In this document: piece by piece, positions 1 through 23,655 of the stretch | Layout of the letters: every line of letters begins with the position of its first letter | Numbering within the stretch: the stretch's first letter is position 1 | Source of the DNA: Minisyncoccota bacterium | GTDB lineage: Bacteria > Patescibacteriota > Minisyncoccia > Minisyncoccales > Minisyncoccaceae | Length of the DNA stretch: 23,655 bases | NCBI GenBank assembly: GCA_041649895.1 | Contig: JBAZMG010000006.1 | Coordinates: forward strand, 1 to 23,655 | Direction: 5' to 3' | Position numbers and translations under genes: made by a program | The notes under the pieces: model-generated | Seen by the model: the letters and a program-made list of their open reading frames with translations, nothing else | The model's database searches: none | What the model was told of the DNA's origin: nothing

Positions 1-78
1 TTAAAAATTGAATAAAAAGTATTGACGAAATAGTTAATTCTTTTCGTAATATACTATTCCCTATTAATTTCGCAACAT

Positions 79-152
79 CGGGATGTCATATAACGGCATT
101 ATGCAGGCTTCGGGAGTCTGTCATCTGGGTTCAATTCCCAGCATCCCGACCA
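79..152 (+). tRNA. tRNA-Pro (anticodon CGG), CCA encoded
   Basis: Manual cloverleaf: acceptor CGGGATG/CATCCCG (7 bp), anticodon stem CAGGC/GTCTG with loop TTCGGGA, T arm CTGGG-TTCAATT-CCCAG, discriminator A followed by CCA; 74 nt. Confidence 0.85.
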
Positions 153-380
153 TTTTCCAATCTCTGACCATCTGGGAATTGAAGGCGGAGGCGCGACGGC
201 GCCGAGCCGGGCCCGAGGAACACACCAGCAGGTGGGTATCCGAGGGCAATTCCCAGCATCCCGACTATTTTCCAGTCTCTGACTTTTTGGGAATTGAAGG
301 CGGAGTCGCGACGGCGACGAGCCGGGCCCGAGGAACACGCCAACAGGTGTGTATCCGAGGGCAATTCCCAGCATCCCGAC
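132..380 (+). repeat. 115-bp tandem repeat (2 full units plus a 19-nt third start); each unit begins with the tRNA-Pro 3' T-arm/acceptor sequence and contains a GC-rich hairpin module
   Basis: CAATTCCCAGCATCCCGAC at 132-150, 247-265 and 362-380 (period exactly 115); units near-identical apart from a few substitutions. Confidence 0.9.
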
Positions 381-413
381 TATTTTACCCCTCAGTCCCC
401 CATTTTAACCATC

Positions 414-484
414 GGATCCGTATTTCAGTGGTAGAATACTACCTTCACACGGTAGAGATATGAGTTCGATTCTCATCGGATCCA
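414..484 (+). tRNA. tRNA-Val (anticodon CAC), no encoded CCA
   Basis: Manual cloverleaf: acceptor GGATCCG/CGGATCC, anticodon stem CTACC/GGTAG with loop TTCACAC, T arm ATGAG-TTCGATT-CTCAT, discriminator A; 71 nt. Confidence 0.8.
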
Positions 485-501
485 CCCCGTACTAGAGTTT
501 T

Positions 502-527
502 AAAAGCCGCGCTTTTGCGCGGTTTTA
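502..527 (+). terminator. Intrinsic-terminator-like hairpin after tRNA-Val
   Basis: AAAA-GCCGCGC-TTTT-GCGCGGT-TTTT: GC stem followed by a T run; nested inside a longer CCCCGTACT...AGTACGGGG helix (485-558 region). Confidence 0.55.
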
Positions 528-622
528 TAAAACACAGTACGGGGTAGCCCTGTAGTGTGTTTTGGCAAAGCCAAAACTCTACTACGGAGCACCACTTAGT
601 AGTCATCCCCCGTCTTTTAACC

Positions 623-650
623 AAAAACCACCCCAAAAGGGCGGTTTTTT
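623..650 (+). terminator. Second terminator-like hairpin (A-tract, stem, T-tract; possibly bidirectional)
   Basis: AAAAACCACCC-CAAAA-GGGCGGT-TTTTT; 7-bp stem with one mismatch, 6 T downstream, 5 A upstream. Confidence 0.45.
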
Positions 651-667
651 GACGTAAAATCACCCAT

Positions 668-683
668 AGTTCCACGTGGAACG
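668..683. promoter_or_regulatory. parS-like palindrome (variant)
   Basis: AGTTCCACGTGGAACG contains the perfect 14-bp palindrome GTTCCACGTGGAAC; 13/16 match to the chromosomal parS consensus TGTTNCACGTGAAACA. Confidence 0.5.
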
Positions 684-862
684 CCCGAAATTGGCTAAAA
701 TTACCCCTCTTCTACGTATTTATGCGACGAATGACTTGTCATTTTGAGGGAAGGCTTAATGGTTTTACATTTGCATTTCCTAAAATAACGTGGTCGTTAA
801 ATAACAGCACTCCCCTAGCCAATGATCAAATTGGGCTAATTACGACCAAAAATCAGTCAAAA

Positions 863-878
863 AGTTTCCCGTGAAACA
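863..878. promoter_or_regulatory. parS-like site
   Basis: AGTTTCCCGTGAAACA, 14/16 to the parS consensus. Confidence 0.6.
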
Positions 879-1029
879 CTATTTTTCCCGTTTTTCTAGA
901 AAATACGTCCTTTACCGTAAAAACATAGGTCATCTATGTTTTTTAGCCAAACCATATGTCAAAACATTAGAGCTTTCCCTATTTTTACCATATTACCTTA
1001 TATTACGATTTTTACCTATTTCGCCTGAA

Positions 1030-1045
1030 TGTTTCCCGTGAAACA
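1030..1045. promoter_or_regulatory. parS-like site
   Basis: TGTTTCCCGTGAAACA, 15/16 to the parS consensus TGTTNCACGTGAAACA. Confidence 0.65.
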
Positions 1046-1180
1046 CTATTTTGAGTGTTTTTCACCAAAAATAAGGTCACCTCATAAATTTAAGGTAAAC
1101 ATAATTAAAAAACATATACTTACCCTAATTTTTAATGGTCATTAATGATCACCAAAAACTAGTCAAATGCCTTAAAACTA

Positions 1181-1196
1181 TGTTTCACGGGAAACA
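1181..1196. promoter_or_regulatory. parS-like site (opposite orientation)
   Basis: TGTTTCACGGGAAACA is the exact reverse complement of the 1030 and 1523 sites. Confidence 0.65.
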
Positions 1197-1291
1197 TTTT
1201 GCCAAATTATGCAAAATTAAGGTCATTTAACATTTTTGACTAAATGTTATTGCAAAAACTTATCACTTCCCCAATTTTACCTAATGACCTT

Positions 1292-1485
1292 ATGTCCGCA
1301 TAAAGTGCTATTTTCTCTAAAAATGGCCGAAATGAGGTCATCTATGTTTTTTAGGGTAAAGATAAGTTGTTTTAATATGTTTTTACCAAATTATAGAGGT
1401 TGTCTATGTCCACATAATACCCCTTAAGTTCAGTCTACCAACCGGCGAATGTCCACATAAATGTCCACATAATTTATGCGGACAT
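1292..1485. promoter_or_regulatory. DnaA-box-like cluster I (5 boxes); candidate oriC left half or iteron set
   Basis: ATGTCC(A/G)CA at 1292, 1406, 1449, 1461 and inverted TGCGGACAT at 1477; extended 12-mer ATGTCCACATAA. Confidence 0.55.
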
Positions 1486-1522
1486 ACAACAAATATGCTT
1501 AGGAATGATAATTTTTTGCTAG

Positions 1523-1538
1523 TGTTTCCCGTGAAACA
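1523..1538. promoter_or_regulatory. parS-like site
   Basis: TGTTTCCCGTGAAACA, identical to the 1030 site. Confidence 0.65.
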
Positions 1539-1539
1539 C

Positions 1540-1750
1540 CCAAAAAATACACTTTAAAATTTTGGGGTGGACTATATGACTATCCCAATAAAATATCATT
1601 TAGAGGCTTATTTTTTATTTCCATACCCAATATTTTTGCTCACAGTGATGTTTTTTCTTTTTTAGCGGATTTGATATTTTATCAAAAATAAAGTATCAAA
1701 TTATACCTCAATATCTTAACAATAATCCTATTAACTCGCTTAATTTTACC
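1540..1750. other. AT-rich spacer between the box clusters; candidate DNA-unwinding region
   Basis: Long T/A runs (e.g. TTATTTTTTATTTCC, GTTTTTTCTTTTTTAG, TGATATTTTATCAAAAATAAAG); no ORF. Confidence 0.35.
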
Positions 1751-1753
1751 AAT

Positions 1754-1947
1754 ATGTCCGCAAAAATAGCTTATTACTTGATTTATGTCCGCATAAATGG
1801 CTATGTGGACATAAAAAAGCTATGTGGACAAATATGTGGACAAGTATCCCGAAATGTGGACAAATCCGGACATAGCTATGTCCACATAATGTCCGGATAT
1901 GTCCGCATAAATGTCCACATAATTTATGTGGACACGAATCCGGACAT
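1754..1947. promoter_or_regulatory. DnaA-box-like cluster II (13 boxes, both orientations)
   Basis: Three TGTGGACAA sites (1823, 1835, 1855) are the perfect complement of the DnaA-box variant TTGTCCACA. Further ATGTCC(A/G)CA or ATGTCCGGA variants and their complements start at 1754, 1785, 1804, 1865, 1878, 1889, 1899, 1911, 1927, 1939. Confidence 0.6.
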
Positions 1948-2047
1948 TCCAATGCCAACTAAAACATAAAAATGTATTATTTTTTAAATACTTAATGGAT
2001 GCGGATCGCTTTACGCTATTCATTAAAAATAATATAATTAAACCGAT

Positions 2048-2464
2048 ATGACCGCCGCTAATTCAAATCACAAGCTTCAGCTTGGGCAAATAGGGGAGAG
2101 TATAGCTCAAAAATACCTAATATCCAAGAAATACAAAATTTTGGATAAAAACTATTTTTTAAAGACCAAAACAAACCGCAAACTGGGAGAAATAGATCTT
2201 ATTGCCAAAAAGGGGAGTGTGTATGTTTTTATTGAAGTAAAAACAATAGCCGGCCGGGAGGGTAGGCGATTTCCACCCGCGGCAAAAATCAATCGTGTAA
2301 AAATAAAAAAGCTGATAAGGGTGGGGGAGAGCTGGCTTAAAAACCATAAACTTTCTTTGACTGTCCGGTGGCAAATTGATATAATTACTATTGAAATTGA
2401 CATTATTCGCAAAAAAGCCCTGGTCCGGCATTATGAAAACGCGATAGAAGATATTAAAAAATAA
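2048..2464 (+). CDS. yraN: YraN/UPF0102 family endonuclease-like protein
   Basis: 138-aa ORF with the family hallmark GEIDLIAKKGSVYVFIEVKT and typical size. Confidence 0.75.
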   Translation: MTAANSNHKLQLGQIGESIAQKYLISKKYKILDKNYFLKTKTNRKLGEIDLIAKKGSVYVFIEVKTIAGREGRRFPPAAKINRVKIKKLIRVGESWLKNHKLSLTVRWQIDIITIEIDIIRKKALVRHYENAIEDIKK

Positions 2465-2469
2465 ACTCT

Positions 2470-3102
2470 ATGCTTTCAAACCAAACTTTGCTGATCGTTT
2501 TAATTTTTTTCGGTTATCTTTTGGGTTCGATTCCGTTCGGATATCTTGTTGGAAAAATCAAAAATGTTGACATTAGGAAAAAAGGGAGTGGCGCCACAGG
2601 CGCGACCAACGTCTCCCGAACAGTGGGCTTTAAATATGCGATCTTGGTTGCGGCATTGGATATCGCTAAAGCGGTTCTACCTATATATATCGGGAGCCGT
2701 TTTTTTAATCCAAGCTGGAACGCAGATCCCGGGTGGCAAATGGCCCTAATCTCTATTGCTCCGGTATTAGGTCACATATTTCCAGTCTGGCTAAAATTCA
2801 AGGGAGGTAAGGGCGTGTCTGTTATCTTCGCTTGCATTATTATGGTAATGGGCTGGCAATACTCCTTAGTTCTTTTTGTCTTATGGCTGGCGCTCTTATT
2901 GCTTATAAAAACAATGAGTCTGACAAATATCTTAATTTTCCCGATTTTACCGTTCTTGTTTTGGTTCAGGACTCACTCTTGGGTGTATGTCTGGCTTGGT
3001 GTTTTTTATGTCCTTTTAATTTGGTGGGCGCATCGCGAGAATATAAAACGCATACGACAGGGGACTGAGCCGAAAACAATTCATAACAAAAATAAAGAAT
3101 AA
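2470..3102 (+). CDS. plsY: Glycerol-3-phosphate acyltransferase PlsY (acyl-phosphate dependent)
   Basis: 210-aa polytopic membrane ORF with GSIPFGYLVGK, GSGATGATNVSR and GHIFPVWLKFKGGKGV motifs. Confidence 0.85.
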   Translation: MLSNQTLLIVLIFFGYLLGSIPFGYLVGKIKNVDIRKKGSGATGATNVSRTVGFKYAILVAALDIAKAVLPIYIGSRFFNPSWNADPGWQMALISIAPVLGHIFPVWLKFKGGKGVSVIFACIIMVMGWQYSLVLFVLWLALLLLIKTMSLTNILIFPILPFLFWFRTHSWVYVWLGVFYVLLIWWAHRENIKRIRQGTEPKTIHNKNKE

Positions 3103-3127
3103 TAAAGCACGAATTAACTAATATTTA

Positions 3128-3300
3128 GGGCTTAATCCTTTTACAAATGATTAAGGGCGGAGCCGACGGCTTGATTGTACTCAATCACGGGCGCAGGGTT
3201 GACGAACCCGAGCCGGGCCTGAGGAAATTTTCAACAGAAAATTATCTGAAGGACGAGCCGGGACTTGAGCAAAACTTCAACAGGAGCTTATATGAAGGAA
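3128..3300 (+). repeat. Cluster of GC-rich structured modules (candidate ncRNA or leader) just upstream of the pilin array
   Basis: Hairpins CTTAATC/GATTAAG (3131-3155), AGCC-GAC-GGCT (3161-3171), TGATTG-TACT-CAATCA (3172-3187), GGGTT-GACG-AACCC (3196-3209), AATTTTC-AACA-GAAAATT (3226-3243). Invariant linkers GGGCGGAG and CGAGCCGGGCCTGAG are shared with the 181-247, 18599-18660 and 20213-20277 copies. Confidence 0.6.
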
Positions 3301-3320
3301 TCCTCAAACATTGAAAAACA

Positions 3321-4205
3321 ATGAAAAAAACTATAAAAAAACAATTTGCGTTTACATTAATAGAACTGCTTATCGTTATCGCAATAATCGGAATACTCTC
3401 TGCGTTGATTATCGTGGGAATGAATAATGCAACCCAAAAAGCGACAATCGCCAAAGCGCAAGTATTTTCCAATTCACTCCGTAATTCTTTGATGTCTGGC
3501 TTGTTTGCCGAGTATAAGCTCGATGGCAACGCCAGCGACACGTGGGGGACACACACAGCCGGAACAATCAGCGGCGCATCATCTTATGCGTCCTGTATAC
3601 AAAATACTTGCTATAGTTTCGATAGCGATGATGATTATATTGAACTCGCGGATGTCGCGGATTTAAGAATGATAACCGGAGGGACTATTTCCGTTTGGAT
3701 TTATCCAAAAAGCTACGGAGAGGGCACTCTTGGAAGAATAATTGATAAGTCGTCTTCGGGCGATTCCGGTTTAGGTGGTTATACTTTTAGGAATAGTTCT
3801 CTTAATAGATTATTGTTCGTAATAAATGACGGCACCAACACACTTACTCAACAAAACGTAATAACTTATAATCAATGGCAACTTGTGACAACTACTTTTA
3901 ATGATTCCGGTAGAAAGATATACGTTAACGGAATTGATAAAACGGCATCCGGAGGTAATGAAACAGATCTACCTCCCGACAGTACGGGAATAGTGGTTAG
4001 AATTGGAAACTCCGCATATGGAACAACCAGAACTTTTGACGGATATATTGATGATGTTCAAATATATAATCAAGTAATTCCGACTTCCCAAATCCAACAA
4101 AATTACTACGCGGGACTCAACAAACTTTTTGCCAACAGGGGAGTGGAAATATCTGAATACCAACAATGCTTAACTGAATTATCAAACAATTACGCTCAAC
4201 AGTAA
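3321..4205 (+). CDS. Type IV pilin-like N-terminus + LamG/concanavalin-A-like domain protein (paralog 1 of 9, most divergent)
   Basis: MKKTIKKQFA|FTLIELLIVIAIIGILSALI prepilin-type motif with Glu+5; LamG-type hallmarks (YSFDSDDDYIEL, TISVWIYP, FDGYIDDVQIYN); shared C-terminal tail QNYYAGLNKLFANRGVEISEYQQ. Confidence 0.85.
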   Translation: MKKTIKKQFAFTLIELLIVIAIIGILSALIIVGMNNATQKATIAKAQVFSNSLRNSLMSGLFAEYKLDGNASDTWGTHTAGTISGASSYASCIQNTCYSFDSDDDYIELADVADLRMITGGTISVWIYPKSYGEGTLGRIIDKSSSGDSGLGGYTFRNSSLNRLLFVINDGTNTLTQQNVITYNQWQLVTTTFNDSGRKIYVNGIDKTASGGNETDLPPDSTGIVVRIGNSAYGTTRTFDGYIDDVQIYNQVIPTSQIQQNYYAGLNKLFANRGVEISEYQQCLTELSNNYAQQ

Positions 4206-4232
4206 TGTTTGGGTATTCGATACCCAAACATT
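4204..4232. repeat. Intergenic palindrome type 1 (13-bp arms) upstream of an A-type pilin gene
   Basis: AATGTTTGGGTAT-TCG-ATACCCAAACATT, starting inside the stop codon of paralog 1. Confidence 0.8.
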
Positions 4233-4237
4233 GAAAA

Positions 4238-5176
4238 ATGATGAATAGAAATATAAAAACAAATTTGGCATTTACATTGATAGAACTACTTGTGGTTATC
4301 GCAATCATCGGGATTTTATCTGCATTAATTATCATTGGGATGAGCTCGACAACACAGAAAGCTAGTGTTGCCAAGGCGCAGGTGTTTGCCAATTCTTTGC
4401 GCAATTCATTGATGGCGGATATGGTTTCTGAGTGGAAGCTTGATGGAAACACCAATGATACTTGGGCGGCCTCATTTGCAAACAACGGAACCTGGTGGGG
4501 AACGACCGCGCCGAATACCGTCGCAACCTATGGAACTGCGTCCGAATGCGTTTCCGGACAATGTATGGATTTTGATGGCGTGGATGATATGGTGGACTTT
4601 GGGAGCAACGCTTCTTTATCTATGGGAACAAAAGATCACACAGTCTCTTTATGGGTTAAGTTTGATAATGCGACCGCAACAGACATAGACACATTGGTTA
4701 TCTGTGGAGCAATGACGGGAACAGGGAAAGATGGGTATTGGATTACAAGACTTACCGATAGATTATACTTTTATTTTACTGATGGAGAAGGAGCAAATAC
4801 AAGAATTGCCGGCTATTTATCCGCAGCCGGAACATTAATTGCTAATAATTGGTATCAAATAACCGTAACTATGGATAGGGACGGAAATGTAACGGGATAT
4901 ATAAACGGAACATCGCAAATAAGTTGGGCTATTTCTCCTCAGCCTGGAGACGTACAAAATTCCATAAGCTTTCGAATGGGAGCTTTTACTACATCCCTGT
5001 ATCGTCTCGCCGGTAAAATGGATGAAGTGAGAATTTTTCACGCTATTACGACAATATCTCAAATAGAGCAAAACTACTTCGCGGGACTGAACAAACTTTT
5101 TGCCAACAGGGGAGTGGAAACATCAGAATACCAACAACGCTTAACTGAATTATCAAACAATTACGCACGGGATTAA
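4238..5176 (+). CDS. Pilin-like + LamG-domain protein (paralog 2, subtype A); real start may be the second ATG at 4241
   Basis: M(M)NRNIKTNLA|FTLIELLVVIAIIGILSALI; EWKLDGNTNDTW...CMDFDGVDDMVDFG...TVSLWVKFDNA...GKMDEVRIFHAI; preceded by palindrome 4204-4232. Confidence 0.85.
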   Translation: MMNRNIKTNLAFTLIELLVVIAIIGILSALIIIGMSSTTQKASVAKAQVFANSLRNSLMADMVSEWKLDGNTNDTWAASFANNGTWWGTTAPNTVATYGTASECVSGQCMDFDGVDDMVDFGSNASLSMGTKDHTVSLWVKFDNATATDIDTLVICGAMTGTGKDGYWITRLTDRLYFYFTDGEGANTRIAGYLSAAGTLIANNWYQITVTMDRDGNVTGYINGTSQISWAISPQPGDVQNSISFRMGAFTTSLYRLAGKMDEVRIFHAITTISQIEQNYFAGLNKLFANRGVETSEYQQRLTELSNNYARD

Positions 5177-5206
5177 AATGTTTGGGGGTTAAACCCCCAA
5201 ACATTT
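5176..5206. repeat. Intergenic palindrome type 2 (13-bp arms)
   Basis: AAATGTTTGGGGG-TTAAA-CCCCCAAACATTT. Confidence 0.8.
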
Positions 5207-5213
5207 AAAAACG

Positions 5214-6104
5214 ATGAATAGAAATATAAAAACAAAATTGGCATTTACATTGATTGAGCTACTTGTGGTAATTGCAATCATCGGGATTTTATCCGCTTTG
5301 ATCATTATTGGGATGAGCTCGACAACGCAGAAAGCAAACATTGCAAAATCACAAATATTTGCCAATTCTTTGCGCAATTCATTGATGGGGGACATGGTTT
5401 CGGAGTGGAAGCTTGACGAAGGAGCTGGCGATACAATATCTGATACGTGGGGCAGCAATAATGGAACAAAAGCTGGGGCAACATGGGAAGCAATAACAAC
5501 CAACTGCGTCTACGGCAAGTGCTTATCTTTTGATGGTGATGCTGATAATATAAATTTCGGAAATAAAACTGATTTTAATTTGGCTAGCACAAGCCACACT
5601 ATTTCGGTTTGGTTTAAAACAAGTACGACAACTACTGACCATATAATTAGTCGCTTTAACGGCGGAAGTCCCGGCGCTGGATATGTTATTTTTGTGTCCT
5701 CTGGAAAGGTTTGTTTTTCGGAAAGAGCAGACGGGGGAGACTTTCTTGCCCGCGATTCAGCGCTAACCTACAATGATAATTCTTGGCATTTTGTAACTTA
5801 CACGGTTGATATTTCTTTAAAAACAGGGAGGTTTTGCATTGATGGAACTTTTTTGCCCCTGGATACTTATACTGGAAACTTAATAAATTATAATAATAAT
5901 TTATATATCGGTGGACCACAGGTAGGATACTATTTTACTGGCCTAATAGACGATATACGCATATATGATGCCGCAATGCCAGCTTTCCAAATCAACGAAC
6001 AATATTACACCGGATTGAATAAACTTTTGGCAAACAGGGGAGTGGAAACATCTGAATACGAGCAAAGAATCGTAGAATTAAATTATAATTATGCAGAAAA
6101 TTAA
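5214..6104 (+). CDS. Pilin-like + LamG-domain protein (paralog 3, A-type leader, divergent body)
   Basis: MNRNIKTKLA|FTLIELLVVIAIIGILSALI; CLSFDGDADNINFG...TISVWFK...FTGLIDDIRIYDAAM; preceded by palindrome 5176-5206. Confidence 0.85.
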   Translation: MNRNIKTKLAFTLIELLVVIAIIGILSALIIIGMSSTTQKANIAKSQIFANSLRNSLMGDMVSEWKLDEGAGDTISDTWGSNNGTKAGATWEAITTNCVYGKCLSFDGDADNINFGNKTDFNLASTSHTISVWFKTSTTTTDHIISRFNGGSPGAGYVIFVSSGKVCFSERADGGDFLARDSALTYNDNSWHFVTYTVDISLKTGRFCIDGTFLPLDTYTGNLINYNNNLYIGGPQVGYYFTGLIDDIRIYDAAMPAFQINEQYYTGLNKLLANRGVETSEYEQRIVELNYNYAEN

Positions 6105-7047
6105 AATTAACGCATTTACATTGATAGAACTACTTGTGGTTATTGCAATCATCGGAATTTTATCTGCTTTAATTGTTATCGGGATGAGCTCGACAACGCA
6201 AAAAGCCAGTGTTGCAAAAGCGCAAGTATTTGCGAATTCTCTGCGCAATTCGTTGCTGGCGGATATGGTTTCGGAGTGGAAATTGGATGACGGGACTGGA
6301 AACAGCACCACAAAAGATTCCTGGGCTTCGGCTTTTGCCAATACGGGGACCTTGGGAACAGCGGCAGTAGGGGATGCAAGCGAGCCCACATGGCTAAGTA
6401 CCGGTTGTGTTTCCGGAAACTGTCTTTCGTTTGACGGCGCTGATGATTATGTTGATTTCGGAAATAATGCGTCCCTATCAATGGGAACTAAAGATCATAC
6501 TGTATCACTCTGGGTTAAGTTTGATAATGCAACAGCGCCCGCTCCTAATAATGCGGAAACGCTGGCTCGTTGTGGGGTCCAAGCTGCCGGAGTTGGGCGG
6601 GATGGATATTGGATTTATAGGACTGGGAGTAGTCTATTTTTTTATTTTTCTGATGGTTCGGCGGATAGCATAGGCGGCTCATTATCAGGGTCCGGGACAC
6701 TAATAGCTAACACTTGGTATAACATAGTTGTTGCACTCGATAGAGATATTTCTGCCTATATGTATATAAATGGAGTTAAACAAACAGGCTACTCATTAAA
6801 TATCGTACCACAAAATGGAGACGTACAAAATACATCCTTGTTAATGATTGGGGCAACTTCAGCTGGCTATGGTCGGCTTGACGGTCAAATGGATGAGGTA
6901 AGAATCTTTCACGCTATTACGACAATATCTCAAATAGAGCAGAACTACTTTGCCGGACTGAACAAACTTTTGGCAAACAGGGGAGTGGAAACGTCTGAAT
7001 ATGAGCAAAGAGTCGCGAATTTAACTTCAAACTATGCAAAGAATTAA
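6091..7047 (+). CDS. Pilin-like + LamG-domain protein (paralog 4, subtype B)
   Basis: MQKIKINA|FTLIELLVVIAIIGILSALI; EWKLDDGTGNSTTKDSWAS...CLSFDGADDYVDFG; ATG lies inside the previous gene's NYAEN-stop codons (14-nt overlap). Confidence 0.85.
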   Translation: MQKIKINAFTLIELLVVIAIIGILSALIVIGMSSTTQKASVAKAQVFANSLRNSLLADMVSEWKLDDGTGNSTTKDSWASAFANTGTLGTAAVGDASEPTWLSTGCVSGNCLSFDGADDYVDFGNNASLSMGTKDHTVSLWVKFDNATAPAPNNAETLARCGVQAAGVGRDGYWIYRTGSSLFFYFSDGSADSIGGSLSGSGTLIANTWYNIVVALDRDISAYMYINGVKQTGYSLNIVPQNGDVQNTSLLMIGATSAGYGRLDGQMDEVRIFHAITTISQIEQNYFAGLNKLLANRGVETSEYEQRVANLTSNYAKN

Positions 7048-7978
7048 AATTAACGCATTTACTTTGATAGAACTGTTGGTTGTAATAGCGATCATCGGTA
7101 TTTTATCTGCGTTGATTGTTGTGGGTATGAGCTCGGCGACGCAGAAAGCCAGTGTTGCAAAAGCGCAAGTATTTGCTAATTCTTTGCGGAATTCCTTAAT
7201 GGCGGATATGGTTTCCGAATGGAAATTAGATGACGGAACCGGAAACAGCACAACGAAAGATTCCTGGGCTTCGACTTTTACTAATACCGGGACACTGGGG
7301 ACTGCGACGGTAGGGGATGCAAGCGAGCCCACATGGCTAAGTACTGGTTGCGTTTCTGGAAACTGTCTATCTTTCGATGGAGCTGACGACTATGTTAATT
7401 TTGGCAATAACGCTTCATTGAGTATGGGAACAAAAGATCACACAATATCTTTATGGGTTGAATTTATTAATCCAACGGCACTGCAAGATGAAACAATGAT
7501 TCGCACGGGAGCTGGCGGTAGTGGAGCTGGCTATTGGATTTATAGATTTACCGGAACAAATAAATTAAGGTTTCTTTTTCATGACGGAGTTGGTTCGCAG
7601 GCATCCGGATATTTGTCGGCGGATGGCACATTAGTTGCTGGTATTTGGTATAATATAGCTATAATAATGGATAGGGATTCCAATGCCCAAGCTTATATAA
7701 ACGGGCAAATACAAACCAGTTACCCAATAGTTATATCTGGAAACCAAGGAACTATACAAAATGTTACAAATCTAATGGTTGGAGCGCAAGACGCGTCAAC
7801 ACGACGGCTTACCGGCAAAATGGATGAAGTAAAAATATTTCACGCAATACCGTCAATCTCCCAAATTCAACAAAACTATTACGCCGGACTGAACAAACTT
7901 TTGGCAAAAAGAGGGGTGGAAACATCAGAATATGAGCAAAGAGTCGCGGATTTAATTTCAAACTACGCAAAAGAATAA
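7034..7978 (+). CDS. Pilin-like + LamG-domain protein (paralog 5, subtype B)
   Basis: MQRIKINA|FTLIELLVVIAIIGILSALI; same architecture; 14-nt overlap with paralog 4. Confidence 0.85.
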   Translation: MQRIKINAFTLIELLVVIAIIGILSALIVVGMSSATQKASVAKAQVFANSLRNSLMADMVSEWKLDDGTGNSTTKDSWASTFTNTGTLGTATVGDASEPTWLSTGCVSGNCLSFDGADDYVNFGNNASLSMGTKDHTISLWVEFINPTALQDETMIRTGAGGSGAGYWIYRFTGTNKLRFLFHDGVGSQASGYLSADGTLVAGIWYNIAIIMDRDSNAQAYINGQIQTSYPIVISGNQGTIQNVTNLMVGAQDASTRRLTGKMDEVKIFHAIPSISQIQQNYYAGLNKLLAKRGVETSEYEQRVADLISNYAKE

Positions 7979-8005
7979 TGTTCGGGTATTCGATACCCAG
8001 ACATT
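7977..8005. repeat. Intergenic palindrome type 1 (one mismatch, one G-U)
   Basis: AATGTTCGGGTAT-TCG-ATACCCAGACATT. Confidence 0.75.
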
Positions 8006-8010
8006 GAAAA

Positions 8011-8955
8011 ATGATGAATAGAAATATAAAAACAAATTTGGCATTTACGTTGATTGAGCTATTGGTCGTAATAGCGATTATTGGTATTCTTTCGGCTTTG
8101 ATCGTTATTGGGATGAGCTCGACAACTCAAAAAGCTAGTGTTGCCAAGGGCCAAGTATTTGCTAATTCTTTACGCAATTCGTTAATGTCAGATATGGTCT
8201 CGGAGTGGAAATTGGATGGAAACACTAACGACACTTGGGCGGCCTCGTACGCGAACAACGGAACTTGGTCAGGTCCAACCGCGCCAAACACAGTCGCTAC
8301 TTATGGACCGGCAGCTGAATGCGTTTCCGGACAATGTATGGATTTTGATGGAGTGGACGATTTAGTTGATTTTGGAAATAACGCTTCGCTATCAATGGGA
8401 ACAAAAGATCACACAGTCTCTTTATGGATTAAGTTTGACAATGCAACAGCCCCACAACACGAAGTTTTGATTATTAGTGGCGGCAACATTGTTGCTCCTG
8501 GATATGCTGGTTATGATATTTTAAGATACACCGGAATGAGTCGACTATATGTTGAATTTTCCGATGGCTCGGCAAATAATGTCGGTGCCTATTTATCCGC
8601 ATCGGGAACATTAGTATCTAATATTTGGTATAATATAGTAGTAATTTTTGACAGAGACGGAGTTGCCAAGGCATATATTAACGGATTGTCACAGGCGGGA
8701 ACATTAAATATATCGGTTCAACCGGGCAATGTACAAAATATTTACAACTTAAGGTTGGGGGCGTGGACACCGTCCCAATTTCGTCTTGCTGGTAAAATGG
8801 ATGAAGTGAGAATATTTCACGCGATAACAACACTTTCCCAAATTCAGCAAAACTACTACGCGGGACTGAACAAGCTTTTTGCAAACAGGGGAGTGGAAAC
8901 ATCCGAATATCAACAAAGGATCGTAGAATTAAATTCGAATTATGCAAAGAATTAA
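8011..8955 (+). CDS. Pilin-like + LamG-domain protein (paralog 6, subtype A); start may be 8014
   Basis: M(M)NRNIKTNLA|FTLIELLVVIAIIGILSALI; N-terminal ~150 aa near-identical to paralog 2; preceded by palindrome 7977-8005. Confidence 0.85.
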   Translation: MMNRNIKTNLAFTLIELLVVIAIIGILSALIVIGMSSTTQKASVAKGQVFANSLRNSLMSDMVSEWKLDGNTNDTWAASYANNGTWSGPTAPNTVATYGPAAECVSGQCMDFDGVDDLVDFGNNASLSMGTKDHTVSLWIKFDNATAPQHEVLIISGGNIVAPGYAGYDILRYTGMSRLYVEFSDGSANNVGAYLSASGTLVSNIWYNIVVIFDRDGVAKAYINGLSQAGTLNISVQPGNVQNIYNLRLGAWTPSQFRLAGKMDEVRIFHAITTLSQIQQNYYAGLNKLFANRGVETSEYQQRIVELNSNYAKN

Positions 8956-9895
8956 AATCAACGCATTCACATTAATAGAACTACTTGTGGTTATTGCAAT
9001 CATCGGGATTTTGTCTGCATTAATTATCATTGGGATGAGCTCGACAACACAGAAAGCTAGTGTTGCCAAGGCGCAAGTGTTCGCTAATTCTCTACGTAAT
9101 TCATTGATGTCGGATATGGTTTCGGAGTGGAAGCTTGATGATGGGACAGGAAACAGCACAACGAAAGATTCCTGGGCTTCGACTTTTACAAATACGGGGA
9201 CCTTGGGAACCGCAGCAGTGGGGGATGCAAGCGAGCCCACATGGCTAAGTACTGGTTGCGTTTCCGGAAACTGTCTTTCTTTTGACGGCACCGACGATTA
9301 TGTTGATTTTGGGAGCAATGCGTCTTTATCTATGGGGACTAAAGACCATACTGCGTCATTCTGGGTTAAATTTGATAATGCGGTAGCAATAGAAAATAAT
9401 ACACTGATTAAATGCGGGGCCTTCGGCGCCTCTCTTGGATCAGACGGATACTGGCTTGTTAGATTAAACGGTACAAACAAACTATATTGTTATTTCTCCG
9501 ACGGAGAAACAACAACATTGCTTGGTAATTATTTATCCGCGGATGGTTCTTTGGTTGCCGATACTTGGTACAATATTGTTGTAATGTTCGACAGGAGCGG
9601 AGTGGCTCAAGCATACATAAATGGCGTAATACAATCAGGAACACTAAACATATCATCACAAACAGGAGACGTGCAAAATAGTAGAAGTTTTACTATTGGA
9701 GCCTGGTCAGCAACACTACATCGATCCGCTGGCAAAATGGACGAAGTACGAATATTCCACGCGATTACGACACTTTCTCAAATTCAACAAAACTACTTCG
9801 CAGGACTGAACAAACTTTTGGCTAATGGGGAAGTGGAAACATCAGAATACCAACAACGCTTAACTGAATTATCAAACAATTACGCACGGGATTAA
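8942..9895 (+). CDS. Pilin-like + LamG-domain protein (paralog 7, subtype B N-terminus with the paralog-2 type C-terminus)
   Basis: MQRIKINA|FTLIELL...; the last 64 nt of the CDS plus the downstream hairpin are 100% identical to 5113-5210. Confidence 0.85.
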   Translation: MQRIKINAFTLIELLVVIAIIGILSALIIIGMSSTTQKASVAKAQVFANSLRNSLMSDMVSEWKLDDGTGNSTTKDSWASTFTNTGTLGTAAVGDASEPTWLSTGCVSGNCLSFDGTDDYVDFGSNASLSMGTKDHTASFWVKFDNAVAIENNTLIKCGAFGASLGSDGYWLVRLNGTNKLYCYFSDGETTTLLGNYLSADGSLVADTWYNIVVMFDRSGVAQAYINGVIQSGTLNISSQTGDVQNSRSFTIGAWSATLHRSAGKMDEVRIFHAITTLSQIQQNYFAGLNKLLANGEVETSEYQQRLTELSNNYARD

Positions 9896-9925
9896 AATGT
9901 TTGGGGGTTAAACCCCCAAACATTT
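9895..9925. repeat. Intergenic palindrome type 2 (identical to 5176-5206)
   Basis: AAATGTTTGGGGG-TTAAA-CCCCCAAACATTT. Confidence 0.8.
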
Positions 9926-9931
9926 AAAACA

Positions 9932-10870
9932 ATGAATAGAAATATAAAAACAAAATTGGCATTTACATTGATAGAATTATTGGTCGTGATTGCAATCATC
10001 GGGATACTTTCGGCTTTGATCATTATTGGGATGAGTTCGACGACACAGAAAGCTAGTGTTGCCAAATCGCAGGTGTTTGCCAATTCATTGCGCAATTCTT
10101 TGATGGCGGATATGGTTTCAGAATGGAAATTGGACGGGAATACTAACGATACTTGGGCGTCTTCAAATGCGAACAACGGAACGTGGTCGGGACCAACCGC
10201 GCCGAATGCCGTCGCTACTTACGGGACGGCAGCCGAATGCGTCTCCGGACAATGTATGGATTTTGACGGTGTGGATGATGTAGTTGATTTTGGAAATAAC
10301 GCTTCGTTATCAATGGGAACAAAAGATCACACAGTCTCTATTTGGGTTAAATTCGATAACGCATCACCCCCAACAGAAGAAGAAACATTAATTTTTTGCG
10401 GCGGAACAGTGGCCGCGACAGAAGGCTATTGGATCAGGAGACAAATTGGAGGAACAGGAATTTATTTTTGTTTTAACGATGGCTCGGCAACAAGGGCTAA
10501 CGGTGCTTTATCAGCGAACGGAACTTTAATTAATAATATTTGGTATAATATAGTAATAACAATGGACAGAGATTCTAATGCCCAAGCATATATAAATGGA
10601 CAAAAACAAACTGGTTATGTTGTTAGTCTCTCCTCTTGGCAAACCGACATACAGAATACTTATAATTTCCAAATTGGTGGATTTGGAGCTGTTTATACAA
10701 TGGCGGGAAAAATTGATGAAGTAAGAATATTCAATGCGATAACAACACTTTCTCAAATTCAACAAAATTACTTTGCAGGACTGAACAAACTTTTTACCAA
10801 CAAGGGAGTGGAACCGTCTGAATACCAAAAAGAGGTCACGAATTTAATTTCAAACCATGCAAAGAATTAA
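9932..10870 (+). CDS. Pilin-like + LamG-domain protein (paralog 8, subtype A)
   Basis: MNRNIKTKLA|FTLIELLVVIAIIGILSALI; preceded by palindrome 9895-9925. Confidence 0.85.
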   Translation: MNRNIKTKLAFTLIELLVVIAIIGILSALIIIGMSSTTQKASVAKSQVFANSLRNSLMADMVSEWKLDGNTNDTWASSNANNGTWSGPTAPNAVATYGTAAECVSGQCMDFDGVDDVVDFGNNASLSMGTKDHTVSIWVKFDNASPPTEEETLIFCGGTVAATEGYWIRRQIGGTGIYFCFNDGSATRANGALSANGTLINNIWYNIVITMDRDSNAQAYINGQKQTGYVVSLSSWQTDIQNTYNFQIGGFGAVYTMAGKIDEVRIFNAITTLSQIQQNYFAGLNKLFTNKGVEPSEYQKEVTNLISNHAKN

Positions 10871-11816
10871 CAAAGCATTTACATTAATTGAGCTATTGGT
10901 TGTGATAGCGATTATTGGTATTCTTTCGGCTTTGATCGTTATTGGGATGAGCTCAACAACACAGAAAGCCAGTGTTGCCAAGGCGCAAGTGTTTGCGAAT
11001 TCTCTGCGCAATTCGTTGCTGGCGGATATGGTTTCGGAGTGGAAATTGGATGACGGGACTGGAAACAGCACCACAAAAGATTCGTGGGCTTCGGTTTATG
11101 CCAATACGGGAACATTGGGAACAGCGGCGGTGGGGGACGCGAGCGAGCCAACATGGCTAAGTACCGGTTGCGTTTCCGGAAACTGCCTTGATTTTGACGG
11201 CGCTGACGATTATGTTGATTTTGGAAGCAATGCGTCTTTATCTATGGGGACTAAAGACCATATTGCGTCATTCTGGGTTAAATTTGATAATGCAGTGGCG
11301 GGCGCGCAACCCGAAACGCTAATAGTTTGCGGTTCAGTTACCGGTGGGGCGACTGGAGACGATGGTTATTGGATTGTACGCTATCAAGGAACAAGCAAAA
11401 TAAGAGGATATTTTTCTGATGGTTCGGCGGCATATATCGGCGGAGATTTATCTGCTAATAGTGTTTTTGTCGCTAATACTTGGTATAACATAGTAACAAC
11501 TTTTGATAGAGATGGAGTTGTTCAGGCATATGTTAATGGATTAAAACAAACGGGTTATTCAATAAACATTGCTCCTCAACAAGGAGATGTACAAAATTAT
11601 ATGAATTTGCGAATTGGAGCCTATTCGGCAACCGGACACCGTCTCGATGGTCAAATGGATGAGGTAAGAATCTTTCACGCCATAACAACGCTGTCTCAAA
11701 TAAAGCAAAACTATTACGCAGGACTGAACAAACTTTTTGCCAAAAACTCCCTAAATAGGGTAGAATATGAGTATAGGATGGCGGAATTACAAACTTCATC
11801 TTTAGCAAACAAATGA
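10857..11816 (+). CDS. Pilin-like + LamG-domain protein (paralog 9, subtype B, divergent C-terminal tail)
   Basis: MQRINKA|FTLIELLVVIAIIGILSALI; 14-nt overlap with paralog 8; its TGA stop overlaps the next gene's ATG (ATGA at 11813-11816). Confidence 0.85.
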   Translation: MQRINKAFTLIELLVVIAIIGILSALIVIGMSSTTQKASVAKAQVFANSLRNSLLADMVSEWKLDDGTGNSTTKDSWASVYANTGTLGTAAVGDASEPTWLSTGCVSGNCLDFDGADDYVDFGSNASLSMGTKDHIASFWVKFDNAVAGAQPETLIVCGSVTGGATGDDGYWIVRYQGTSKIRGYFSDGSAAYIGGDLSANSVFVANTWYNIVTTFDRDGVVQAYVNGLKQTGYSINIAPQQGDVQNYMNLRIGAYSATGHRLDGQMDEVRIFHAITTLSQIKQNYYAGLNKLFAKNSLNRVEYEYRMAELQTSSLANK

Positions 11817-12370
11817 TGCCTTATTTATTAGCTATTGCCTTATTCTTTCTTCCGGCTTACGTGGCGAATACCACGCCGCCTTTGGCAAACCGATTTAATA
11901 TTCTAAACAGCTTGTATAAGCCGATAGACAACAACAAGACAATAAACGGAATGCCGATCTTAGGCACACACAAAAGCTGGCGGGGATTGGTTTTGGAAAT
12001 CATATTCTGTACTGTCCTAACAGGAGCGATGTTTATTCTAAACAAGCAGTTCGGGTGGGGGATTTATGAATCACTCGGATTCGCCTACGAAAAGATCAAT
12101 GGCTTTGTTTTCGGTCTGATCTTTGGCGTTGGTATAGTTTTTGGCGATCTACTCTTCGCCTTTATCAAGCGCAGACTGCGCCTTAGGCCCGGGTTTCCTT
12201 TTATCCCGTTCGATCAGATCAACTATGTTATCGGTGCCTTTATTTTCACCGAACCAATCGCGCATTTGGGAATAAAGTTTTGGATCATTCTTGCCGGAAT
12301 AACCCTGATTATACACATTGTTTTCAATCGTCTTGGGTATAATATGGGGTTGCACAAAGCAAAATGGTAA
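11813..12370 (+). CDS. carS: CDP-archaeol synthase family protein (CarS / DUF46-like CDP-alcohol-forming cytidylyltransferase)
   Basis: 185-aa membrane ORF. By recollection of archaeal CarS it aligns block by block: FLPAYVANTTPPL, PIDNNKTINGMPILGTHKSWRGL, FGDLLFAFIKRRLRLRPGFPFIPFDQINYVIGA, C-terminal HIVFNRLGYNMGLHKAKW. Confidence 0.8.
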   Translation: MMPYLLAIALFFLPAYVANTTPPLANRFNILNSLYKPIDNNKTINGMPILGTHKSWRGLVLEIIFCTVLTGAMFILNKQFGWGIYESLGFAYEKINGFVFGLIFGVGIVFGDLLFAFIKRRLRLRPGFPFIPFDQINYVIGAFIFTEPIAHLGIKFWIILAGITLIIHIVFNRLGYNMGLHKAKW

Positions 12371-12391
12371 TATAAGATTAAAAAGCAACGC

Positions 12392-12413
12392 CCCTACCAT
12401 ATATATGGTAGGG
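12392..12413. terminator. Perfect 22-bp palindrome after carS (possible terminator, no T-tract on + strand)
   Basis: CCCTACCATAT/ATATGGTAGGG. Confidence 0.3.
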
Positions 12414-12471
12414 CATAAAAACCGCCTTCGCCCCGAGCTAACCAAAAGCTACGGCGAGGCGCAGAAATATT

Positions 12472-13155
12472 ATGCAAAATCTATTTAATATAATTTCCGC
12501 GAGTGCCGAGCGAACATTATCAATGTTAACGCAAAATTTAGTCACAAACGCCGCAAATTTGATCGGTGCTGTTTTGGTATTTATTATCGGCTGGCTTATC
12601 GCGAAGAAAATAAAGGGATTCTTCACCGACCTTTTAAACAAGATCCGCCTGAACCAAATGGCGAAATCTCTGGGATGGGAACCGTTTTTTGACAAATATG
12701 ACACTCGCCTCAATGTCCCAAAATTTTTCGGAGCGATCATTGAATTATTTTTTGTTTTACTGTTTTTAACAATTTCTTTTGACATCTTGGGCCTAGCGCA
12801 AGTAAACGCATTCCTTTTGACAATCATCAATTATTTCCCGAACATCTTTATTTCAATGCTGATCTTTATCTTCGCGGTGTTTGTTGCCGACTTTTCAAAA
12901 AAGATCGTGCTCGTCAGCTTGAACAAAGAAAAAATAACCTATTCGGGAATATTGGGCGACAGCATTGCCTGGATCACGTGGATTATGGCGATACTCGCCA
13001 TCCTGTATCAATTAAATATAGTCCCGACAATAGTGCTGACTATATTTATTGGATTCGTCGCCTTGATTGTTATTGTTTTTGGATTGGCATTCGGATTGGG
13101 CGGAAGGGAATTTGCTAAAAAAATATTAGAAGACTTGGAGAACCGGGCACGATAA
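12472..13155 (+). CDS. Membrane protein with conserved TM-helix repeats (MscS-N-terminal-like); function unknown
   Basis: 227-aa ORF with 4-5 hydrophobic segments; NLIGAVLVFIIGWLIAKKI-type helix followed by a basic linker, repeated. Confidence 0.45.
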   Translation: MQNLFNIISASAERTLSMLTQNLVTNAANLIGAVLVFIIGWLIAKKIKGFFTDLLNKIRLNQMAKSLGWEPFFDKYDTRLNVPKFFGAIIELFFVLLFLTISFDILGLAQVNAFLLTIINYFPNIFISMLIFIFAVFVADFSKKIVLVSLNKEKITYSGILGDSIAWITWIMAILAILYQLNIVPTIVLTIFIGFVALIVIVFGLAFGLGGREFAKKILEDLENRAR

Positions 13156-13189
13156 TAAAATAGAGGAAAAGCATGGGCGATTCCTCTTT

Positions 13190-15001
13190 TTGATATTTAT
13201 GGATACAATAACGTACAAAGAACTACAAAAAATGATCCTCTTTTCCGGGGAGAGGGTTAATAGAGATAAAGAACAAATAAACAAGATCAATGTATTTCCG
13301 GTTCCGGACCAGGACACGGGCTCTAATTTGGCTGCGACATTAAAGGGAATAAAAGAAGCGATTGAAGGCAAAGAATTCGGCTCAATGGAAGAATTCGCGA
13401 ACACCGTTTTGGACAGCGCCCTGACTGCGGCGCAAGGCAATGCCGGAATTATTTACACCGGATTTTTGGCCGGGTTTTTGCCCGCGATAAGCGACGTGGA
13501 AGAAGTTGATGCCAAAAAGCTTGGCAATGCTTTTAAGCTCGGATACGAGCGAGCAAAAGACTCAATCCAAAATCCGAAAGAGGGAACTATTTTAGATGTT
13601 GTCCACGCTTTTGCCGAAACTTTTAACGAGTTATCAGAAGAAAAAGAAGATATCATCGAAATATTTTACGAATCTTTCGGGAAGGCCAACCAGGCCCTGC
13701 TTGATACGCCGAATAAAATGGAATTACTGAAAAAGGCCGGCGTGGTTGATGCCGGGGGATTGGGATTTTTAATGATCCTTGAAACCTACCTTGATACGCT
13801 AAAGGAACAGACCGTGGAAAAGGTCGCGGCAAAACCCTTCCTTGCTCCGGGCGAAGAATCAGCCACGAGAAAGTTCGTCCAAATTCTATCAAACCGATAC
13901 GAAGTGGTCGCCCTGTTGGCAAATCCGAACTTAAAAGAAAAAGAGATCAGGGACAAACTGAAAAATCTGGGCAATTGCCTTGATATTATCCAAATCGCGA
14001 ACCGAATAAAGATACACATCCACACCGATGACCCTTATGAGACCAGAGATATTATTTCCAATATGGGTACGGTCGAAAATCTGAGAATTCAGGATATGGC
14101 GAGGGAAGTGGTGGGAGAAGAGTCGATGGAAAACGTTTCCATCGGCATTGTAATCGATGAACGCGCGGGATTGAGCCAAAAAATAATCCAGCATTATGAT
14201 ATTGAAGTAATCCCGTTCCGTATCACCTGGCCGGAAGAACAAAACTTGCCCGGGCACAACGTGTGCGAAAAAATAAAAGAAGCGAAAAAGAAGGGATTGA
14301 ACACCAAACCGAAGATCTCTTCCATTTCTCCGGAATTCTTTATGGAATCGTACAAAAAACAATTGGAAAAATTTGAAACTATTATCTGCATTGTCAGTAG
14401 CTCCAAACTTTCCGACAACTACAATTCCGCCCTGAAAGCGCGGGAAATGCTAAATTGGAATATGAGAGAAAGGGTTTTTGTCGTTGATTCGAAAAACATC
14501 AGCGCCGGACAATCCCTTGTGGTTTTGGAAGCGATCGAGCTCATCCGGGAACAGAGAAAAATAAAAGAAATAAAAGAACGCTTGGAAGTGGCGATTCCTC
14601 AGATCAATCTGCTCGGCATTTTAAAAAACGCGGCGTGGTGGAAAAAAGACAATCCGACCGCGAAGTTTTGGTTTACCAAAGAAAAACCGCAAGATTCTTT
14701 TTGGCTCATAGAAACAAAAGATGGAAAAATCAATCCAACGGAAAAAGTAAGATCAAATGATTTCGCCGACGTCTTGTTCAAAAAAATAGAACGGGCCGCG
14801 CGAAGAGACTTGCGAGAAGGTAAAAAGATCAGAGTGGTTATCGCGCACGCCGACAGCCTGGATCAAGCGGAAAAGCTCAAAGAAAAATTAAAGACCACGA
14901 AACGGGCTGATATTTCCTTTATCAGTATCACAGATCCGGTCACAAGCATAAACGCTTGCCCGGACAGCCTTATAGTGGCGTGGATCGTTCACCCGAGTTA
15001 A
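13190..15001 (+). CDS. DAK2-domain protein of the YloV/FakA (fatty acid kinase) type with a C-terminal DegV-like domain; start may be 13199
   Basis: NVFPVPDQDTGSNLAATL and KKAGVVDAGGLGFLMILE (Dak2/YloV hallmarks). The C-terminal half (from VSIGIVIDERAGL) is paralogous to the two downstream DegV genes. Confidence 0.75.
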   Translation: MIFMDTITYKELQKMILFSGERVNRDKEQINKINVFPVPDQDTGSNLAATLKGIKEAIEGKEFGSMEEFANTVLDSALTAAQGNAGIIYTGFLAGFLPAISDVEEVDAKKLGNAFKLGYERAKDSIQNPKEGTILDVVHAFAETFNELSEEKEDIIEIFYESFGKANQALLDTPNKMELLKKAGVVDAGGLGFLMILETYLDTLKEQTVEKVAAKPFLAPGEESATRKFVQILSNRYEVVALLANPNLKEKEIRDKLKNLGNCLDIIQIANRIKIHIHTDDPYETRDIISNMGTVENLRIQDMAREVVGEESMENVSIGIVIDERAGLSQKIIQHYDIEVIPFRITWPEEQNLPGHNVCEKIKEAKKKGLNTKPKISSISPEFFMESYKKQLEKFETIICIVSSSKLSDNYNSALKAREMLNWNMRERVFVVDSKNISAGQSLVVLEAIELIREQRKIKEIKERLEVAIPQINLLGILKNAAWWKKDNPTAKFWFTKEKPQDSFWLIETKDGKINPTEKVRSNDFADVLFKKIERAARRDLREGKKIRVVIAHADSLDQAEKLKEKLKTTKRADISFISITDPVTSINACPDSLIVAWIVHPS

Positions 15002-15051
15002 ACAATTTTGCTTTGCAAAATTAGCGCATAGCGCTGTTTAACCGGGTAAAA

Positions 15052-15086
15052 TAAGAATAAAGAATCAGGAATCAAGAATTAAGAAT
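15052..15086 (+). repeat. Five in-phase heptamer repeats NARGAAT upstream of the first degV gene
   Basis: TAAGAAT AAAGAAT CAGGAAT CAAGAAT TAAGAAT. Confidence 0.7.
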
Positions 15087-15132
15087 AAAAACAGGGAACG
15101 ATTCCAATTCATAAAAATTAGATATTAAATCA

Positions 15133-16026
15133 ATGGAAACAGAAAACCAAAACAAAAAATTAATTGGCATCGTGGCCGACGAGGCCGTTGACCTGCCTGA
15201 TTCAATTGTACAAGAAAACGAGATATCGCTCGTAAAATTCAAATTGGATTTCGAAGAACTAAAGGATGTTCCCGGCAATGTTTATGAAAAAATGCGCGAG
15301 GGAGAGAGAAGGGGACTCAAGACCATTGCCAAGACATCACAACCATCCATTAATGACTTTTTAGGCGCGTACCGGGAAAAACTGAAAAGATTTGAAGAGA
15401 TAATTTGCTTCACCATATCGGGAAAACTATCAGGAACTTTTAACTCCGCTTTACAGGCAACAAAATTTTTACCAAAAGAAGCCCAAGATAAAATTCATCT
15501 GGTTGATACATTGAACGCAACCGGGGGAGAAGGTCTTGTAGCTTTGTGGGCAGCCGATATGATCAAAGAAGCAAAATTGAAAGCCGGAGAGATCGCGGAA
15601 ACAATACGGAAAAATGTTTCCAATTTCAAACTGATCGGGATCTATGGAACACCGAAATGGCTTGAAGCGAGCGGACGCTTGCCAAAATTTTTGCCGGCAC
15701 CCTTGAGGCAAGCGGAAAAAATGAACCTCAAGCCTATTTTTGCCCTGAAAAACGGAAAGATTACTTTTATAAGCATTCGAAAAAACTTAAATGGCATCGC
15801 GAATACTCTATTCCAAGAGTTTGAAAAGCAAACTCTGGCGGCGCGCAATCAAGGAAAAAAGATCAGAGCCGCGATCACTCACGGCGACAACCCGGCTGGA
15901 GCGGAAGAACTGAAAAATTTGGTCTCAAGTTTGGAAAATGTAAAAGTGGAGTTTATAAGCCTGGCTTGTTTTCCGATCGGAGGACATGTCGGCCCGGAAT
16001 CATTAGTGCTTTCCTGGCAACAATAA
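15133..16026 (+). CDS. DegV family fatty-acid-binding protein (FakB-like)
   Basis: IGIVADEAVDLP, TSQPSINDFLGAY, ISGKLSGTFNSALQA; 297 aa. Confidence 0.85.
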   Translation: METENQNKKLIGIVADEAVDLPDSIVQENEISLVKFKLDFEELKDVPGNVYEKMREGERRGLKTIAKTSQPSINDFLGAYREKLKRFEEIICFTISGKLSGTFNSALQATKFLPKEAQDKIHLVDTLNATGGEGLVALWAADMIKEAKLKAGEIAETIRKNVSNFKLIGIYGTPKWLEASGRLPKFLPAPLRQAEKMNLKPIFALKNGKITFISIRKNLNGIANTLFQEFEKQTLAARNQGKKIRAAITHGDNPAGAEELKNLVSSLENVKVEFISLACFPIGGHVGPESLVLSWQQ

Positions 16027-16096
16027 CCCCCACCTTTTTAAAAAAGATGGGGGCAAAAAAGAATAAAAATAAAGAAACACTAATTGCATAAAATAT

Positions 16097-16972
16097 ATGA
16101 GTATCAAAATCATCGTAGGCGAAAGCGCCCCCACGACTCCGGATATTGTGGCAAAGTACGGTTTTGCGACCGTACCGTTTAAGATCGATTGGCCCGAGTT
16201 CGACACCATTAAGGGCAATACGCTTTTTCAAAAAATGCGCGAAGCGAAAAAGCAAGGCATCAAAACCACCCCCAAAACTTCTCAGCCGTCTATAGGCATA
16301 TACAAAAAAGCTTTTGACGAAGCCCTTGTCGACAACGAATATATTCTCGCGATCACTATCAGCTCCGGCATCTCGGGAACTTACAACTCCGCCATTCAAG
16401 CAAAAAAGATGTTCAGTGAAGACGCGCAAAAAAAGATCTATGTTTTTGATACATTTAACGCCGATGCCGCGGAAAGCTTGTTTGCCATTAAAGCGGGGGA
16501 TATGGCGGTGCAAGAAAAGACCATTGATGAAGTAATGGCAAAATTGGAAGAATTAAAACCATCAGCCAAACTGTACGGATTTTTGGACGACCCTTATTGG
16601 CTTGAGGCCGGAGGCAGGATCAGCCATGCCGTAGCCGTAATAATGGCGCAAATGCAAAAGATCGGAATGCGGCCTCTTTTGTCAATGAAAGACGGGGTTG
16701 TTAAGCCGGCGAATCTGAAAATGCAAGCCAAGGACACGGCCGATGCTTTGTTTAAACAGCTGGAAAGCATTGTAAAAGATCCTCTCGCGGACGGGAAAAA
16801 GGTAAGCGTTGCCATAAGCCACGCGGACAATCCCGGAGAGGCCGAAAACTTGAAAAAAATGATCGAAGAAAAATATCCTAGCGCTAAAATAGAATTCGTG
16901 ACCGAGACCGGTCCGGTGATCGGCGCGCACATCGGACCCGGATCATTAATTTGCTGCTGTTTAATAGATTAA
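16097..16972 (+). CDS. DegV family fatty-acid-binding protein (FakB-like), second paralog
   Basis: TSQPSIGIYKKAF, ISSGISGTYNSAIQA, GPVIGAHIGPGS; 291 aa. Confidence 0.85.
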   Translation: MSIKIIVGESAPTTPDIVAKYGFATVPFKIDWPEFDTIKGNTLFQKMREAKKQGIKTTPKTSQPSIGIYKKAFDEALVDNEYILAITISSGISGTYNSAIQAKKMFSEDAQKKIYVFDTFNADAAESLFAIKAGDMAVQEKTIDEVMAKLEELKPSAKLYGFLDDPYWLEAGGRISHAVAVIMAQMQKIGMRPLLSMKDGVVKPANLKMQAKDTADALFKQLESIVKDPLADGKKVSVAISHADNPGEAENLKKMIEEKYPSAKIEFVTETGPVIGAHIGPGSLICCCLID

Positions 16973-17039
16973 CCCTGTTAAATACTTTTGCCAAGCAAAA
17001 GTAAAATTTAAAAGAATCTTTAAATTTTATTTAACAGGG
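16973..17039 (+). other. 67-nt three-way-junction-like inverted-repeat structure directly after the degV stop codon
   Basis: Outer stem CCCTGTTAAAT/ATTTAACAGGG encloses hairpins CTTTTGC-CAA-GCAAAAG and AAAATTTAAA(A)G-AAT-CTTTAAATTTT. Confidence 0.6.
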
Positions 17040-17105
17040 CAAGCCCGGTTAAAAGCACTTACTGTAAACATTATTGATAAATATTAATTATAATAAATCC
17101 AACCC

Positions 17106-17810
17106 ATGATCTTTAATTTAATTGCGATCGCTTTAATTTCTTACATTCTGGGATCAATTCCTTTTTCTCTGGTTTTTGTCAAATTGTTTACGAAAAAAAA
17201 CCTGCACGAACTGGGATCAAAAAACGCAGGAGCATTAAATACCCTGAGGATCGTTGCCAAAGAAAAAGGGAAGGTTTGGGGCGTCTTATCTTTTCTTTTG
17301 GTCGGAATTCTGGACGCAAGCAAGGGTGTTTTCGCCGTCTTAATCGCCAAAAGTTATTTTTTCCCGATTCTTTTGCAAACATCAGCGGAAATAACAATGC
17401 CCTGGCCGACCATTGTCGCCATTATCGCGTTCTTTGCCGTACTCGGACACAATTATTCCATTTTCTTAAAATTCAAGGGTGGAAGAGGGGCTGCCACCTT
17501 ATTTGGTATTCTTTTGTATTTAAACGTTACGGCAGCTCTCGGTATTCTCGGCTTTGTTCTTTTGTTTATTTTTTTAGGAGAACTGCTGGCCGGACACAAA
17601 TTAAACAAAAAATTCGTAAGCGCCGCGATATCAAACCAGATCATTGGCCGGCTTTTGGGAGAAATTGTCGGGCTGTTCTGGATGTACACTATTGATCCTA
17701 TGGTGTTTTATATCGCCGCTTTGCCGATTGTATTAATTGTTTTCGCGCACAAAGACAGGCTTGACGAACAAATTAAAAAGATCAAAGATAAAACCTATCT
17801 AAAAGATTAA
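17106..17810 (+). CDS. plsY: PlsY-family acyltransferase paralog 2 (divergent)
   Basis: LGSIPFSLVFVKL, GSKNAGALNTLR, LDASKG, GHNYSIFLKFKGGRGAAT; 234 aa. Confidence 0.7.
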   Translation: MIFNLIAIALISYILGSIPFSLVFVKLFTKKNLHELGSKNAGALNTLRIVAKEKGKVWGVLSFLLVGILDASKGVFAVLIAKSYFFPILLQTSAEITMPWPTIVAIIAFFAVLGHNYSIFLKFKGGRGAATLFGILLYLNVTAALGILGFVLLFIFLGELLAGHKLNKKFVSAAISNQIIGRLLGEIVGLFWMYTIDPMVFYIAALPIVLIVFAHKDRLDEQIKKIKDKTYLKD

Positions 17811-17814
17811 ACAA

Positions 17815-18483
17815 ATGCAAACATATATTTTGTATCTATTGTTGCTTATAGTCTCTTATTTGGCCGGATCTATTCCTTTCAGTTATATTATTACCCGTCT
17901 CTCCACGCATAAAAATATTTTGGAGATCGGATGGAAAAAAAGCTCGGGGTCCAATGTTTTAAAAAACGTGGGCAAATGGCAGGGAGTACTTGTTTTTCTT
18001 TTGGATGTGGCCAAAGGATTTTTTGTCATCTGGCTCGCGAGAGAACTCGGCACGCCAGCATACTTTCAATCGTTGTGCGGAGTCGCCGCGGTAGTGGGAC
18101 ACAATTGGTCTATATTTTTAAAGGGGAGCGGGGGCAGAGGATTAGCCGCTCTGGTCGGAGCCTTGCTTGCTTTCTCTCCTTTGTTTCTCGCGATAATCTT
18201 ACTCCCGACAATTCTTTTAACTTTTCTTTGGACCGCCTCGATCGGCACACTTTTATCTCTCGCGTTCGGAATCGCGATTGGATTCGGCTGTGTTTATTGC
18301 AAGCCAATGGGCCTTATGCTACTTATATCCTTGACCCCGATATTTATAAAACGCTTAAGCCCGATAAAAGAGATCCCCGGAGCAAAGAACAAAGCGGAAC
18401 TGATCAAAAATCGTTTGCTTTTTGACCAAGACACTGTTCCGCCTTTACGAATAACAAAGTATTTTAATAAGAAAAAGGCTTAA
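17815..18483 (+). CDS. plsY: PlsY-family acyltransferase paralog 3 (most divergent)
   Basis: AGSIPFSYIITRL, LDVAKG, GHNWSIFLKGSGGRGLAA; motif 1 degenerate (KKSSGSNVLKN); 222 aa. Confidence 0.6.
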   Translation: MQTYILYLLLLIVSYLAGSIPFSYIITRLSTHKNILEIGWKKSSGSNVLKNVGKWQGVLVFLLDVAKGFFVIWLARELGTPAYFQSLCGVAAVVGHNWSIFLKGSGGRGLAALVGALLAFSPLFLAIILLPTILLTFLWTASIGTLLSLAFGIAIGFGCVYCKPMGLMLLISLTPIFIKRLSPIKEIPGAKNKAELIKNRLLFDQDTVPPLRITKYFNKKKA

Positions 18484-18498
18484 AATATAAAACGTTTT

Positions 18499-18734
18499 GC
18501 AAACATTTATTTAGACTGTATTATTAGGACGCTTCTCGCAAGAAAATTTTCACCAGAAAATTTGCTGAGCGCTTAATTATTTATTTTAAAATAATTAAGG
18601 GCGGAGGGCCGACGGGCCCGAGCCTGTCCTGAGCGCAAATTCAACTGAATTTGACGCGAAGGAGTGCAGACGCCGGCGACGGCCGGCGGATGACACGTCG
18701 AACGAATAATGCAGTCTAAAAGCTAAATGTTTGC
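18499..18734 (+). ncRNA. 236-nt GC-rich structured element closed by a ~27-bp inverted repeat (candidate ncRNA or MITE-like element) just upstream of tRNA-Arg
   Basis: Arms GCAAACATTTATTTAGACTGTATTATT (18499-18525) and AATAATGCAGTCTAAAAGCTAAATGTTTGC (18705-18734). Internal hairpins at 18544-18563, 18572-18599, 18606-18619 (GGGCC-GACG-GGCCC), 18636-18653, 18672-18687 (GCCGGC-GACG-GCCGGC). Confidence 0.55.
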
Positions 18735-18744
18735 ATTGAGATTA

Positions 18745-18816
18745 GCCCCCGTAGCTCAACGGATAGAGTACTAGTCTTCGGAACTAGTGGTGCGGGTTCG
18801 AATCCTGCCGGGGGCA
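18745..18816 (+). tRNA. tRNA-Arg (anticodon TCG)
   Basis: Acceptor GCCCCCG/CGGGGGC, D arm GCTC-AACGGATA-GAGT, anticodon stem CTAGT/ACTAG with loop CTTCGGA, T arm GCGGG-TTCGAAT-CCTGC; 72 nt. Confidence 0.85.
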
Positions 18817-18841
18817 CAGCAAATTTTGCTGACGCAAAATA

Positions 18842-18943
18842 TTGCAGTAATTAGTAGTTTGTAGTTTGTAATTAGGGTAAGGAAATTATTAGGATAACAA
18901 AATTTGCTCCCAAAGTACCAACTACTCACACAAAGTACAAAAG
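18842..18943 (+). repeat. tRNA-linked ~100-nt repeat, copy 1 (long imperfect hairpin)
   Basis: TTGCAGTAATTAGTAGTTTGTAGTTTGTAATTAGGGTAAGGAAATTATTAGGATA...TTTGCTCCCAAAGTACCAACTACTCACACAAAGTACAAAAG; the TTTGTAG heptad arm pairs with the CAAAGTAC arm. Confidence 0.8.
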
Positions 18944-18945
18944 CG

Positions 18946-19066
18946 TTGCAGTAATTAGTAGTTTGTAGTTTGTAATTAGGGTAAGGAAATTATTAGGATA
19001 TTTTAAAGTAAAATTTATTCCCAATCCGCCAGCTGGCGGAACAAATTACTCACACAAAGTACAAAA
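18946..19066 (+). repeat. tRNA-linked repeat, copy 2 (carries an extra CCGCCAGCTGGCGG hairpin)
   Basis: First 54 nt identical to copy 1; 3' arm ACAAATTACTCACACAAAGTACAAAAA. Confidence 0.8.
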
Positions 19067-19072
19067 ATTTTT

Positions 19073-19427
19073 ATGTTTGATTTTGAAAAATTAGACGTCT
19101 ATAAAAAAGCAAAACAACTAAATAAAAATGTTTTGCGTTTCCTGAAAAAACAACAAACAAATAGATACATATCTTAGAGACCAGCTAAAAAGAGCTTCCA
19201 TTAGTATTGTCATAAACATAGCGGAGGGGAGTGGGAAATTTTCAAAACCGGACAAAAAGAACTTTTACACAACTGCCCGCGGGTCCACGTATGAGTGTGT
19301 TTCTCTGCTTGAAATTATATGCGAAGAAGGCTATATTTCCAAAGAAATCTTTGATATTTTTTACAAAAACTTCGAAATTATCTCAAAAATGCTATTAGGA
19401 CTAATAAATAGCCAAAACAAGGCTTAG
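19073..19427 (+). pseudogene. Four-helix-bundle protein gene (23S rRNA intervening-sequence protein family), disrupted by a 1-nt frameshift
   Basis: Frame A: MFDFEKLDVYKKAKQLNKNVLRFLKKQQTNRYIS-stop (TAG 19175-19177). Frame B from 19179: DQLKRASISIVINIAEGSGKFSKPDKKNFYTTARGSTYECVSLLEI...KMLLGLINSQNKA-stop. Removing one T near 19172 would give NRYILRDQLKRAS. Confidence 0.75.
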
Positions 19428-19431
19428 TTGC

Positions 19432-19460
19432 TTGATTTTTTAAATAAAACAGGCTATACT
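19432..19460 (+). promoter_or_regulatory. Sigma-70-like promoter for the downstream pilin-like gene
   Basis: TTGATT (19432-19437), 17-bp spacer, TATACT (19455-19460), 26 nt before the ATG. Confidence 0.45.
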
Positions 19461-19486
19461 CAAAAAAAAGATTCGGCTAAAAAAAT

Positions 19487-19987
19487 ATGATTTTAAGCTT
19501 AAAAATCAAACATTTTACTACTTTTACTGCAATTCTTTTTTTGTTTTTGTCAATAATTGTGCCTATTACAACAGCTATGGCGGATGATCCCGCCGCGGAA
19601 GAAGGGTTGCAAGTATGCAATTATGGCGAATGTAAATCCATTGTTTGCTGCGGAAACGGGGATCCGATATTAAACGGACAACCAAACCCAGCTTACAAAC
19701 CCTGCACGTTCAACGATATTTTCTGCACAATTAACCGAATCGTACATTTTATACTTTTTGAAATAGTCCCGGCATTAGCGCTTATCTGGTTTGCCATCGC
19801 CGGATTTACAATAATTACCGCGGCGGGCGATCCGGGCAAAGTCACCCAAGGGAGACAAATGATTACTTACGCAGTTATCGGACTGCTTGTTGTTTTTACC
19901 GCGTGGATACTTGTTTACGAATTTGTCGGATTTATCGGAGGAGCGGACCAAAAAGAATGGTTATTGCAATTTTTTAAAAAACCGTAA
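19487..19987 (+). CDS. TrbC/VirB2-like (type IV secretion pilin family) small membrane protein
   Basis: Signal peptide ending TTAMA|DD, Cys-rich segment, then two TM helices flanking AAGDPGKVTQGRQMITYAVIGL, the pattern typical of T4SS pilins. Confidence 0.55.
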   Translation: MILSLKIKHFTTFTAILFLFLSIIVPITTAMADDPAAEEGLQVCNYGECKSIVCCGNGDPILNGQPNPAYKPCTFNDIFCTINRIVHFILFEIVPALALIWFAIAGFTIITAAGDPGKVTQGRQMITYAVIGLLVVFTAWILVYEFVGFIGGADQKEWLLQFFKKP

Positions 19988-20003
19988 TGAGCCTTATACA
20001 AAA

Positions 20004-20076
20004 GCCCCGTTAGCTCAGTTGGTAGAGCAGGAAGCTCTTAACTTCAAGGTCGTGGGTTCGAATCCCTCACGGGGCA
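20004..20076 (+). tRNA. tRNA-Lys (anticodon CTT)
   Basis: Acceptor GCCCCGT/ACGGGGC, D arm GCTC-AGTTGGTA-GAGC, anticodon loop CTCTTAA, T arm GTGGG-TTCGAAT-CCCTC (one T-T mismatch; one G-A mismatch at the top of the anticodon stem); 73 nt. Confidence 0.8.
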
Positions 20077-20104
20077 CAGCAAATTTTGCCCCCGAGGCAA
20101 AATC

Positions 20105-20205
20105 TTGCAGTAGTTTGTAATTTGTAGTTTGTAGTTTGGGTAAGGAAATTATCAGGATATATAAAATTTGCTCCCAAAGTACAAATTACACACACAAAGT
20201 ACAAA
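20105..20205 (+). repeat. tRNA-linked ~100-nt repeat, copy 3
   Basis: TTGCAGTAGTTTGTAATTTGTAGTTTGTAGTTTGGGTAAGGAAATTATCAGGATA...TTTGCTCCCAAAGTACAAATTACACACACAAAGTACAAAG; homologous to 18842-18943. Confidence 0.8.
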
Positions 20206-20296
20206 GGATTCGAAGGCGTAGCCACGACGGTGGCGAGCCGGGCCCTGAGAATTTTTCAGCAGAAAAATATCGAAGGGCGAATCCCTCACGGGGCAC
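20206..20296 (+). repeat. GC-rich structured module fused to a 19-nt duplicate of the tRNA-Lys 3' end
   Basis: GGATTCG (20206-20212) pairs with CGAATCC (20278-20284). Hairpins GCCAC-GACG-GTGGC (20221-20234) and ATTTTTC-AGCA-GAAAAAT (20251-20268). CGAATCCCTCACGGGGCAC at 20278-20296 duplicates 20059-20077. Confidence 0.8.
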
Positions 20297-20512
20297 CACT
20301 TCGCTCCGACCAATCGGAGCTACGCGGTGCAAGCACAGCCCAGCTTAAAGTTGAATTGACGTTTTAGAAAAGCGAAGTGGTCCCGCGAAGCCTTGGCGAA
20401 GTAGGGGCGAAGTGGGACAGCACCCTTACATACAAAAACTTAATAATGAACAGACACCCATCTCGGTATAAAACCTGGGATGAGGCGCATAACAAATGTA
20501 ATAATTAAAAAT

Positions 20513-20779
20513 ATGTTATCAGCAGAAGAAAAGACAGCTATCATAGCAAAGTACAAGATACACGAAAAAGATACCGGATCGGCCGAAGTGCAAATTGCCT
20601 TGCTCTCCGAAGAGATTGAACAACTTTTGGAGCACCTGAAGACACACAAAAAAGACTTGCACTCCAAAAAGGGACTTTTGAAAATGGTTTCAAAAAGAAG
20701 AAAGCTTTTGAAATACTTACAGAAGACCGACGAAAAAAAATATAAAGACATCACTAAAAAAATCGGCCTTAAATCATAA
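20513..20779 (+). CDS. rpsO: 30S ribosomal protein S15
   Basis: 88 aa from the internal Met (MLSAEEKTAIIAKY...DTGSAEVQIALLSEEI...HKKDLHSKKGLLKMVSKRRKLLKYL), full-length match to the S15 pattern. The ORF-track start at 20480 would add an atypical 11-aa extension. Confidence 0.9.
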   Translation: MLSAEEKTAIIAKYKIHEKDTGSAEVQIALLSEEIEQLLEHLKTHKKDLHSKKGLLKMVSKRRKLLKYLQKTDEKKYKDITKKIGLKS

Positions 20780-20797
20780 GGCCGCTTAACTTATAAT

Positions 20798-22912
20798 ATG
20801 GAAACCGAATCATTTGAACTGGATCTGAACGGAAAAACACTAACCGTGGAATTTAACGGCTTGGCCGAAAGAGCCAACGGCTCTGTTTTTGTTAAATACG
20901 GCGACACTGCCGTAATGGCAAACTGCGTCATCGCGAAAAAAGAAATCGAAGGAGCTGATTTTTTCCCTCTAATGGTGTTATACGAAGAAAAATATTACGC
21001 TGTCGGAAAAATATTGGGGTCCCGCTTTATGAAGAGGGAAGGGAGGCCGTCGGAACAATCGGTTCTTACGTCCCGCTTGATCGACCGCGCCATCCGTCCG
21101 CTTTTCCCCTCAAACCTGCATCACGAGGTTCAAGTGGTTATCACTTGCCTTGCCTGGGATCAGGAATCTGATCCGGCCGCGCTAAGCTTGCTTGCCGCCT
21201 CAATAGCGTTGTACTGCTCCGACATTCCTTGGAACGGACCGGTGGCCGCGATAAGGATCGGTGAAAAAGACGGACAAATAATTCCGTTCCCGACAGTAAA
21301 AGAAAGAGAAGAAGGCTCTGTTGATCTTATCGTCTCCGCTTTAAAATCAGAATCGGGAAAAGAAATGCTAATTAATATGATCGAGGCCGGATTAAAAGAA
21401 GCTCCGGAAGAAATAATCCTGAAAGCCATCAATGACACAAAAAATTTACAGCGCGAGCTCATCGACTTCCAGGAAAAAATACGAGCAAAGATCGGAAAAG
21501 AAAAGATGAAAATAAAAGAACACCCGAAAAACGAAGAATTGGAAAAAGAAGTAAAAATATTTTTGGGCGACAAACTGAAAAAAGCGTTATTTGAATCAAA
21601 AGAAGAGGTAGAGATTTTGAAAGACCAATTGGCCGAACATTTGCGCGGAGTAAACGAAGACCCGGAGCAGCTGAGGCAAGGTTTGAACTTTTTTGAGATA
21701 GAAGCCGAAAGGTTAATTCACGAAGGAGCCTTGCGCGAAGGCTTGCGCGCCGACAAACGAAAAATTACTGAGTTGAGATGCATCGGCTGCAACGTGGGAT
21801 TGTTTAAAAGAACTCACGGTTCGGGATTATTTACCCGCGGACAAACAAAAGTTTTGTCTATGCTCACTTTGGGCTCTCCCGGCGACCAAAAAATATTCGA
21901 GGAAATGGAATTGCAAGGAAAGAAAAGATTTATGCACCACTACAACTTTCCTCCCTACAGCGTGGGGGAGACCGGCCCGATGCGCGGACCGGGCAGAAGA
22001 GAGATCGGACATGGTATGCTTGGAGAAAAAGCCTTGCGCCCGATGATACCCTCGGCGGAAGATTTTCCATACACCATCAGGATCGTTTCCGAGGTTTTAT
22101 GCTCCAACGGTTCAAGCTCAATGGCCTCAACCTGCGCCGCTTGCTTGGCGCTGATGGACGCGGGTGTGCCGATCAAAAGGCCTGTTTCAGGAATCGCGAT
22201 GGGGTTAATGATGGAAATTAACAATGAAAAAAGCACGGAAGAAAAAGGATACGCGATCTTGACCGATGTTCAGGGCGAAGAAGACCACTATGGCGATATG
22301 GATTTCAAGGTCGCGGGAACCGATCAAGGTATCACCGCCTTACAAATGGACTTGAAGGTCAGGGGCATCACGGACAAAATAATCAGTGAGGCACTCAAAC
22401 AATCAAAGCCGGCCAGAATGGAAATATTAAAAGAAATGAAAGCCATCCTTCCCGAGCCGAGAAAAGAATTGTCGCCTTACGCCCCGAGAATTTACATTAT
22501 AAAGATCGATCCGGAAAAGATCGGCGAAGTCATCGGCACGGGCGGAAAAATAATCAATGAGATAATTGATGAATGCCACGTCACGATCGATATCGAAGAC
22601 TCGGGCGAAGTTTTTGTGACAGCCGAAAGTGAAGAAGCGGCGCAAAAAGCGATCGAATGGATCAAAAATATCATCAAAGAAGTGGAAGTGGGGGAGACCT
22701 ACGAGGGTGTCGTGAAAAGAATTATGGATTTCGGCGCTTTTGTGGAAATACTTCCGGGACAAGAAGGACTCGTTCACATCTCACAGCTGGACAACAAGCG
22801 TGTTGAAAAAGTTACCGACGTGGTAAAGCTCGGACAAGTCATTCCCGTAAAAGTAATCTCTATTGACGAACAAGGTAGAATTAATCTATCATTAAAGGAA
22901 GCAAGGAAATAA
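20798..22912 (+). CDS. pnp: Polyribonucleotide nucleotidyltransferase (PNPase)
   Basis: 704 aa; two RNase PH-like domains (FFPLMVLYEEKYYAVGKI, FMHHYNFPPYSVGE, HYGDMDFKVAGT), then KH (GKIINEI) and S1 (GVVKRIMDFGAFVEILPGQEGLVHISQL) domains; canonical rpsO-pnp order. Confidence 0.95.
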   Translation: METESFELDLNGKTLTVEFNGLAERANGSVFVKYGDTAVMANCVIAKKEIEGADFFPLMVLYEEKYYAVGKILGSRFMKREGRPSEQSVLTSRLIDRAIRPLFPSNLHHEVQVVITCLAWDQESDPAALSLLAASIALYCSDIPWNGPVAAIRIGEKDGQIIPFPTVKEREEGSVDLIVSALKSESGKEMLINMIEAGLKEAPEEIILKAINDTKNLQRELIDFQEKIRAKIGKEKMKIKEHPKNEELEKEVKIFLGDKLKKALFESKEEVEILKDQLAEHLRGVNEDPEQLRQGLNFFEIEAERLIHEGALREGLRADKRKITELRCIGCNVGLFKRTHGSGLFTRGQTKVLSMLTLGSPGDQKIFEEMELQGKKRFMHHYNFPPYSVGETGPMRGPGRREIGHGMLGEKALRPMIPSAEDFPYTIRIVSEVLCSNGSSSMASTCAACLALMDAGVPIKRPVSGIAMGLMMEINNEKSTEEKGYAILTDVQGEEDHYGDMDFKVAGTDQGITALQMDLKVRGITDKIISEALKQSKPARMEILKEMKAILPEPRKELSPYAPRIYIIKIDPEKIGEVIGTGGKIINEIIDECHVTIDIEDSGEVFVTAESEEAAQKAIEWIKNIIKEVEVGETYEGVVKRIMDFGAFVEILPGQEGLVHISQLDNKRVEKVTDVVKLGQVIPVKVISIDEQGRINLSLKEARK

Positions 22913-22941
22913 AATTTTAAAAATATTTTGAAATTTTCCCT

Positions 22942-23655
22942 ATGGCGGAAAATACTTTAAACATAATTGCCGACAAAATAAGGACGATGAAAAAAGACCT
23001 CGCTTCCCCCGATGTCGGCACTGGCAATGAACCGAAAGAACCCACGCTTGTTCTGCCAAACAAAAAAGATTTTAAAAACATCGGCACTTACAGCAAGGCC
23101 GTGGTGATGCCCCAAAAGATCGGGGAAGTATTCAGCTCAAATAATCCGCCCTCGACCGCGACAACAATGAACCCGCCCGTTTCCGTTAAACCGACCGCGG
23201 AAGAAAAGAAAACGGAAGAAAAACCGCAACCAATCTCGCAAAAACCAAAGGAAGAAAAAAAAGTTGTTCCGTCTTTTGGTTTTAAAGAAGACAAACTGCC
23301 GATAGCAAAAAAAGAGCCCGAGAAAAGCAACGCGTTATTCCAAAAAGAAAAGACTGTCTTTATACCGGAAAACGAACAAAACGCGGACCTGAACATCAGC
23401 TATGGAATGGAAGGAAAAGATTTAGGTACGCCCTACAGAGCGCCAACCCCGGTTCCCGAGCCTCCAATGGCGCCACCAACCTTAAGATTACCGGAAATTG
23501 AACCCGTGCCCGCGCCGCAACCCCTGGAAGAATTGCGAATAGAAGAGCCGGAGGCTGATTTCGCGAATCAGGGAATAGAAAGCCGAAAATTCGAAGAAGA
23601 AGAACAGGAGATCATAATGCCCGGACCGATGCCTTCGAAATTTGAAGAGGAACGA
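22942..23655 (+). CDS. Partial (3'-truncated by window end) Pro/Glu/Lys-rich low-complexity hypothetical protein
   Basis: ATG at 22942; 238 codons open to the window edge (translated manually, no stop). Not in the ORF track because it lacks a stop; the minus ORF 23088-23396 is its shadow. Confidence 0.55.
   Translation, partial: MAENTLNIIADKIRTMKKDLASPDVGTGNEPKEPTLVLPNKKDFKNIGTYSKAVVMPQKIGEVFSSNNPPSTATTMNPPVSVKPTAEEKKTEEKPQPISQKPKEEKKVVPSFGFKEDKLPIAKKEPEKSNALFQKEKTVFIPENEQNADLNISYGMEGKDLGTPYRAPTPVPEPPMAPPTLRLPEIEPVPAPQPLEELRIEEPEADFANQGIESRKFEEEEQEIIMPGPMPSKFEEER

What the first reader, a model, noticed from the sequence alone, without database searches (positions are those of the whole stretch)
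132..380. 115-bp tandem repeat after tRNA-Pro: each unit re-creates the tRNA 3' end and buries the T-loop sequence in a helix closing a GC-rich insert
Units start at 132, 247 and 362, a period of exactly 115. Each begins with the 19-nt T-arm/acceptor 3' strand of tRNA-Pro (CAATTCCCAGCATCCCGAC). Within each unit CTGGGAATTG (172-181; TTGGGAATTG at 287-296) is the reverse complement of the next CAATTCCCAG. The T-loop/T-stem sequence therefore becomes one strand of a 9-10 bp helix enclosing a ~65-nt GC-rich insert. The two units differ by compensatory changes in a stem (GGCGC-GACG-GCGCC at 190-203 vs GTCGC-GACG-GCGAC at 305-318), while the linkers GAAGGCGGAG and CGAGCCGGGCCCGAGGAA are unchanged. 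The sequence 5' of the helix (TCTCTGACCATCTGGG) resembles the tRNA's own anticodon-stem/variable region (AGTCTGTCATCTGGG). This suggests each unit derives from a tRNA 3' half with an insertion in the T loop. Possible explanations: scars or miniature forms of a tRNA-3'-end-targeting integrative element; a tRNA-like (T-arm mimic) ncRNA co-transcribed with the tRNAs; or processing 'punctuation' recognised by tRNA-maturation enzymes.
Basis: seen in the sequence. Interest (0 to 1): 0.75.

Follow-up and report, generated by a model that had tools for sequence, protein, structure and literature searches.

The report
tRNA-linked structured repeat element of Patescibacteria
The 115-bp repeat after tRNA-Pro is two copies of a protein-less, strongly structured element found after many tRNA genes in Patescibacteria; it matches no described RNA family, and how it spreads or what it does is still unknown.

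Summary
The tRNA-Pro 3' part (19 nt) occurs at 132, 247 and 362.

The GC-rich insert is not a one-off. It is a conserved 64-nt two-hairpin module present 5 times in the window, all on the + strand, and 168 times in 666 kb of related contigs. Every genome-collection contig judged a true copy is from a Patescibacteria MAG.

In the commonest arrangement a complete tRNA gene of any of 17 specificities is followed by:
- a spacer;
- an arm antisense to tRNA positions 54-65;
- the module;
- a copy of the tRNA from C56 to its 3' end.

Arm plus copy close a three-way junction. Helices covary heavily. G·U outnumbers A·C 68 to 8, so the fold belongs to the tRNA-sense strand. There is no Rfam, phage or plasmid match and no associated gene.

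Best reading (about 0.5): a non-autonomous insertion element aimed at the tRNA T-loop, co-transcribed with tRNAs. The main rival (about 0.3) is a host ncRNA or processing module. Neither the mechanism of spread nor whether the folded strand is RNA or single-stranded DNA is shown.

The parts
79..152 (+). tRNA-Pro(CGG). Its positions 56-74 (window 132-150) are the first copy (S1) of the repeated 3' part.
   Evidence: ARAGORN; Rfam tRNA, 51.1 bits
153..171 (+). Unit 1 spacer. It is short here; the median across the family, measured to the module start and including the antisense arm, is 65 nt, often with a strong hairpin.
172..183 (+). Unit 1 antisense arm P1a, CTGGGAATTGAA. It is the reverse complement of tRNA positions 54-65; the last AA is the unpaired J1/2.
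184..247 (+). Unit 1 module. P2 is 184-208 (GGC / GGA-GA internal loop / 5 bp / GACG loop). J2/3 is 209-210. P3 is 211-247 (GA·GA internal loop, bulged A238, AGCA loop).
   Evidence: MFE fold; model R1 hit 170-261, 89 bits; covariation
247..265 (+). Second copy of the tRNA-Pro 3' part (S2). It is the P1b strand of unit 1 and the start of unit 2. It is followed by CTA where the tRNA gene has CCA.
287..298 (+). Unit 2 antisense arm P1a (TTGGGAATTGAA).
299..362 (+). Unit 2 module (P2 299-323, P3 326-362).
   Evidence: model R1 hit 285-376, 89.6 bits; fold
362..380 (+). Third copy of the tRNA-Pro 3' part (S3), followed by the 33-nt spacer to tRNA-Val.
414..486 (+). tRNA-Val(CAC), the downstream neighbour. 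No terminator-like site was found between tRNA-Pro and tRNA-Val.
3153..3300 (+). Composite copy between plsY and the first pilin-like gene. It holds a partial 5' module piece, the hairpin TTGATTGTACTCAATCA, a full module (3190-3253) and an extra P3-like hairpin.
   Evidence: 75.6 bits; same architecture in L174
18572..18664 (+). Copy D, about 80 nt upstream of tRNA-Arg. A local hairpin (18572-18599) takes the place of P1 and is followed by the module (18600-18664).
   Evidence: 75.1 bits
20206..20298 (+). Copy E after tRNA-Lys(CTT) (20004-20077). P1a is GGATTCG (20206-20212). The module is 20215-20278. The tRNA-Lys 3' part CGAATCCCTCACGGGGCA plus CCA is re-created at 20278-20298.
   Evidence: (88.3 bits)

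Best explanation
The repeat is two tandem copies of a small, protein-less insertion element that is widespread in Patescibacteria and is aimed at the T-loop of tRNA genes. Each copy consists of four pieces:
- a spacer;
- an arm antisense to tRNA positions 54-65, sometimes extending imperfectly towards the 3' end;
- a conserved 64-nt module of two hairpins (P2 and P3), each with G·A-type internal loops;
- a direct copy of the tRNA from C56 to its 3' end.

On the tRNA-sense strand the antisense arm pairs with the copied 3' part. With P2 and P3 this closes a three-way junction whose 3' edge abuts C56.

SHOWN:
- the anatomy;
- the family and its restriction to tRNA-rich Patescibacteria DNA;
- covariation of all helices;
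- the strand specificity of the fold;
- the exact tRNA 3' repeat with a fixed left border at C56;
- tandem arrays and copy-number differences between orthologous loci;
- replacement of the module between nearly identical loci;
- the absence of a linked protein gene.

INFERRED:
- Units arise by site-specific insertion or recombination at T-loop position 55/56.
- The recognised form is a folded single strand in which arm plus 3' part imitate the duplex tRNA-gene target. Known parallels are the folded attP(+) of CTXphi and integron attC.
- The enzyme acts in trans and is unknown.
- Arrays then grow by repeated insertion or unequal crossing-over.

In this window the units are very probably co-transcribed with tRNA-Pro and tRNA-Val. 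The fold would then also sequester the surplus tRNA 3' half. Whether the active folded strand is DNA or RNA is not decided.
For: - Repeat and fold are verified.
- The module occurs 5 times in the window, all on the + strand. It gives 168 model hits in 666 kb of related contigs.
- In the genome collection, the contigs judged true copies are five Patescibacteria MAG contigs (Saccharibacteria, Zambryskiibacteriota, unclassified): four by perfect pairing of the P2 stem on low-GC DNA (L001, L015, L055, L063) and the fifth (L065) by a 63-bit model hit.
- 105 of 155 copies lie within 250 nt downstream of a same-strand tRNA. 100 of 187 tRNAs in these loci carry one, across 17 amino-acid specificities.
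- The tRNA 3' part is repeated exactly in 24 of 34 distinct cases, always starting at C56.
- Tandem arrays with periods 115, 123, 144, 147 and 151 occur at other tRNAs.
- Covariation: 93.6% of cells are paired against 71.6% in shuffles. 20 of 24 pairs show double changes. The score is 0.573 against 0.167, and slid controls reach at most 0.117. The outer P2 helix also covaries: GGC/GCC, GCC/GGC, CGC/GCG.
- P1a covaries with the T-loop variant: CGAAT, CGAGT, CGATT, CGACT, CAATT, CAAAT.
- G·T 68 versus A·C 8.
- Turnover: the window has 2 units where L201 has 1 at the same Pro-Val locus. At the syntenic Arg/Lys-rpsO-pnp locus of L159 there are 3 and 2 units, against 0 and 1 in the window.
- L170 and L181 have flanks about 99% identical, but the module differs at about 17 of 64 nt, including all four inner P2 pairs.
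- In L148 the same arm plus module sits next to two different tRNA 3' parts. One of these is an interrupted tRNA-Ser(UGA).
- About a quarter of the model hits are degenerate, truncated or carry insertions.
Against: - No recombinase, transposase or reverse transcriptase is in the window. None recurs near 150+ copies.
- No empty-versus-filled site pair at strain level was found.
- Copies within one genome are as divergent as copies between genomes (0.735 versus 0.719 identity) yet keep perfect structure. That is what per-locus selection on a functional RNA would give, and it argues against recent bursts.
- The permuted form (type 2) has no second tRNA 3' copy. It sits in tight tRNA-tRNA spacers where it must be transcribed.
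- The right border of the repeat varies, from 8 nt inside the tRNA part to 27 nt beyond it. Simple integrase or fixed target-duplication models do not explain this.
- A 115-150-bp element is too small to circularise easily as duplex DNA.
Confidence: 0.5

Rival explanations
1. It is a host-serving structured RNA. The three-way junction would be a co-transcribed processing, stability or 'punctuation' module of tRNA precursors. Alternatively it is a tRNA-minihelix-like small RNA released by RNase P or RNase Z, in which the copied 3' part mimics an acceptor/T-arm end.
For: - The fold is specific to the sense strand.
- Covariation is heavy among old, divergent copies inside one genome.
- A circularly permuted form lies in tRNA-tRNA spacers of about 95 nt, for example L157, where transcription is unavoidable.
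- Unpaired nucleotides are invariant or nearly so at positions the search pattern did not fix: A59, C61, A62 and G41 of the alignment.
- Copies without a nearby tRNA are co-oriented with flanking genes 53 to 14.
- In long forms P1 extends over the acceptor 3' strand and CCA (L147, L188, L190, L218).
Against: - The copied 3' part is identical to the tRNA even where it is not paired. In window copy E, P1 is only 7 bp, yet all 18 nt plus CCA match. Helix maintenance does not require that.
- 14 of 42 long spacers have a terminator-like hairpin between the tRNA and the module.
- Presence and copy number vary between syntenic loci. Many copies are truncated or disrupted.
- No expression data are available.
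Confidence: 0.3
2. The repeats are ordinary attL/attR scars of conventional integrase-carrying prophages or islands that used the tRNA genes. The module would be incidental DNA next to attP.
For: - Direct repeats of tRNA 3' parts are the classic signature of such elements.
- Larger cargo segments bounded by further tRNA-Gln and tRNA-Ala 3' copies exist in L150, L231, L213 and L171.
Against: - Units are 96-135 bp between repeats and carry no genes. No integrase is in the window or recurs in the loci.
- Duplex arm-type sites would not show hairpin covariation or a 68:8 G·T/A·C asymmetry.
- The antisense arm has no role in a duplex attP.
- In L150 and L144 the cargo sits upstream of an intact unit next to an 8-nt tRNA-end remnant. 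It therefore used a different crossover point.
- There are no matches in phage, plasmid or IMG/VR collections.
Confidence: 0.07
3. It is a purely local accident: a one-off tandem duplication of a chance GC-rich sequence, or an assembly artefact.
For: Only 2.2 copies are present in the window, and they are 92% identical.
Against: The same module occurs at three other places in the window and at more than 160 places in independent assemblies, with covarying helices.
Confidence: 0.01

Closest known systems
Folded single-strand recombination sites: CTXphi attP(+) (Xer-dependent IMEX) and integron attC sites/CALINs
   Same: - An inverted copy of the target site is separated by a structured stretch of about 65-90 nt, so that one strand folds into a forked hairpin that imitates the duplex target.
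- The fold is strand-specific.
- The small unit carries no recombinase.
- Units form tandem arrays at one chromosomal site (established knowledge; papers listed: PMC4246890, PMC3442271).
   Different: - The target is a tRNA T-loop/3' end, not dif or attI.
- There are no R/L box consensus sequences.
- The 'terminal structure' (P2/P3) is the most conserved part here, not the most variable.
- Units are far smaller than a phage genome and shorter than typical ORF-carrying integron cassettes, and mostly lack ORFs.
- No Xer or IntI link was tested or found.
Arrays of partial tRNAs left by tRNA-targeting integrative elements (e.g. tycheposons of Prochlorococcus, CIME-type integrase-less derivatives)
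   Same: A complete tRNA gene is followed by repeated copies of its 3' part. Serial or tandem occupancy occurs, and non-autonomous derivatives exist (bioRxiv 10.1101/2020.12.28.424599, listed; otherwise own knowledge).
   Different: - Those elements are kilobases long, carry or depend on tyrosine recombinases, and have duplex att sites.
- Here the units are 115-155 bp, contain a covarying three-way junction and an antisense arm, and no recombinase is nearby.
Small palindromic repeat families of bacteria (REP/BIME-REPIN, Rickettsia palindromic elements, Neisseria Correia elements, ERIC)
   Same: They are high-copy, non-coding, hairpin-forming and intergenic. They are co-transcribed with neighbours, and some are RNase III targets. 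Rickettsia palindromic elements can invade structured genes in reduced genomes (own knowledge).
   Different: - None of them duplicates about 20 nt of a tRNA 3' end.
- None carries an arm complementary to its target.
- None forms a conserved three-way junction.
- REPINs depend on a RAYT gene; this was not tested here.
- Copies here are as divergent within a genome as between genomes.
23S rRNA intervening sequences and short ORF-less rRNA insertions of CPR bacteria
   Same: A structured insertion replaces the loop of a conserved RNA helix and extends its stem. Such insertions are common in reduced or symbiotic genomes. Many short uncharacterised ones are reported in CPR rRNA genes (PMC11270868).
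   Different: - That paper does not mention tRNA at all (0 occurrences).
- Here an intact tRNA copy is normally kept upstream, and the insertion sits in a duplicated 3' fragment.
- No sequence relation to rRNA insertions was tested.
Circularly permuted small ribozymes (hammerhead types I-III, twister P1/P3/P5)
   Same: It is a small multi-helix junction with conserved unpaired nucleotides. It occurs in permuted connectivities and next to other RNA genes.
   Different: No Rfam ribozyme model matches even at E <= 10. No cleavage-site signature was recognised, and activity is untested.

Membership tests
tRNA (Rfam RF00005) | Cloverleaf detected by a covariance model or ARAGORN | tested here: not met
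   Only 79-152 and 414-486 are called as tRNAs in window 1-700. Nothing is called in 153-413.
Any described RNA family (Rfam 15, 4227 models, incl. hammerhead, twister, twister-sister, pistol, hatchet, HDV-like, group I/II introns, Y RNA-like, tmRNA) | Match at or near the gathering score | tested here: not met
   The gathering scan of the whole window finds only 4 tRNAs. Scans at E <= 10 on window 1-700 and E <= 1 on five loci covering the tRNA-copy, permuted and four-helix forms give nothing over the module.
tRNA-targeting integrase elements (attL/attR) | Direct repeat of the tRNA 3' part flanking the inserted DNA | tested here: met
   The 19-nt repeat occurs 3 times in the window. It is exact in 24 of 34 distinct family cases.
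tRNA-targeting integrase elements (attL/attR) | Integrase (tyrosine or serine recombinase) encoded in or next to the element | tested here: not met
   Pfam scan of ten window proteins finds none. No recombinase-like family appears among the 25 most recurrent ORF clusters from the related loci, judged from representative N-terminal sequences and blastp to window proteins only, not a Pfam scan.
Integron attC / CALIN | R''/L''...L'/R' boxes with RYYYAAC...GTTRRRY cores | tested here: not met
   P1 arms read GG(G)ATTCGAA...CGAATCC(C) or tRNA-specific variants. No GTTRRRY core is visible. This was judged by eye; no attC model was run.
Integron attC / CALIN | Structure-conserved, strand-specific folded site repeated in arrays | tested here: met
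   Covariation; G·T 68 versus A·C 8; arrays.
CTXphi-type IMEX | Two inverted copies of the target site forming a forked hairpin in one strand | tested here: met
   P1a is the reverse complement of tRNA positions 54-65 and lies 64 nt from P1b.
CTXphi-type IMEX | Target is dif and the reaction uses XerC/XerD | tested here: not met
   The target is the tRNA T-loop/3' end. Xer involvement cannot be tested with these tools.
MITE | Terminal inverted repeats belonging to the element, a short fixed target-site duplication, and a related autonomous IS | tested here: not met
   One 'repeat arm' is the target itself. The duplication is 8 to about 48 nt, with a fixed left and a variable right border. No IS was found.
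REP/REPIN-RAYT | A single-copy RAYT (IS200/IS605-like TnpA) gene flanked by the repeats | not tested
   Only 23.7 kb plus fragments of other genomes are held. No complete genome was available.
TnpB/IscB omega-RNA or IS110 bridge RNA | Scaffold RNA encoded at the end of an element that carries tnpB, iscB or a DEDD recombinase | tested here: not met
   No such gene adjoins any of the five window copies, and none appears among the recurrent ORF clusters near the related loci, though those were not scanned against Pfam. The order 'scaffold, then ~20-nt flank-derived 3' segment' is only an analogy.
Type III toxin-antitoxin (ToxI-like repeats) | Tandem RNA repeats directly upstream of an endoribonuclease toxin gene | tested here: not met
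   The repeats are followed by tRNA-Val and then 1.5 kb of non-coding DNA.

The most novel reading that the evidence does not exclude
The antisense arm is a programmable guide. A ~90-nt three-way-junction RNA (or single-stranded DNA) recognises the T-loop/3' half of a tRNA gene by base pairing. This places its own 3' end against C56, and the element becomes joined there. The joining could be self-catalysed or done by a general host enzyme. That would make it a gene-less, guide-directed mobile element. Alternatively, the module is a new class of small self-processing ribozyme that uses a tRNA-like P1. Three observations are compatible with this but do not demonstrate it: the zero-nucleotide junction between P3 and C56, the permuted form, and the same arm plus module next to two different tRNA 3' parts in L148.
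Probability: 0.07. Interest if true: 0.95.

Novelty: new variant of a known kind. Interest (0 to 1): 0.72.

Why it matters
If this reading holds, roughly every second tRNA gene in the Patescibacteria contigs retrieved here carries a small structured passenger that current annotation does not report. The contigs were selected for containing the module, so that fraction is an upper estimate.

Four consequences follow.
- It gives a concrete, covariation-supported motif (model R1, more than 160 examples) to add to RNA and repeat libraries.
- It explains partial-tRNA repeats in these genomes without invoking prophages.
- It flags a pitfall for tRNA and genomic-island predictors that read tRNA 3' repeats as att sites.
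- It offers a tractable system, since co-cultures of Saccharibacteria with their hosts exist. One can ask how a gene-less element keeps an arm matched to its target, and whether folded single strands are used for recombination or processing in bacteria that constantly import DNA.

If instead it is a host RNA, it would be a lineage-specific component of tRNA precursor handling in organisms whose RNA processing is almost unstudied.

Tried and rejected
1. **Rfam.** Gathering and permissive scans of the window and five loci gave nothing but tRNAs.
2. **First genome-collection pattern.** It was too GC-rich.
3. **Retro-copy test.** The question was whether the distal copy carries CCA when the gene does not. 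It does at the tRNA-Ser loci and window tRNA-Lys, but not at L151, L159, L160, L163, L168, L171, L181, L215 and L219. There is no general signature of copying from mature tRNA.
4. **Distal copy templated by the antisense arm.** Rejected. The distal copy equals the tRNA exactly, while arm pairing is imperfect.
5. **Intron reading.** The interrupted tRNA-Ser(UGA) in L148 lacks T54-T55, so clean splicing would not restore a normal T-loop.
6. **Cargo genes as part of the element.** In L150 and L144 the cargo lies upstream of an intact unit beside an 8-nt tRNA-end remnant, so it is a separate island.
7. **Recurrent neighbouring proteins.** Only housekeeping and pilin families recur.
8. **Classical K-turn in P2.** The would-be 1b position varies (G/C/U/A), so it does not fit.
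9. **Tertiary pair between alignment columns 19 and 40.** 53 of 92 sequences are Watson-Crick compatible, but 32 are G/G. This reflects subfamily structure, not pairing.
10. **Intragenomic homogenisation.** Absent: 0.735 versus 0.719 identity.
11. **Lagging-strand-template argument.** Dropped because a candidate oriC lies at 1.4-1.9 kb, which puts copies A and B and copies C to E on opposite replichores.
12. **Strict terminator criterion.** It undercounted at first (6 of 53). The relaxed count is 14 of 42, and 29 of 42 have a perfect hairpin of at least 8 bp.
13. **Literature.** Six searches and one paper (PMC11270868) gave no description of the element.
Full report
**1. Observation**

The window starts with tRNA-Pro(CGG) at 79-152 and tRNA-Val(CAC) at 414-486. 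Between them Tandem Repeats Finder reports a 115-bp period, 2.2 copies, 92% matches, score 440. The 19-mer CAATTCCCAGCATCCCGAC, which is tRNA-Pro positions 56-74, occurs exactly at 132, 247 and 362 and nowhere else; 0 are expected. Its reverse complement (C/T)TGGGAATTG lies at 172 and 287.

The two units differ at 9 positions, including a compensatory G-C to U-A change in the first hairpin. As RNA each unit folds into a 9-bp closing helix and two hairpins, at -47.4 and -47.9 kcal/mol with z = -3.8 and -5.3. The opposite strand folds less convincingly, with z = -1.6 and -2.1.

One refinement is needed. The 5' arm CTGGGAATTGAA is the exact reverse complement of TTCAATTCCCAG (positions 54-65). 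It is an antisense copy, not a copy of the T-arm 5' half.

**2. The insert is a recurrent module**

The pattern GGCGNAG-N8-16-CGAGCC matches five times in the window, all on the + strand, against 0.02 expected:
- 184 and 299: the two units;
- 3190: between plsY and the first pilin-like gene;
- 18600: about 80 nt upstream of tRNA-Arg;
- 20215: 137 nt after tRNA-Lys.

The last copy is preceded by GGATTCG. It is followed by CGAATCCCTCACGGGGCA-CCA, which is the tRNA-Lys 3' part re-created.

The common anatomy has four parts:
- J1/2: AA(A/T).
- P2: a 3-bp outer helix, a G-N-A/G-A internal loop, a 5-bp stem and a GACG loop.
- J2/3: NG.
- P3: a long hairpin with a GA·GA (or G·U/C-G) step, a bulged A in 'UAU' and an A-N-C-A loop.

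P3 ends directly against C56 of the tRNA copy.

**3. The family**

Nearly all of its hits lay in high-GC genomes, and all but a few of them had an unpaired stem. The contigs judged true copies are five Patescibacteria MAG contigs, from Saccharibacteria, Zambryskiibacteriota and unclassified lineages: four by a fully paired P2 stem on low-GC DNA, the fifth (L065) by a 63-bit model hit.

A 21-base spaced pattern found 92 metagenome stretches and none in IMG/VR. Ninety-two distinct instances were aligned (A1).

On P2 plus P3, covariation is strong:

| Measure | Observed | Control |
|---|---|---|
| Cells forming standard pairs | 93.6% | 71.6% (shuffled) |
| Pairs with changes on both sides | 20 of 24 | – |
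| Covariation score | 0.573 | 0.167 (0 of 500 shuffles reach it) |
| Partners slid by 1-3 columns | – | at most 0.117 |

There is a caveat. The search pattern fixed GGCGNAG, GACG, CGAGCC, AA and TAT, and my script kept only instances with the four inner P2 pairs formed. P2 pairing in A1 is therefore partly by construction. P3 is free of that bias: 16 pairs, all with double changes, 90.4% paired.

A covariance model (R1) finds exactly the five window copies at 75-90 bits, plus two P3-apex fragments. It gives 168 hits in 665,836 bases of related loci. Forty-four of 150 aligned hits do not fit the search pattern. These show that the outer P2 helix covaries too (GGC/GCC, GCC/GGC, CGC/GCG, GAC/GTC) while the G-N-A/G-A loop stays. 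The P2 apex can change or carry insertions.

G·T pairs outnumber A·C 68 to 8, or 26 to 7 without the two special positions. The fold therefore belongs to the tRNA-sense strand.

**4. Contexts**

*tRNA-copy form (the majority, including window copies A, B and E).* A complete same-strand tRNA gene ends, in most cases, 56-94 nt (median 65) before the module; the window units (31 and 137 nt) and a few others (36-44 nt) fall outside this range. Its 3' part reappears about 140-155 nt after its first copy. Seventeen amino-acid specificities are involved. In all, 105 of 155 copies have a tRNA within 250 nt upstream, and 100 of 187 tRNAs in these (ascertained) loci carry a module.

The arm P1a is GG(G)ATTCGAA for the common T-loop and changes with it:

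| T-loop 3' part | Arm P1a |
|---|---|
| CGAGT | GGACTCG |
| CGATT | GGAATCG |
| CGACT | GGAGTCG |
| CAAAT | GGATTTG |
| CAATT | GGGAATTG |

A variant, GGA(C/T)GAG, puts tandem G·A next to the junction. The T-stem part is paired at 4.06 of 5 positions with its own partner, against 3.20 with foreign partners. Duplex energy is -16.7 versus -11.5 kcal/mol. In some loci the arm extends imperfectly to the acceptor 3' strand and CCA.

The window's 115-bp unit is a short version, with a 31-nt spacer. Elsewhere 29 of 42 long spacers hold a perfect hairpin of at least 8 bp, and 14 of 42 look like terminators. Arrays with periods 115, 123, 144, 147 and 151 occur at tRNA-Leu, Ala, Val, Leu and Lys.

*Permuted form ('type 2': L015, L063, L146, L157, L173, L176, L178).* The tRNA's last nucleotides and trailer form a closed hairpin with the following strand. 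P2 and P3 follow, and there is no second tRNA copy. This is a circular permutation of the same junction, with z = -6.4 to -7.4. It can fill an entire tRNA-tRNA spacer of about 95 nt, as in L157.

*Four-helix form ('type 3').* P1 is ATGTTTGGGGG/CTCCCAAACAT and an extra hairpin precedes P2, giving a four-way junction. The composite at window 3153-3300 has the same architecture as L174.

**5. The repeated tRNA part**

In 34 distinct cases the distal copy equals the tRNA exactly in 24. Mean identity is 0.944, against 0.498 for the next 25 nt.

The left border is always C56, abutting the module. The right border varies. Most often it lies at the tRNA end. It lies inside the tRNA part (8-17 nt) in about six cases. 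It extends up to 27 nt into the flank in L159, L190, L187, L209, and weakly in the window.

Identity holds even where the arm does not pair with it. Window copy E has a 7-bp P1, yet all 18 nt plus CCA match.

**6. Dynamics**

- The orthologous Pro-Val locus L201 has one unit with a hairpin spacer, where the window has two.
- L159 is syntenic with window 18.7-20.8 kb (PNPase 77% identical). It has three partly decayed units after tRNA-Arg(TCG), where the window has none. It has two after tRNA-Lys(CTT), where the window has one.
- L170 and L181 are about 99% identical over some 210 nt of tRNA-Ser, spacer and distal flank. Yet they differ at about 17 of 64 module positions, including all four inner P2 pairs. 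The module has been replaced as a block.
- In L148 an identical arm plus module plus 30 upstream nucleotides sits next to two different tRNA 3' parts. One is a tRNA-Ser(UGA) whose positions 1-53 run straight into the arm and module with no intact 3' part upstream.
- Against recent bursts, copies within a locus are no more alike than copies between loci (0.735 versus 0.719).

**7. What is not there**

Ten representative window proteins were scanned against Pfam (the remaining ORFs named here are paralogs, as judged from their translations): UPF0102/YraN, three PlsY, nine pilin-LamG paralogs, a CarS-like protein, FakA/DegV proteins, a frameshifted 23S_rRNA_IVP gene, a T4SS pilin, S15 and PNPase. 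There is no recombinase, transposase or reverse transcriptase.

An all-against-all comparison of 704 ORFs from the loci shows only housekeeping and pilin families recurring. There is no match in 50,697 phage records. The only match in 72,556 plasmid records is a chance 37-nt hit. Rfam gives nothing. Six literature searches and a paper on CPR rRNA insertions do not describe the element.

**8. Interpretation**

These points are shown:
- a lineage-wide, strand-specific, covarying three-way junction;
- physical linkage to tRNA 3' ends;
- one strand of its closing helix is a precise copy of the tRNA from C56;
- variable copy number, block replacement and decayed copies;
- no linked gene.

The exact, sharply bounded tRNA repeat, the arrays and the block replacement are what insertion or recombination at a fixed point (55/56) predicts. 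Helix maintenance alone does not predict them. The covariation and the 68:8 wobble asymmetry show that a single strand folds. A duplex att site would not show them.

The simplest model joining both facts is a non-autonomous element whose recognised form is a folded single strand. In it the antisense arm plus 3' part imitate the duplex target. CTXphi attP(+) and integron attC work this way. The enzyme would act in trans and is unknown. That step is inferred, as is the choice between DNA and RNA for the folded strand.

In the window no terminator-like site separates tRNA-Pro, the units and tRNA-Val. The units are therefore probably transcribed with them, and the fold would keep the extra 3' half from interfering. 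I give this reading about 0.5.

**9. Rivals**

A host ncRNA or processing module gets about 0.3. Four points favour it: per-locus conservation of structure among divergent copies, the permuted form in tight tRNA spacers, invariant unpaired bases not imposed by the search (A59, C61, A62, G41), and co-orientation with neighbours of 53 to 14. Its weak points are the unexplained exact tRNA identity, the terminator-like hairpins upstream of many modules, the turnover and the decay. The two readings are not exclusive, because an inserted element may have been put to use.

Conventional integrase scars get about 0.07 and a local accident about 0.01; both are largely refuted. A guide-directed, self-inserting or self-processing RNA gets about 0.07. 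It is the most novel reading not excluded.

**10. Verdict**

The finding is real, reproducible across assemblies and, as far as these tools show, undescribed. Its kind has relatives: small structured repeats and folded recombination sites. The combination is new: an arm matched to the T-loop, a conserved two-hairpin module, a tRNA 3' copy and a permuted form. Interest 0.72.

Noticed in passing
window 1407-1934 (within the non-coding stretch 490-2047): Ten DnaA-box-like TGTCCACA motifs cluster here on both strands, against 0.34 expected. The stretch is AT-rich, and the cumulative GC skew has its minimum at about 2 kb. This is a candidate chromosomal replication origin.
   Followed up: partly
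window 3321-11816: Nine tandem paralogs of 294-319 aa lie head to tail. The first one, scanned against Pfam, has a type IV pilin N-terminal methylation motif and a Laminin_G_3 (concanavalin-like) domain; the other eight share the N-terminal motif by eye. Pilin-like proteins are also the most frequent protein neighbours of module copies in other loci.
   Followed up: partly
window 19073-19427: A 23S_rRNA_IVP (four-helix-bundle, Avd-like) gene is split by a frameshift near 19170. It scores 98 bits when the two frames are joined. It is either a pseudogene or a sequencing error.
   Followed up: partly
window 18818-19070 and 20078-20205: A second repeat family follows tRNA-Arg (twice) and tRNA-Lys: CAGCAAATTTTGC..GCAAAAT.TTGCAGTA, GTAGTTTGTA runs, GGGTAAGGAAATTAT.AGGATA, CACACAAAGTACAAA. 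It forms the leader of the four-helix-bundle gene at tRNA-Arg. At tRNA-Lys it occurs without the gene, as the spacer of module copy E.
   Followed up: no
window 19026-19041; L159 2793-2808; L201 1558-1573 and 2127-2142; L154, L200, L207, L214: A 16-nt perfect palindrome, TCCGCCAGCTGGCGGA, recurs. In L159 it replaces the apex of P2. In L201 it interrupts the copied tRNA-Pro 3' part. It looks like a separate tiny hairpin insertion.
   Followed up: partly
window 20296-20425: GCGAAGTGG-like motifs are repeated about four times at 20376-20425, with an inverted CCACTTCGC at 20296. This lies between module copy E and rpsO and could form a long-range helix in the rpsO-pnp leader.
   Followed up: no
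window ~863-880, ~1030-1047, ~1178-1197: The palindromic motif GTTTCCCGTGAAACA / TGTTTCACGGGAAACA is repeated three times in the AT-rich region left of the DnaA-box cluster.
   Followed up: no
L148 3340-3510 (minus strand): A tRNA-Ser(UGA) gene has positions 1-53 running directly into the antisense arm, module and 3' part, with no intact T-loop. ARAGORN does not call it. It is unknown whether that genome has another tRNA-Ser(UGA).
   Followed up: partly
L150 (minus strand, oriented 100-5200), L231, L213, L171: Segments of 0.8-3.6 kb carrying ORFs, including an HNH-like one and a pilin-like one, are bounded by further copies of tRNA-Gln or tRNA-Ala 3' parts. These look like ordinary small islands using the same tRNA genes, with a different crossover point near the extreme 3' end.
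   Followed up: partly
L154, downstream of the distal tRNA-Asn copy (oriented ~6420-6450): The truncated distal tRNA copy runs straight into a near-consensus promoter: TTGACT, 17 nt, TATAAT.
   Followed up: no

Follow-up and report, generated by a model that had tools for sequence, protein, structure and literature searches.

An ORF-free region between tRNA-Val and yraN

The window analysed here, a stretch of 23,655 nt, belongs to a 32.7-kb chromosomal contig of an uncultivated Paceibacteria (Patescibacteria/CPR) bacterium that carries tRNAs, rpsO, pnp and plsY as chromosomal markers. The locus under study is flanked by tRNA genes, yraN-plsY, rpsO and pnp, and the genes and signals that delimit it are the following:

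79-152, plus strand: tRNA-Pro(CGG), found by ARAGORN and Rfam; part of the tRNA-Ala/Pro/Val cluster that is embedded in the putative origin region of the relatives
414-486, plus strand: tRNA-Val(CAC), found by ARAGORN and Rfam; left boundary of the ORF-free region
2010-2038, plus strand: promoter-like TTTACG-17-TATAAT upstream of yraN
2048-2464, plus strand: yraN (UPF0102), with which a run of plus-strand genes starts; limits the region on the right

The contig does not extend to the left of window position 1, and the upstream ORF was present in no other assembly. The locus itself is not an assembly artefact, as positions 558-4148 of the window are identical in a contig obtained from a separate sequencing run (SRR8542065). 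The tRNA-Pro(CGG) gene occupies the equivalent place in 11 relatives. Terminator-like hairpins lie 3′ of tRNA-Val at about 497-530, 538-554 and 629-655; neither promoter-like nor terminator-like sites were in excess over chance.

A first-pass annotation of this DNA had described positions 660-1540 as free of ORFs, and this description stands: the longest ORF inside has 63 aa and lacks a Pfam match. Readings of the region as a non-coding RNA or as a small-protein locus were rejected, given that Rfam returned no family at E ≤ 1 in the region except tRNAs and that the ORFs, none above 63 aa, matched no Pfam family.

Five parS-like sites packed into less than 0.9 kb

Scanning the window for the parS consensus TGTTNCACGTGAAACA, with up to 3 mismatches allowed, returned exactly five sites:

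668-683: AGTTCCACGTGGAACG, 3 mismatches; holds the perfect 14-nt palindrome GTTCCACGTGGAAC
863-878: AGTTTCCCGTGAAACA, 2 mismatches (14/16)
1030-1045: TGTTTCCCGTGAAACA, 1 mismatch (15/16)
1181-1196, inverted: TGTTTCACGGGAAACA, 1 mismatch (15/16)
1523-1538: TGTTTCCCGTGAAACA, 1 mismatch (15/16); at the edge of an AT-rich stretch

These sites account for 10 strand-matches against 0.67 expected, a number that was reached in none of 100 shuffles, and the exact variant TGTTTCCCGTGAAACA gave 8 strand-matches against 0.27 expected. The packing is extreme, with all five sites lying in less than 0.9 kb of ORF-free DNA, and no further parS-like site was found in the rest of the window or in the other 9 kb of the contig. 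The four sites that the first-pass annotation had matched to the parS consensus at 14-15 of 16 positions (863, 1030, 1181 inverted and 1523), the additional palindrome at 668 and the CCGT centre by which the four main sites deviate in common were all recovered. As a result of this centre, the four main sites carry a C at half-site position 6, the base of the Noc site, in one half only, and among the related loci the CCGT centre was seen in this organism alone. The 668 site is of the C5/G12 type found in the closest relatives, its mismatches being confined to outer positions, and the 1181 site belongs to a 46-nt segment that repeats the 1030 site in inverted orientation.

A degenerate module of about 150 bp

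Three further elements accompany the parS-like sites:

713-750, plus strand: conserved element TACGTATTTATGCGACGAATGACTTGTCATTTTGAGGG
927-946, plus strand: module sub-element AGGTCATCTATGTTTTTTAG, with weaker copies at 1074-1096 and 1220-1252
1335-1354, plus strand: second exact copy of the sub-element, with no adjoining parS; read as a decayed module

The 20-nt repeat AGGTCATCTATGTTTTTTAG is exact at 927 and 1335, as had been reported, and the AGGTCA motif is present at the four positions previously listed (927, 1074, 1220 and 1335) plus a minus-strand copy at 1285. Five of the nine AGGTCA copies of the window are thus packed into 414 nt. CtsR and IHF were considered as possible readers of this element and rejected, since neither consensus fits when compared by eye.

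The first-pass annotation had also hinted at a degenerate module of about 150 bp, and this suggestion was borne out in two relatives (loci L006 and L008), whose arrays are a true 156-bp tandem repeat with a TCATCTATGTTTTT sub-element. In L006 the 156-nt repeat reaches 3.6 copies and a 312-nt repeat is present in 2 copies with 93% identity; the 14-mer TCATCTATGTTTTT is common to the window and to the L006 modules, and its distance from parS is comparable in both. The AGGTCA motif of the first-pass annotation belongs to this module. In the window itself the parS spacings are 167, 151 and 342 nt with short shared flanks, and no array was called by Tandem Repeats Finder; the modules of the window align over no more than about 45 nt at each parS, mean column identity being 49% over their full length. 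In L006, L007 and L008, two copies of the element TACGTATTTATGCGACGAATGACTTGTCATTTTGAGGG in opposite orientation enclose the parS array. The parS copies probably arose through duplication of a module of about 150-170 bp composed of parS and a RRTCAT..TTTTT.AG sub-element, a module that is a clean tandem repeat to this day in the two relatives.

Two clusters of DnaA boxes flank an AT-rich stretch

The right half of the region holds a second type of repeated motif, arranged as follows:

1293-1485: DnaA-box cluster I, five TGTCCRCA boxes (1293, 1407, 1450, 1462 and 1477), two of them 12 nt apart
1540-1750: AT-rich stretch between the clusters, 22-31% GC; candidate DNA-unwinding element
1754-1947, both strands: DnaA-box cluster II, ten TGTCCRCA and three ATGTCCGGA, at 10-12-nt spacing

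All 15 copies of the DnaA-box-type octamer TGTCCRCA that the window contains lie at 1293-1934, against 0.96 expected. Cluster II includes three TTGTCCACA, and the boxes form same-strand arrays at 10-12-nt spacing. The canonical TTATCCACA, with up to 1 mismatch, shows no enrichment across the window (10 against 6.2 expected), TGTCCRCA being the local box type. A gap of 38 nt separates the 1523 parS site from the final box of cluster I. Neither the DnaA boxes nor an origin context had figured in the first-pass annotation.

The GC skew of the window changes sign near 2000. In 13 of 13 loci negative skew on the left gives way to positive skew on the right, a pattern that at such a scale is inseparable from coding-strand bias; the skew minimum is usually at the nusA|cca junction, 1-2.5 kb to the left of the array. 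Gene orientation diverges as well, with clpP-tig-nusA on the minus strand and yraN-plsY onward on the plus strand.

Could oriC lie elsewhere, for example by dnaA, with the parS array acting as a chromosomal centromere and the boxes marking a DnaA-titrating or DnaA-regulated locus? Genes for dnaA are present in Paceibacterales, and none was found on the 32.7-kb contig or, in the relatives, in the 10 kb to the left and right of the array; in Minisyncoccus archaeiphilus, the plsY/nusA locus is not within about 570 genes downstream of dnaA. Besides this distance, compact relatives have 2-4 recognisable boxes only and no long AT-rich stretch, and the skew minimum does not coincide with the boxes. 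Against this possibility, skew and gene orientation switch at the locus in every one of the 13 loci, at least 15 closely spaced boxes surround the AT-rich gap in the window, and parS sites normally mark the origin region, near which they cluster (PMC7333895); the ParB complex that forms around parS1-4 of P. aeruginosa is described as overlapping oriC (PMC10419367). On balance, we consider an origin located elsewhere unlikely.

The layout is conserved in related genomes

The layout is kept in about 20 related genomes; it is therefore an ordinary kind of element, which is here uncommonly compact. The array is present in the genome bins JBAZLH01, JBAZJL01, JBAZNB01, DISC01, JALOBW01 and BTXY01, among others, and the array is also found in Ca. 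Microsyncoccus archaeolyticus (locus L029). At the syntenic place the relatives' sites score 15-16/16, many of them being perfect, and the presence of perfect TGTTTCACGTGAAACA or TGTTCCACGTGGAACA there upholds the assignment of the window's sites to the parS type. Loci L005-L008 use TGTTCCACGTGGAACA, and their first site has the position relative to tRNA-Val that the 668 site has in the window. In 21 related loci (1.16 Mb), 62 of the 63 parS sites with up to 2 mismatches fall within 3 kb upstream of plsY and one lies elsewhere, so that the sites are specific to the locus and not a generic repeat.

The relatives' arrays adjoin DnaA boxes and tRNA-Ala/Pro/Val. In 16 loci of the clade, 86 of 93 TGTCCRCA-type octamers were located within 800 nt of the parS array, and in several genomes the distance between parS sites and DnaA boxes is 11-40 nt. 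When the intergenic regions were screened for 8-mers without bias, the DnaA box and parS came out as the top motif families.

Across relatives, hardly any variation is seen in the CACGTG core or at G2/T3/T4/C6, whereas the outer bases are loosely conserved; position 5/12 covaries symmetrically. This pattern of variation matches known parS behaviour. Symmetric covariation would also keep a stem, which brings up the reading of the palindromes as RNA or DNA hairpins that would serve the tRNA genes and cca as terminators or processing signals and resemble parS by chance. In compact relatives a site is found directly at the cca stop codon and the tRNA-Pro 3′ end, and the C7 of the window would sit in the hairpin loop and so be neutral. 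However, loop and stem bases do not covary freely, being near-invariant over about 60 sites; no T-run follows the sites 3′; the sites occur in both orientations and far from gene ends; and the identity to the parS consensus is exact. Chance resemblance of hairpins to parS is consequently very improbable.

The same comparison bears on the origin of the array. The first-pass annotation had seen in it a resemblance to a plasmid-type centromere, and a plasmid-type centromere, or the remnant of a plasmid or island integrated by the tRNA genes, would account for dense iterated sites in non-coding DNA, for the tandem modules of L006 and L008, which recall plasmid centromere arrays, and for the adjoining tRNA genes with their duplicated tRNA 3′ ends. 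Yet the locus lies between identical housekeeping genes in about 20 genomes, contains no integrase, rep or par genes and indeed no ORF at all, shows similarity to 0 of 72,556 plasmid records and carries sites of the chromosomal parS type. Together with the oriC marks, this chromosomal synteny and the lack of matches among plasmid records led us to drop the plasmid comparison; a plasmid or integrated element is effectively refuted by the conserved synteny, and we give it next to no weight.

Search for ParB and ParA

The related loci (1.16 Mb) were searched by tblastn with Spo0J, Soj and DnaA seeds that had been validated against Pfam. No ParB or ParA was detected in the 32.7-kb contig, nor in the relatives over the 10 kb flanking the array on each side. 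PMX_810_sub, one Paceibacterales bin with full annotation (866 CDS), has no K03497, K03496 or HTH_ParB protein, the first approximately 570 genes of the complete M. archaeiphilus genome list no ParB/ParA, and our literature search found no record of ParB in the phylum Patescibacteria. No ParB gene could be tied to the lineage, and this is the main gap in the reading of the locus as origin plus centromere.

Because the lineage may lack ParABS, a non-canonical factor, for instance a divergent or unrecognised ParB-like protein, might read a conserved origin-proximal array. The lack of a ParA/ParB KO or Pfam assignment among the 866 CDS of PMX_810_sub, the same lack in the M. archaeiphilus genes surveyed and near every array, and the silence of the literature would all fit. 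Nonetheless, perfect universal parS 16-mers that vary at the known variable positions are hard to explain without the helix-turn-helix of ParB, and PMX_810_sub is a single bin from a different family; such a reader thus seems to us a slim possibility. A broader alternative is that either a recognisable ParABS system is absent and an unknown protein reads canonical parS arrays inside the origin, or the ParB of this species has drifted towards a hybrid between parS and the Noc-binding site (NBS). We regard this pair of options as unlikely. Had ParB drifted to accept C6 in one half only, it would represent a natural intermediate on the path from ParB to Noc specificity, a protein that binds an intrinsically asymmetric site. 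Under either option a partition complex would sit directly on DnaA boxes and may gate initiation.

A putative chromosomal origin with an embedded centromere

We propose, with a probability of about 70%, that positions 487-2047 of the window are the chromosomal oriC of this Paceibacteria bacterium with an embedded parS centromere, which is not of the plasmid type. The proposal is carried by these observations: motifs that are exclusive to the locus, a synteny that is kept among relatives, a modular repeat, and a change of both skew and gene orientation.

From them we infer binding by ParB and DnaA, DNA unwinding and a coupling between the two proteins, as follows. DnaA would bind both TGTCCRCA arrays (1293-1485 and 1754-1947) and open the AT-rich DNA that separates or adjoins these arrays. 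ParB dimers would load at the four TGTTTCCCGTGAAACA sites and perhaps also at the relic site at 668, and would spread over the origin to form a partition complex through which newly replicated origins are separated and SMC is loaded. Given the short distances that separate parS from DnaA boxes in several genomes, an effect of the ParB complex on initiation is probable as well.

That parS lies near oriC was already expected as basic biology; what is new is the tight interleaving of parS and DnaA boxes, together with a fixed asymmetric parS variant that amounts to a small natural experiment on ParB specificity. A full-text literature search found nothing on chromosome replication or segregation in Patescibacteria/CPR. 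For Paceibacteria, the succession of cca, tRNA-Ala/Pro/Val, parS plus DnaA boxes and then yraN/plsY would provide a conserved origin-plus-centromere landmark, useful for the orientation of genome bins, for replication-rate estimates and for shuttle vectors, and the locus can be tested in the single cultivated family, Minisyncoccaceae.

Comparison with known systems

The array resembles the chromosomal ParB/Spo0J-parS systems of B. subtilis, C. crescentus, P. aeruginosa and S. pneumoniae in its 16-bp palindrome of the TGTTNCACGTGAAACA type and in the presence of several origin-proximal copies at one conserved locus; in such systems parS is confined to the oriC region. In model species parS sites are spread at the kilobase scale and are often intragenic, whereas here they are packed into DNA without ORFs, with DnaA boxes and tRNA genes interspersed among them. 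Two more features set the array apart from those species, namely the 156-bp tandem module of the relatives and the asymmetric C at half-site position 6 in the four main sites of the window.

Half-site position 6 discriminates parS from the Noc site, and R201 of Noc-like variants reads C6 (PMC7383237); the C6 of the four main sites therefore counts against their quality as parS. C6 is one of the two bases that distinguish the NBS (TATTTCCCGGGAAATA), and the window has it in one half-site. Unlike the NBS, which has A1 and C6 in both halves, the window sites have G at position 1 in both halves, and their other half-site is fully parS; moreover, they are clustered at the putative origin, while NBS sites are dispersed genome-wide and Noc occurs in Firmicutes only.

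Tandem centromeres of plasmids, of which F sopC is an example, are made of non-coding head-to-tail modules of about 43 bp, each with one palindromic ParB-family site. The arrays of L006 and L008 share with sopC the non-coding head-to-tail arrangement and the single palindrome per module; they differ from it in being chromosomal, in their conserved housekeeping synteny, in having no adjacent parAB operon, in a module of about 156 bp and in a site of the chromosomal parS type.

A bipartite DnaA-dependent origin is known in H. pylori, as described in PMC3479198. Similarly to DnaA-dependent or bipartite origins, the window has two clusters of closely spaced 9-mer boxes of the TTGTCCACA/ATGTCCACA type flanking AT-rich DNA, and these clusters coincide with the switch of skew and gene orientation. 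In contrast to a typical oriC, the putative origin proposed here is not adjacent to dnaA/dnaN, a neighbourhood that is frequent in origins without being required, and has tRNA genes and parS inside.

Finally, a partition site lying physically within an origin has a precedent for the coupling of segregation to initiation in Vibrio cholerae chromosome 2, whose origin contains a ParB2 site that modulates initiation and whose initiator is RctB. The locus described here differs in that its putative initiator is DnaA instead of RctB and in that parS2 has a different sequence, chromosome 2 being, in addition, a secondary chromosome.

parS-like sites in the ORF-free region

The window was scanned for TGTTNCACGTGAAACA on both strands, allowing up to three mismatches and using shuffled sequences as a control. 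The five parS-like palindromes that the first-pass annotation had described were found at their claimed places and were the only matches, giving 10 strand-matches against 0.67 expected, a number reached in no shuffle.

668-683, parS-like site, 3 mismatches to TGTTNCACGTGAAACA
863-878, parS-like site, 2 mismatches
1030-1045, parS-like site, 1 mismatch
1181-1196, parS-like site, inverted, 1 mismatch
1523-1538, parS-like site, 1 mismatch

The exact variant TGTTTCCCGTGAAACA, with its CCGT centre, accounts for all four main sites. This centre is no assembly error, since positions 558-4148 are identical, base for base, to an independent assembly of another sequencing run. The 20-nt repeat reported at 927 and 1335 indeed consists of exact copies, and AGGTCA occurs five times within 927-1340 compared with nine times in the entire 23.6 kb. 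The region is also ORF-free, as had been stated: the longest ORF in the interval has 63 aa, and Pfam and Rfam gave no match save the flanking tRNAs.

DnaA-box-like octamers beside the parS-like sites

The ORF-free region (487-2047) also contains fifteen TGTCCRCA octamers that had been overlooked. All 15 copies of the window lie within 1293-1934 (0.96 expected), and the extended forms ATGTCCRCATAA and TTGTCCACA share 7-8 of their 9 positions with the DnaA-box consensus TTATCCACA; Streptomyces and Mycobacterium have boxes of the TTGTCCACA form.

1293-1485, TGTCCRCA box cluster I
1754-1947, TGTCCRCA box cluster II

Many boxes are spaced 10-12 nt apart on the same strand, and the two clusters flank a stretch of 22-31% GC. 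The fourth main parS (1523), separated by 38 nt from its closest box, is placed between cluster I and this low-GC stretch. GC skew in the window is negative until ~2000 and positive beyond.

The locus is chromosomal and conserved

The window belongs to a 32.7-kb metagenome contig that ends at position 1 and carries genes for tRNA-Pro, tRNA-Val, tRNA-Arg and tRNA-Lys together with yraN, three plsY paralogues, fakA/degV genes, rpsO, pnp and nine tandem pilin-like LamG genes. The contig is chromosomal DNA, and its closest GTDB relatives are Paceibacterota/Parcubacteria bins, among them Ca. Microsyncoccus archaeolyticus (Minisyncoccaceae). The earlier suggestion of a plasmid-type centromere is rejected on this gene content and on the lack of similarity to the region among 72,556 plasmid records.

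From genome and metagenome collections we retrieved the surroundings of PlsY relatives (105 loci) and searched for parS (up to 2 mismatches) up to 3 kb upstream of plsY. Wherever PlsY identity reached 58% or more and any upstream DNA was present, each distinct locus had 1-5 sites; L040, a locus whose upstream DNA spans just 135 nt, had one, and the more distant but syntenic loci L017 and L018 had sites too. In total, 62 parS sites were located within 3 kb upstream of plsY versus 1 elsewhere in 1.16 Mb, and none was found near plsY paralogues or in other-lineage loci among those fetched. The perfect palindrome TGTTCCACGTGGAACA is the form in the closest relatives (L005-L008), whereas the others have canonical TGTTTCACGTGAAACA, frequently at 16/16. 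DnaA-box-like octamers followed the same distribution (86/93 within 800 nt of a parS array). When 8-mers were screened without bias for enrichment in intergenic regions relative to 232 kb of flanking sequence, two motif families dominated, the DnaA box and parS. The synteny comparison that the first-pass annotation had proposed revealed a conserved gene order around these motifs.

Left, minus strand: clpP-tig-nusA
Middle: cca, tRNA-Ala, tRNA-Pro, (tRNA-Val), then parS and DnaA boxes
Right, plus strand: (yraN) plsY ... rpsO pnp

In compact relatives the entire unit fits within ~350 nt: one parS directly borders the stop codon of cca, another lies 1-2 nt 3′ of tRNA-Pro, and the spacer separating tRNA-Ala from tRNA-Pro holds four boxes. 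In 13/13 loci, GC skew had a negative sign left of the array and a positive one right of it, evidence that is confounded with coding-strand bias because the minimum usually falls at the nusA/cca junction.

Repeat modules and the asymmetric centre

In L006, the array repeats in tandem every 156 nt (3.6 copies) and shows a higher-order period of 312 nt at 93% identity; L008 has the same structure. Each unit contains one parS, followed ~45-60 nt downstream by an element RRTCAT-N5-7-TTTT-N-AGR, to which AGGTCATCTATGTTTTTTAG of the window corresponds; its 14-mer TCATCTATGTTTTT matches L006 exactly. A related element of ~45 nt, ACGTATTT..GACGAATGA.. (consensus ACGTATTTwwGmGACGAATGAyTwG..TTTT.AG), lies beside or after the first parS and, in L006-L008, forms an inverted pair bracketing the array.

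Window 713-750; L005 8385
L006 8602 and 9307(-)
L007 8536 and 9111(-)
L008 8595 and 9286(-)

The modular repeat hinted at earlier is thus a true 156-nt tandem in L006 and L008, whereas the window modules align only over ~45 nt around each parS, with one copy inverted (repeat families D7, I2 and I4), and appear decayed.

GTTTCCCGTGAAAC occurs in the window only and in no other locus among 109; ~47 array sites of relatives retain CACGTG, with two single-base exceptions. The altered base is half-site position 6. parS and the Noc-binding site (NBS) differ at positions 1 and 6 only, and C6 is read by Noc-type R201 (PMC7383237). Therefore, the window sites combine one parS half with a parS half bearing the NBS-type base, a likeness to NBS confined to position 6 of one half. 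The flanks shared among sites indicate that the variant spread via duplication or conversion of a single mutated copy. All four main sites have kept it although the modules around them diverged, which suggests that a putative local ParB may tolerate or prefer it.

Other features of the contig and its relatives

Directly after tRNA-Pro, the window carries a 115-nt tandem repeat of 2.2 copies (132-386; units 153-267 and 268-382) and L006 a 105-nt counterpart of 3.2 copies (7976-8314). Each unit ends in an exact copy of the tRNA T-stem and acceptor 3′ strand, CAATTCCCAGCATCCCGAC, preceded by a GC-rich two-hairpin insert whose stem differences between window and L006 are compensatory. The repeat (minimum free energy -47.4 kcal/mol, z = -2.2) had no match in Rfam and appears to be either a conserved structured element or the relic of a mobile element that targets tRNAs. 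A GIY-YIG endonuclease ORF in the tRNA-Pro/tRNA-Val spacer of L007 (7844-8263), overlapping the tRNA-Pro gene, suggests possible homing-endonuclease activity there.

The nine tandem paralogues (3321-11816, ~300 aa each) combine a prepilin methylation motif at the N-terminus with a LamG/concanavalin-like domain, which would fit a diversified pilin or adhesin cassette. The T4SS-pilin family (PF18895) matched one ORF significantly and two (454 and 462 aa) weakly, below threshold; these ORFs lie at 19487-19987 and on the contig past the window (18756-21513 of the fetched locus L003). A 698-aa ORF after pnp had no Pfam match. The following genes make up a module for fatty-acid scavenging and phospholipids, which is expanded on this contig.

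2470-3102, 17106-17810 and 17815-18483, PlsY paralogues
13190-16972, FakA-DegV fusion and two further DegV genes

A candidate chromosomal origin

The element is real, conserved and biologically meaningful. Our best reading, with a probability of about 0.7, is a DnaA-dependent chromosomal origin with a built-in ParB loading array. Pfam-validated seeds found no ParB, ParA or DnaA gene anywhere on the contig, nor at any array up to a distance of 10 kb, and our literature search returned no statement on ParB in Patescibacteria. The complete annotation of PMX_810_sub, a Paceibacterales bin, includes dnaA-dnaN (tables of PMC10936435 and PMC9600506); its 866 CDS hold no ParA/ParB orthologues, the sole ParB-like item being a SerK-type protein of 131 aa, whose nuclease domain is ParB-like. 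In the closed Minisyncoccus archaeiphilus genome, neither ParA/ParB nor the plsY/nusA locus is among the first ~570 genes. We consider the significance moderate; it rests on the asymmetric site, the architecture and the phylum, and only a ParB that was truly absent or altered in specificity would make it far greater.

Proximity of parS to oriC is the norm (PMC7333895), and in P. aeruginosa ParB complexes overlap oriC (PMC10419367). The locus would share with both the presence of parS at the origin, but differs from the usual arrangement in its tighter packing, embedded tRNA genes and asymmetric variant and, in some relatives, in its tandem modular form.

Follow-up and report, generated by a model that had tools for sequence, protein, structure and literature searches.

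In Escherichia coli roughly 40 kb separate dnaA from oriC, which resides at the gidA-mioC locus and is built from phased arrays of DnaA boxes in opposing orientations. This origin was parted from dnaA by rearrangement (PMC8287927). The locus described here lies in a 23.6-kb window, by which we mean the whole stretch of DNA analysed, and resembles the E. coli origin in several respects: DnaA boxes accompany a flanking candidate unwinding element tens of kb from dnaA, the box arrays are helically phased and opposed in orientation, and dnaA is kept in its ancestral rpmH/dnaA-dnaN context. It departs from E. coli oriC in its consensus, which is (A/T)TGTCC(A/G)CA and not TTATCCACA, in its tRNA and yraN neighbours, in its larger number of boxes (18 or more) and embedded parS, and in a layout that is bipartite in the window and tripartite in relatives.

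Two box clusters split by intervening DNA also characterise oriC1/oriC2 of Helicobacter pylori and incA/B and incC of Bacillus subtilis, and passages in PMC3479198 and PMC8287927 place the unwinding of bipartite origins beside one of the clusters. In those two species, however, the halves flank dnaA, whereas the clusters reported here flank a 270-bp spacer, and relatives possess a third cluster beyond the tRNA genes, a GIY-YIG gene and the parS array; moreover, the B. subtilis and H. pylori origins have DnaA-trios, of which none was detected at the window locus. The high-affinity box TTGTCCACA and the abundance of boxes are shared with the actinobacterial oriC (Streptomyces, Mycobacterium), but the present locus is not situated in dnaA-dnaN, belongs to a low-GC CPR host and has ATGTCCRCA as its dominant variant.

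Box clusters that are origin-proximal and away from dnaA are also known in datA/DARS of E. coli and the DBCs of B. subtilis; these can do without an adjacent unwinding element and do not centre on a switch in gene orientation, whereas the window locus has both, the former as a candidate. Sites of 16 bp of the TGTTNCACGTGAAACA type clustered at the origin recall the origin-proximal parS/ParB centromeres and the parS of Vibrio cholerae ori2, unlike which the present locus crowds four to five sites into a non-coding stretch of ~700 bp and has one of them placed between a box cluster and the presumed unwinding element. Iteron origins of plasmids and phages likewise place short repeated sites beside an AT-rich segment; iterons are typically direct repeats of 17-22 bp next to a rep gene, whereas here an 8-9-bp core recurs in both orientations in a chromosomal housekeeping context with no rep gene.

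Our literature searches found no dissected chromosome origin from the CPR/Patescibacteria, and a recent Patescibacteria paper uses dnaA as a proxy for the origin (PMC12102498). Here we report that the region at ~1290-1950 is probably the DnaA-dependent oriC from which a Paceibacterota (CPR) bacterium replicates its chromosome, and that a parS array (669-1538) forms part of the same locus. It is most likely a further example of a known arrangement and not a new kind of element.

Architecture of the box clusters, spacer and parS array

The strict motif ATGTCCRCA has 11 exact matches over both strands of the window, all within 1292-1919 (five to the left of the spacer, six to its right), compared to 0.23 expected and a maximum of two in 100 shuffles. 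The original prediction of 18 boxes, divided into five at 1292-1485 and 13 at 1754-1947, is reproduced with the relaxed form (A/T/G)TGTCC(A/G)(C/G)A; because the strict motif yields only 5 + 6, this total depends on admitting A, T or G as the first base of the box and GGA as its last three, and it takes in the TGTCCGGA variants at 1865, 1890 and 1939. Elsewhere in the window TGTCCGGA occurs only at 4553, 8326 and 10244, within paralogous pilin-like genes. The 8-mer TGTCCRCA is found 15 times, always within 1293-1934 and nowhere else in the window. As had been claimed, exact complements of a known DnaA-box variant (TGTGGACAA) are present at 1823, 1835 and 1855, and three boxes equal TTGTCCACA exactly. 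The assertion that the repeat is conserved beyond 9 bp holds for the window, where the 12-mer ATGTCCRCATAA occurs nine times with every copy inside the region, but not for the relatives, which keep the core only. Neighbouring boxes in the right cluster are mostly 10-13, 19-20 or 31 bp apart, near whole helical turns. The region therefore holds what an oriC is expected to hold, several DnaA boxes (18 in total) clustered in non-coding DNA.

Table 1 Features of the candidate origin region, in window coordinates
Feature	Position	Strand	Remarks
tRNA-Pro(CGG)	79..152	+	ARAGORN and Rfam; left edge of the candidate origin region
tRNA-Val(CAC)	414..486	+	ARAGORN
Terminator-like hairpin after tRNA-Val	~484-563		Inverted repeats I5, I23
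parS-like perfect palindrome GTTCCACGTGGAAC	669..682	.	From sequence; form found in relatives
parS-like site AGTTTCCCGTGAAACA	863..878	+	Identical in L140
parS-like site TGTTTCCCGTGAAACA	1030..1045	+	One substitution in L140
parS-like site TGTTTCCCGTGAAACA, inverted	1181..1196	-	Identical in L140
Outlying box ATGTCCGCA	1292..1300	+	ATGACCGCA in close relative L140
Box ATGTCCACA	1406..1414	+	Kept in L140
Left cluster	1449..1485	.	Direct boxes 1449 and 1461, inverted box 1477; direct repeat D3
AT-rich spacer separating the box clusters	1486..1753	.	GC ~0.28
parS-like site TGTTTCCCGTGAAACA within the candidate bipartite origin	1523..1538	+	38 bp from left box triplet
Candidate DNA-unwinding element	1648..1747	.	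100-bp stability minimum of the full 23.6-kb window
Right cluster, 13 boxes	1754..1947	.	Orientations + +, - - - - -, + + + +, - -
Invariant core TATGTGGACAAATATGTGGACAA-N9-TGTGGACAAATCCGGACA	1821..1873	-	Four boxes, start-to-start 12/20/10
Promoter-like site TTTACG-17-TATAAT for yraN	2010..2038	+	Downstream of boxes; consensus match only
yraN (UPF0102)	2048..2464	+	Conserved right neighbour; opens long + strand gene run

The AT-rich segment proposed between the clusters corresponds to the spacer in Table 1, which contains the least stable DNA of the window as computed by a nearest-neighbour scan. In all four lineages so analysed (window, L005, L009 and L029) the 100-bp stability minimum of the entire locus falls in the part of the spacer that borders the right cluster, and by computed stability an AT-rich element suited to unwinding flanks the boxes, as in an oriC. 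A scan for DnaA-trios beside the boxes of five lineages, using the BUS definition of a DnaA box followed by a spacer of ≤16 bp and then ≥3 DnaA-trios (PMC8287927), gave no match with at least four trios, and matches with at least three were at or below shuffle expectation. Trios are missing from 15% of genomes (PMC8287927) and are therefore not strictly defining for oriC.

The neighbouring parS array had also been anticipated, and it comprises the five parS-like sites of Table 1. Sites with no more than one mismatch to TGTTTCCCGTGAAACA number four in the window against 0.27 expected; TGTTTCCCGTGAAACA is one change away from a palindrome, and the same asymmetric A-to-C change is carried by all four window copies, while the relatives have the perfect palindrome TGTTCCACGTGGAACA in four to five copies each. 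Four to five parS sites adjoin the boxes in each lineage whose flank is visible. In L005, L009 and L029 a parS comes within 10-45 bp of the left cluster, and in the window and L005 one is placed between the left triplet and the presumed unwinding element. The sites are 16-bp inverted repeats that match TGTTNCACGTGAAACA and cluster near the putative origin, as those of a parS centromere do. No parAB genes were present in the DNA retrieved, which is a small part of the genome.

All genes called to the right of the region in the window are on the + strand, as had been stated. In L005 and L009 at least 15 genes on the + strand lie right of the cluster, and ClpP, trigger factor and NusA are encoded on the - strand to its left; gene orientation diverges from the box region. 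An Rfam search of positions 1-2100 at a permissive threshold returned only tRNAs and chance hairpin matches to inverted boxes. Just upstream of tRNA-Pro the relatives have a further DnaA-box cluster (8163-8290 in L009, 8180-8225 in L005). Window position 1 is the contig end, and the equivalent position falls past it.

Conservation among relatives and the position of dnaA

Bipartite box clusters occur directly upstream of yraN in five Paceibacterota lineages, namely the window and L005, L009, L022 and L029, whose YraN proteins are 51-58% identical to that of the window. Throughout the five lineages boxes keep their position, orientation and spacing, and the four-box core with its 12/20/10 spacing is invariant (5/5) amid flanking sequence that is unalignable. 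L009 and L029 have counterparts of the left-cluster triplet bordering the spacer on its left, and L005 has a degenerate one. The gene following yraN differs in L022 and L029 (no plsY), with the cluster still present. Conserved box positions among related genomes, as sought in an oriC, are hence observed. Complete genomes of Nealsonbacteria, reached via YraN homologues, have neither boxes nor parS near yraN, and the yraN-linked arrangement therefore appears confined to one clade.

The comparison with L140, a close relative (YraN 89% identical), resolves these constraints more finely. All 13 right-cluster boxes are unchanged between the two, the left cluster has undergone turnover of one box, and box positions overall are 94% identical; the parS sites are 98% identical (one change among 64 positions), compared to 56-91% by segment, and 79% pooled, for the remainder of the intergenic DNA (Fisher p = 3e-7 for the contrast). 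Judged from these alignments, the boxes are under strong purifying selection in L140. The outlying box at 1292..1300 is mutated there and is therefore probably dispensable.

Neither dnaA nor dnaN occurs anywhere on the 32,764-nt contig, the window included, and the left and right neighbours are indeed tRNA genes and yraN. In one relative (the L009 lineage) dnaA is found 36.5 kb right of the cluster in the usual rpmH/dnaA-dnaN setting, with no box array in the region upstream of it; by synteny it would lie ~45 kb from the locus in the organism of the window. The DnaA of the clade is a canonical, four-domain protein, and DnaA is encoded in related lineages, though not on the window's own contig: L053 has the full-length gene, whose product matches B. 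subtilis DnaA (8BTG) at E = 6e-114, and the genes of L051 and L055 are incomplete, being cut off by the locus or contig boundary. No repeated box occurs in the rpmH-dnaA intergenic regions of L051, L055 and L053, nor in the dnaA-dnaN intergenic region of L053, the more distant relative for which that region was covered, in a survey spanning ~5-10% of any related genome. In a 47-kb composite the 7-mer TGTCCAC is absent outside the clusters save for one copy within fakA. An identical 21-nt box pair, TTGTCCACA-TRT-TTGTCCACA, is found in a dnaA-dnaN intergenic box cluster on the high-GC contig L026 and also ~370 bp downstream of dnaA in L028. Conservation and selection, the unstable spacer, the parS sites, the divergence of genes and the distance to dnaA together lend support to the proposal of a candidate oriC that is not adjacent to dnaA.

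GC skew and alternative readings of the repeats

Cumulative GC skew, which had been recommended as a check, has a local minimum at the cluster (10027 in L009, 2183 in the window), but over the 47-kb composite it falls on to a second, deeper minimum at dnaA. This continued fall speaks for an alternative in which the repeats are a non-origin DnaA-box cluster with a titration or regulatory role, in the origin-proximal part of the chromosome, and the true oriC is at another place such as the dnaA-dnaN intergenic region ~38 kb away. The GC3 skew of individual genes bears on the matter in two ways: it is higher in - strand than in + strand genes across the whole region, a between-strand comparison that favours an origin further right and hence the non-origin reading, while the comparison within strands weakly favours the yraN-linked locus. 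Skew tracks the gene strand at such a scale, which renders the 47-kb profile ambiguous, and since GC skew extends over only these 47 kb the assignment of the origin is probable, not proven. The missing DnaA-trios in five lineages speak for a titration locus as well. However, such loci need no bipartite set of at least 18 boxes with the stability minimum of the locus between its halves, a configuration found in 4/4 lineages; the dnaA-flanking intergenic regions inspected are devoid of a box array, and both the parS array and the divergence of genes centre on the yraN-linked locus. We therefore regard a non-origin cluster as unlikely. A role for the region as operator of the yraN-plsY-fakA/degV lipid operon, exerted through DnaA as a transcription factor or through another regulator, draws on the promoter-like site at 2010-2038, on the end of the right cluster 100 bp upstream of yraN and on precedents for promoter regulation by DnaA such as gidA-parAB in P. 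aeruginosa (PMC13438810). Yet an operator would require far less than at least 18 sites distributed over 650 bp, the unstable spacer and parS site embedded among them, and the second and third clusters that relatives have as far as 1.8 kb upstream. The cluster is also kept in L022 and L029 despite the absence of plsY, all of which makes an operator highly improbable as the explanation of the locus. Operator activity would be compatible with origin function.

The repeats could also be sites of another initiator or DNA-binding protein, either Rep-type iterons, as had been suggested at the outset, or targets of a dimeric HTH protein on the pseudo-palindrome TTATGT-CC-ACATAA. Nine of the 18 window copies extend to ATGTCCRCATAA, TATGT..ACATA is two-fold symmetric, and box positions 7-8, at which DnaA boxes usually tolerate little change, vary (ACA/GCA/GGA). 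Against this, the extension is lineage-specific, and what the relatives share is the core (A)TGTCC(A)(C) alone. Neither its central CC/GG nor the direction in which any box points ever differs between lineages, which favours asymmetric recognition. Pfam and NCBIfam searches of the window and relatives uncovered nothing rep-like over 10 kb on the left side and 31-37 kb on the right, where the neighbours are housekeeping genes in conserved chromosomal synteny; blastn against 72,556 PLSDB plasmids gave no match; and the same box pair recurs in dnaA-linked clusters of the oriC type elsewhere. None of the properties of an iteron/Rep origin, that is a rep gene, 17-22-bp repeats in one orientation and a plasmid or mobile context, is found. 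The suggestion of iterons is not supported, given the lack of a rep gene and plasmid similarity, the use of both orientations and the absence of the 12-mer extension from relatives, and sites for any protein other than DnaA are very unlikely. Finally, an origin of the repeats in a protein-coding gene is prompted by a 71-aa ORF (1754-1969) that is called in the ENA annotation, but this ORF has no Pfam match and no gene is called at its counterpart in L005 or L009. Both strands carry boxes, some of them beyond the limits of the ORF, and none of the 100 shuffles matched the observed count, which leaves coding sequence or chance barely credible.

A possible course of initiation and the use of the locus

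Under the favoured reading of the region as a DnaA-dependent oriC, we infer DnaA binding, ParB binding, a site of unwinding and origin activity from the arrangement of the motifs. DnaA would initially bind the high-affinity boxes (A/T)TGTCCACA and then fill the helically phased weaker boxes (TGTCCGCA, TGTCCGGA) of the 13-box right and 3-box left clusters, whereupon it would melt the AT-rich spacer at ~1648-1747 where it abuts the right cluster. Replication forks would depart in both directions, each moving the same way as transcription of the genes it meets, which are on the - strand to the left, as observed in relatives, and on the + strand to the right. ParB would be loaded by the adjacent parS sites, and we propose that origin and centromere thereby make up one compact locus, while dnaA would remain in its ancestral context away from the origin.

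A bolder version, which we advance tentatively and hold to be rather doubtful, is a fused origin-centromere module that spans two tRNA genes and in which parS is part of the origin architecture and ParB-parS gates or positions melting by DnaA without canonical DnaA-trios. Were this true, initiation and segregation would be physically coupled in the ultra-small CPR cells. The general picture of bacterial initiation would be left unchanged by the locus; its value is more practical. For the Paceibacterota clade the best origin candidate is the tRNA/yraN-linked, parS-flanked cluster ~36 kb from dnaA and not dnaA itself, and the box consensus together with the architecture can be used for genome rotation, closure checks and iRep/PTR growth-rate analyses. 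An origin at this position would also account for the assembly breaks at the locus. Furthermore, the locus represents a compact test case for the interplay of DnaA and ParB, and a fragment of ~700 bp is suited to in vitro work with recombinant DnaA.

Wider searches touched on box arrays of other kinds. A scan of a genome collection with ATGTCCRCATAAATGTCCRCATAA hit two Methanomassiliicoccaceae MAG contigs and nothing else; both carry a simple tandem array of 12-bp units, which was rejected as a relative of the locus and is unrelated to it. A scan of viral contigs encountered nothing like the window locus, and among its hits were arrays on other contigs in which TTGTCCACA is interleaved with the canonical TTATCCACA.

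Layout and conservation of the candidate origin

The window starts at the end of a metagenomic contig of 32,764 nt, of which it makes up 23.6 kb, and comes from a CPR member labelled Candidatus Paceibacterota. Within it, tRNA-Val and yraN are separated by 1.56 kb of non-coding DNA. The original prediction described 18 putative DnaA boxes here, a number reached only with the relaxed motif (A/T/G)TGTCC(A/G)(C/G)A, the rest of the description being accurate; for the strict motif ATGTCCRCA the count is 11, against an expectation of 0.23. All 15 window copies of TGTCCRCA and all nine of the 12-mer ATGTCCRCATAA are confined to this intergenic region, and the repeat is thus not dispersed over the contig. 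The accompanying parS-like motif gives eight strand-wise matches where 0.27 are expected.

Features of the window and of related loci (strand in brackets where noted)
Feature	Locus	Position	Remark
Tandem 115-nt units	window	153-385	two units, after tRNA-Pro
Tandem 115-nt units	L005	8300-8545	
tRNA-Val	window	414-486	left border of intergenic region
parS-like GTTCCACGTGGAAC	window	669-682	
Element ACGTATTTATGCGACGAATGAC-TT-GTCATT	window	712-745	with inverted repeat
Element ACGTATTTATGCGACGAATGAC-TT-GTCATT	L005	~8840-8880	with inverted repeat
Element ACGTATTTATGCGACGAATGAC-TT-GTCATT	L009	~8985-9025	with inverted repeat
Element ACGTATTTATGCGACGAATGAC-TT-GTCATT	L009	~9585-9625	second, inverted copy, within spacer
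parS-like TGTTTCCCGTGAAACA	window	863-878, 1030-1045, 1181-1196 (-), 1523-1538	
Degenerate repeats such as AGGTCATCTATGTTTTTTAG	window	927-959, 1220-1252, 1335-1367	alternate with parS sites
Left box cluster	window	1292-1485	5 boxes
Duplicated 36-nt unit	window	1449-1484, 1899-1934	
Spacer	window	1486-1753	GC ~0.28
Least stable 100 bp	window	1648-1747	
Least stable 100 bp	L005	9676-9775	
Least stable 100 bp	L009	9636-9735	
Least stable 100 bp	L029	398-497	reverse complement
Right box cluster	window	1754-1947	13 boxes
71-aa ORF	window	1754-1969	publicly annotated gene
yraN	window	2048-2464	right border of intergenic region
PlsY paralogues	window	2470-3102, 17106-17810, 17815-18483	
Pilin-like paralogues	window	3321-11816	nine, in tandem, ~295-320 aa
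FakA-DegV fusion, two DegV, CarS-like	window	13190-16972	CarS-like: CDP-archaeol synthase family
Type IV secretion cluster	L051	10001-19384	

YraN homologues and a metagenome scan with the box pair TGTGGACAAAYATGTGGACAA led to relatives with TGTCCRCA clusters directly upstream of yraN: four distinct lineages with YraN 51–58% identical to that of the window, L005 (GCA_002421745.1), L009 (JGI Ga0265297_10000246), L022 and L029, and a fifth, close relative, L140 (89%). Wherever the flank is visible the order is constant, running from parS through a small left cluster of two or three boxes (two direct and one inverted in the window), an AT-rich spacer of 250–320 bp and the right cluster to yraN. 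By the window's definition the right cluster comprises seven boxes in L005 and L009 and 11 in L029, with higher counts under the looser core TGTCC(A)(C). The sole invariant block of the five-way alignment, TATGTGGACAAAYATGTGGACAA-N9-TGTGGACAA.T..GGACA, corresponds to four boxes with start spacings of 12/20/10, around which the sequence is unalignable among the five lineages. L005 and L009 possess a third cluster upstream of tRNA-Pro, at a position that the window's contig does not reach. The box/parS arrangement is missing from Nealsonbacteria that have a yraN homologue, and the yraN-linked form is confined to one Paceibacterota clade.

Between the window and L140, box positions are 94% identical (13 of 13 right-cluster boxes unchanged) and parS positions 98%, compared to 56–91% for other intergenic segments (79% pooled; Fisher p = 3e-7); boxes and parS sites are therefore under purifying selection. 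In L140 the left triplet shows turnover of one box, and the outlying box at 1292 has been altered by mutation. The asymmetric change TGTTTCcCGTGAAACA is common to all four main parS copies and is present in L140 too; in more distant relatives parS is the perfect palindrome TGTTCCACGTGGAACA, of which the window keeps a single older-form copy at 669. This suggests that the sites changed in concert, possibly together with ParB.

A nearest-neighbour duplex-stability scan of each whole locus in 100-bp stretches placed the minimum within the spacer in all four loci listed, stopping 7 to 37 bp short of the right cluster. This minimum, one of computed stability only, is as expected of a DNA-unwinding element. 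Under the DnaA-trio rules of PMC8287927 (a box, then trios within 16 bp), none of the five lineages contains four or more trios within 16 bp after a box, and runs of at least three are at or below shuffle expectation; there is thus no sign of a canonical basal unwinding system, as is the case in 15% of genomes (PMC8287927).

Identity of the boxes

Four lines of sequence evidence point to the window repeats being DnaA boxes. Three are exact copies of TTGTCCACA, the actinobacterial DnaA box. The 21-nt tandem box pair recurs in two high-GC contigs, L026 and L028, at ~370 bp downstream of dnaA, and in L026 it is part of a four-box dnaA-dnaN intergenic cluster. TTGTCCACA is interleaved with the canonical TTATCCACA in arrays of other contigs, and the DnaA of the clade is a canonical four-domain protein (E = 6e-114 to B. 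subtilis DnaA).

Conservation beyond 9 bp had raised the prospect of iterons for another protein. Per-lineage logos restrict the common core to (A)TGTCC(A)(C). The TAA extension is confined to the window and probably arose through local duplications such as that of the 36-nt unit; this speaks against iterons. Neither a rep gene among the neighbours nor a plasmid match was found, and the boxes occur in both orientations. We regard both iterons and a transcriptional operator as unlikely. The 71-aa ORF is made up of the box array, matches nothing in Pfam and lacks a called equivalent in relatives; it is probably spurious, and such a gene is an unlikely explanation of the region.

Five IMG/VR contigs classed as viral (L058, L086, L096, L128 and L135) carry 11–14 boxes within 500 bp, TTGTCCACA and TTATCCACA mixed, with dnaA not nearby; these could be phage origins using host DnaA, or DnaA-titrating arrays. 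Two contigs from termite gut, placed in Methanomassiliicoccaceae bins (L003 1300-1365, L004 1695-1742), carry a simple tandem array of five or more copies of the 12-mer TGTCCACATAAA directly 3' of a gene for 620 aa; the arrays share this 12-mer with the window and are otherwise unrelated.

Location of dnaA and reading of the locus

As the original prediction held, there is no adjacent dnaA, and none was found on the window's contig. Gene order was walked along the L009 lineage via KsgA and a TrbL-like protein. It reads yraN, plsY, carS-like, mscS-like, fakA, two degV, two plsY; T4SS pilin, rpsO, pnp; comM, ksgA; a type IV secretion cluster; jag-yidC-rnpA (- strand), with space left for rpmH, which is called in the related dnaA-carrying loci L053 and L055; and dnaA (+ strand), which starts 36.5 kb from the right box cluster. 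The window has this order in common up to ksgA and contains an extra 8.5 kb of pilin-like genes, which would place its own dnaA ~45 kb to the right. TrbL-like, TraC-like and VirB4-like genes form the secretion cluster between ksgA and the jag-yidC-rnpA-rpmH|dnaA junction in L051 (a third dnaA-carrying locus), L053 and L055, in agreement with the report of T4SS genes near dnaA in Patescibacteria (PMC12102498).

The most economical reading, and to us a probable one, is a DnaA-dependent oriC separated from dnaA, as is that of E. coli, and physically joined to a parS centromere. Its main rival, a non-origin box cluster with the origin elsewhere, has a small chance of being correct. In the 47-kb composite joining box cluster to dnaA in the L009 lineage, the TGTCCAC 7-mer is absent outside the clusters apart from one copy inside fakA, and no box is repeated in the intergenic DNA between rpmH and dnaA in L051, L055 or L053, nor between dnaA and dnaN in L053. 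The latter region is known from a more distant relative, outside the closest lineages, which leaves room for the rival, as does the ambiguous skew over 47 kb. The cumulative GC-skew curve dips locally at the cluster (minimum at 10027 in L009 and at 2183 in the window); along the composite it climbs only until about 24 kb, after which it declines to a lower minimum at dnaA, tracking gene strand. To the left in L005 and L009, the genes for a large surface protein, ClpP, trigger factor and NusA are all on the - strand, followed by two + strand genes (CCA-adding enzyme, GIY-YIG) before the cluster; at least 15 + strand genes lie to its right. On either side of the cluster, coding-strand GC3 skew is higher for - than for + strand genes; within each strand, the left-right differences weakly fit an origin at the cluster. 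The skew is uninformative at the 47-kb scale and the GC3 hints conflict.

Precedents exist for origins remote from dnaA, for bipartite ones, for TTGTCCACA boxes and for parS sites near the origin; what is most unusual here is how closely parS and DnaA boxes interleave. The value of the locus is practical. No dissected CPR origin was found in the literature searched and dnaA serves as origin proxy in Patescibacteria (PMC12102498).

Flanking repeats and neighbouring genes

In three lineages the ACGTATTTATGCGACGAATGAC-TT-GTCATT element is found where the parS array begins. Repeat units surround each parS (861-903 versus 1028-1070, for example), and relatives have their own repeated unit, ...GTGACTTTTTTGACCAAATGAC...; the array looks as if it was built by duplicating a ~150–170-bp unit, or carries sites for a further protein. 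At the end of each 115-nt unit the T-arm of the tRNA and the 3' strand of its acceptor stem are copied (AATTCCCAGCATCCCGAC). By consensus the units fold into two hairpins within a 9-bp closing stem, with compensatory double changes at 11 of 30 pairs (four copies, two lineages). Absent from L009 and without an Rfam match at E <= 1, the element may represent either a new structured RNA linked to the tRNA or a T-loop insertion element. Independent assemblies of the window organism and its relatives break within the region (window 1, L002 starting at window 558, L006-L008, L010 and L140), likely owing to the tRNA- and parS-linked repeats; the candidate origin therefore tends toward contig ends in this clade's MAGs.

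The pilin-like paralogues possess an N-terminal methylation motif and a Laminin_G_3/concanavalin-like domain. They are absent from L005 and L009, where plsY directly precedes the carS-like gene, and thus represent a lineage-specific expansion beside the candidate origin. The PlsY, FakA-DegV, DegV and CarS-like genes form a conserved lipid-scavenging block immediately to its right.

Follow-up and report, generated by a model that had tools for sequence, protein, structure and literature searches.

The GC-rich cluster at positions 3120-3312 of the window (a 23,655-nucleotide stretch that is contig C6 of a 959-kb genome, G000, 82% complete and with 41.7% GC) is a real conserved structure. Judged from sequence comparison, it is a decayed three-hairpin element within a split palindrome of the ATGTTT type, and a second, complete copy of the same element (3170-3252) is nested in the middle hairpin of the outer copy. 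Both copies belong to an uncatalogued repeat family whose members are concentrated next to tRNA and pilin genes. The repeat would be a mobile, non-autonomous DNA element of ca. 85 nt with conserved structure, composed of hairpins H0, H1 and H2, and we consider it likely that the cluster is one of its passenger copies. What had been supposed to be a regulatory leader would then be a trace left by the dynamics of genomes in CPR bacteria, where mobile elements are poorly catalogued.

The element is located downstream of plsY (2470..3102, + strand), which codes for glycerol-3-phosphate acyltransferase, and upstream of nine pilin (N-methyl)-LamG genes (3321..11816, + strand). The latter contain plain palindromes at 4205-4231, 5178-5204 and 9897-9923 and are followed by a carS-like gene (11813..12370, + strand). 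The nearest tRNA ends at position 486, and there is none within 2.6 kb of the element. The first-pass annotation had described 3156-3270 as strikingly GC-rich, which is indeed the case (56.5% GC, the window having 41.4%; among 47,462 genome windows of 115 nt, 2.0% reach this value), and the pieces that it named are present where it placed them; the genome around them, which it called AT-rich, is only moderately so at 41.7% GC. Contigs assembled in a second study (run X2) cover positions 2400-3182 and 3158-3361 with zero differences, and thus the cluster is not an assembly artefact.

Read from left to right on the + strand, the outer copy starts with a decayed 5′ arm of an ATGTTT-type (REP/TIR-like) palindrome (3120..3130), which can be aligned to its intact counterpart in G001:C19, G000:C5 and G005. 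This arm is followed by the leading hairpin H0 in a long-loop variant (3131..3155), as in G001:C19, a genome of the same genus, and by the 5′ half of H1 (3156..3169), which extends to the GG after the GACG loop, where the inner copy was inserted. The inner copy comprises H0 (3170..3189), near-identical at C5, C8 and C35, as well as H1 (3190..3214) and H2 (3218..3252), both delimited by an alignment of 20 copies and by covariation. The outer copy then resumes with the 3′ strand of H1, the linker and a decayed H2 (3253..3298; 83.6% to C5 over 55 nt, E 1e-10) and ends with the decayed 3′ arm of the palindrome (3299..3312). Immediately downstream follows an A-rich start context, as internal pilin genes typically have.

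Intact palindrome-bounded counterparts of the outer copy, to which it can be aligned, are present at C5, C8, G001:C19 and in G005. A covariance model, built from the inner copy among others, matched positions 3179-3261 with 85 bits and the decayed outer H2 at 3262-3298 with an E value of 0.0043. The same nesting occurs after tRNA-Thr at G000:C35:6600-6760. In addition, in a contig of run X1 (depth 7.6, with 43 letters on the short side), position 3162 is connected to 3254 by 12 letters, which make H1 complete. This contig appears to be of the un-nested parent type; X1 is possibly the source run, and the contig possibly comes from a paralogous site. The arrangement is therefore not the 2-3 tandem copies that had been proposed, since the complete copy lies inside a decayed one made up of 3120-3169 and 3253-3312. 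The letters of a mini-stem formerly drawn at 3161-3171 are there, but the stem spans the junction between the outer and the inner copy. Because the decayed last hairpin and the split palindrome arms are included, the element extends to 3312, which leaves 8 nt to the first pilin ATG at 3321 rather than ~20 nt. The first-pass annotation lacked both leading hairpins (3131-3155 and 3170-3189), the decayed last hairpin (3262-3298) and the palindrome arms.

The region 3118-3313 folded better than 200 out of 200 shuffled sequences, both as DNA (z -4.6) and as RNA (z -3.1). A descriptor scan of the genome returned 21 matches, of which 20 were real copies and one, a chance match on C47, was dropped. 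When the 20 genome copies were aligned, 98.0% of 400 stem cells were paired and compensatory changes were found in 15 of the 20 stem pairs. None of 500 shuffles reached this level, a result that should not be taken as a probability as the aligned copies are related to each other. In slid controls of the same alignment, pairing fell to 28-53%. The stems thus vary in sequence yet remain complementary, as had been noticed earlier, while a 15-mer termed invariant on the same occasion differs already among the copies within the window. The core of the module consists of H1, a short linker and H2. H1 is built of 3 bp, a GNA/GA internal loop, 5 bp and a GACG loop, and H2 of an 8-pair helix with tandem GA/GA, a bulged A, 7 bp and a 4-nt loop. 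The GA tandem of H2 can be displaced by one position, and Watson-Crick pairs can take its place, but the helix keeps its length; it follows that geometry, and not sequence, is conserved. A comparison of the window with Rfam gave 18 matches at E<=5, none of them over 3128-3300.

The covariance model matched the cluster as well as the copies beside tRNAs in the window, which bears out the proposal that they share one module. The latter are two tandem type I copies linked to tRNA-Pro (173..370), an H0-type copy upstream of tRNA-Arg (18589..18671) and a type I copy linked to tRNA-Lys (20204..20286), all on the + strand. The search for further copies that had been suggested yielded 29 matches in G000 and 22-48 in each of eight relatives from genera g1, g4 and g5, with 0 matches in the remaining 32 of the 41 genomes; within the family, the module was not found in 16 of 24 relatives. 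Among 150 other Patescibacteria genomes sampled across the phylum, five carry the module, four of them in the tRNA-linked layout. A scan of genome collections gave 21 loci, and those titles that name a group (only titles were used) point mostly to Patescibacteria/Paceibacterota. One locus, L204, came from the metagenome scan, and viral contigs gave 0 exact matches to the one 30-letter pattern tried.

We profiled G000 as a whole and the regions around matches in the eight relatives (few loci for G012, G013 and G024), which together contained 200 hits, 198 of them distinct. Approximately 136 are tRNA-sense, 37 are of the palindrome type and 25 are other or unclassified; the classes were assigned by regular expressions and are imperfect, with at least one, C15, wrongly placed in the palindrome type and some hits being second halves of compound sites. 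Type I copies lie in sense orientation directly 3′ of a tRNA, after an inverted copy of its T-loop/T-stem that matches at 9 of 9 positions in 50 out of 70 cases. In 69 of 70 scorable copies (seven could not be scored), the module is followed by a tRNA duplicate that starts exactly at C56. The distance from the tRNA end to the first type I copy is 16-78 nt, and it is 60-78 nt in 49 of 75 cases. Many tandem units of ~147-154 nt were seen in several genomes. The start of the first module at most 78 nt after the tRNA, taken together with the unit length, suggests a length ruler.

Outside of type I, modules were found in antisense orientation in the T-loop, in the D-loop, in another palindrome family (genus g4) and in another module. 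Comparison of the D-loop and antisense T-loop cases with the intact tRNA revealed insertion after GG with two bases replaced. Wherever an intact parent served for comparison, the module directly follows GG in a hairpin loop, with no short target-site duplication. Its landing sites after GG lie in T-loops and D-loops of tRNAs, in two families of palindromes and in the module itself. At G000:C51:5350-5650 (L006), a remnant of tRNA-Arg(GCG) is split in the T-loop by an antisense module whose H0 loop contains a complete spare tRNA-Arg. At G000:C35:6287-6359 (L003), the T-stem of tRNA-Thr(TGT) is mismatched and its 3′ strand fits the arm of the module; it looks as if the 3′ end of this tRNA had been replaced. 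The family yields a precise insertion rule open to testing, namely that the module lands after GG, replaces two bases and has its right junction at C56 of the T-loop, and it offers two interchangeable types of ends together with candidate enzymes. What the locus at 3120-3312 contributes is the palindrome-bounded form, self-nesting alongside the parent form, the validity of the 2-nt rule across targets and the enrichment at pilin genes.

Sequence comparison indicates the following history for the locus. An older copy was carried inside a split ATGTTT-type palindrome as a REPIN-like composite; a second copy entered its H1, and the outer copy decayed. The composite probably came with the pilin genes when a block of 8.5 kb entered the plsY-carS operon. 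The module presumably works as folded single-stranded DNA.

One can instead regard the module as a functional RNA involved in processing, stability or protein binding, which normally trails tRNAs and at the present locus protects or processes the plsY-pilin transcript. The prevalence of sense copies at a short distance 3′ of tRNAs speaks for it, tandem GA pairs are in keeping with RNA, as is a three-way junction, and three of the comparable tRNA-linked repeats (TLRs) of E. coli, located downstream of rRNA operons, are transcribed according to the accessible part of the report (PMC8144298). It is also true that 22 of 27 palindrome-type copies run in the direction of the upstream gene, but a replication bias would fit this equally well. 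Yet stem mismatches were G-T in 23 and A-C in 21 out of 1,634 pairs (the hits not being independent), and hence there is no sign of wobble on an RNA strand. Antisense insertions occur in tRNA-Arg and tRNA-Glu, five copies are opposite to both flanking genes, and at one orthologous site the module is on the same strand in G005 and on the opposite strand in G019. The absence of matches from two thirds of the family mentioned above and the nested, half-decayed state of the 3120-3312 copy also speak against this account, which we judge to be unlikely. An RNA role is compatible with mobility, and both can hold. As for replication, module orientation agreed with raw GC skew in 27 of 34 cases, raw skew being confounded with gene direction, and with skew at four-fold sites in 14 of 34. 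An origin at G019:C3, supposed for the replichore test, was not borne out.

The first-pass annotation had placed the cluster in the promoter or 5′ leader of the nine-gene array, where it might serve as a dedicated element for pilin regulation. Several features invite this reading: the element lies immediately before the first ATG, and the first pilin gene has no -10 box of its own, unlike 11 of 20 first-in-cluster pilin genes. Moreover, decay of the outer H2 has produced a 10-codon ORF (3292..3324, + strand), the stop codon of which overlaps the first pilin ATG and the start codon of which, missing from parent copies, is preceded at 5 nt by AGGAG. This ORF may be a chance product, and its translational coupling to the first pilin gene, again by chance, is possible. 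However, searches of 2900-3500 found 0 sigma-70-like promoters where 1.6 are expected, and no 5/6 match to TATAAT exists within 3100-3320. No intrinsic terminator (hairpin plus U-tract) was found on the + strand of 2900-3500, and a TATAAT sequence is present at 2033, before yraN.

Relatives point in the same direction. In G005 and G019, modules lie up to ~190 nt upstream of six pilin genes, which might seem to support a leader, but in four of these cases, all on the same strand as the gene, a TG-n-TATAAT box is situated between the module and the ATG, and in the remaining two the module is antisense to the gene. Seven further palindrome-type sites in these two genomes are near pilin 3′ ends, and likewise the two closest paralogues, C5 and C8, sit after the last pilin gene of other clusters. 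A comparison of the leader across orthologous arrays, proposed earlier, met with no orthologous array in the relatives examined. In 14 of 15 relatives with an orthologous locus (11 in one set, one of them read from an antisense ORF, and three of four in another), plsY joins the carS-like gene directly. The exception, G004, has a different pilin-like gene between the two, with its own -10 box and no module. Since none of the 15 has a module at the plsY-carS locus, the array and the element represent a lineage-specific insertion, the right edge of which is the carS-like gene. A plsY orthologue from the same genus was not found (not assembled), only weak paralogues, and no empty-site strain was seen at the plsY-pilin locus. 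With no promoter site, no orthologous array and modules upstream of the -10 box elsewhere, a dedicated pilin leader is unlikely, and we give this explanation very little weight. The element may be passively transcribed as an intercistronic stretch, in which case the transcript, if there is any, would start from the promoter before yraN.

The association with pilin genes itself is pronounced. In G000, the palindrome is present in 24 of 56 pilin-adjacent gaps compared to 15 of 443 other gaps (odds ratio 21). Palindrome-type module sites touch a pilin gene in seven of 14 cases in G019 and six of 16 in G005 (13 of 30 together), the expectation being ~10% if 700 genes are assumed. One G019 pilin gene is bracketed by two direct modules, and the right end of the array, at its junction with the carS-like gene, has no palindrome. 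In large part, this enrichment could be co-duplication of palindromes with genes. A more far-reaching interpretation, which we regard as improbable, would have the leading hairpin arm act as a built-in guide, either complementary to the T-loop of the occupied tRNA or swapped for generic palindrome arms, and, in two genera, the palindrome-bounded form scatter pilins. Together with a domesticated HUH transposase, this form would copy pilin genes into a repertoire of dozens of adhesin-headed pilins, and 3120-3312 would be the left scar of the insertion of the array into a lipid operon. The enrichment provides a manageable case in which to ask how REP/RAYT systems serve their hosts. A strict N-terminal motif identifies 62 pilin-LamG-type ORFs in G000, with two types of junctions, palindrome-separated or start-stop overlapped. 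Matches to PF07953 in the pilins overlap a stronger LamG match and were for this reason read as fold overlap.

Which enzyme might mobilise the repeat was approached through the palindrome. The ATGTTT-type palindrome was found in only five of 41 genomes (36, 19, 23, 11 and 28 exact matches), while the reversed control gave 0. At three of three loci, in G000, G005 and G019 (genera g1 and g5), it brackets a gene for a ~250-aa HUH/Y1 protein. The three proteins are 67-68% identical, with the HUH motif and the Tyr conserved, and score 31-46 bits against the NCBIfam RAYT model, below its cut-off of 80. At two of the three loci (G005 and G019), module-bearing composites adjoin the HUH/Y1 gene. We put the chance that the palindrome-bounded form was moved or amplified by this neighbouring transposase, of RAYT/TIRYT type, at somewhat below even; the tRNA-linked form would require a further enzyme. 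A RAYT-like gene is present in six of nine module-bearing genomes of the family and in one of five distant ones (seven of 14; the assemblies are incomplete), in three of the five palindrome-bearing genomes (again from incomplete assemblies) and also, where the module is lacking, in 10 of 16 other families. The RAYT-like genes of genus g4 (L077-L079, in G018, G024 and G012) are flanked by another palindrome, of the GAGGTCGGACCTC type, and no module was seen at these loci. The GAGGTCGGACCTC-type palindrome is repeated ca. nine times in tandem in G018, and the RAYT-like gene of G012 has an internal stop. No enzyme tracks the module in all genomes. RAYT is missing from seven of 14 module-bearing genomes, and the HUH/Y1 protein stands as a candidate mobiliser suggested by gene neighbourhood.

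A different candidate is a small stand-alone GIY-YIG nuclease or a host Xer-type recombinase acting on hairpin DNA in place of an HUH transposase. GIY-YIG enzymes often leave 2-nt overhangs. Small GIY-YIG ORFs (open frames of 80-143 aa) were found in eight of nine module-bearing genomes of the family, compared to 0 of 16 without the module, and in four of five distant module-bearing genomes; in G018, one such ORF directly follows a module that sits within the ORF's own family of palindromes. In this family of genomes, the GIY-YIG ORFs follow the module more closely than the RAYT-like gene does. Against this, the ORFs occur widely outside the family, including order-level relatives that have no module (e.g., G025, G030, G037 and G039), and they are missing from G165 and from G019, the genome with most module copies. 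Their genes also have flanking palindromes of their own, of the CGTC type (L150, L220, L221 and G000:C12:11811-12002), a class reported, in the part of the source available, as being without a dedicated transposase (PMC3733652). The tyrosine recombinase family is present in 25 of 25 genomes and therefore does not discriminate. We hold a mobiliser of either kind to be rather doubtful, with the HUH/Y1 transposase preferred for the palindrome-bounded form. Three further candidates were rejected: the IS110 domain PF02371 (one of five genomes) and the reverse transcriptase domain PF00078 (three of five) do not track the module, and Nop PF01798 was found in 0 of five. G000 also encodes an IS110-family domain (C21:2559-2720), two reverse transcriptase ORFs (C29:12-515 and C28:2465-3061) and an IS200-like Y1 gene (C72:5-331).

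By analogy, the element would work like a non-autonomous element of the REPIN/TIRtron type. The comparisons below refer to the accessible portions of the cited reports. As in REP/REPIN-RAYT and tag-less TIRtron/TIRYT systems, multi-copy extragenic palindromes bracket a single HUH/Y1 gene; as in REPs and REPINs, composites have palindrome ends and an inner spacer, and a hairpin of variable sequence has a conserved bulge (PMC3733652, PMC8266576). RAYT-type enzymes cut single-stranded REPs and require the stem bulge (PMC8266576). The geometry of the inner three-hairpin module is much better conserved than that of a REPIN spacer, and the module also occurs without palindrome arms, in tRNA loops, in a second palindrome family and in itself. 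In contrast to REPs of the GTAG class, ATGTTT palindromes have no fixed GTAG/GTGG tag; an internal loop of the module contains GNAG, the second base of which varies. The tag-less palindrome flanks resemble the TIRtron class (PMC3733652). The replacement of 2 nt after GG and the occurrence of the module in genomes without the transposase set it apart from REP/RAYT as well.

Type I copies resemble E. coli TLRs, which are arranged in tandem downstream of a tRNA and close with a repeat of the tRNA 3′ end (a copy of 18-19 bp) (PMC8144298). Type I copies differ in having the inverted T-loop/T-stem copy and a module shared between different tRNAs. The element at 3120-3312, unlike TLRs, contains no such tRNA duplicate, though many type I paralogues have one. 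Another parallel is provided by prochlorosins and TnpA-REP (bioRxiv 10.1101/2020.03.09.984088), where expanded paralogues with a constant N-terminus and a variable C-terminus likewise coincide with an HUH system in a streamlined genome. There, transposase genes are found among the paralogues, whereas here palindromes and modules lie among the pilins, and the question of causality was left undecided by the authors of that report (bioRxiv 10.1101/2020.03.09.984088), as far as its available text goes. TIGR stem-loop arrays (PMC12045711) are also made of hairpin units in CPR genomes, but our module, with its fully paired stems, lacks unpaired spacers between box C/D motifs. The Nop-domain protein of TIGR-Tas (PF01798) was found in 0 of five genomes searched, a search that a divergent Tas could escape. 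Within the literature searched, i.e. titles and abstract openings with subscription papers mostly outside, the element is not described.

Several minor observations were made alongside. In G093, a reduced relative of the module (L175 and L170), closed by its own inverted repeats, is found away from tRNAs. In the window, related AT-rich repeats follow tRNA-Arg and tRNA-Lys (18818-19427 and 20078-20200), accompanied by a four-helix-bundle ORF (TIGR02436), an open frame without an ATG start. Finally, positions 660-1950 of the window combine a GC-skew minimum with repeated palindromes and 9-mers, which is consistent with a replication origin.

Follow-up and report, generated by a model that had tools for sequence, protein, structure and literature searches.

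A tandem array of nine pilin-LamG genes inserted into a lipid-salvage operon of a Paceibacterota bacterium, a candidate set of alternative adhesive pilus subunits

Results

Nine paralogous genes lie between two lipid enzyme genes

The window, by which we mean the whole stretch of 23,655 nucleotides analysed here, is supported as coming from a small-genome Paceibacterota (CPR) bacterium. An ORF check located nine co-oriented + strand genes over positions 3321-11816, each encoding 294-319 aa; the initial annotation had described nine tandem pilin-LamG genes with one architecture in a small-genome bacterium, and the ORFs, coordinates and motifs were all confirmed. Full-length alignment of the nine ORFs gave pairwise identities of 41-76%. 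The left boundary is the glycerol-3-phosphate acyltransferase gene PlsY (2470..3102, +; 163 bits with the Pfam G3P_acyltransf profile and 166 bits with TIGR00023, cut-off 137). It is followed by an insertion-specific leader region of 218 nt (3103..3320, +), which on reading the sequence contains a G+C-rich stretch and has the 3' end ..CCTCAAACATTGAAAAACAATG, resembling the 3' half of the junction stem-loops described below; Rfam returned no match for this region. The right boundary is a gene for a CarS-like CTP-transferase of the CDP-archaeol synthase family (11813..12370, +; Pfam CarS-like 91 bits), whose start shares ATGA at 11813-11816 with the stop of the ninth gene.

All nine genes, g1 to g9, read on the + strand. 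The first, g1 (3321..4205, 294 aa; N_methyl 29.9 bits, Laminin_G_3 88.7 bits), is an outlier with 41-46% identity to the other copies of the array, and its closest relatives sit in the L087 array. A second outlier, g3 (5214..6104, 296 aa), shows 45-53% identity to the other copies. Subtype A comprises g2 (4238..5176, 312 aa, leader MMNRNIKTNLA), g6 (8011..8955, 314 aa) and g8 (9932..10870, 312 aa), and subtype B comprises g4 (6091..7047, 318 aa, leader MQKIKINA), g5 (7034..7978, 314 aa), g7 (8942..9895, 317 aa) and g9 (10857..11816, 319 aa), the last with a changed tail end (..SSLANK).

Two kinds of joint connect these genes, a 14-nt overlap or a covarying stem-loop. The start of g4 lies 14 nt within the tail codons of g3, and g5, g7 and g9 overlap g4, g6 and g8, respectively, by the same length. 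The stem-loops, all on the + strand, show covariation and occur at array junctions only: the first (4204..4233, AATGTTTGGGTAT-TCG-ATACCCAAACATT) covers the g1 stop codon and ends 6 nt short of the g2 start, the second (5177..5206) reads AATGTTTGGGGG-TTAAA-CCCCCAAACATT, the third (7977..8006) is a variant with one mismatch and one G-U pair, and the fourth (9896..9925) has the same sequence as the second. Internal stem-loops and 14-nt overlaps would together determine how strongly five sub-units are expressed relative to one another: g1, g2, g3-g5, g6-g7 and g8-g9-CarS.

The array is an insertion and part of a large paralog repertoire

In the relatives L092, L093 and L094, PlsY immediately adjoins the CarS-like gene within the same conserved lipid-salvage operon, with a spacing of only 5-36 nt, and the array is therefore an insertion into this operon. 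Co-oriented and tightly packed inside it, the array is probably transcribed with the operon, which would mean constitutive co-expression rather than one-at-a-time switching.

The last gene had been annotated as translationally coupled to a lipid enzyme gene, and the ATGA overlap stands. Functional coupling does not, since the array is an insertion and other arrays of the family lie in unrelated housekeeping operons, so that the link to the lipid enzymes appears to be structural only. The same evidence bears on the idea that the LamG pilins bring in host membrane lipids, by capture or docking, for the surrounding FakA/FakB-PlsY-CarS pathway. The location within the operon, the ATGA overlap and a lone family member that L092 and L093 have inserted elsewhere in that operon would fit this idea, as would the HcN lectin-like domain of clostridial neurotoxins among the best structural matches (see below). 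However, the six other arrays of what is probably the same genome lie beside or between ATP synthase, VirD4-like, MurB, YebC/RuvB, HtrA/LeuRS and GlmS/PFOR genes, arrays in other genomes adjoin FtsX/FtsZ or RNase Y, and the Ca. Microsyncoccus lipid operon lacks any family member, and we consider a role in lipid salvage very improbable.

Altogether, at least 40 paralogs were found in seven arrays on five contigs of window-like composition, no two of them sharing more than 76% identity. The five contigs have the GC content of the window and tetranucleotide correlations with it of r 0.957-0.977, versus 0.82-0.87 for other Paceibacterota. The paralogs thus probably belong to one genome, an assignment based on composition, common sample and a common repeat element, NCBI accession proximity being an unreliable guide for grouping contigs. 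Other genomes hold comparable or smaller sets: L091 has nine copies in tandem, and L090 has three or more.

Each protein joins a pilin helix to a LamG head and a two-helix tail

Profile searches placed all nine copies above the Pfam gathering scores of both N_methyl (PF07963; 25-31 bits, cut-off 21.2) and Laminin_G_3 (PF13385; 61-89 bits, cut-off 27.6). In the NCBIfam scan, which covered g1, g6 and g9, all three exceeded the TIGR02532 cut-off of 16.3 with 26-31 bits. The copies show a prepilin motif, with a leader ending in A followed by FTLIELLVVIAIIGILSAL with Glu at +5 and a helix extension up to ..SEWKLD, as well as a C-x4-C pair, FDG..D and MDEVRIF. As annotated, a tail of ~35 aa continues past the Pfam LamG match, whose last residue falls at 252-282. 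The AF2 model of g6 (pLDDT 86.8, pTM 0.81) agrees with this reading and comprises a helix (14-57), a beta-sandwich head of ~210 residues (62-269) and C-terminal helices at 275-291 and 297-313. Foldseek matched the model to the lectin-like jelly roll of tetanus/botulinum toxin Hc (E 1e-10). A profile search against PDB sequences recovered alpha1 of many solved type IV pilins as well as LamG domains, the best sequence match for the head being the S-layer-domain protein 4qvs. Profiles and model together support the prediction that the array encodes proteins resembling type IV pilins and headed by a LamG/ConA-like domain. A separate pilin beta-sheet module was not detectable in the window proteins, because LamG comes directly after alpha1, and the analysis revealed no conserved site for sugar or metal binding.

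The helix is invariant and the whole head varies

Alignment of 33 paralogs showed Glu5 in every one, conservation of alpha1 over residues 11-58, with residues 11-31 and much of 34-53 invariant, and a first tail helix conserved alongside. Within type IV filaments, alpha1 is the pilin segment packed into the core. Entropy was ~0-0.5 bits at residues 11-60 and 0.6 bits at 281-290 versus 2-2.9 bits at 141-260, and the annotated contrast between conserved ends and a variable central LamG segment was thus recovered. Its proposed concentration in ligand-facing loops was not: predicted strands had a mean entropy of 2.08 and loops one of 2.16, variation being spread over the entire head, strands and loops alike. 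dN/dS amounted to 0.02-0.08 in the assembly helix and 0.2-0.4 in the heads and exceeded 1 nowhere, while pS was 0.45-0.74 throughout in the seven core paralogs. The pattern indicates strong purifying selection on a shared putative assembly interface. The synonymous differences reported for the N-terminal parts were also found: over the first 75 codons, g2 and g6 differ only synonymously at 31 codons and carry 3 amino-acid changes.

A tandem series of many copies, conserved at both ends and variable in the center, could also form a silent reservoir for antigenic variation, as Neisseria pilE/pilS do with their many pilin-related copies of conserved and variable parts. In Neisseria, the pilS copies that donate sequence for gene conversion are truncated and lack a promoter. 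In contrast, every copy of the array is a complete ORF that has a start codon, leader and alpha1 of its own; the copies diverged long ago and have been kept under purifying selection, and no single distinct expression locus is apparent. Near-identical tracts are absent among the copies, the best reaching 82-83% over 300 nt, and judged from this, recent gene conversion among them is absent. Because the helix is invariant despite saturated synonymous sites, each copy is read as a maintained full-length gene, as the initial annotation had argued, and the silent-cassette explanation is effectively refuted.

One assembly ATPase lies near a sister array

Pilus assembly genes are absent from the window, as previously noted, and from the 9 kb of contig beyond it. 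The wider search gave a mixed answer: one PilB/GspE-type ATPase, the only assembly ATPase found in the inspected stretches of five contigs, lies ~2 kb from another array of the family on a contig of window-like composition, while Pfam gene tables for ~100-130 kb of those contigs (fetched loci only) contained no PilC, PilD or PilM/N/O.

The absence of machinery beside the arrays would suit a lectin coat without filaments, in which the class III signal peptide serves only for export and anchoring in the membrane or at the cell surface, as in a bindosome-like or pseudopilus-anchored layer. Archaeal sugar-binding proteins do have pilin-type signal peptides and form no long pili (PMC4371748), and the match to 4qvs points the same way. 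Even so, conservation of residues 11-58 and of the tail helix exceeds what a cleavage site and a membrane anchor need, Glu5 is invariant, type IV pili have been reported to be nearly universal across the phylum (PMC13293708) and an ATPase lies near a sister array; we hold such a coat to be unlikely.

Discussion

We favor, as the most likely reading, that the nine genes represent a tandem expansion, specific to this lineage, of a modular type IV pilin family from Paceibacterota and contribute to a large set of alternative sticky pilus subunits for host or surface molecules. The short basic leader would be cut after Ala-1 by prepilin peptidase (G, A or S being tolerated at position -1; PMC4371748), and the invariant alpha1 with Phe1 and Glu5 would pack in the filament core. 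The LamG/ConA-like jelly roll directly behind it takes the place of the usual pilin beta-sheet domain, and the conserved two-helix tail forms the fourth part of each protein. Because ~40 paralogs have their assembly parts in common and differ in their heads, we propose that a single type IV pilus machine, with its genes elsewhere in the genome, processes and polymerises all copies as interchangeable or co-polymerising adhesive subunits. The pilus would thereby gain many binding specificities, probably for glycans if the ligand class is read from the fold, for attachment to host cells or surfaces.

The array had been annotated as a candidate pilus-tip/adhesin repertoire, of which the pilin with a LamG/ConA-like head is retained, the tip placement being kept as a less likely alternative. 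Possibly, although we find it doubtful, each paralog is a low-abundance minor pilin confined to the tip, like Streptococcus sanguinis PilC, on a shaft of small major pilin, with the tip lectin differing between pili. Minor pilins in known tip complexes differ from one another, however, whereas these paralogs all keep Glu5, an alpha1 invariant through its C-terminal half and a conserved tail helix; a set of 40 alternative tips would be unusually large, and at the inspected loci the genes are unlinked to a minor-pilin or machinery operon. The large head argues for the tip: ~25 kDa per subunit may pack poorly in a shaft, which would favor a tip-only location, bulky modular pilins have been argued to suit the tip best (PMC8179133, PMC9934059), and the large-domain pilins of TM7x are minor, its major pilins being small (PMC11623550).

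The protein type itself is already known, N_methyl (IPR012902) with PF13385 being among the commonest modular pilin architectures, CPR examples included (Raynaud et al. 2021, PMC8179133). The surprise is ~40 paralogs in probably one genome, and beyond the known architecture stand this scale, the invariant helix with saturated synonymous sites, the array as an insertion and the junction elements. The modular pilins of that survey carry both signatures in the same order, with carbohydrate binding predicted, but are listed as single proteins, multigene arrays not being described. The window proteins differ from them in their family-specific two-helix tail, and the missing classical pilin beta-sheet domain sets them apart from modular pilins with solved structures. 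TafC, the haloarchaeal Tat-fimbriae subunit (NF052521, PMC11821415), is weakly similar in the LamG part only and is exported by a Tat signal instead of a pilin signal; membership in its family was rejected (24-52 bits versus a cut-off of 410).

S. sanguinis PilC, from a monoderm-type pilus, likewise carries a ConA-like lectin/glucanase module behind its class III signal peptide and is a glycan-binding protein that promotes adhesion (PMC9934059). In contrast to the window proteins, it is encoded by one gene within the pil machinery locus, has ~53 kDa with a short pilin moiety and is kept stable by PilA within a tip complex; it gave no sequence match at E<=0.01 when PDB sequences were searched by profile and was not among the best 50 Foldseek matches of the g6 model. 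PilX1 and PilX2 of the CPR episymbiont Nanosynbacter lyticus TM7x are minor pilins with lectin-like beta-jelly-roll or beta-propeller C-terminal domains, from a pilus implicated in host binding (PMC11623550), but are single genes in a type IV pilus locus beside small major pilins, in the class Saccharibacteria, with no paralog expansion reported. Haloferax volcanii PilA1-PilA6 are, like the window set, paralogous pilins that have a near-identical hydrophobic N-terminal domain (H-domain) among themselves and differing C-terminal parts, are neither linked to nor co-regulated with biogenesis genes, and can each serve as major pilin with different adhesion behaviour (PMC4371748). They are archaeal, PibD-processed and small, number six rather than ~40, and have neither a LamG head nor long tandem arrays. 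By analogy, the kept Glu5, alpha1 and tail helix nonetheless make the window proteins resemble such interchangeable major or co-polymerising pilins (PMC4371748) more closely than the members of a fixed tip complex.

Pilin signature and LamG head of the nine tandem genes

The nine consecutive + strand ORFs of 294-319 aa listed in the initial annotation (g1 to g9) lie exactly at 3321-11816 and are alignable end to end, with pairwise identities of 41-76% at the amino acid and 51-75% at the nucleotide level. Profile searches bore out both halves of the architecture proposed for them: Pfam N_methyl (PF07963) scored 25.1-31.0 bits in 9/9 copies against a gathering score of 21.2, and Laminin_G_3 (PF13385) scored 60.9-88.7 bits, again in 9/9 (cut-off 27.6), with nearly the whole model covered. 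Toxin_R_bind_N, a related lectin-like family, also passed its cut-off in 7/9 copies, and an NCBIfam scan that took in g1, g6 and g9 matched TIGR02532 in these three with 26.1-30.6 bits (cut-off 16.3). Membership in the family of the TafC Tat-fimbria subunit (NF052521) was rejected, as its model reached 24-52 bits against a cut-off of 410 and covered the LamG part only.

The leaders of 33 aligned paralogs from the probable genome of the window comprise 7-11 residues rich in K/R/N, with Ala at -1 throughout, followed by FTLIELLVVIAIIGILSALI; in g1-g9 this Ala is followed by the mature N-terminus FTLIELLVVIAIIGILSAL, with Phe+1 and Glu+5. These are the features of a class III signal peptide, with a short positive leader, a hydrophobic stretch of ~20 residues and G/A/S at -1, the last being the rule for prepilin peptidases (PMC4371748). 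Both F12 and E16 (g6 numbering) are invariant in the 33 paralogs and in 77 family members, and the profile of the 77-member family matched, among PDB sequences, alpha1 of many solved type IV pilins together with several LamG domains. The AF2 model of g6 (pLDDT 86.8, pTM 0.81) predicted a single long helix at residues 14-57 (block pLDDT 77-92), in keeping with an alpha1 of ~50 residues, then a strand-rich beta-sandwich at 62-269 with the two sheets of a jelly roll (mostly pLDDT >90), and two C-terminal helices at 275-291 and 297-313 (pLDDT ~70). Foldseek assigned the sandwich with probability 1.00 to HcN of tetanus/botulinum toxins, which is a lectin-like jelly roll, to domain 4 of the arabinanase AbnA, which is carbohydrate-binding, and to viral LamG proteins. 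Taken together, the profile thresholds, the PDB matches and the AF2 and Foldseek results indicate that the pilin-LamG observation is real and far beyond chance.

Pfam returned no match to T2SSG or to a pilin globular domain in g1-g9, and in the g6 model alpha1 leads straight into the sandwich, which starts at residue 62; the LamG head takes the place of the usual globular pilin domain in these pilin-type subunits. No conserved ligand-binding-site residues were identified in the LamG heads, whose conserved FDG, W139 and MDEVRIF are structural signatures of the LamG family.

Divergence and selection among the paralogs

The 33 aligned paralogs show no variation at residues 11-31, over much of 34-53 and at D69, D74, Cys104/Cys109, F112, W139, G250, D264, I278, Y282, L289 and Y300, and entropy rises to 2-2.9 bits within residues 141-260. 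The variation had been ascribed to ligand-facing loops, and this was not specifically supported: entropy is 2.08 bits in predicted strands vs 2.16 bits in loops, so strands are as variable as loops and the whole head diverges.

For the seven core paralogs, Nei-Gojobori estimates in windows gave pS of 0.45-0.74 everywhere, that is, saturated synonymous sites, with dN/dS of 0.02-0.08 at residues 1-75 and 261-290 and of 0.2-0.4 at residues 86-115 and 146-260; with dS saturated, no window exceeded 0.4 and hence none exceeded 1. The many synonymous differences claimed for the conserved N-terminal parts are evident between g2 and g6, where the first 75 codons hold 31 synonymous-only differing codons and 3 replacements. 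The longest tracts common to copies are 82-83% identical over ~300 nt. Saturated pS combined with the lack of near-identical tracts indicates old duplicates, each kept as a coding gene without homogenisation. The same features exclude silent cassettes, as had been argued from the first: a pilS-like cassette is truncated, lacks the start and N-terminus and is gene-converted, whereas all copies here are complete ORFs.

Subtypes and junctions of the array

Subtypes A (g2, g6, g8; leader M(M)NRNIKT[NK]LA; 72-76% mutual identity) and B (g4, g5, g7, g9; leader MQ[KR]I(K)[IN][NK]A; 68-75% mutual identity) alternate along the array, with g1 and g3 as outliers; g1 is most closely related to genes of an array on a different contig. 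The start of each B-type gene is placed 14 nt within the last codons of the preceding gene, whose final ..NYAKN-stop triplets include the ATG of the next gene, so this overlap may account in part for how well the extreme end of the tail is conserved; junctions without overlap also retain NYA. The array comprises five sub-units (g1 / g2 / g3-g4-g5 / g6-g7 / g8-g9-CarS), and the translational coupling noted for the last gene was found as an ATGA overlap of g9 with the start of the CarS-like gene bordering the array.

Ahead of each A-type gene and of g3 stands a perfect stem-loop of 27-30 nt (4204-4233, 5177-5206, 7977-8006 and 9896-9925), built from AATGTTTGGG, 3 variable pairs, the loop and CCCAAACATT; it overlaps the stop codon of the preceding gene, and 6-10 nt separate its end from the next ATG. 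Other arrays carry it at 11839-11868 of L086 and at 6967, 9047, 11011, 11976, 13838, 15837 and 16798 of L087, two contigs of the same probable genome, and it is also found in L088, which has the L087 array in identical form from a different sample; among the loci scanned, none lay away from the junctions or ends of pilin-LamG arrays. Pairing holds in 95% of cells over 8 distinct copies, and compensatory changes affect 9 cells at the three inner pairs, a level reached by 0/500 shuffles. A U-tract is missing from most copies and present in the one ahead of the L087 array, which is terminator-like. Candidate roles for the stem-loop are those of an attenuator, an RNA stabiliser or a processing site. 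A mini-ORF within it, with its ATG over the stop codon, was rejected, since the peptide would be 9 codons long in one copy against 4 in a second, and in L087 it runs out of frame into the following gene. No Rfam family matched the leader region or the junctions, and a scan for sigma-70 promoters and terminators performed no better than on shuffled sequence.

Insertion of the array into a lipid operon

The window forms one end of a 32.8-kb contig that belongs to a Candidatus Paceibacterota MAG, and the flanks of the array encode a complete exogenous-fatty-acid route; they contain three PlsY genes, a FakA-DegV fusion with two further DegV genes, a CarS-like CTP-transferase of the CDP-archaeol-synthase family and a small membrane protein whose TM motif is of the mechanosensitive-channel type. 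This lipid-salvage operon (2470-3102 and 11813-18483) is conserved in Paceibacterales and fully syntenic in three related genomes (L092, L093 and L094), among them that of Ca. Microsyncoccus archaeolyticus, which parasitises methanogenic archaea (PMC10936435). In all three, PlsY directly abuts the CarS-like gene (gap 5-36 nt), and this adjacency indicates that 3103-11812 of the window is an insertion. Two of these relatives also have a single pilin-LamG gene in the lipid operon (L092 13108-14010 and L093 9856-10758), placed between the FakA-DegV fusion and DegV and overlapping by 1 nt; here the family has been inserted into this operon a second time, independently. The recurrence may be due to chance, insertion sites being many, and a link of the pilins to lipid capture is highly improbable.

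The archaeal-type CarS homologue within a bacterial lipid operon is itself notable. Past the lipid genes, the window continues with a T4SS-type pilin, ribosomal protein S15 and PNPase. This T4SS_pilin protein (PF18895, TrbC/VirB2-like; 166 aa; 19487-19987) is encoded between tRNA-Arg and tRNA-Lys, a position kept in L092, L093 and L094, and T4SS pilins are among the highly expressed genes of unknown function in Ca. Microsyncoccus and Ca. Minisyncoccus (PMC10936435).

Additionally, an inverted repeat with 29-nt arms at 484-545, immediately 3' of tRNA-Val, shows weak partial similarity to terminator-containing Rfam models and is probably the terminator of the tRNA transcript. An AT-rich region (31% GC) of ~1.1-1.5 kb with few ORFs, at 850-1960, contains 11 exact copies of ATGTCCRCA vs 0.23 expected by chance, as well as additional degenerate ones in either orientation; the palindrome TGTTTCCCGTGAAACA occurs there four times. 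The DnaA box is TTATCCACA, which we take the 9-mer to resemble. The + strand GC skew switches sign near 2000, all genes from 2048 to 22912 are on the + strand, and dnaA and dnaN of the same probable genome are on a different contig (L086). We regard 850-1960 as a candidate replication origin or multi-site regulatory region.

Additional arrays of the probable genome

Additional groups of pilin-LamG genes are found on four other contigs, all from the sample of the window: 4 after the ATP synthase operon (L002), 4 after a VirD4-like gene and 7 before MurB (L085 and L095, one contig), 5 between YebC and RuvB (L086), and 10 between GlmS and PFOR plus 1 between HtrA and LeuRS (L087). All arrays are co-oriented with, and tightly packed into, the neighbouring housekeeping genes. 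This gives a total of 40 family genes on the 193 kb of the five contigs examined, of which the family takes up roughly 37 kb, or ~19%; at least two further matches, P0096 and P0118, may belong to the same probable genome. Lamin-tail-domain (LTD) proteins, one of >1,387 aa, are encoded near two arrays (L095 1-2648 and L086 12858-13592) and are further candidate surface proteins.

With the arrays masked, the four other contigs have a GC content of 0.41-0.43 and a tetranucleotide r of 0.957-0.977 to the window (within-contig control, r = 0.983), and other Paceibacterota loci have values of 0.31-0.37 and 0.82-0.87, respectively. The matching composition and the shared stem-loop make it likely that the five contigs represent one genome or population. 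This comparison of GC and tetranucleotide content was used in place of NCBI accession proximity, which was dropped as evidence for a single MAG because a same-contig protein pair lies ~500 accessions apart.

At the site syntenic to L086, the locus L089 of another organism has FBPase and aldolase where L086 has pilins, and the arrays thus come and go between genomes. In another genome (L091), nine tandem copies of its own subtype mostly group together, apart from the window genes, and this grouping suggests that the family expansions are lineage-specific. In a profile scan of genome contigs with the paralog alignment, generic N-termini of pilins from Verrucomicrobiota, Planctomycetota and further phyla dominated the results, and no useful orthologous arrays emerged. 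At E<=1e-30, the profile search of a 1.84-billion representative library gave 24,511 representatives, among which giant multi-LamG proteins with lengths up to 7,000 aa and as many as 31 repeats predominated, and the size of the pilin family is unreadable from them. In giant proteins of 1,350-7,760 aa (P0123-P0272), the pilin head unit (profile ~59-287, which begins ahead of the Pfam LamG match and reaches the first tail helix) is repeated 6-31 times, which suggests that the pilin head and the repeat module of very large surface proteins share ancestry.

Pilus machinery and a model for the LamG-pilins

No machinery genes are present in the window, as first reported, nor in the other 9 kb of the contig. 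In the wider search for type IV pilus machinery, L086 was found to encode a PilB/GspE-type ATPase, and PilC and PilD were not seen in the loci inspected of this incomplete genome, whose gene tables likewise hold no Peptidase_A24 (prepilin peptidase) gene. The ATPase (435 aa) lies ~2 kb from the array, on a contig of the same composition as the window, and its scores with the GspE (428 bits) and PilB (408) models over that with the PilT family (175) mark it as extension-type. According to reviews, core genes of type IV pili are near-universal in the phylum (PMC13293708).

A conserved mini-cluster lies downstream of RuvB (L086 14962-17405, L089 16977-20630), in which the PilB/GspE-type ATPase (~435 aa, without the N-terminal domain) precedes a protein of 357-366 aa that has no confident family match and a faint DHH match only; in L089 there follows a 397-aa pilin with N_methyl, T2SSG and LamG, of conventional bimodular type. 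The mini-cluster may belong to the filament machinery serving the LamG pilins.

That the whole of alpha1 and the first tail helix are strictly invariant across ~40 otherwise divergent paralogs is most readily accounted for by a shared assembly partner, which would be one peptidase, one platform and one filament lattice. A prepilin peptidase would cleave and N-methylate the LamG-pilins, which would then be incorporated into the filament. We therefore lean, as a general model, towards adhesive type IV pilus subunits that are interchangeable or co-polymerise. The main rival, minor pilins placed at the tip only, is conceivable without being what we expect, and a surface lectin coat that forms no filament is improbable. 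Within the model of adhesive pilus subunits, a more specific proposal is that the ~40 LamG-pilins form the shaft itself as a heteropolymeric 'lectin-brush' pilus, each subunit with a different binding head. This proposal, which builds on the common invariant helix and tail and on presumed co-transcription from within housekeeping operons, is rather doubtful; the junction stem-loops would here tune subunit stoichiometry. If true, a multi-specific combinatorial filament would allow a parasite with a ~1 Mb genome to hold on to the variable envelopes of its hosts, which may be archaea, going by the hosts of its relatives.

Type IV pili are the main suspects for the means by which CPR/Patescibacteria recognise their hosts and keep hold of them, and we know of experimental study of CPR type IV pili only in Saccharibacteria. 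Here, a Paceibacterota lineage related to cultivated methanogen parasites devotes a large share of a tiny genome to one pilin family, in which the assembly module is fixed and the lectin-like heads are diversified. The locus is a concrete, testable candidate for a determinant of host range or attachment, and its heads are a natural series for glycan-array or host-binding screens. The arrays also offer a case for asking how many distinct bulky subunits one type IV machine can polymerise, and their insertions in housekeeping operons and array-specific stem-loop are markers for tracing the growth of the repertoire.

Comparison with known systems

The N_methyl plus LamG domain architecture has already been catalogued (PMC8179133), and the window proteins are annotated generically in NCBI and JGI. 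The literature searched, of incomplete coverage, held no description of the scale of the expansion, the invariant-helix/variable-head design, the missing beta-sheet module with a helical tail, the insertion of arrays into housekeeping operons or the junction stem-loop. Modular pilins as defined by Raynaud/Pelicic consist of alpha1 plus an antiparallel beta-sheet, a short loop and an extra module; the window proteins fall outside this definition, being alike in their predicted working but without a separate beta-sheet module, and in this they differ from the 397-aa pilin of L089, which has the T2SSG module.

The nearest functional precedent for the family is Haloferax PilA1-6, six pilins with an identical H-domain and a variable remainder, unlinked to machinery, each of which can build pili that differ in adhesion (PMC4371748). 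For the head, the nearest structural and functional precedents are found in S. sanguinis, whose lectin pilin PilC binds glycans (PMC9934059), and in TM7x, with its lectin-like minor pilins (PMC11623550).

Follow-up and report, generated by a model that had tools for sequence, protein, structure and literature searches.

A 98-nt block shared by tandem pilin-LamG genes of a Minisyncoccota bacterium as a probable recombination tract between paralogs

Introduction

The window analysed here, a stretch of 23,655 nt from a Minisyncoccota bacterium (GCA_041649895.1, JBAZMG010000006.1), contains nine related genes in tandem, two of which share a block of 98 nt at their 3′ ends without a single difference. 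The original prediction, made from the sequence alone, had taken this block as a trace of mosaic gene conversion within the array. The locus thereby raises the question how ends can be identical in genes whose bodies differ. In our assessment the block is very probably a recent recombination tract between tandem paralogs, by which conserved ends were exchanged and cores re-paired whole. Overall, the locus is best described as a case of ordinary homologous recombination within an unusually large adhesin repertoire.

Architecture of the pilin-LamG array

The array comprises nine intact open reading frames on the + strand (3321-11816), which code for proteins of 294-319 amino acids (Table 1). All nine genes scored above the Pfam cut-offs for PF07963 (class III signal peptide/prepilin motif) and for PF13385 (LamG3). 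The eight junctions between them consist of four 14-nt overlaps and four spacers of 32-37 nt that contain a hairpin.

Table 1. Coordinates of the genes, palindromes and exact blocks in the window and of the RAYT-like locus elsewhere in the genome.
Feature	Position	Strand	Remarks
Gene 1	3321..4205	+	prepilin N-terminus and LamG3 domain, divergent core
REP-like palindrome	4205..4231	.	gene 1/2 junction; other inner variant
Gene 2	4238..5176	+	pilin-LamG, short-linker type
62-nt exact block	4319..4380	+	pilin helix of gene 2; = 9014-9075 in gene 7; five-gene register
98-nt exact block	5113..5210	+	last 64 nt of gene 2, REP-like hairpin and spacer; exact match
REP-like palindrome	5178..5204	.	12-bp stem, 3-nt loop; 14-bp stem with flanks; -15.1 kcal/mol, z -5.3
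Gene 3	5214..6104	+	pilin-LamG, divergent core
41-nt continuation of the tract	5214..5254	+	in gene 3; = 9932-9972 in gene 8; exact match
Gene 4	6091..7047	+	pilin-LamG, long-linker type; overlaps gene 3 by 14 nt
92-nt exact block	6229..6320	+	in gene 4; = 10992-11083 in gene 9; five-gene register
Gene 5	7034..7978	+	pilin-LamG, long-linker type
REP-like palindrome	7978..8004	.	gene 5/6 junction; two mismatched pairs
Gene 6	8011..8955	+	pilin-LamG, short-linker type
50-nt exact block	8071..8120	+	in gene 6; = 10905-10954 in gene 9
Gene 7	8942..9895	+	pilin-LamG, long-linker type; 5′ block and tail of gene-2 type
98-nt block, second copy	9832..9929	+	gene 7 end; exact match; probable recipient
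REP-like palindrome	9897..9923	.	gene 7/8 junction; variant as at 5178..5204
Gene 8	9932..10870	+	pilin-LamG, short-linker type
Gene 9	10857..11816	+	pilin-LamG, long-linker type; nearest paralog shifts along its length (6, 4, 7)
Part of gene 9 common to gene 7	11226..11293	+	37 + 30 nt exact
RAYT-like Y1 gene with four 27-nt palindromes	L002:1038-2388 (G000:C23:7925-9275)		

The predicted structure of the gene 2 product, a model of moderate confidence (pLDDT 67, helices below 55), shows helices at residues 14-60 and 273-311 around a beta-sandwich, with two helices on the N-terminal and two on the C-terminal side. In a fold search the sandwich matched ConA-like domains at 12-21% identity, and the top matches were lectin-like subdomains of clostridial neurotoxin complexes and an arabinanase domain, again at 12-21% identity. 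A toxin assignment was rejected because these matches reflect the shared ConA-like fold. Judged by the model, the conserved, recombining helices probably form the pilus-assembly part of the protein, and the variable sandwich probably binds glycans, by analogy to PilC of Streptococcus sanguinis, for which such binding has been shown. Glycan binding and attachment to a host would then be the function of the pilin-LamG proteins.

The array interrupts a lipid-related neighbourhood (2470-3102 and 11813-18483) with three PlsY-family genes, a DAK2-DegV gene and DegV-like open reading frames; a CarS-like gene overlaps gene 9. Further downstream lies a gene of the 23S rRNA-intervening-sequence (four-helix) family (PF05635; 19073-19421), seemingly frameshifted after about 25 codons at an A-rich run. 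Direct repeats of 55-75 nt occur at 18831, 18935 and 20094, and dispersed GC-rich repeats were found by tRNA-like genes and just upstream of the array (123-369, 3190-3226, 18600-18636 and 20206-20285). The region 660-1950, free of open reading frames, has recurrent palindromes as well as 11-nt motifs that are repeated in either orientation.

The identical block and its extension

Sequence comparison within the window confirmed that 5113-5210 and 9832-9929 match exactly and that the match is maximal at 98 nt. The block consists of the final 64 nt of gene 2 (or 7), a REP-like hairpin and the spacer. The near-identity that had been predicted to continue into the next gene is real: past the block, one extra A and one substitution are followed by 41 further identical bases (5214-5254 and 9932-9972), and the whole tract of 142 nt with two differences reaches into the start of gene 3 (or 8). 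Genes 2 and 7 both terminate in EYQQRLTELSNNYARD, as had been noted, and they do represent different subtypes, the linker being short in gene 2 and long in gene 7. The statement that the paralogs differ at many synonymous sites likewise held, with only 41-65% of the codons for shared residues being identical between paralog pairs.

The original prediction had also cited two short blocks between genes 2 and 6. These exist (35 nt at 4544/8317 and 33 nt at 4622/8395) but are weak evidence on their own, because no two paralogs are closer than genes 2 and 6 (75% nucleotide identity) and both blocks fall within the range of the longest block in simulations without recombination, which averages 38 nt. 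Stronger blocks were found at 6229/10992 (92 nt), 4319/9014 (62 nt) and 8071/10905 (50 nt), in addition to blocks of 48 nt between genes 2 and 6 and of 44 and 41 nt between genes 5 and 7. The blocks of 98, 92, 62 and 41 nt all lie on one diagonal that relates genes 2-4 to genes 7-9, an excess in this five-gene register with a permutation p of 0.014-0.039 when any register is allowed, in a test chosen after the data had been seen. Since they share one register, the longest three blocks may derive from a single misaligned event; one long misaligned pairing, a duplication with later replacement of bodies, or separate conversions would explain the register equally well. As to direction, gene 7 departs from the tail common to genes 1 and 2 just upstream of the tract, which makes gene 2 the likelier donor and gene 7 the probable recipient of the 98-nt block. 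More generally, we infer both the direction and the rate of exchange.

The duplication with body replacement deserves separate consideration as a variant of the preferred explanation that is compatible with it. Here, a copy of genes 2-4 would have been placed at a distance of five genes, after which double crossovers in the conserved ends, with other arrays or DNA taken up from relatives as donors, replaced the bodies of either genes 7 and 8 or genes 2 and 3; the identical blocks would then be remnants of one duplication. The common register of the four blocks agrees with this scenario, as do the transfer of a whole body in a relative, the presence of ComEC-family genes, and letters in a second strain that match no paralog of the window (see below). 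Many blocks are in other registers, however (2/6, 5/7, 6/9, 7/9 and 2/4), the assembly contains no donor body, and the register test was post hoc. We regard this scenario as a real possibility with somewhat less than an even chance.

Statistical tests for recombination

As a null model without recombination, 300 alignments were simulated on a single tree, each of four segments and two classes of codon position having rates of its own. The coding sequences contain 22 exact pairwise blocks of at least 30 nt (simulated mean 2.5, maximum 9), seven of at least 40 nt (mean 0.4, maximum 3) and three of at least 60 nt (mean 0.01, maximum 1). None of the 300 simulations reached 92 nt, and four reached 61 nt. 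Whether all sites, third positions or silent sites were used, and with nine genes as well as with seven, the PHI test returned p = 0.0005, the lowest value that 2000 permutations allow. When the trees of the four segments were tested against each other, the AU test rejected 11 of 12 combinations at 0.05, the exception being the pilin segment on the linker tree (p 0.063). The ancestry of the genes thus is mosaic, and the predicted segmental recombination between paralogs is supported by the PHI test, the mutually rejecting segment trees and the excess over the simulations. In contrast, Sawyer's test on the 70 strictly silent sites identified no globally significant pair (best global p 0.34); its all-site version was left aside, being confounded by the conserved ends. 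Runs of identical silent codons gave p values of 0.001 for the pairs 4/9 and 7/9 and of 0.0055 for 2/7, uncorrected for 36 pairs.

Within segments, the PHI signal was strong in the pilin segment (p 0.0005; third positions 0.0015) and the C-terminal segment (p 0.001; third positions 0.044), marginal in the linker (p 0.015; third positions 0.38) and absent from the core (p 0.14; third positions 0.49). The suggestion that variable cores are shuffled between conserved ends is supported indirectly, by exact blocks of genes 2 and 7 that flank unlike bodies, by the missing signal within cores and by an 804-nt body found in two contexts in a relative.

Purifying selection alone, by way of constraint on the protein, codon bias and a hairpin that functions as RNA, could in principle keep the ends identical. 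At codon positions 1 and 2 the pilin segment indeed evolves about 11 times more slowly than the core, and the stem of the hairpin covaries. Third positions at the ends are fast, however (relative speeds 1.1 and 2.8), and the rate-matched simulations never reached the observed blocks. Furthermore, the identity is specific to pairs of genes and changes partner along a gene, and differences in rate do not produce conflicting trees. Selection as the sole cause is thus very improbable.

Assembly check and strain variation

Parts of the window were found in the contigs of three sequencing runs in Logan (X1, X2 and X3), of which X3, with a small share, was left out. X1 is a landfill metagenome according to its record and may be the source sample, and hence constitutes an independent assembly but not an independent sample. 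The eight contig pieces listed for it are identical to the window. Of their 14 listed inner ends, 11 coincide with 30-mers present more than once in the genome, compared to a background of 7% over the whole array; one contig stops at 9861, which is exactly 30 nt inside the gene-7 copy of the block. As the contigs break at the repeats, the repeats are branch points in a separate assembly graph.

This bears on the possibility, raised with the original prediction, that a collapsed or homogenised repeat created the identity. The repeats of 62, 98 and 92 nt are interleaved, and the order of bodies and junctions depends on spanning reads. Nevertheless, the k = 31 contigs of X1 break at the repeats, and the listed flanks on either side agree with the window in every position, so the block is not a collapse. 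Seven of the nine proteins were also on record letter for letter on a longer contig of 32.8 kb, genes 2 and 6 being unmatched with the start codon used. Contigs alone cannot phase bodies to junctions, but both bodies lie between identical ends whatever the order of the bodies. An assembly artefact is thus the least probable of the explanations considered, with hardly any likelihood.

A cluster look-up yielded a second allele for none of the seven pilins. In X2, which stems from another study, one contig of depth 7, anchored on the downstream gene, covers 11116-12200 with 50 differences, 24 of them listed. Of these, 23 fall in 11150-11263 (20%) and one at 11804; with the 26 unlisted ones counted in, the 937 nt after 11263 contain at most 27 differences (at most 2.9%). 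At 11227-11249, all seven differing letters agree with genes 6 and 8 where gene 9 of the window agrees with gene 7; the positional allele in X2 has letters of gene 6/8 type over part of the stretch that gene 9 has in common with gene 7 (11226..11293). Five of the 23 letters have no counterpart in any of the nine paralogs, so that ordinary strain divergence or outside donors contribute. Nor do the X2 letters at gene 9 agree with any one member of the 14-gene subfamily in the source genome. The contig fits a mosaic allele of gene 9, as far as one contig of depth 7 can indicate. Over 3000-3867 and 5617-5901, further pieces of X2 are identical to the window; much of genes 4-8 lacks cover in X2 and X3, which are uninformative there. 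A search for syntenic arrays in metagenomes via the downstream gene identified 21 loci at 41-58% identity, none of them with an array.

The pilin-LamG family in the source genome and its relatives

The source genome (G000; 959 kb in 95 contigs, 82% complete) contains 73 pilin-LamG family genes in 23 runs on 17 contigs, which make up 6.7% of its DNA. The size of the genome, its gene content and named relatives of the RAYT-like gene described below place the lineage in the Patescibacteria. Of the family genes, 68 have the prepilin start found in all nine genes of the window, and the junctions of the family fall into a few stereotyped types, with overlapping reading frames at 23 of 50 junctions in the genome and four of eight in the window. 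Among the 62 full-length genes retained by a length and frame filter, no two cores are more than 62% identical. An identical donor core thus is missing from the assembly, in which 10 of the 23 arrays lie near contig ends, a feature that bears on the donor search.

The exchanges are located in the gene ends, and the cores are intact. The midpoints of the 89 exact blocks of at least 30 nt fall in 5′ ends (47), 3′ ends (18), intergenic regions (12), linkers (11) and, in a single case, a core. The exchange site therefore lies outside the core in 88 of 89 blocks, and it is the junction instead of the centre of the reading frame. Of the 32 blocks of at least 40 nt, 27 were found within arrays (147 gene pairs) and five between arrays (2481 pairs; 2628 pairs in total). 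Silent sites show local homogenisation as well: in a subfamily of 14 genes that includes genes 2 and 4-9, silent identity is higher within arrays at the two ends (p 0.003 and 0.0004), with no such excess in the cores (p 0.51). The longest block of the genome (103 nt) spans an overlap junction without hairpin. Genes for RecA and for ComEC-family proteins are present.

At E ≤ 1e-30, the family was detected in 24 of the 41 genomes searched. Six genomes of two other genera contain 15-54 family matches (19-54 in five of them and 15 in the sixth). In 20 regions sampled from six relatives, exact blocks of at least 50 nt occur in five genomes; G001 had no such block in the four genes sampled. The clearest case is G008, which has a junction block of 265 nt and in which one pilin-LamG body of 804 nt is identical at two loci on different contigs (L065:13474, second gene of its run, and L069:6227, first gene of its run) with different 5′ and 3′ ends. 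The long blocks (at least 50 nt) of this genome occur predominantly between arrays (101, compared to 9 within), indicating that the within-array bias of the source genome is not general.

The REP-like palindrome and the RAYT-like gene

The hairpin in the block had been regarded as a local intergenic feature. It is indeed part of the block, but it is not local, as it represents a 27-nt palindrome with 48-49 copies, mostly intergenic, in the genome (0-2 in three shuffles). Its outer stem is fixed and its inner stem variable. The inner pairs of the 30 distinct copies are complementary in 81 of 90 cases, compared to a mean of 35 after shuffling, and the stem thus covaries. Within 60 nt after the stop codon of a pilin-LamG gene lie 25 of the 48 copies, and 20 end 8-10 nt before the start codon of a family member. 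Most of this junction placement can stem from one ancestral insertion that was copied along with the genes; G001 holds the palindrome in the same junction slot. Seven of the 14 inner variants at pilin junctions recur at unrelated loci, which suggests exchange with the dispersed pool. Roles as terminator and promoter were rejected: none of the four junction hairpins is listed as a terminator in a consensus scan, and promoter-like sites are less frequent than in shuffled sequences (18 compared to 24.7). A second dispersed family of imperfect palindromes was observed in the window (12425-12465) and on contigs C2, C3, C5, C8, C18, C19, C24 and C25 of G000 (31 fuzzy matches); it directly precedes the REP-like hairpin at six pilin junctions.

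The same palindrome brackets a single gene for a HuH/Y1 protein of 249 amino acids on contig C23 (G000:C23:8100-8846) with four copies, two of them directly at the gene ends. The protein carries the HuH motif NHFH and the class 2 Y---NP motif YLHFNP (for the motif definitions see PMC6006769). This layout recurs in G005, G019 and L056, in the latter with one copy within the gene. The closest relatives of this gene, at 69%, 67% and, in a named Patescibacteria record, 53% identity, likewise lie between copies of this palindrome. The four loci at 53-100% identity carry 3-6 copies each and 16 more distant loci carry none, several of which have palindromes of their own. A GTAG/GTGG tag within 6 nt of the hairpin foot was found for 2 of 47 copies, and the protein scored below the curated cut-offs of NF047646 (34.4 bits, cut-off 80) and PF01797 (22.2, cut-off 23); for these reasons the elements are termed REP-like and RAYT-like. 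On the evidence of their sequences, palindrome and gene appear to work like a REPtron. A second RAYT-like gene (G000:C12:5072-9511) is split in two by a 3.6-kb insert with a transposase-like and an 852-aa open reading frame.

These features invite the explanation that the RAYT-like HUH nuclease starts or directs the exchange of pilin-lectin cassettes by nicking single-stranded DNA close to the hairpins of the junctions. The accumulation of hairpins after family stop codons and just before family start codons, in a family that makes up so small a share of the genome, would agree with such triggering, as would the bracketing of the gene by the same palindrome in all four loci and the recurrence of junction variants elsewhere, by which the junction copies join the repeat traffic. 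Moreover, in the array on C2 a 92-nt block begins inside the 3′ arm of hairpins that differ in their inner variants. On the other hand, in four relatives of 92-99% completeness with 31-54 family matches (G003, G008, G011 and G023) no match to the hairpin or to a Y1 transposase was detected, and all four still show exact blocks, longer ones in G008. Conversely, the genus with hairpins and the closest RAYT-like proteins has only two strong family matches per genome. Among 41 genomes, five contain the exact palindrome pattern, and in G001 and G013 it is present without a match to this RAYT-like protein. In the source genome itself only 8 of the 32 blocks of at least 40 nt touch a hairpin or lie within 30 nt of one, and the longest block is located at a hairpin-free junction. 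Triggering by the nuclease is thus unlikely. The notion that the hairpin is a required hotspot found no support, either from the hairpin-free relatives or from the block positions, and was rejected. Because relatives without the hairpin or the RAYT-like gene share the patchwork, the hairpin is probably a passenger in recombination. A more far-reaching version, in which the genus co-opted a REP/RAYT pair of non-GTAG type as an adhesin shuffler and the domesticated HUH nuclease nicks palindromes in a fixed slot between the pilin-lectin genes, seeds recombination and re-deals about 70 intact cores among pilin ends compatible with assembly, appears a little less likely still. If true, it would amount to an integron-like cassette system without tyrosine recombinase and to the long-sought benefit of RAYT/REP for the host.

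Other mobile functions were considered as well. An integron was rejected, as the sole full tyrosine recombinase is most similar to XerD/XerC and reaches 91.5 bits with TIGR02249 (cut-off 265), and an attC site after every cassette is incompatible with the overlapping junctions (four of eight in the window, 23 of 50 in the genome), which have no spacer. A diversity-generating retroelement was rejected because no template/variable repeat pair was found near either of the two reverse transcriptase genes: blastn with the surroundings of the gene on C28 found only pilin paralog ends among the matches listed, and with those of the gene on C29 it found nothing. The contig G000:C29:1-6700 contains a group II intron-like reverse transcriptase, a transposase and sugar-modifying genes of a different style, and is perhaps a contaminant. 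The stand-alone reverse transcriptase gene on C28 is located 600 nt upstream of a lone pilin-LamG gene (G000:C28:2333-4872), and the XerC/D-like recombinase gene (G000:C37:6358-10376) has a pilin-LamG array on one side and a hairpin copy on the other.

Proposed mechanism and significance

Each gene would accordingly code for a modular type IV pilin, in which the conserved prepilin helix and the C-terminal helices enclose a highly variable LamG/ConA-like core. The junction of about 350 nt, made up of a conserved 3′ end, the spacer and the next 5′ end, is presumably the only DNA of the paralogs alike enough to pair. Homologous pairing between paralogs, probably dependent on RecA, may then occur out of register and either copy patches of the ends from one paralog to another or swap whole bodies between two ends. 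As an outcome, the assembly parts would stay alike, and the cores (at most 62% identity) would be re-paired as intact units. The REP-like repeat would have entered the junction in an ancestor of the genus and now be carried along.

A genome of less than 1 Mb that devotes 6.7% of its DNA to about 70 lectin-like pilins, no two of whose cores exceed 62% identity, offers a concrete candidate, open to testing, for the means by which Patescibacteria recognise surface glycans on their hosts and keep track of them. The arrays also illustrate how a large repertoire can stay compatible with one pilus machine. Finally, the combination of a REP-like repeat in a fixed junction slot with a cognate RAYT-like gene permits a direct test of the effect of RAYT/REP on the recombination of host genes.

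Comparison with known systems

In Neisseria, the pilin paralogs pilE/pilS are known to recombine at conserved stretches on either side of variable ones, with silent, 5′-truncated donor copies serving one expression locus. In contrast, the array has nine full-length genes, each with its own start and signal peptide, and its variable cores move whole. Antigenic variation of the Neisseria type was rejected, as neither silent 5′-truncated cassettes nor a single expression locus are evident.

The minor type IV pilin PilC of S. sanguinis, a protein of 52.8 kDa with ConA-like and Ig-like modules and demonstrated glycan binding (PMC9934059), resembles the array genes, by that account, in combining a class III signal peptide with a concanavalin A-like domain. 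It differs from the array proteins, which have about 310 residues, dozens of copies and conserved helices after the lectin-like domain and for which glycan binding is predicted. REPtrons combine a TnpA-REP/RAYT gene with cognate REP palindromes (PMC6006769; PMC8266576). In the classification of PMC6006769, subclasses 2.1 and 2.3 were reported to lack REPs. The single-copy HuH/Y1 gene with its class 2 Y---NP motif and its bracketing palindromes, which recur in spacers and co-vary with the gene, fits the REPtrons described there; the missing GTAG-type tag, the variable inner stem, the score below the cut-off and the location of about half of the copies at the gene ends of one family set it apart from them.

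Within the Patescibacteria, clusters of genes with pilin signal peptides were reported for the Paceibacteria family 32-520/UBA5633, parasites of Methanospirillum, and proposed to function in host attachment (PMC9763046). They share these signal peptides with the array genes; the main text of that study mentions neither LamG nor lectin nor concanavalin. No description of these arrays, this repeat or REP/RAYT pairs in the CPR was found in a literature search that covered few subscription journals and no supplements, those of PMC9763046 and PMC10936435 being places where pilin-LamG genes may be listed.

The closest described case is the lpl family of Staphylococcus aureus, tandem paralogs coding for surface proteins that interact with the host, in which homologous recombination at a conserved stretch reshuffles the genes (Tsuru and Kobayashi, 2008; PMC2568036). 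The unit in lpl consists of the 3′ end of one reading frame, the spacer and the 5′ end of the next, and unequal crossing-over as well as horizontal transfer yield apparent conversions (PMC2568036). Both systems have recombining tandem paralogs, conflicting segment trees and a conserved stretch for exchange. However, the conserved site of lpl is central and the unit across genes variable, whereas here the junction is conserved and the central core variable, and the present family has 73 members in 23 runs. The mechanism of recombination is already known; it is its setting, the size of the repertoire, that is striking.

Follow-up and report, generated by a model that had tools for sequence, protein, structure and literature searches.

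Several described systems come close to the locus studied here. In termination–reinitiation (TeRe) pairs, the downstream gene starts a few bases before the upstream stop codon, in the +1 frame (PMC10666635, PMC12548453). Overlaps of −4, −1 and −8 form the range of efficient coupling, −14 being longer (PMC10666635); tight coupling is mostly of the −4/−1 kind (PMC10666635, PMC12548453), and coupling weakens as overlaps lengthen (PMC12548453). Phase-1 overlaps of −8, −11 and −14 are the commonest of the longer overlaps in prokaryotes (PMC10666635).

Classical GTAG REP/RAYT systems comprise a transposase gene between two inverted palindromes and extragenic copies that are often found at stop codons, with a core that varies with the enzyme between genomes (PMC2817692). 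TIRYT transposases, which form subclass 2.1 of TnpA-Y1 and correspond to Bertels group 1, are proteins of about 238 aa with the HuH motif NH[YF]H, an FQ motif, a Y[IV]HLNP-like motif and an SS tail; their genes have an inverted repeat on either side, further copies of which are scattered in the genome, and the flanking repeats can form dispersed families (PMC6006769, PMC3733652). Among pilins, Streptococcus sanguinis PilC is a modular minor pilin that bears a lectin (PMC9934059; PDB 7oa8/7oa7), and its class-3 leader belongs to a type that may end in Gly or Ala (PMC9934059). A gracilibacterium encodes 15 large GspG-like proteins (PMC6851277), and hence the multiplication of pilins in CPR bacteria is already known; the accessible portion of PMC10936435 makes no mention of lectin pilins.

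In this study, we analyzed the first 23,655 bases (hereafter the window) of contig C6 (JBAZMG010000006.1) from a Minisyncoccota metagenome-assembled genome of 959 kb in 95 contigs (designated as G000), together with the genomes of its relatives. An earlier note on this DNA had described a row of genes of two alternating subtypes, B genes that start within the last codons of the preceding gene and A genes that follow a palindrome. The overlap itself is ordinary; the scale of the gene family and the place of the repeat at its joints carry most of the interest.

A row of pilin–LamG genes and its family

Nine array genes occupy positions 3321-11816 on the forward strand, and the products of all nine score above the Pfam cut-off for both PF07963 (prepilin N-methylation motif) and PF13385 (Laminin_G_3). 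The order given earlier, namely outlier, A, A′, B, B, A, B, A, B, is confirmed. Gene 1 (3321..4205) encodes a divergent protein of 294 aa with the pilin leader and LamG domain. It is followed by gene 2 (A; 4241..5176, with an alternative ATG at 4238), gene 3 (A′; 5214..6104), which has a divergent lectin domain, gene 4 (B; 6091..7047), with pilin leader and LamG, gene 5 (B; 7034..7978), gene 6 (A; 8014..8955), gene 7 (B; 8942..9895), gene 8 (A; 9932..10870) and gene 9 (B; 10857..11816). A profile built from the nine proteins matched 77 ORFs in G000, 73 of them at 85 bits or more and on 17 contigs. The 73 ORFs, a count that takes in partial ORFs, amount to 64,374 nt, or 6.7% of the 0.96-Mb assembly. 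Identity between paralogs is about 19% across the variable portion of the lectin.

The start of B genes had been read as a signal peptide. The leader is real, although it is a class-3 prepilin leader (A|FTLIE) rather than a Sec signal peptide; A|FTLIE is present in all nine genes, and TIGR02532 scored above its cut-off in both products tested. In the array genes fetched from genera g3, g7 and g8, the prepilin cleavage site is S|F, in place of G|F or A|F. The structural model of the gene 6 product (pLDDT 89, pTM 0.82) has the pilin helix at residues 13-58 (pLDDT 67-89 along it), a LamG-type sandwich at 61-268 and two C-terminal helices at 274-290 and 296-312, ending at residue 312. Fold searches with this model returned LamG-type sandwiches at 8-19% identity, and the match to S. 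sanguinis PilC had a Z score of 16.4 and an rmsd of 3.3 over 201 residues. The two proteins are alike in the class-3 leader, the long alpha-1 helix and the concanavalin-A-like lectin module; they differ in that identity is 14-16%, in that a single lectin domain is here followed by a C-terminal helical hairpin, and in that about 70 paralogs stand against a single PilC (PMC9934059). PilD, PilB/PilT-type ATPases and ordinary pilins are encoded on contig C7. Judged by fold, these proteins are probably minor pilins whose varied heads would bind glycans and serve in attachment to a host cell.

The top folds also included the receptor-binding subdomain of clostridial neurotoxins, with matches to PF07953, and a toxin was considered. 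The likeness lies in the shared LamG-type sandwich (11-19% identity), and this reading was rejected because the proteins leave no room for the catalytic or translocation domains of a toxin. Among the few members with a record in atlas clusters of the pilin–LamG architecture, most belong to Minisyncoccota. No description of a pilin–lectin expansion was found in the literature searched, which covered few subscription papers.

Several other features of the window were noted. Gene 9 ends in an unrelated tail (SLANK) and overlaps by −4 a CarS-like gene (PF01864; 11813-12370). Three PlsY-like acyltransferase genes lie at 2470-3102 (confirmed by Pfam), 17106-17810 and 17815-18483, and the row at 13190-16972 presumably consists of DAK2/DegV-like genes. 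A short ORF of fewer than 120 codons stands between AT-rich direct repeats beside tRNAs at 19073-19426; it resembles the four-helix-bundle intervening-sequence proteins. The stretch 660-1950 is free of ORFs and holds repeated palindromes and repeated 9-mers.

The short overlap at B joints

All four B genes in the window start 14 nt before the end of the upstream stop codon, in the +1 frame, as had been reported: the shared segments are 6091..6104 (genes 3/4), 7034..7047 (genes 4/5), 8942..8955 (genes 6/7) and 10857..10870 (genes 8/9), and each ATG is the first ATG, GTG or TTG of its own ORF. The leaders are, in order, MQKIKINA, MQRIKINA, MQRIKINA and MQRINKA. The consensus proposed for the overlap (AAT-TAT-GCA at its beginning) fits the tails NYAEN of gene 3, NYAKN and NYAKN, whereas NHAKN of gene 8 (AAC-CAT) falls outside it, the ATG of gene 9 being formed from CAT-G. 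Upstream of the A genes in the window, the tails read NYAQQ, NYARD, NYAKE (gene 5) and NYARD with the tyrosine codon TAC, and thus contain no ATG there.

Among the 50 adjacent family pairs of G000 that are no more than 200 nt apart, 23 overlap, all by −14, 22 hold a palindrome, and the other five have gaps of 9, 42 (with a degenerate palindrome), 54, 54 and 68 nt. A 24th overlap lies at the end of contig C3. All 24 overlapping family junctions are thus −14, and they combine 15 leaders, 6 to 9 residues in length, with 14 tails. By a crude ORF call, a single pair among the 226 co-oriented gene pairs outside the family has the −14 spacing, as against 23 of the 50 adjacent family junctions, and overlaps of −8, −11, −14 and −17 together occur in 17 of the 226. 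The recurrence of the −14 joints is not a matter of chance but of descent: they are copies of one another and not 24 independent events.

The supposed conservation of NYAKN did not hold up. This tail is found at 5 of the 24 overlaps of the family in G000, the final five columns of an alignment of 96 family proteins are without a majority residue, and relatives use other tails and other overlap lengths. The conserved feature is the short overlap, which belongs to a well-known class, rather than a dual-coded peptide. Arrays that keep NYAKN and lose the overlap had been named as evidence against dual coding; such cases are partly found in G000 itself, where NYAK-type tails stand 5′ of palindrome joints and the ATG is absent. 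The codon at the Tyr position 5′ of the palindromes is TAC in 19, TAT in 4, TTC in 3 and another in 1 (n = 27), while family genes overall have TAC at 229 of 883 Tyr codons (26%); the tails at palindrome joints are 65% identical. The TAC bias would fit inheritance from a single founder joint or, alternatively, selection that removes stray restarts.

The family profile matched 24 of the 41 genomes searched, and several genomes of the same taxonomic family carry large sets (at E 1e-25, G008 has 64 matches, G011 37, G003 36, G023 31, G014 20, G017 15 and G001 10). Genomes of genera g3 and g8 have 15-64 pilin–LamG matches, and those of g5 have two genes per genome (5/5 searched). A search for related loci with a generic pilin motif only returned mostly unrelated pilins. 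We examined junctions in 39 fetched regions, which were mostly chosen for adjacent matches and are a sample of the relatives' arrays; 57 junction rows less three G017 duplicates left 54 distinct ones. Of these, 45 overlap (22 by −8, 16 by −11, 5 by −14 and 2 by −4). The tails at the joints are NNE in genera g3 and g7 and AYE, AYDK or AYDKE in g8; −8, −11 and −14 coexist within G008; and the NYA-type −14 joint also occurs in G001, of the same genus as G000, and in G066 (g5; SYAEN). Recoding of TAG in G008 was considered and rejected, the TAG codons within matches being genuine stops at overlap joints.

Six of the relatives' junctions lack the overlap (gaps of +3 to +49) and retain an intact downstream start, as does the junction at C3:12177 in G000. 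At G000:C3:12167-12177 and in regions L023, L011 and L034 of relatives, the upstream gene ends differently and the old tail remains before the ATG, with gaps of +3 to +12.

As to how the genes are started, an assumed anti-Shine–Dalgarno (SD) motif showed no enrichment before crudely called starts (9.4% versus 9.2%), and an SD-like duplex is present at 1 of 23 B starts and 1 of 22 A starts. A motif search of the assembly did not recover the 3′ end of the 16S rRNA. B starts are predicted to be unstructured (median MFE 0.0). With the same crude ORF calls, a −10 box stands 5-10 nt before the ATG of 7 of 18 first genes in G000 and 22 of 43 in relatives (controls, 2/18 and 1/43), at 2 of 23 B starts and at 0 of 22 A starts, and the latter count gives no sign of internal promoters at palindrome joints. 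The −10 box of first genes, which in about half of them lies 6-9 nt ahead of the ATG, is of the kind seen at leaderless starts, and a weaker bump appears genome-wide as well; the literature searched yielded nothing usable on leaderless translation in CPR bacteria. We infer that the rows are transcribed from a promoter of the first gene, often leaderless, and that the inner genes need SD-free starts, which restart would supply. Translational coupling of B genes is likely, given the missing SD signal and the leaderless-type first genes. The claim that it is obligatory is unsupported, since the B starts are predicted to be unstructured, coupling declines with overlap length (PMC12548453), and the downstream gene is intact at joints where the overlap has gone. 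The A starts, which lie 6-8 nt behind a stable hairpin, carry predicted structure that an upstream ribosome could unwind.

The joints resemble TeRe pairs in the position and frame of the start and in the −8/−11/−14 series, which is also present in relatives; they differ in that one −14 joint has been copied to 24 paralog junctions and in an overlap longer than the −4/−1 at which tight coupling is mostly known (PMC10666635, PMC12548453). The overlap might instead be a neutral by-product, in which the upstream gene happened to find a stop in another frame of the next leader, rich in K, N and I, and B genes start independently in AU-rich sequence. The unstructured, SD-free B starts would suit this account, as would the overlap length that floats within G008, the seven non-overlapping joints with intact starts described above (six in relatives and C3:12177), and the abundance of phase-1 overlaps among the long overlaps of prokaryotes (PMC10666635). 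However, all 24 joints of G000 stay at −14 despite leaders of 6-9 residues and lectin parts that are about 19% identical, and the out-of-frame ATG has mostly gone before palindromes (TAT in 4 of 27), as would be expected if ribosomes restarted there. We regard a neutral origin as a serious but rather unlikely explanation.

Palindromes at A joints and an associated transposase

As had been noted, palindromes precede all four A starts in the window, in gaps of 35-37 nt. The first (4204..4232) has perfect 13-bp arms, the left of which overlaps the stop codon of gene 1; the second (5173..5209; 29-bp unit 5177-5205) has 18-bp arms (94%) and a second type of core; the third (7977..8005) is degenerate, with two mismatches, and shares the core of 4204-4232; and the fourth (9892..9928; 29-bp unit 9896-9924) has 18-bp arms (94%) and the core of 5173-5209. 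Gene 1, set apart earlier as an outlier, is indeed divergent, although it retains a palindrome right arm (3302..3312) 8 nt 5′ of its ATG and thus has an A-type start. The repeat is a self-complementary 29-mer with outer arms of 10 bp and nine variable bases. With up to three mismatches, 50 copies were found in G000, whereas three Markov controls gave 0, 1 and 0. Of the 50 copies, 26 adjoin family genes, and the other 24 are away from them. The palindrome is thus not a marker of an A subtype, as had been thought, but a repeat that is spread through the genome and associated with a transposase. Copies no more than 70 nt from family genes show 18 different cores, six of which recur elsewhere in the genome, and this sharing suggests that the palindromes at joints exchange with the genome-wide pool through repeated insertion or conversion of cores.

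A transposase ORF of 249 aa (C23:8846-8097) is enclosed by two identical inverted palindromes, 11 nt before its start and 7 nt after its stop. Its motifs (NHFH, LFQG, YLHFNP and WSS) were read against Table 1 of PMC6006769 by motif and not with the HMMs of that paper. It scored 23.1 bits against PF01797 (cut-off 23) and 34.4 bits (E 1.8e-8) against NCBIfam NF047646 (REP_Tyr_transpos), below the cut-off of 80. Inspection by eye found no constant GT(A/G)G head beside the palindrome, the flanks of the 50 copies being variable. GGGGWSAS occurs exactly in the flanks of G066 and in one core type of G000, with one mismatch in the flanks of the G000 transposase, and is absent from the others.

As judged from these motifs, the ORF fits a HUH tyrosine transposase of the TIRYT, or subclass 2.1, type. 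It shares with TIRYT systems the HuH motif NHFH and the FQ, Y-x-H-x-N-P and SS motifs, and the location inside an inverted pair of repeats, further copies of which are dispersed in the genome, while GGGGWSAS fits only some of the palindrome cores; it differs in the constant outer arms and interchangeable cores of a self-complementary 29-mer, in that half of the copies are at the joints of one gene family, and in its Patescibacterium host (PMC3733652, PMC6006769). The classical GTAG REP/RAYT arrangement, described above, is alike in the enclosing inverted palindromes, the extragenic copies, often at stops, and the core that varies with the enzyme between genomes, and it differs in the GTAG head, which this palindrome does not have, and in the NF047646 score of 34 bits, short of 80 (PMC2817692). 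The literature searched contained no report of TIRYT-type repeats in Parcubacteria or Patescibacteria, and the supplementary TIR lists of PMC3733652 and PMC6006769 could bear on their novelty.

Close homologs of the transposase (67-74% identity) occur in genus g5, where 4/4 adjoin palindromes of this family, each with a core of its own (two flanking copies in three of the four, an upstream copy in the fourth); a homolog of 45% identity carries a different repeat. By genus, the palindrome pattern is present in 2/2 genomes of g1, 6/6 of g5 and 0/44 other genomes of the taxonomic family. In g3 and g8 the pilin–LamG genes have expanded without it, and g5 has the palindrome with two family genes; the repeat and the expansion are therefore separable. 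Across the family, the palindrome appears to follow the transposase and not the gene expansion, in the sense of co-distribution only. G001 holds 18-23 palindromes, and no transposase match was found in it at E 1e-20 (genome 89% complete); two g5 genomes also hold palindromes with no close transposase match.

Other mobile or repeated elements were observed. C12:9098-9424 is a second, more distant transposase match, and an IS200-type TnpA lies at the start of C72; a perfect 31-bp hairpin with a different core at G000:C12:2301 is possibly another transposase-associated repeat. Another repeat family, represented by 27 matches to a 13-mer, lies between the stop codon and the palindrome in joints of 73-75 nt, with TAA on both sides, at six junctions on C3, C18, C19 and C24, and one copy stands 3′ of the CarS-like gene at 12423-12463 of the window. 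A third, GC-rich family (window 176-385, 3152-3300, 18598-18660 and 20209-20280) includes two tandem copies behind a tRNA at ~80-151 and others near other tRNAs and before gene 1, where its sequence stands in place of the palindrome's left arm. We also considered a mini-ORF relay, in which an ATG of the left arm, often as TAATG, is read through the hairpin. It was rejected, there being no enrichment: the mini-ORF has nine codons at 4205 and 7978, is broken at 5176 and 9895, and remains open in 16 of the 21 copies at junctions versus 50 of 58 readings of copies elsewhere.

The palindromes could be recombination joints, at which the HUH transposase nicks the single-stranded hairpins and copies or reshuffles the genes as cassettes, the hairpins acting much as integron attC sites do. 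Such a role would agree with the 26 of 50 copies that sit beside a family filling 6.7% of the genome, with the six cores that the 18 found near family genes have in common with copies elsewhere, with the 73 family ORFs of G000, which has the transposase, versus the 10-11 of G001, in which none was found, and with run X2, from another study, in which the left flank of the array is identical and pieces of the array are different. It is opposed by expansions as large without the palindrome or a close transposase (G008 64, G003 36, G011 37) and by g5, which has both and yet two family genes; moreover, the exact shared tracts run through the joints, with mosaic breakpoints inside coding DNA, and the enrichment of palindromes at the family follows from co-duplication. 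We consider such joints improbable. In its fullest form, in which a domesticated HUH transposase and its hairpins, set with exchangeable cores at the joints of some 70 pilin–lectin genes, would edit an adhesin library, switching translation from coupled to hairpin-controlled and cutting for integron-like reshuffling, the proposal is likewise doubtful; if it were true, an episymbiont would vary its host-binding pili in an integron-like way. On tandem duplication driven by REP elements, the literature searched yielded nothing usable.

Mosaic genes and gene order

An amplified A-B two-gene unit, with B obligatorily coupled through a dual-coded NYAKN/MQ.I segment, was the explanation offered by the earlier note. 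It has in its favor that the last four genes of the window run A, B, A, B and that, in a quick tree of 64 complete members, the A genes 2, 6 and 8 form a clade (SH-aLRT 96) and the B genes of the window group with two C16 genes (94). In the same tree, from which nine partial ORFs were left out and in which 24 of 61 inner branches are open, A and B genes are interspersed, although the A trio and the B genes of the window each group. Alternation is not found genome-wide: among 29 genes flanked at each end by an A or B joint, BB occurs 11 times, AA 7, BA 6 and AB 5 (Fisher p 0.27 for junction order), B joints run to five on C30 and to three on C8 and on C16, and a B-B succession is part of the window array itself. 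Segment identities and the tree likewise lack the pairing of genes (6,7) with (8,9) that amplification of the unit predicts.

The difference between A and B genes in the window is clear only in alignment columns 69-125, and outside these columns a gene's nearest partner varies. Over the hydrophobic segment, identity is 96% between genes 2 (A) and 7 (B) and 92% between genes 6 (A) and 9 (B). The final 98 nt of gene 7 through its joint are identical to the sequence of gene 2, and genes 7 and 9 are 97% identical in columns 126-146. The seven closer genes are 53-61% identical in the variable region, and a PHI-like test on these seven indicated recombination (p = 0.001). When the last helix of each gene was compared with its nearest neighbor, the type of the downstream joint matched in 31 of 37 cases and that of the upstream joint in 14 of 27. 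We have thus shown that neighbors are joined by two inherited blocks, each made up of the final helix of the upstream gene, the joint itself and the leader of the gene downstream; since these blocks have been reassorted among genes by recombination, A and B name a joint and not a fixed pair of genes. Against these exchanges between A and B genes, and with NYAKN at 5 of 24 joints and other tails and lengths in relatives, the A-B unit with its dual coding is very improbable.

Contigs assembled by Logan from run X1, which may come from the source sample, extend across the junctions 7978/8014, 8942/8955 and 10857/10870 with 0 differences. In run X2, the flank 2400-3182 is identical, and pieces of the array differ at 33/273 and 57/1,385 bases and stand in another order; this hints at variation at the level of strains, though other paralogs may be involved. 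Parts of the array without cover in X2 or X3 (X3 share 0.07) were left uninterpreted. That the regular joints and mosaics are an artefact of metagenome assembly, with near-identical repeats collapsed, is hardly credible: the genome is a MAG in 95 contigs, no listed Logan contig covers the whole array, the array holds exact repeats of 48-98 nt, and the local gene order in it could be wrong, but X1 contigs span those three junctions, both joint types recur on many contigs and also in G001 and G066, and the variable regions are just 53-61% identical among the seven closer genes.

Discussion

What survives of the earlier reading is the sharing of nucleotides between neighboring genes and the plausible coupling of B genes; the A-B unit, the conserved NYAKN and the palindrome as a subtype marker do not. 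The explanation that we favor, and think probably right as a whole, is that of polycistronic rows of pilin–lectin genes, whose overlap and palindrome joints are blocks reassorted among genes, in which coupling would be helpful and expansion would have been driven by recombination. The overlap would be the older joint, given that short overlaps occur in five genera and palindrome joints in this genus only, a direction derived by parsimony over genera without a rooted species tree. At a −14 joint, a ribosome finishing one gene may restart 14 nt back on the next, an event that would be helpful but probably not obligatory. The A joint would have arisen when a transposase-associated palindrome settled at a stop codon; a change from TAT to TAC may then have removed the old ATG, and initiation would have passed to a codon 6-8 nt past the hairpin. 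Repeats near stop codons reportedly affect translation, as work by Liang from 2015 is said to have found. The hairpin likely makes translation of A genes weaker or differently controlled and protects the upstream mRNA. The expansion would have been driven by unequal crossing-over and by gene conversion within the conserved pilin helix and the C-terminal helices.

Two types of joint in one family are a natural experiment, in which coupling can be compared with hairpin-adjacent initiation without an SD signal. The palindrome and its transposase extend repeats of the TIRYT type to Patescibacteria. A genome of less than 1 Mb devotes 6.7% of its DNA to one modular pilin–lectin family, and several relatives do likewise; if the products are pilus adhesins, they would be a candidate answer to how Patescibacteria recognize their hosts.

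Follow-up and report, generated by a model that had tools for sequence, protein, structure and literature searches.

A CarS-family membrane protein conserved in a fatty-acid-salvage gene cluster of Patescibacteria as a candidate analogue of CdsA

From the window, i.e., the complete stretch of 23,655 nucleotides analysed here from a CPR (Paceibacteria) bacterium with a tiny genome, a gene for a small CarS-like membrane protein can be deduced, which is located between a long array of prepilin genes and a FakA-DegV/DegV/DegV block spanning positions 13190–16972 (Table 1). An earlier note on this DNA had described the setting of the gene as bacterial, and this is borne out by the presence of S15, PNPase, YraN, PlsY, prepilin and bacterial tRNA genes. 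Its count of three PlsY paralogs accompanying a Fak/DegV block was likewise confirmed. Promoter and terminator scans of the window only gave matches at or near chance level and were uninformative on operon structure; the terminator scan showed no plus-strand terminator between the last pilin gene and the CarS-like gene.

Table 1. Features of the CarS-like gene locus, with positions counted from the first nucleotide of the window.
Feature	Position	Strand	Properties
PlsY (bona fide)	2470–3102	+	TIGR00023 166.4 bits (cut-off 137.2); ancestral immediate upstream partner of the CarS-like gene
Nine tandem prepilin (N_methyl) + LamG (Laminin_G_3) paralogs	3321–11816	+	Domain matches; the ninth is ORF 10857–11816
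ATGA start/stop overlap, pilin 9/CarS-like gene	11813–11816	+	TGA of ORF 10857–11816 lies inside ATGA
CarS-like gene	11813–12370	+	185 aa, ATG start, five predicted TM helices; PF01864
Perfect palindromic hairpin	12392–12413		In the gap between the CarS-like and membrane protein genes; terminator-like for the minus strand only
PF05552-type multi-helix membrane protein	12472–13155	+	PF05552; public gene calls start at 12523 (210 aa)
FakA (Dak2 + middle domain) fused to DegV/FakB domain	13190–15001	+	Fatty-acid kinase making acyl-phosphate (domain assignment)
Two DegV/FakB fatty-acid-binding proteins	15133–16026, 16097–16972	+	Domain matches
Two divergent PlsY paralogs	17106–17810, 17815–18483	+	PF02660; TIGR00023 about 101 bits (under the 137 cut-off)

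The CarS-like protein matches PF01864 with 91 bits (E = 1.2e-25; cut-off 22 bits) over residues 4–185, covering model positions 4–175 of 175, an assignment far beyond chance, whereas PF01148 (CdsA) reaches only 18.2 bits (cut-off 24) and is restricted to residues 53–123. Its AF2 model (pLDDT 91.6) shows helices at residues 2–27, 56–80, 97–121, 133–150 and 154–177, and a Foldseek search returned ApCarS (PDB 5GUF) as the sole significant match (probability 1.00, TM 0.65/0.75, 166 columns), while the similarity to the CdsA structure 4Q2G is weak (E = 1.7, TM 0.33). The whole-length CarS/DUF46 homology claimed in the earlier note thus holds at the level of both family profile and fold, and the motifs it had listed are all found, namely LPAYVAN (13–19), PID (37–39), ILGTHKSWRG (49–58), FGDLLFAFIKRR (110–121) and the C-terminal W185. 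Hence, the ORF encodes a genuine full-length CarS-family protein in a bacterium. Against the CarS equivalog model NF003114 (CDP-2,3-bis-(O-geranylgeranyl)-sn-glycerol synthase), the protein scores 111.7 bits and its clade relatives 124–145 bits, all under the cut-off of 148; this cut-off, however, discriminates poorly because named DPANN CarS proteins also fall narrowly short of it (146.8 and 135.5 bits). The designation as an archaeal-type CarS consequently stands with respect to the PF01864 family, but has to be narrowed to a Patescibacteria-specific clade below the equivalog cut-off, in which the substitutions S116A and D137N are fixed.

In comparison with archaeal CarS, such as ApCarS and AfCarS, the CarS-like protein belongs to the same Pfam family over its full length and adopts the same five-helix fold of about 180 aa, and N19, PxD39, GxxK54xxR57G, GD112, K119R120 and D134Q135 are common to both, although it is only 22% identical to ApCarS. 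CdsA (PF01148; TmCdsA, PDB 4Q2E/4Q2G) is a member of the same superfamily with, presumably, the same reaction type, and shares the K(T/S)W-G, GD and KR motifs with the CarS-like protein by hhalign. In contrast to the latter with its 185 aa and five helices, CdsA enzymes comprise about 270–285 aa and nine helices, including N-terminal and dimerisation domains. CarS and CdsA have been described as homologous proteins with superimposable active sites (PMC9385802; PMC7018664).

Across 82 loci, a conserved gene order is apparent, running from PlsY over the CarS-like gene, the PF05552 membrane protein, FakA-DegV and two DegV genes to two further PlsY genes. PlsY lies directly 5′ of the CarS-like gene in 45 of these loci, with a 4-nt ATGA overlap of both genes in eight relatives, and the PF05552 protein follows 3′ in 71, making it a near-obligate partner. 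A FakA-DegV gene lies no more than 10 kb away from the CarS-like gene in 66 of the 82 loci, and a PlsY gene in 62. In Nealsonbacteria-type genomes, the CarS-like gene adjoins a CDP-alcohol phosphatidyltransferase, fatty acid synthesis genes and PlsC; a divergent pair of CDP-alcohol phosphatidyltransferase and PHP phosphoesterase genes abuts it in 19–21 loci, with FabG, FabA/K and PlsC downstream. In a separate bacterial lineage, an operon beside PBP1 combines a CDP-OH transferase, an unknown gene, the CarS-like gene and a flippase-like gene, and elsewhere in the PF01864 family fusions of CarS with a CDP-OH transferase or with PAP2 occur. Homologues of the PF05552 protein retrieved by sequence search are all annotated as hypothetical and all come from Paceibacteria. 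Foldseek comparison of its AF2 model (pLDDT 75.9) with the PDB gave no significant fold match, the closest being a weak resemblance to the transmembrane region of MscS (probability about 0.5, TM about 0.3).

The start-stop overlap with pilin paralog 9 reported in the earlier note is indeed present, but the coupling with the pilin array that the note derived from it is no feature of the system. Only in the window is the CarS-like gene directly preceded by a pilin gene; in none of the 81 related loci is this the case, their upstream neighbour being PlsY (45), the PHP/CDP-OH-transferase pair (21) or YraN (6). Functional coupling to the pilins, for example through a lipid donor that the enzyme would provide for modifying pilins or assembling pili, might be suggested by the overlap itself and by LamG-prepilins lying inside or beside the cluster in 12 of the 82 loci. 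In the other 11 of these, however, the pilins occupy two different positions, 70 loci lack them altogether, and the window pilins are closer to one another (41–76% identity) than to those of any other locus (40% at most), so that such coupling is very improbable and largely refuted by the synteny census. The GC content of the array equals that of its surroundings. The nine pilin genes represent a lineage-specific tandem expansion that arose in situ and was inserted at the ancestral PlsY–CarS junction. The ATGA overlap implies co-transcription in this lineage and no functional link, i.e., the linkage is a local accident outside the conserved system.

The CarS-like protein falls into a tight clade that is represented in more than 110 species genomes and confined to Patescibacteria, mainly Paceibacteria; hence, the gene is no rarity. 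NCBI and JGI records already name members of this clade 'CDP-archaeol synthase', while full-text searches for CarS, CdsA or PF01864 in CPR, Patescibacteria, Parcubacteria or Nealsonbacteria found no paper discussing the gene. In 84 of 86 copies from more than 80 species genomes, the reading frame is uninterrupted and its motifs are conserved, and 33 columns are invariant among 38 clade sequences of 45–63% identity; this conservation suggests that the gene is under selection. Among the homologous records, some bear the label 'Pacearchaeota archaeon', which could point to an assembly or binning error by which archaeal DNA entered a bacterial contig. However, these records show bacterial synteny (PlsY, YraN and FakA-DegV, plus a CCA-adding enzyme gene in L049), the window shows an even GC content throughout, and the same gene order recurs in three complete Nealsonbacteria chromosomes and in the closed genome of the cultured Minisyncoccus archaeiphilus, by which contamination is refuted and its residual probability negligible. 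The nearest named canonical relatives of the clade are from DPANN archaea, but a DPANN origin is weakly indicated because it relies on an unbootstrapped NJ tree with two named representatives, both DPANN.

By its motif, the clade can be designated as the 'F-A...DQxN' group of PF01864. It retains the residues common to the whole family (N19, D39, K54, R57, D112, K119, R120, D134 and Q135), but departs from the signature GDxx(K/E)SFxKR...DQxD, of which GD, KR and DQ are kept. The Ser of GDxxxSxxKR, present in 144 of 146 other family representatives, is replaced by Ala (S116A), and the second Asp of DQxD, present in 132 of 146, by Asn (D137N). Both substitutions are fixed in 84 of the 86 clade copies, and a third fixed change, K/E115F, likewise separates the clade from archaeal CarS. 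By motif equivalence with the 'DRxD' of CdsA, position 137 corresponds to the catalytic Asp249 of TmCdsA, which forms one half of a Mg/K-binding dyad and has been described as 'conserved in all CDS sequences' (PMC7018664). Replacing Asp by Asn at the other dyad position inactivates the CdsA of S. mitis, whereas eukaryotic CDS enzymes tolerate Gly there (PMC7018664); accordingly, the metal dyad is not immutable.

Due to these clade-wide changes, chemistry or substrate may differ from that of canonical family members. Dolichol and phytol kinases belong to the same superfamily as CarS and CdsA. Instead of a cytidylyltransferase, the protein might therefore be a CTP-dependent lipid kinase, an enzyme acting on lysolipids or with another nucleotide, or a catalytically inactive partner of the PF05552 protein, and its tight coupling to this uncharacterised membrane protein as well as the reported enrichment of lysolipids in CPR (PMC7242380) could be read in this way. 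We consider such a change unlikely, as all remaining polar positions common to the family, among them D39, D112, D134, K54 and K119/R120, are kept and the CDP-alcohol transferases encoded next to or fused with the protein family depend on a CDP-lipid as donor. Besides, the tolerance of eukaryotic CDS enzymes for Gly speaks against it, and an Asn residue can still ligate Mg2+.

As the family assignment and the DPANN relatives would suggest, the protein could also be a true CDP-archaeol synthase acting on isoprenoid ether lipids (archaetidic acid/DGGGP), either scavenged from an archaeal host or derived from unlinked genes, and leading to archaeal-type or hybrid lipids. In this direction point the adjacent CDP-alcohol transferase of Nealsonbacteria, for which archaetidylinositol-phosphate synthase is the best-scoring match (110.5 bits, compared with 64.6 bits for PIP synthase), and the fact that three lineages with a demonstrated life on methanogens (PMC13293708) carry the CarS-like gene, namely Minisyncoccus archaeiphilus (L039), Microsyncoccus archaeolyticus (L036) and Nealsonbacteria (L061/L066). 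In most of the 82 loci, however, the gene shares an operon with PlsY and Fak, hence with acyl-phosphate and fatty acid rather than isoprenoid metabolism; no GGGPS, DGGGPS or UbiA-type gene was found in any neighbourhood inspected, where PlsY, Fak and PlsC are encoded instead. Moreover, the clade occurs widely in Paceibacteria from groundwater and soil that have no known host, and its catalytic motif is unlike that of archaeal CarS. A role as CDP-archaeol synthase is thus rather improbable. A scenario combining several of these elements, in which an archaeal-derived, DPANN-like CarS replaced CdsA in the host-dependent Paceibacteria and acquired relaxed or new specificity through the Asp-Asn dyad, so that scavenged phosphatidate-type lipids, including archaetidic acid in methanogen parasites, would be activated and hybrid membranes formed with the archaetidylinositol-phosphate-synthase-like partner, is regarded as a distinctly long shot.

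With moderate confidence, we interpret the CarS-like protein as a five-helix membrane CTP:lipid-phosphate cytidylyltransferase in a fatty-acid-salvage cluster, doing the job of CdsA on an archaeal-family scaffold. An unusual CDP-activation step for scavenged lipids, as proposed in the earlier note, is the best reading of a CarS-like gene residing among Fak/PlsY lipid-salvage genes, and it has become much stronger than from a single window because the synteny is conserved across 82 loci. In the proposed route, the FakA-DegV fusion and the DegV proteins would convert scavenged fatty acids to acyl-phosphate, which PlsY would use for acylating glycerol-3-phosphate. A second acylation, by PlsC in Nealsonbacteria-type clusters and possibly by the divergent PlsY paralogs here, would give phosphatidate, from which the CarS-like enzyme would form the CDP-activated lipid (CDP-diacylglycerol) with CTP, and a CDP-alcohol phosphatidyltransferase might finally attach head groups using this CDP-lipid. 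Judging from synteny, the enzyme would hence take the same position as CdsA, between PlsY/PlsC and the CDP-alcohol phosphatidyltransferase. Its most likely function is the CDP-activation of acyl phosphatidate, i.e., the likely substrate differs from the DGGGP of archaeal CarS, and it would have to be catalytically competent despite carrying Asn at the Asp249 equivalent. A replacement of CdsA would be compatible with searches using EcCdsA as query, in which only CarS-like genes were matched within about 1.2 Mb of related loci (±10 kb of 85 loci) and on the 32.8-kb source contig. Similarly, no K00981/PF01148 entry was found in the approximately 40% of the M. archaeiphilus gene table examined, in which uppS is present without its usual cdsA neighbour. 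Two findings count against an acyl substrate: characterised archaeal CarS enzymes show strong discrimination against acyl phosphatidate, and a cdsA mutant of E. coli is not complemented by AfCarS (PMC9385802). S116A and D137N were also weighed against the CdsA-analogue reading, as was the finding that the window's own contig (32.8 kb) encodes neither a CDP-alcohol transferase nor PlsC.

In Firmicutes (Staphylococcus/Streptococcus), the FakA/FakB-PlsY system incorporates exogenous fatty acids by an acyl-phosphate route to phosphatidate without requiring PlsX or ACP. The cluster described here likewise encodes a FakA kinase domain, DegV/FakB binding proteins and PlsY, but differs in the fusion of FakA to a DegV domain, in having three PlsY paralogs and an interposed conserved PF05552 membrane protein, and probably in a CDP step catalysed by a CarS-family instead of a CdsA-family enzyme. 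Whereas archaeal CarS would be expected with ether-lipid genes, the CarS-like gene is thus part of a bacterial acyl-lipid (Fak/PlsY) operon. Archaeal-family enzymes of membrane lipid synthesis in bacteria, bearing on the 'lipid divide', have also been described for FCB-group bacteria (Ca. Cloacimonetes), in which GGGPS/DGGGPS are present, CarS is absent and CdsA is proposed to be used (Villanueva et al., 2021, PMC7852524). The situation found here is the reverse, with a CarS-like protein accompanying acyl-lipid genes.

CPR/Patescibacteria are thought to lack the capacity for synthesising membrane lipids themselves, and it has yet to be explained how they build membranes from material of their hosts. 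The presence of PlsY and PlsC without PlsX in CPR has been noticed previously, with the route left unresolved (Probst et al., 2020). The locus, occurring in more than 80 genomes, may encode a compact salvage route, in which a fused FakA-FakB supplies acyl-phosphate to PlsY paralogs and an archaeal-family enzyme whose catalytic dyad is altered contributes the CDP-activation step. As the CarS-like enzyme is present in the cultured M. archaeiphilus, the question is experimentally testable. If acyl phosphatidate is indeed used, the enzyme would represent a natural case of a CarS scaffold that handles bacterial lipids, with a bearing on the 'lipid divide', and the routine database label 'CDP-archaeol synthase' would need correcting.

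The 185-aa ORF assigned to the CarS/DUF46 family in the earlier note was found with its ATG start, every CarS motif listed there can be located in its sequence, and a match to Pfam PF01864 ("CarS-like") spans the whole protein (E = 1.2e-25, 91 bits, cut-off 22), whereas the CdsA family PF01148 stays sub-threshold (18.2 versus 24). The NCBIfam CarS equivalog model gives 111.7, under its cut-off of 148, a shortfall of little weight since named DPANN CarS proteins (146.8 and 135.5) also slightly miss this value. The AlphaFold2 model, based on an alignment of 38 homologues, is confident (pLDDT 91.6, pTM 0.88) and has five long helices; when used for searching the PDB, it returned Aeropyrum pernix CarS (5GUF) as the only significant match (probability 1.00; TM 0.65/0.75 over 166 columns, 22% identity) and TmCdsA as a weak one. 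The surroundings are bacterial (YraN, PlsY, prepilins, S15, PNPase and four tRNAs).

Features of the window around the CarS-like gene (domain limits in residues)
Feature	Position	Strand	Remarks
PlsY paralogs (three)	2470-3102; 17106-17810; 17815-18483		first separate, last two tandem
Prepilin genes (nine, tandem)	3321-11816		each with prepilin N-terminal methylation motif and LamG/concanavalin-like domain
CarS-like gene	11813-12370	+	185 aa, ATG start
PF05552-type all-helical membrane protein	12472-13155		gene-called start 12523; about 216 aa in relatives
FakA-DegV fusion	13190-15001		Dak2 37-201, FakA middle 236-306, complete DegV/FakB fatty-acid-binding domain 317-599

In a 90%-clustered database, 489 relatives were obtained at E ≤ 1e-3; the best 120 share 45-63% identity with the CarS-like protein, and the named sequences among these stem from Paceibacteria/Parcubacteria MAGs, labeled by NCBI or JGI as "CDP-archaeol synthase", the name that public annotation already gives to clade proteins. 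Scanning one genome per GTDB species revealed a relative in 110 genomes, and all 80 loci kept are from Patescibacteria (80/80). An exhaustive 50%-cluster search gave 1328 family clusters at E ≤ 1e-3 versus three at E ≤ 1e-30, hence the Paceibacteria group is a tight clade within a large family. Regarding the archaeal origin raised earlier, the group is monophyletic in a neighbor-joining tree, and those few of its nearest canonical relatives that are named are from DPANN archaea (Nanoarchaeota, Woesearchaeota), a placement that is weakly supported. Family members also occur in other bacterial lineages. In one independent lineage (locus L087, 3472-6297), an operon adjoining PBP1 encodes a CDP-OH transferase, an unknown 192-aa protein, a CarS-family protein with the motif N-S...S and a flippase-like LPG_synthase_TM protein, while locus L088 has a canonical K-S...D CarS among RecG, DksA and histidine-kinase genes. 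Bacterial CarS-family genes thus extend beyond the Paceibacteria clade. Loci DAOLWP010000014.1 (L011) and DAOSDM010000008.1 (L049), together with many binchicken MAG loci recorded as "uncultured Candidatus Saccharibacteria", bear the public labels "Candidatus Pacearchaeota archaeon" or "Saccharibacteria" but show the Paceibacteria gene order, with YraN and/or PlsY upstream and the PF05552 protein plus FakA-DegV downstream, reaching S15 and PNPase on long enough contigs. These labels are probably wrong and may reinforce the "archaeal" annotation.

The decisive evidence is synteny, established by calling ORFs in all loci (82 loci) and assigning them through searches with proteins from the window and from Nealsonbacteria. 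Two architectures can be distinguished. The first (about 50 loci, including the closest relatives of the window) runs CCA-adding enzyme, (YraN), PlsY, CarS-like, PF05552 protein, FakA-DegV fusion, DegV, DegV, PlsY, PlsY, T4SS pilin, S15 and PNPase. The second (Nealsonbacteria and relatives) comprises PlsY, DegV, a divergently transcribed pair of CDP-alcohol phosphatidyltransferase and PHP phosphoesterase, CarS-like, PF05552 protein, FakA-DegV, thiolase, FabG, FabA/FabK, FabK and two PlsC. The downstream neighbor is the PF05552 protein in 71 loci, FakA-DegV is kept alongside in 66, and upstream lies PlsY (45), the PHP/CDP-OH pair (21) or YraN (6). Homologues of the PF05552 protein are all "hypothetical" and all from Paceibacteria; its AlphaFold2 model (pLDDT 76) has no significant match in the PDB and a weak likeness to the MscS transmembrane region. 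A role as partner subunit or as transporter of lipids or fatty acids is conceivable. The three PlsY paralogs and the Fak/DegV block noticed earlier are indeed present. The separate PlsY exceeds the equivalog cut-off (166 versus 137 bits), while the tandem pair, at about 101 bits each, falls below it. No PlsC is encoded close by in the clusters that have this pair, and the Nealsonbacteria type of cluster, where the pair is missing, carries two PlsC genes; the divergent copies might act as sn-2 acyltransferases that depend on acyl-phosphate. In Nealsonbacteria CP179890/CP179889 (8674-20558), the CDP-alcohol transferase, PHP phosphoesterase, thiolase and FabG adjoin the CarS-like gene together with a FabA-FabK fusion, FabK and two PlsC genes. 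The thiolase, best matched by the generic thiolase-domain subfamily model NF004720, may be archaeal-type, and the whole looks like an ACP-independent fatty-acid/phospholipid module of mixed archaeal and bacterial ancestry.

The start codon of the CarS-like gene does share ATGA with the TGA stop of ORF 10857-11816, the last of the nine prepilin genes, as had been stated. Co-transcription, as proposed earlier, is implied by this for the window, but a conserved functional link is not: a LamG prepilin lies directly upstream in the window only, LamG prepilins occur in 12 of the 82 loci at three different places, and in eight relatives it is PlsY that overlaps the CarS-like start by a 4-nt ATGA. The nine pilins share 41-76% identity among themselves and at most 40% with any pilin elsewhere, and the GC content of the array equals that of the rest of the window. 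Two N-terminal types, MMNRNIKTNLAFTLIE... and MQRIKINAFTLIE..., alternate and a 14-nt overlap recurs (6091, 7034, 8942, 10857), indicating that a unit of two genes was duplicated several times, possibly diversifying adhesins. Taken together, the array arose by expansion in situ and interrupts the ancestral PlsY-CarS junction; its linkage to the CarS-like gene is incidental. PlsY and the first pilin are separated by 218 nt, in which lies a 55-aa ORF (3147-3314) that matches no family and is annotated as a gene in the public record; it may be left over from the insertion. The gap behind the CarS-like gene is unusually long (101 nt; the median among relatives is 35 nt) and contains a perfect palindrome, CCCTACCATATATATGGTAGGG (12392-12413), followed by a T-run on the minus strand only, where no gene ends.

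Together, the conserved neighbors suggest a consistent route for the salvage of acyl lipids. Acyl-phosphate would come from the FakA kinase domain, in its fusion with DegV/FakB, and from the free DegV proteins, PlsY would use it for acylating glycerol-3-phosphate, and PlsC, in the second architecture, would finish phosphatidate. CDP-alcohol phosphatidyltransferases require a CDP-activated lipid, and as the CarS-like gene is the only candidate in these clusters for making it, a CdsA-analogous role is suggested. Support comes from the L087 operon, from CDP-OH-transferase+CarS and PAP2+CarS fusions within the family, and from E. coli CdsA as query retrieving over about 1.2 Mb of related loci only the CarS-like genes themselves, with no PF01148 gene listed on the whole 32.8-kb source contig. 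Most likely, with moderate confidence, the protein is a CDP-diacylglycerol synthase analogous to CdsA. An unusual CDP-activation step for scavenged lipids, as proposed earlier, is what fits this conserved Fak/PlsY setting best.

In a motif comparison between 19 sequences of the clade and 146 representatives from the rest of the family, the core polar residues N19, D39, K54, R57, D112, K119, R120, D134 and Q135 are kept, but three positions are fixed differently: 115 (K/E elsewhere, Phe in the clade), 116 (Ala versus Ser in 144 of the 146) and 137 (Asn, turning DQxD into DQxN, versus Asp in 132). The resulting F-A...DQ(T/I)NY signature is found in 84/86 copies. In TmCdsA, the catalytic metal-binding dyad is Asp219/Asp249 (PMC7018664), in the PDB sequence (20-residue tag offset) the Asp of "GD" and the second Asp of "DRxD". 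By hhalign, HKSW, GD and KRR of the clade align with GKTW, GD and KRE of CdsA; the D[Q/R]xD equivalence, just past the alignment end, is a motif-level inference. Given this mapping, the clade would keep the Asp219 equivalent (D112) and bear Asn at the Asp249 position, which is conserved across all CDS enzymes according to a review (PMC7018664). Because of this Asn, and because characterised archaeal CarS enzymes select against acyl phosphatidate (PMC9385802), metal use, substrate or even chemistry may have changed. That the clade performs a different reaction, as the fixed substitutions might suggest, is considered unlikely. The same selectivity bears on a genuine CDP-archaeol or host-lipid enzyme, for which the Nealsonbacteria CDP-alcohol transferase scoring best against archaetidylinositol-phosphate synthase and the parasitism of several carriers on methanogens (PMC13293708) can be adduced; this is rated quite improbable.

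A literature search found no paper dealing with CarS-family genes of CPR or with the operon around them. Cloacimonetes show the reverse situation, GGGPS/DGGGPS without CarS (Villanueva et al., PMC7852524). For Nealsonbacteria, PlsY and PlsC without PlsX were described by Probst et al., CDP activation not being addressed (PMC7242380); the FakA-DegV fusion would be an acyl-phosphate source for PlsY without PlsX and may answer this puzzle. The earlier observation holds, and its interpretation finds partial support. The gene is a Patescibacteria-specific CarS-family variant with a remodelled catalytic motif. It lies in a conserved bacterial cluster for fatty-acid salvage and phospholipids, where it most likely provides the step equivalent to CdsA, a result that is surprising for specialists of the lipid divide and of CPR and open to direct testing in an organism in culture.

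Follow-up and report, generated by a model that had tools for sequence, protein, structure and literature searches.

The window, that is, the whole 23,655-nucleotide stretch of DNA analysed here, contains a 236-nt element that occupies the gap between plsY-3 and tRNA-Arg(tcg), as the earlier note had described; the spacer measures 15 nt on the side of the plsY-3 stop (18483) and 10 nt on the side of the tRNA gene. The element itself has no tRNA gene on its 5' side and sits upstream of tRNA-Arg. The locus and the parts of the element are set out below; P2 and P3 denote helices of a repeated module described further on, and R1 is the covariance model of that module.

17815..18483, + strand: plsY-3, the gene 5' of the 236-nt element (Pfam G3P_acyltransf)
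18499..18734, + strand: the 236-nt element, E18, a free-standing mosaic between plsY-3 and tRNA-Arg (fold z = -12; not in the orthologous spacers of relatives)
18499..18525, + strand: 5' arm of the predicted 27-bp closing helix, paired to 18705-18734 in RNA and DNA folds
about 18531..18571, + strand: P3-type hairpin with loop CACCAG (local covariance-model match at 18545-18562)
18572..18599, + strand: AT-rich 11-bp hairpin, Pa, CTTAATTATTT/AAATAATTAAG, directly 5' of GGCGGAG (from the fold)
18588..18667, + strand: core family module, with P2 at 18600-18624 (GACG loop) and P3 at 18625-18664 (loop CAACTG), matched by R1
18664..18696, + strand: extra P2-type hairpin, GA / GCCGGC-GACG-GCCGGC / GA, of the same GA-flanked GACG design as P2
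18705..18734, + strand: 3' arm of the predicted closing helix (RNA and DNA folds)
18745..18817, + strand: tRNA-Arg(tcg), 10 nt 3' of the 236-nt element (ARAGORN, Rfam)

The element is exceptionally structured: the minimum free energy of its RNA fold is -109.5 kcal/mol, compared with -58.3 +/- 4.2 kcal/mol for dinucleotide shuffles (z = -12.1; none of the 200 shuffles equalled it), and a fold with DNA parameters is as unusual (z = -11.4). The claimed inverted repeat of about 27 bp with a 3-nt insertion corresponds to a closing helix of 27 pairs, predicted from a single sequence, in which 18499-18525 would pair with 18705-18734 through one G-U pair and a 3-nt bulge and enclose five hairpins; the copies of this helix that were found are identical ones alone (L001 and L002; L numbers designate loci elsewhere), with no variation between them. 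All of the internal hairpins that had been proposed, five in number and including two with GACG loops, an AT stem with an AACT loop and an 11-bp stem, could be located, the GACG hairpins being GGGCC-GACG-GGCCC at 18606-18619 and GCCGGC-GACG-GCCGGC at 18672-18687 and the AT hairpin with its AACT loop following CGAGCCTGTCCTGAG at 18625-18664. The element was said to have no ORF, and indeed just two overlap it, both of 33 aa, antisense, with GTG starts, and neither meaningful. Rfam 15, searched over the window at gathering and permissive thresholds (E <= 10), returned tRNAs alone, so that none of the housekeeping RNAs with which confusion had been considered (SRP, 6S, RNase P, and tmRNA) was matched; likewise, ARAGORN found no tmRNA in the window. 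No copy of the tRNA-Arg 3' end was found within the element, its 5' arm occurs a single time in the 23.6-kb window with up to three mismatches allowed, and no target-site duplication is present, the flanks (...aaaacgtttt / attgagatta...) sharing no direct repeat. As no terminator-like site was found between plsY-3 and tRNA-Arg, and the one promoter-like site detected there is weak (TTTGCA-17-TATTAT, 9/12 matches), co-transcription of the element with tRNA-Arg, which the earlier note had raised, is plausible; this promoter-like site lies inside the 5' arm and could leave that arm untranscribed.

A segment of approximately 57-65 nt of the element (18600-18656) recurs in the window at 184-240, 299-355, 3190-3246, and 20215-20271, with constant loops and linkers and variable stems, and the linker motif occurs four times where 0.25 occurrences would be expected. 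The covariance model R1 was derived from A2, an ungapped alignment of 65 distinct standard copies, and the core of the element was thereby scored with a model of other copies only. R1 recognizes five copies in the window, all on the + strand, and assigns the core at 18588-18667 a score of 60.1 bits (E = 1.2e-13). The remaining four, given below, include the tRNA-fused copies and the counterpart at 3131-3155 that had been noticed earlier.

173..256, + strand: module in unit 1 of a 115-bp tandem repeat behind tRNA-Pro (79-152); R1 85.5 bits; copy of the tRNA 3' end at 247-265
288..371, + strand: module in unit 2 behind tRNA-Pro; R1 84.8 bits; copy of the tRNA 3' end at 362-380
3119..3300, + strand: second free-standing composite element, E3, upstream of a pilin-like gene array; core at 3187-3257, R1 58.5 bits; local P3-like match at 3264-3298
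20204..20298, + strand: module behind tRNA-Lys (20004-20077); R1 85.0 bits; exact copy of the last 18 nt of the tRNA at 20278-20295, then CCA

Across its copies, the module is a three-way junction of about 85 nt formed by helices P1, P2, and P3. P1 joins A2 columns 2-8 with 77-83; P2 consists of a GGC/GCC stem, an internal loop of G-N-A over G-A, a 5-bp stem, and an invariant GACG loop; and P3 comprises 16 pairs, a bulged A that never varies, and a C-ANCA-G loop. Pairing is maintained in 87.7% of the cells of the 65-copy alignment, with both sides changed in 418 cells, and the covariation score is 0.549, whereas shuffled partners give 0.188 and slid partners about 0.11. A case within the window is the P2 stem behind tRNA-Pro, in which GCGC/GCGC of unit 1 is replaced by TCGC/GCGA in unit 2, a compensatory change. 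As G-U and U-G pairs together number 60 in A2 versus 11 for A-C and C-A, the strand that folds is the tRNA-sense strand. About 25 positions of the module are invariant across distant CPR lineages, Saccharibacteria included. Two further structural proposals were discarded, namely a GACG-GUCG loop-loop pseudoknot, ruled out since the P3 positions concerned covary as helix pairs, and a kink-turn in P2, for which the 5' strand is too short by reading of the alignment.

The family is widespread. A 48-nt fixed-length pattern run against metagenome contigs identified at least 118 loci with 130 copies, low in GC and CPR-like, in which nearly all P2 stems are complementary, and R1 returned at least 146 hits in 773 kb (100 CPR-like metagenome loci), together with a tail of weak, degenerate copies. 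When a looser pattern was applied to species genomes, the one real case among the matches listed was a Saccharibacteria MAG (L012) with the motif behind tRNA-Ser, the rest being chance matches, mostly in high-GC genomes; the match in L111 was a tRNA-Asp. Two pattern scans of viral contigs yielded chance matches only with the short pattern and none with the specific one. When the window and 11 more loci were searched in Rfam, permissive as well as gathering thresholds gave tRNAs only and no ribozyme family, and the literature, queried by topic and with sequence strings, offered no description of the family.

The defining context of the module is a tRNA gene, present on the same strand within 200 nt upstream in 82 of the 107 modules with enough context (typically 56-72 nt away), and 15 tRNA isotypes are served by the family. 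From 5' to 3', the standard unit runs from the tRNA through a hairpin termed X, a segment complementary to the tRNA, and a module portion of about 64 nt to an exact copy of tRNA nucleotides 56-76 through CCA. Hairpin X begins right where the tRNA ends, frequently has a T run behind it, and is homologous between units at different tRNAs. The complementary segment, of 7-10 nt, matches the T-loop and the 3' strand of the T-stem; it forms helix P1 with the tRNA copy, which makes the unit a three-way junction whose single-stranded tail ends in CCA. The 5' strand of P1 is adapted to the unit's own tRNA copy: all seven pairs are made in 26 of 65 units, compared with 10% for swapped partners. This position is the one in which the 11-bp stem of the element had been taken to replace a T-loop helix of the tRNA-fused copies; that interpretation fails, the position being the 5' strand of P1, which pairs with the copy of the tRNA 3' end.

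The first copied nucleotide is C56, and in intact units the match to the tRNA most often extends precisely to its 3' end (offset 0 in 16 units, +1 in seven, and +2 in four). The 21-nt tRNA copy is often perfect where the adjacent flank is unrelated, and in four units (L148, L190, L226, and the tRNA-Lys unit of the window, 20278-20298) the copy carries CCA while the tRNA gene itself, as with the tRNA-Lys gene at 20004-20077, does not encode it. Some units remain identical to the tRNA locus into the trailer, which points to tandem duplication of DNA, and other units have decayed. In units designated type B, the repeat consists of the last few nucleotides of the tRNA plus the start of the trailer, and the complementary segment can pair with either the upstream or the downstream copy. 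No complement of the acceptor 5' strand was seen upstream of P1 in a handful of units read by eye (e.g., L142, L146, and L155), and no minihelix is therefore expected there. As for expression, the 19 modules that lie with short spacers between two co-oriented tRNAs must, by their position, belong to polycistronic tRNA precursors. Many standard units have a terminator-like hairpin with a T run between tRNA and module and would thus need read-through or a promoter of their own; between tRNA terminator and module, weak extended -10-like strings were the only sigma-70 candidates, and these are not convincing.

Orthologous loci reveal how these units come and go. The window belongs to a Candidatus Paceibacterota genome, as the naming of its plsY-3 indicates. 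The gene order DegV - plsY - plsY - tRNA-Arg(tcg) - T4SS pilin - tRNA-Lys(ctt) - rpsO - pnp is kept in L172 and L253-L259, whose PlsY proteins are about 60% identical to that of the window. The spacer between plsY and tRNA-Arg, for which the earlier note had looked to related genomes for an empty site, is indeed empty of the element and measures 2-41 nt in five Paceibacterota lineages (L172, L253, L254/255, L256/257, and L258/259), and among the orthologous loci compared the 236-nt element, which is thus an insertion, is found in the window's genome only; in L172, this spacer holds a good promoter, TTGACT-17-TATTTT. Units behind tRNA-Arg and tRNA-Lys number none in L256-L259 and one to three in L172, L253, and L254/L255, and they differ in number between L254 and L255, which encode identical PlsY. 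The last units of arrays are cut off mid-module and lack the tRNA repeat. At orthologous sites, units have thus been acquired and lost, multiplied in tandem, and cut short. Modules at different tRNAs moreover share identical P3 sequences, and such identity also spans tRNA-linked and free-standing copies. In the set of 741 ORFs located near 130 copies, no protein family (reverse transcriptase, integrase, transposase, recombinase, or nuclease) is enriched and no partner gene is conserved; the window contains no reverse-transcriptase gene.

Against this background, the 236-nt element is a mosaic of family parts, composed of a P3-like hairpin, an AT hairpin, a full module, and an extra P2-like hairpin. 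Its P3-type top at 18545-18562 (18 nt) recurs without a difference in the P3 tops of the modules linked to tRNA-Arg in L253 and L172, and its core module shares 88% identity over 58 nt with a tRNA-Lys-linked module in L254. The order P3 / P2-P3 / P2 is that expected from a slice through a tandem array, and the element is consequently read as a piece of such an array that was rearranged and gained a long closing helix. In other free-standing copies, the Pa position is held by CTTAATC/GATTAAG (3131-3155) or by CTTGATTG/CAATCAAG (L164, L166, L192, and L229), and long closing helices around Pa, P2, P3, and extra hairpins also occur in L192 (in 190-nt tandem units) and L164, with unrelated stem sequences. 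Such differences in closing-stem sequence across genomes argue for a structural helix and not a terminal repeat bound by a transposase. A kinship between the 3' arm of the element and the tRNA-Arg copy and flank of L172 is suggestive by eye; BLAST did not recover it, and the idea was set aside. The proposal of a novel structured noncoding RNA accordingly survives in that the element is structured, noncoding, and unmatched in Rfam; it is not a separate gene with an architecture of its own, its pieces being those of a larger family.

The closest known analogue, which the earlier note had not drawn in, any more than the exact duplication of tRNA nucleotides 56-76, is the RtT RNA of Escherichia coli. 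In the tyrT-tyrV locus of strain MG1655, the two tRNA-Tyr genes are separated and followed by RtT units, four in all (RF00391, 133-138 bits), of which one overlaps rttR and tpr. Each unit consists of GGGGAAGGAU, a structured core, and AUCCUUCCCC-CACCACCA, with the last 19 nt of tRNA-Tyr, CCA included, at its end, and the Rfam consensus pairs the 5' segment (GGGGAAGGAU) with the copy of the tRNA T-loop and T-stem 3' strand (AUCCUUCCCC). RtT has been described as taking part in tyrT transcript processing and perhaps in the stringent response. The 178-bp RtT repeats and the CPR units are thus alike in being repeated, often tandem units directly behind a tRNA on the same strand (82/107 in CPR), and, for the standard unit, in having a closing helix made partly from a tRNA copy and an end that comprises the last 19-21 or so nucleotides of the tRNA including CCA. 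RtT is an RNA processed from a tRNA operon transcript, a counterpart to which would exist for the CPR units. The two differ in that the CPR family serves 15 isotypes, as opposed to one locus, and includes free-standing forms such as the 236-nt element with no tRNA copy. In neither the window nor 11 other loci did RF00391 match a CPR unit, even with E allowed up to 1-10, and R1 scored at most 7 bits on the tyrT locus; given this failure of cross-detection, the CPR family is an analogue or very distant relative of RtT, not a member. In sum, the 236-nt element is a repeat of RtT-like type from a CPR family that is new and widely distributed, and it is neither a unique noncoding RNA gene nor a classical MITE.

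On balance, the element seems to be a lineage-specific, rearranged copy of this RtT-like family whose units are mainly expendable passengers, and not essential genes, of tRNA transcription units in Patescibacteria, an interpretation supported by their being present or absent, variable in copy number, and truncated at orthologous sites. The units would be transcribed within tRNA precursors, as their position suggests, and presumably released by tRNA-processing enzymes, which for the 236-nt element would entail a cut by RNase P at 18745 and probably cleavage of the 27-bp helix by RNase III. Local multiplication could proceed by recombination or template switching at the conserved sequence from the T-loop to the 3' end, and P1 may have been retained since it sequesters the duplicated piece of tRNA, such that the neighbouring tRNA folds and matures normally. 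Some signs nevertheless point to selection instead of a pure passenger, namely the perfect tRNA copies beside unrelated flanks, the CCA encoded in four units, and the roughly 25 invariant positions.

These signs give genuine scope to another reading, that of a functional small RNA built in imitation of the tRNA 3' end, in which the conserved three-way junction would present the single-stranded acceptor 3' strand and CCA of the cognate tRNA and act as a decoy, sensor, or regulator for whatever reads tRNA 3' ends, or as a pairing switch between the real tRNA and its own copy; the 236-nt element would then be a degenerate or specialized derivative. Loop and junction nucleotides that stay invariant across distant CPR lineages while stems covary freely are what such an RNA would show, as are a copy that is perfect through CCA despite diverged flanks (with CCA supplied in four units whose tRNA genes lack it), a P1 5' strand matched to each tRNA, and a type B segment able to pair with the upstream tRNA end or the downstream copy, and the link of RtT to the stringent response offers a precedent. 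The idea is nonetheless judged a minority possibility, if a serious one, as L256-L259 have no units, near-identical genomes differ in unit number, and decay and truncation occur freely, while the 741 ORFs near 130 copies include no conserved partner gene and the 236-nt element itself has no copy of a tRNA 3' end. A broader proposal, that the family is a new class of RNA whose guide-like arm holds the cognate C56-to-CCA copy on a three-way junction, whether as a ribozyme, a re-inserted CCA-tagged RNA, or a decoy or sensor for enzymes or toxins that read tRNA 3' ends, is considered rather unlikely; if it is true, RtT would be the long-unexplained enterobacterial counterpart of the CPR family. 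There is less room for a catalytic or a retro-mobile RNA. In the former case, a new ribozyme of hammerhead-like topology would use P1 as its substrate helix and cleave or ligate the tRNA-derived strand at the P3/P1 junction by C56; in the latter, a CCA-ended RNA would be copied by reverse transcriptase, as are the tRNA-like 3' ends of retroplasmids. The three-way junction, whose guide-like arm fits the strand lying 3' of a junction that is fixed and always at C56, the copies that reach a mature CCA even where the gene has none, and the head-to-tail arrays would suit either version, and the two taken jointly are nevertheless very improbable: no ribozyme in Rfam is matched in the loci searched, be it hammerhead, twister, twister-sister, pistol, hatchet, HDV-like, or hairpin, no reverse transcriptase lies near the 130 copies, and the duplications that extend into the trailer at several loci indicate copying at the DNA level. 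The RNA 3' ends of plant-virus TLS and of the Neurospora Mauriceville retroplasmid also copy the tRNA T-arm and acceptor and end in CCA, and incorporation of post-transcriptional CCA has been used as evidence of RNA-level copying; the CPR units differ from these in having, in the handful of units read, no acceptor 5' strand, and hence no minihelix that could be aminoacylated, in being chromosomal, and in lacking a linked replicase or reverse transcriptase. Nor does the element qualify as a retron msr/msd, for although it has a closing repeat, it is flanked by plsY and tRNA-Arg, and the window encodes no reverse transcriptase.

The remaining explanation places mobility in the DNA itself, either as a MITE moved through its terminal inverted repeats by a remote transposase or as a miniature integrative element with the tRNA 3' end as its att site. 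What stands of the MITE proposal in the earlier note is the 27-bp inverted repeat and the empty site in relatives of five lineages; what does not is any target-site duplication, and the arms are single in the 23.6-kb window. Significance is as high for the DNA fold as for the RNA fold, which would suit such an element, yet the excess of G-U pairs favours one folded strand, the closing stems differ in sequence among genomes, and neither integrase nor transposase nor reverse transcriptase is enriched near the 130 copies. With att sites of the T-loop class the units share an arrangement in which inserted DNA comes after an intact tRNA and is itself succeeded by a direct repeat that runs from the T-loop of the tRNA to its 3' end, as in elements that integrate at T-loops. 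An att element would not, however, account for an insert of about 110-200 bp without integrase, for head-to-tail arrays whose last units lack the repeat, or for a junction at which module-specific sequence unlike a T-arm abuts the tRNA copy, and the pattern scans of viral contigs found no copies. A classical MITE or att remnant therefore fits poorly, and movement at the DNA level is held to be improbable.

Although CPR/Patescibacteria genomes rank with the most compact known, numerous copies of an elaborate, covarying fold joined to exact copies of tRNA 3' ends are found in them. The RtT design in E. coli has been without explanation since the 1980s-90s, and the larger and more diverse CPR family, with 15 isotypes, hundreds of copies, and variants in both presence and copy number, supplies comparative power on the role of the unit, its spread to new tRNAs, and whether its tRNA-derived tail is functional. 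R1 also allows such regions to be labelled in annotation instead of each being called novel.

Resemblances to other known systems are partial. The module shares with riboswitches a three-way junction with invariant positions, but the family sits behind tRNAs and the downstream genes are unrelated. Similar in form are the stems cut by RNase III in rRNA operons and around intervening sequences of 23S rRNA, where, as in the element with its predicted 27-bp helix, a near-perfect helix brackets a dispensable insert in a stable-RNA unit; here the insert lies in a tRNA leader and not in rRNA, and cutting by RNase III is a prediction. REP, BIME, and REPIN sequences and MITEs such as Correia and RUP resemble the CPR family in being short, noncoding, multi-copy, hairpin-forming, intergenic, and variably present. 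They are set apart from it by the three-way junction, invariant loops, covarying stems, and obligatory tRNA linkage of the CPR units, which in turn have no conserved terminal sequence, target-site duplication, or associated transposase. Other small palindromes were also observed as insertions within units of the CPR family.

The window carries further features besides the family module (the ~85-nt three-way-junction RNA repeat with helices P1, P2 and P3), and these are as follows.

18818-19065 (after tRNA-Arg) and 20078-20205 (after tRNA-Lys): a repeated sequence of ~130 nt
19025-19040: a perfect palindrome of 16 bp (TCCGCCAGCTGGCGGA or closely similar), found also in L172 (about 2795-2812 and 2650-2665) and in L246
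19074-19429: a frameshifted gene, with the frameshift near 19175
484-590: two long, near-perfect hairpins directly 3' of tRNA-Val
3321-11816: a tandem array of nine paralogues, each encoding about 295-320 aa

The ~130-nt sequence, which is laid out as a CAGCAAATTTTGC..GCAAAAT hairpin followed by TTGCAGTAATTAGTAGTTTGTAGTTTG..GGGTAAGGAAATTAT..CACACAAAGTACAAA and is present on the tRNA-Arg side as two copies of ~104 nt each, is absent from the relatives at the orthologous loci compared, and looks like a second repeat targeting the 3' side of tRNAs. The palindrome interrupts different repeats in three genomes; family modules are among them, hit in the P2 hairpin and in the strand of P1, and the palindrome may itself be mobile, as a very small element. 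The frameshifted gene lies within the variable region behind tRNA-Arg, and by eye its product looks like a four-helix-bundle protein of the 23S rRNA intervening-sequence/Avd-like family; at the equivalent place, the related locus L254 has a 100-aa ORF.

The units themselves also vary among related loci. A 27-nt mini-repeat in the 2410-2520 region of L254, in which the module end is joined to 13 nt from the tRNA-Arg copy, occurs four times there as against one to two times in L255, and the two loci differ in this number despite having identical PlsY. Behind tRNA-Lys, the L254 and L255 modules have GCC...GGC rather than GGC...GCC at the base of P2, a compensatory swap of a kind that the search pattern used could not select for. 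A loose search pattern matched an ordinary Clostridiales tRNA-Asp (GGCGGAGGTCGACGGTTCGAGCC; L111 3749-3771) over its anticodon stem, variable loop and T-arm. The module's P2 region therefore resembles that part of a tRNA, a resemblance that may be due to chance or may hint at tRNA ancestry.

The hairpins behind tRNA-Val fold stably (MFE -62.5, z = -9) and match R1, the covariance model of the family module, only weakly; they could be a bidirectional terminator, or else a further element of the tRNA-trailer kind. In place of the rpsO leader that is kept in relatives (…attaacaattaaatattgaagagacacctgttttgg…), the window has at 20299-20480 a GC-rich sequence in which GCGAAGTGG-like motifs recur.

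Each of the nine array genes has a prepilin-type methylation motif at the N terminus and a Laminin_G_3 (concanavalin-like) domain, and their DNA identity is 60-83%, in blocks. The array is directly adjoined on its upstream side by the free-standing element (a composite with a module core) at 3119-3300. Other free-standing copies, in L164 (360-560), L152, L141 and L184, have short tandem repeats (GAATGTTTGGGGGCTTGATT) and palindromes (ATGTTTAGGGG..CCCCTAAACAT) all around them, and the motif of these surroundings is matched by CCTCAAACAT, the 3' flank of the 3119-3300 element.
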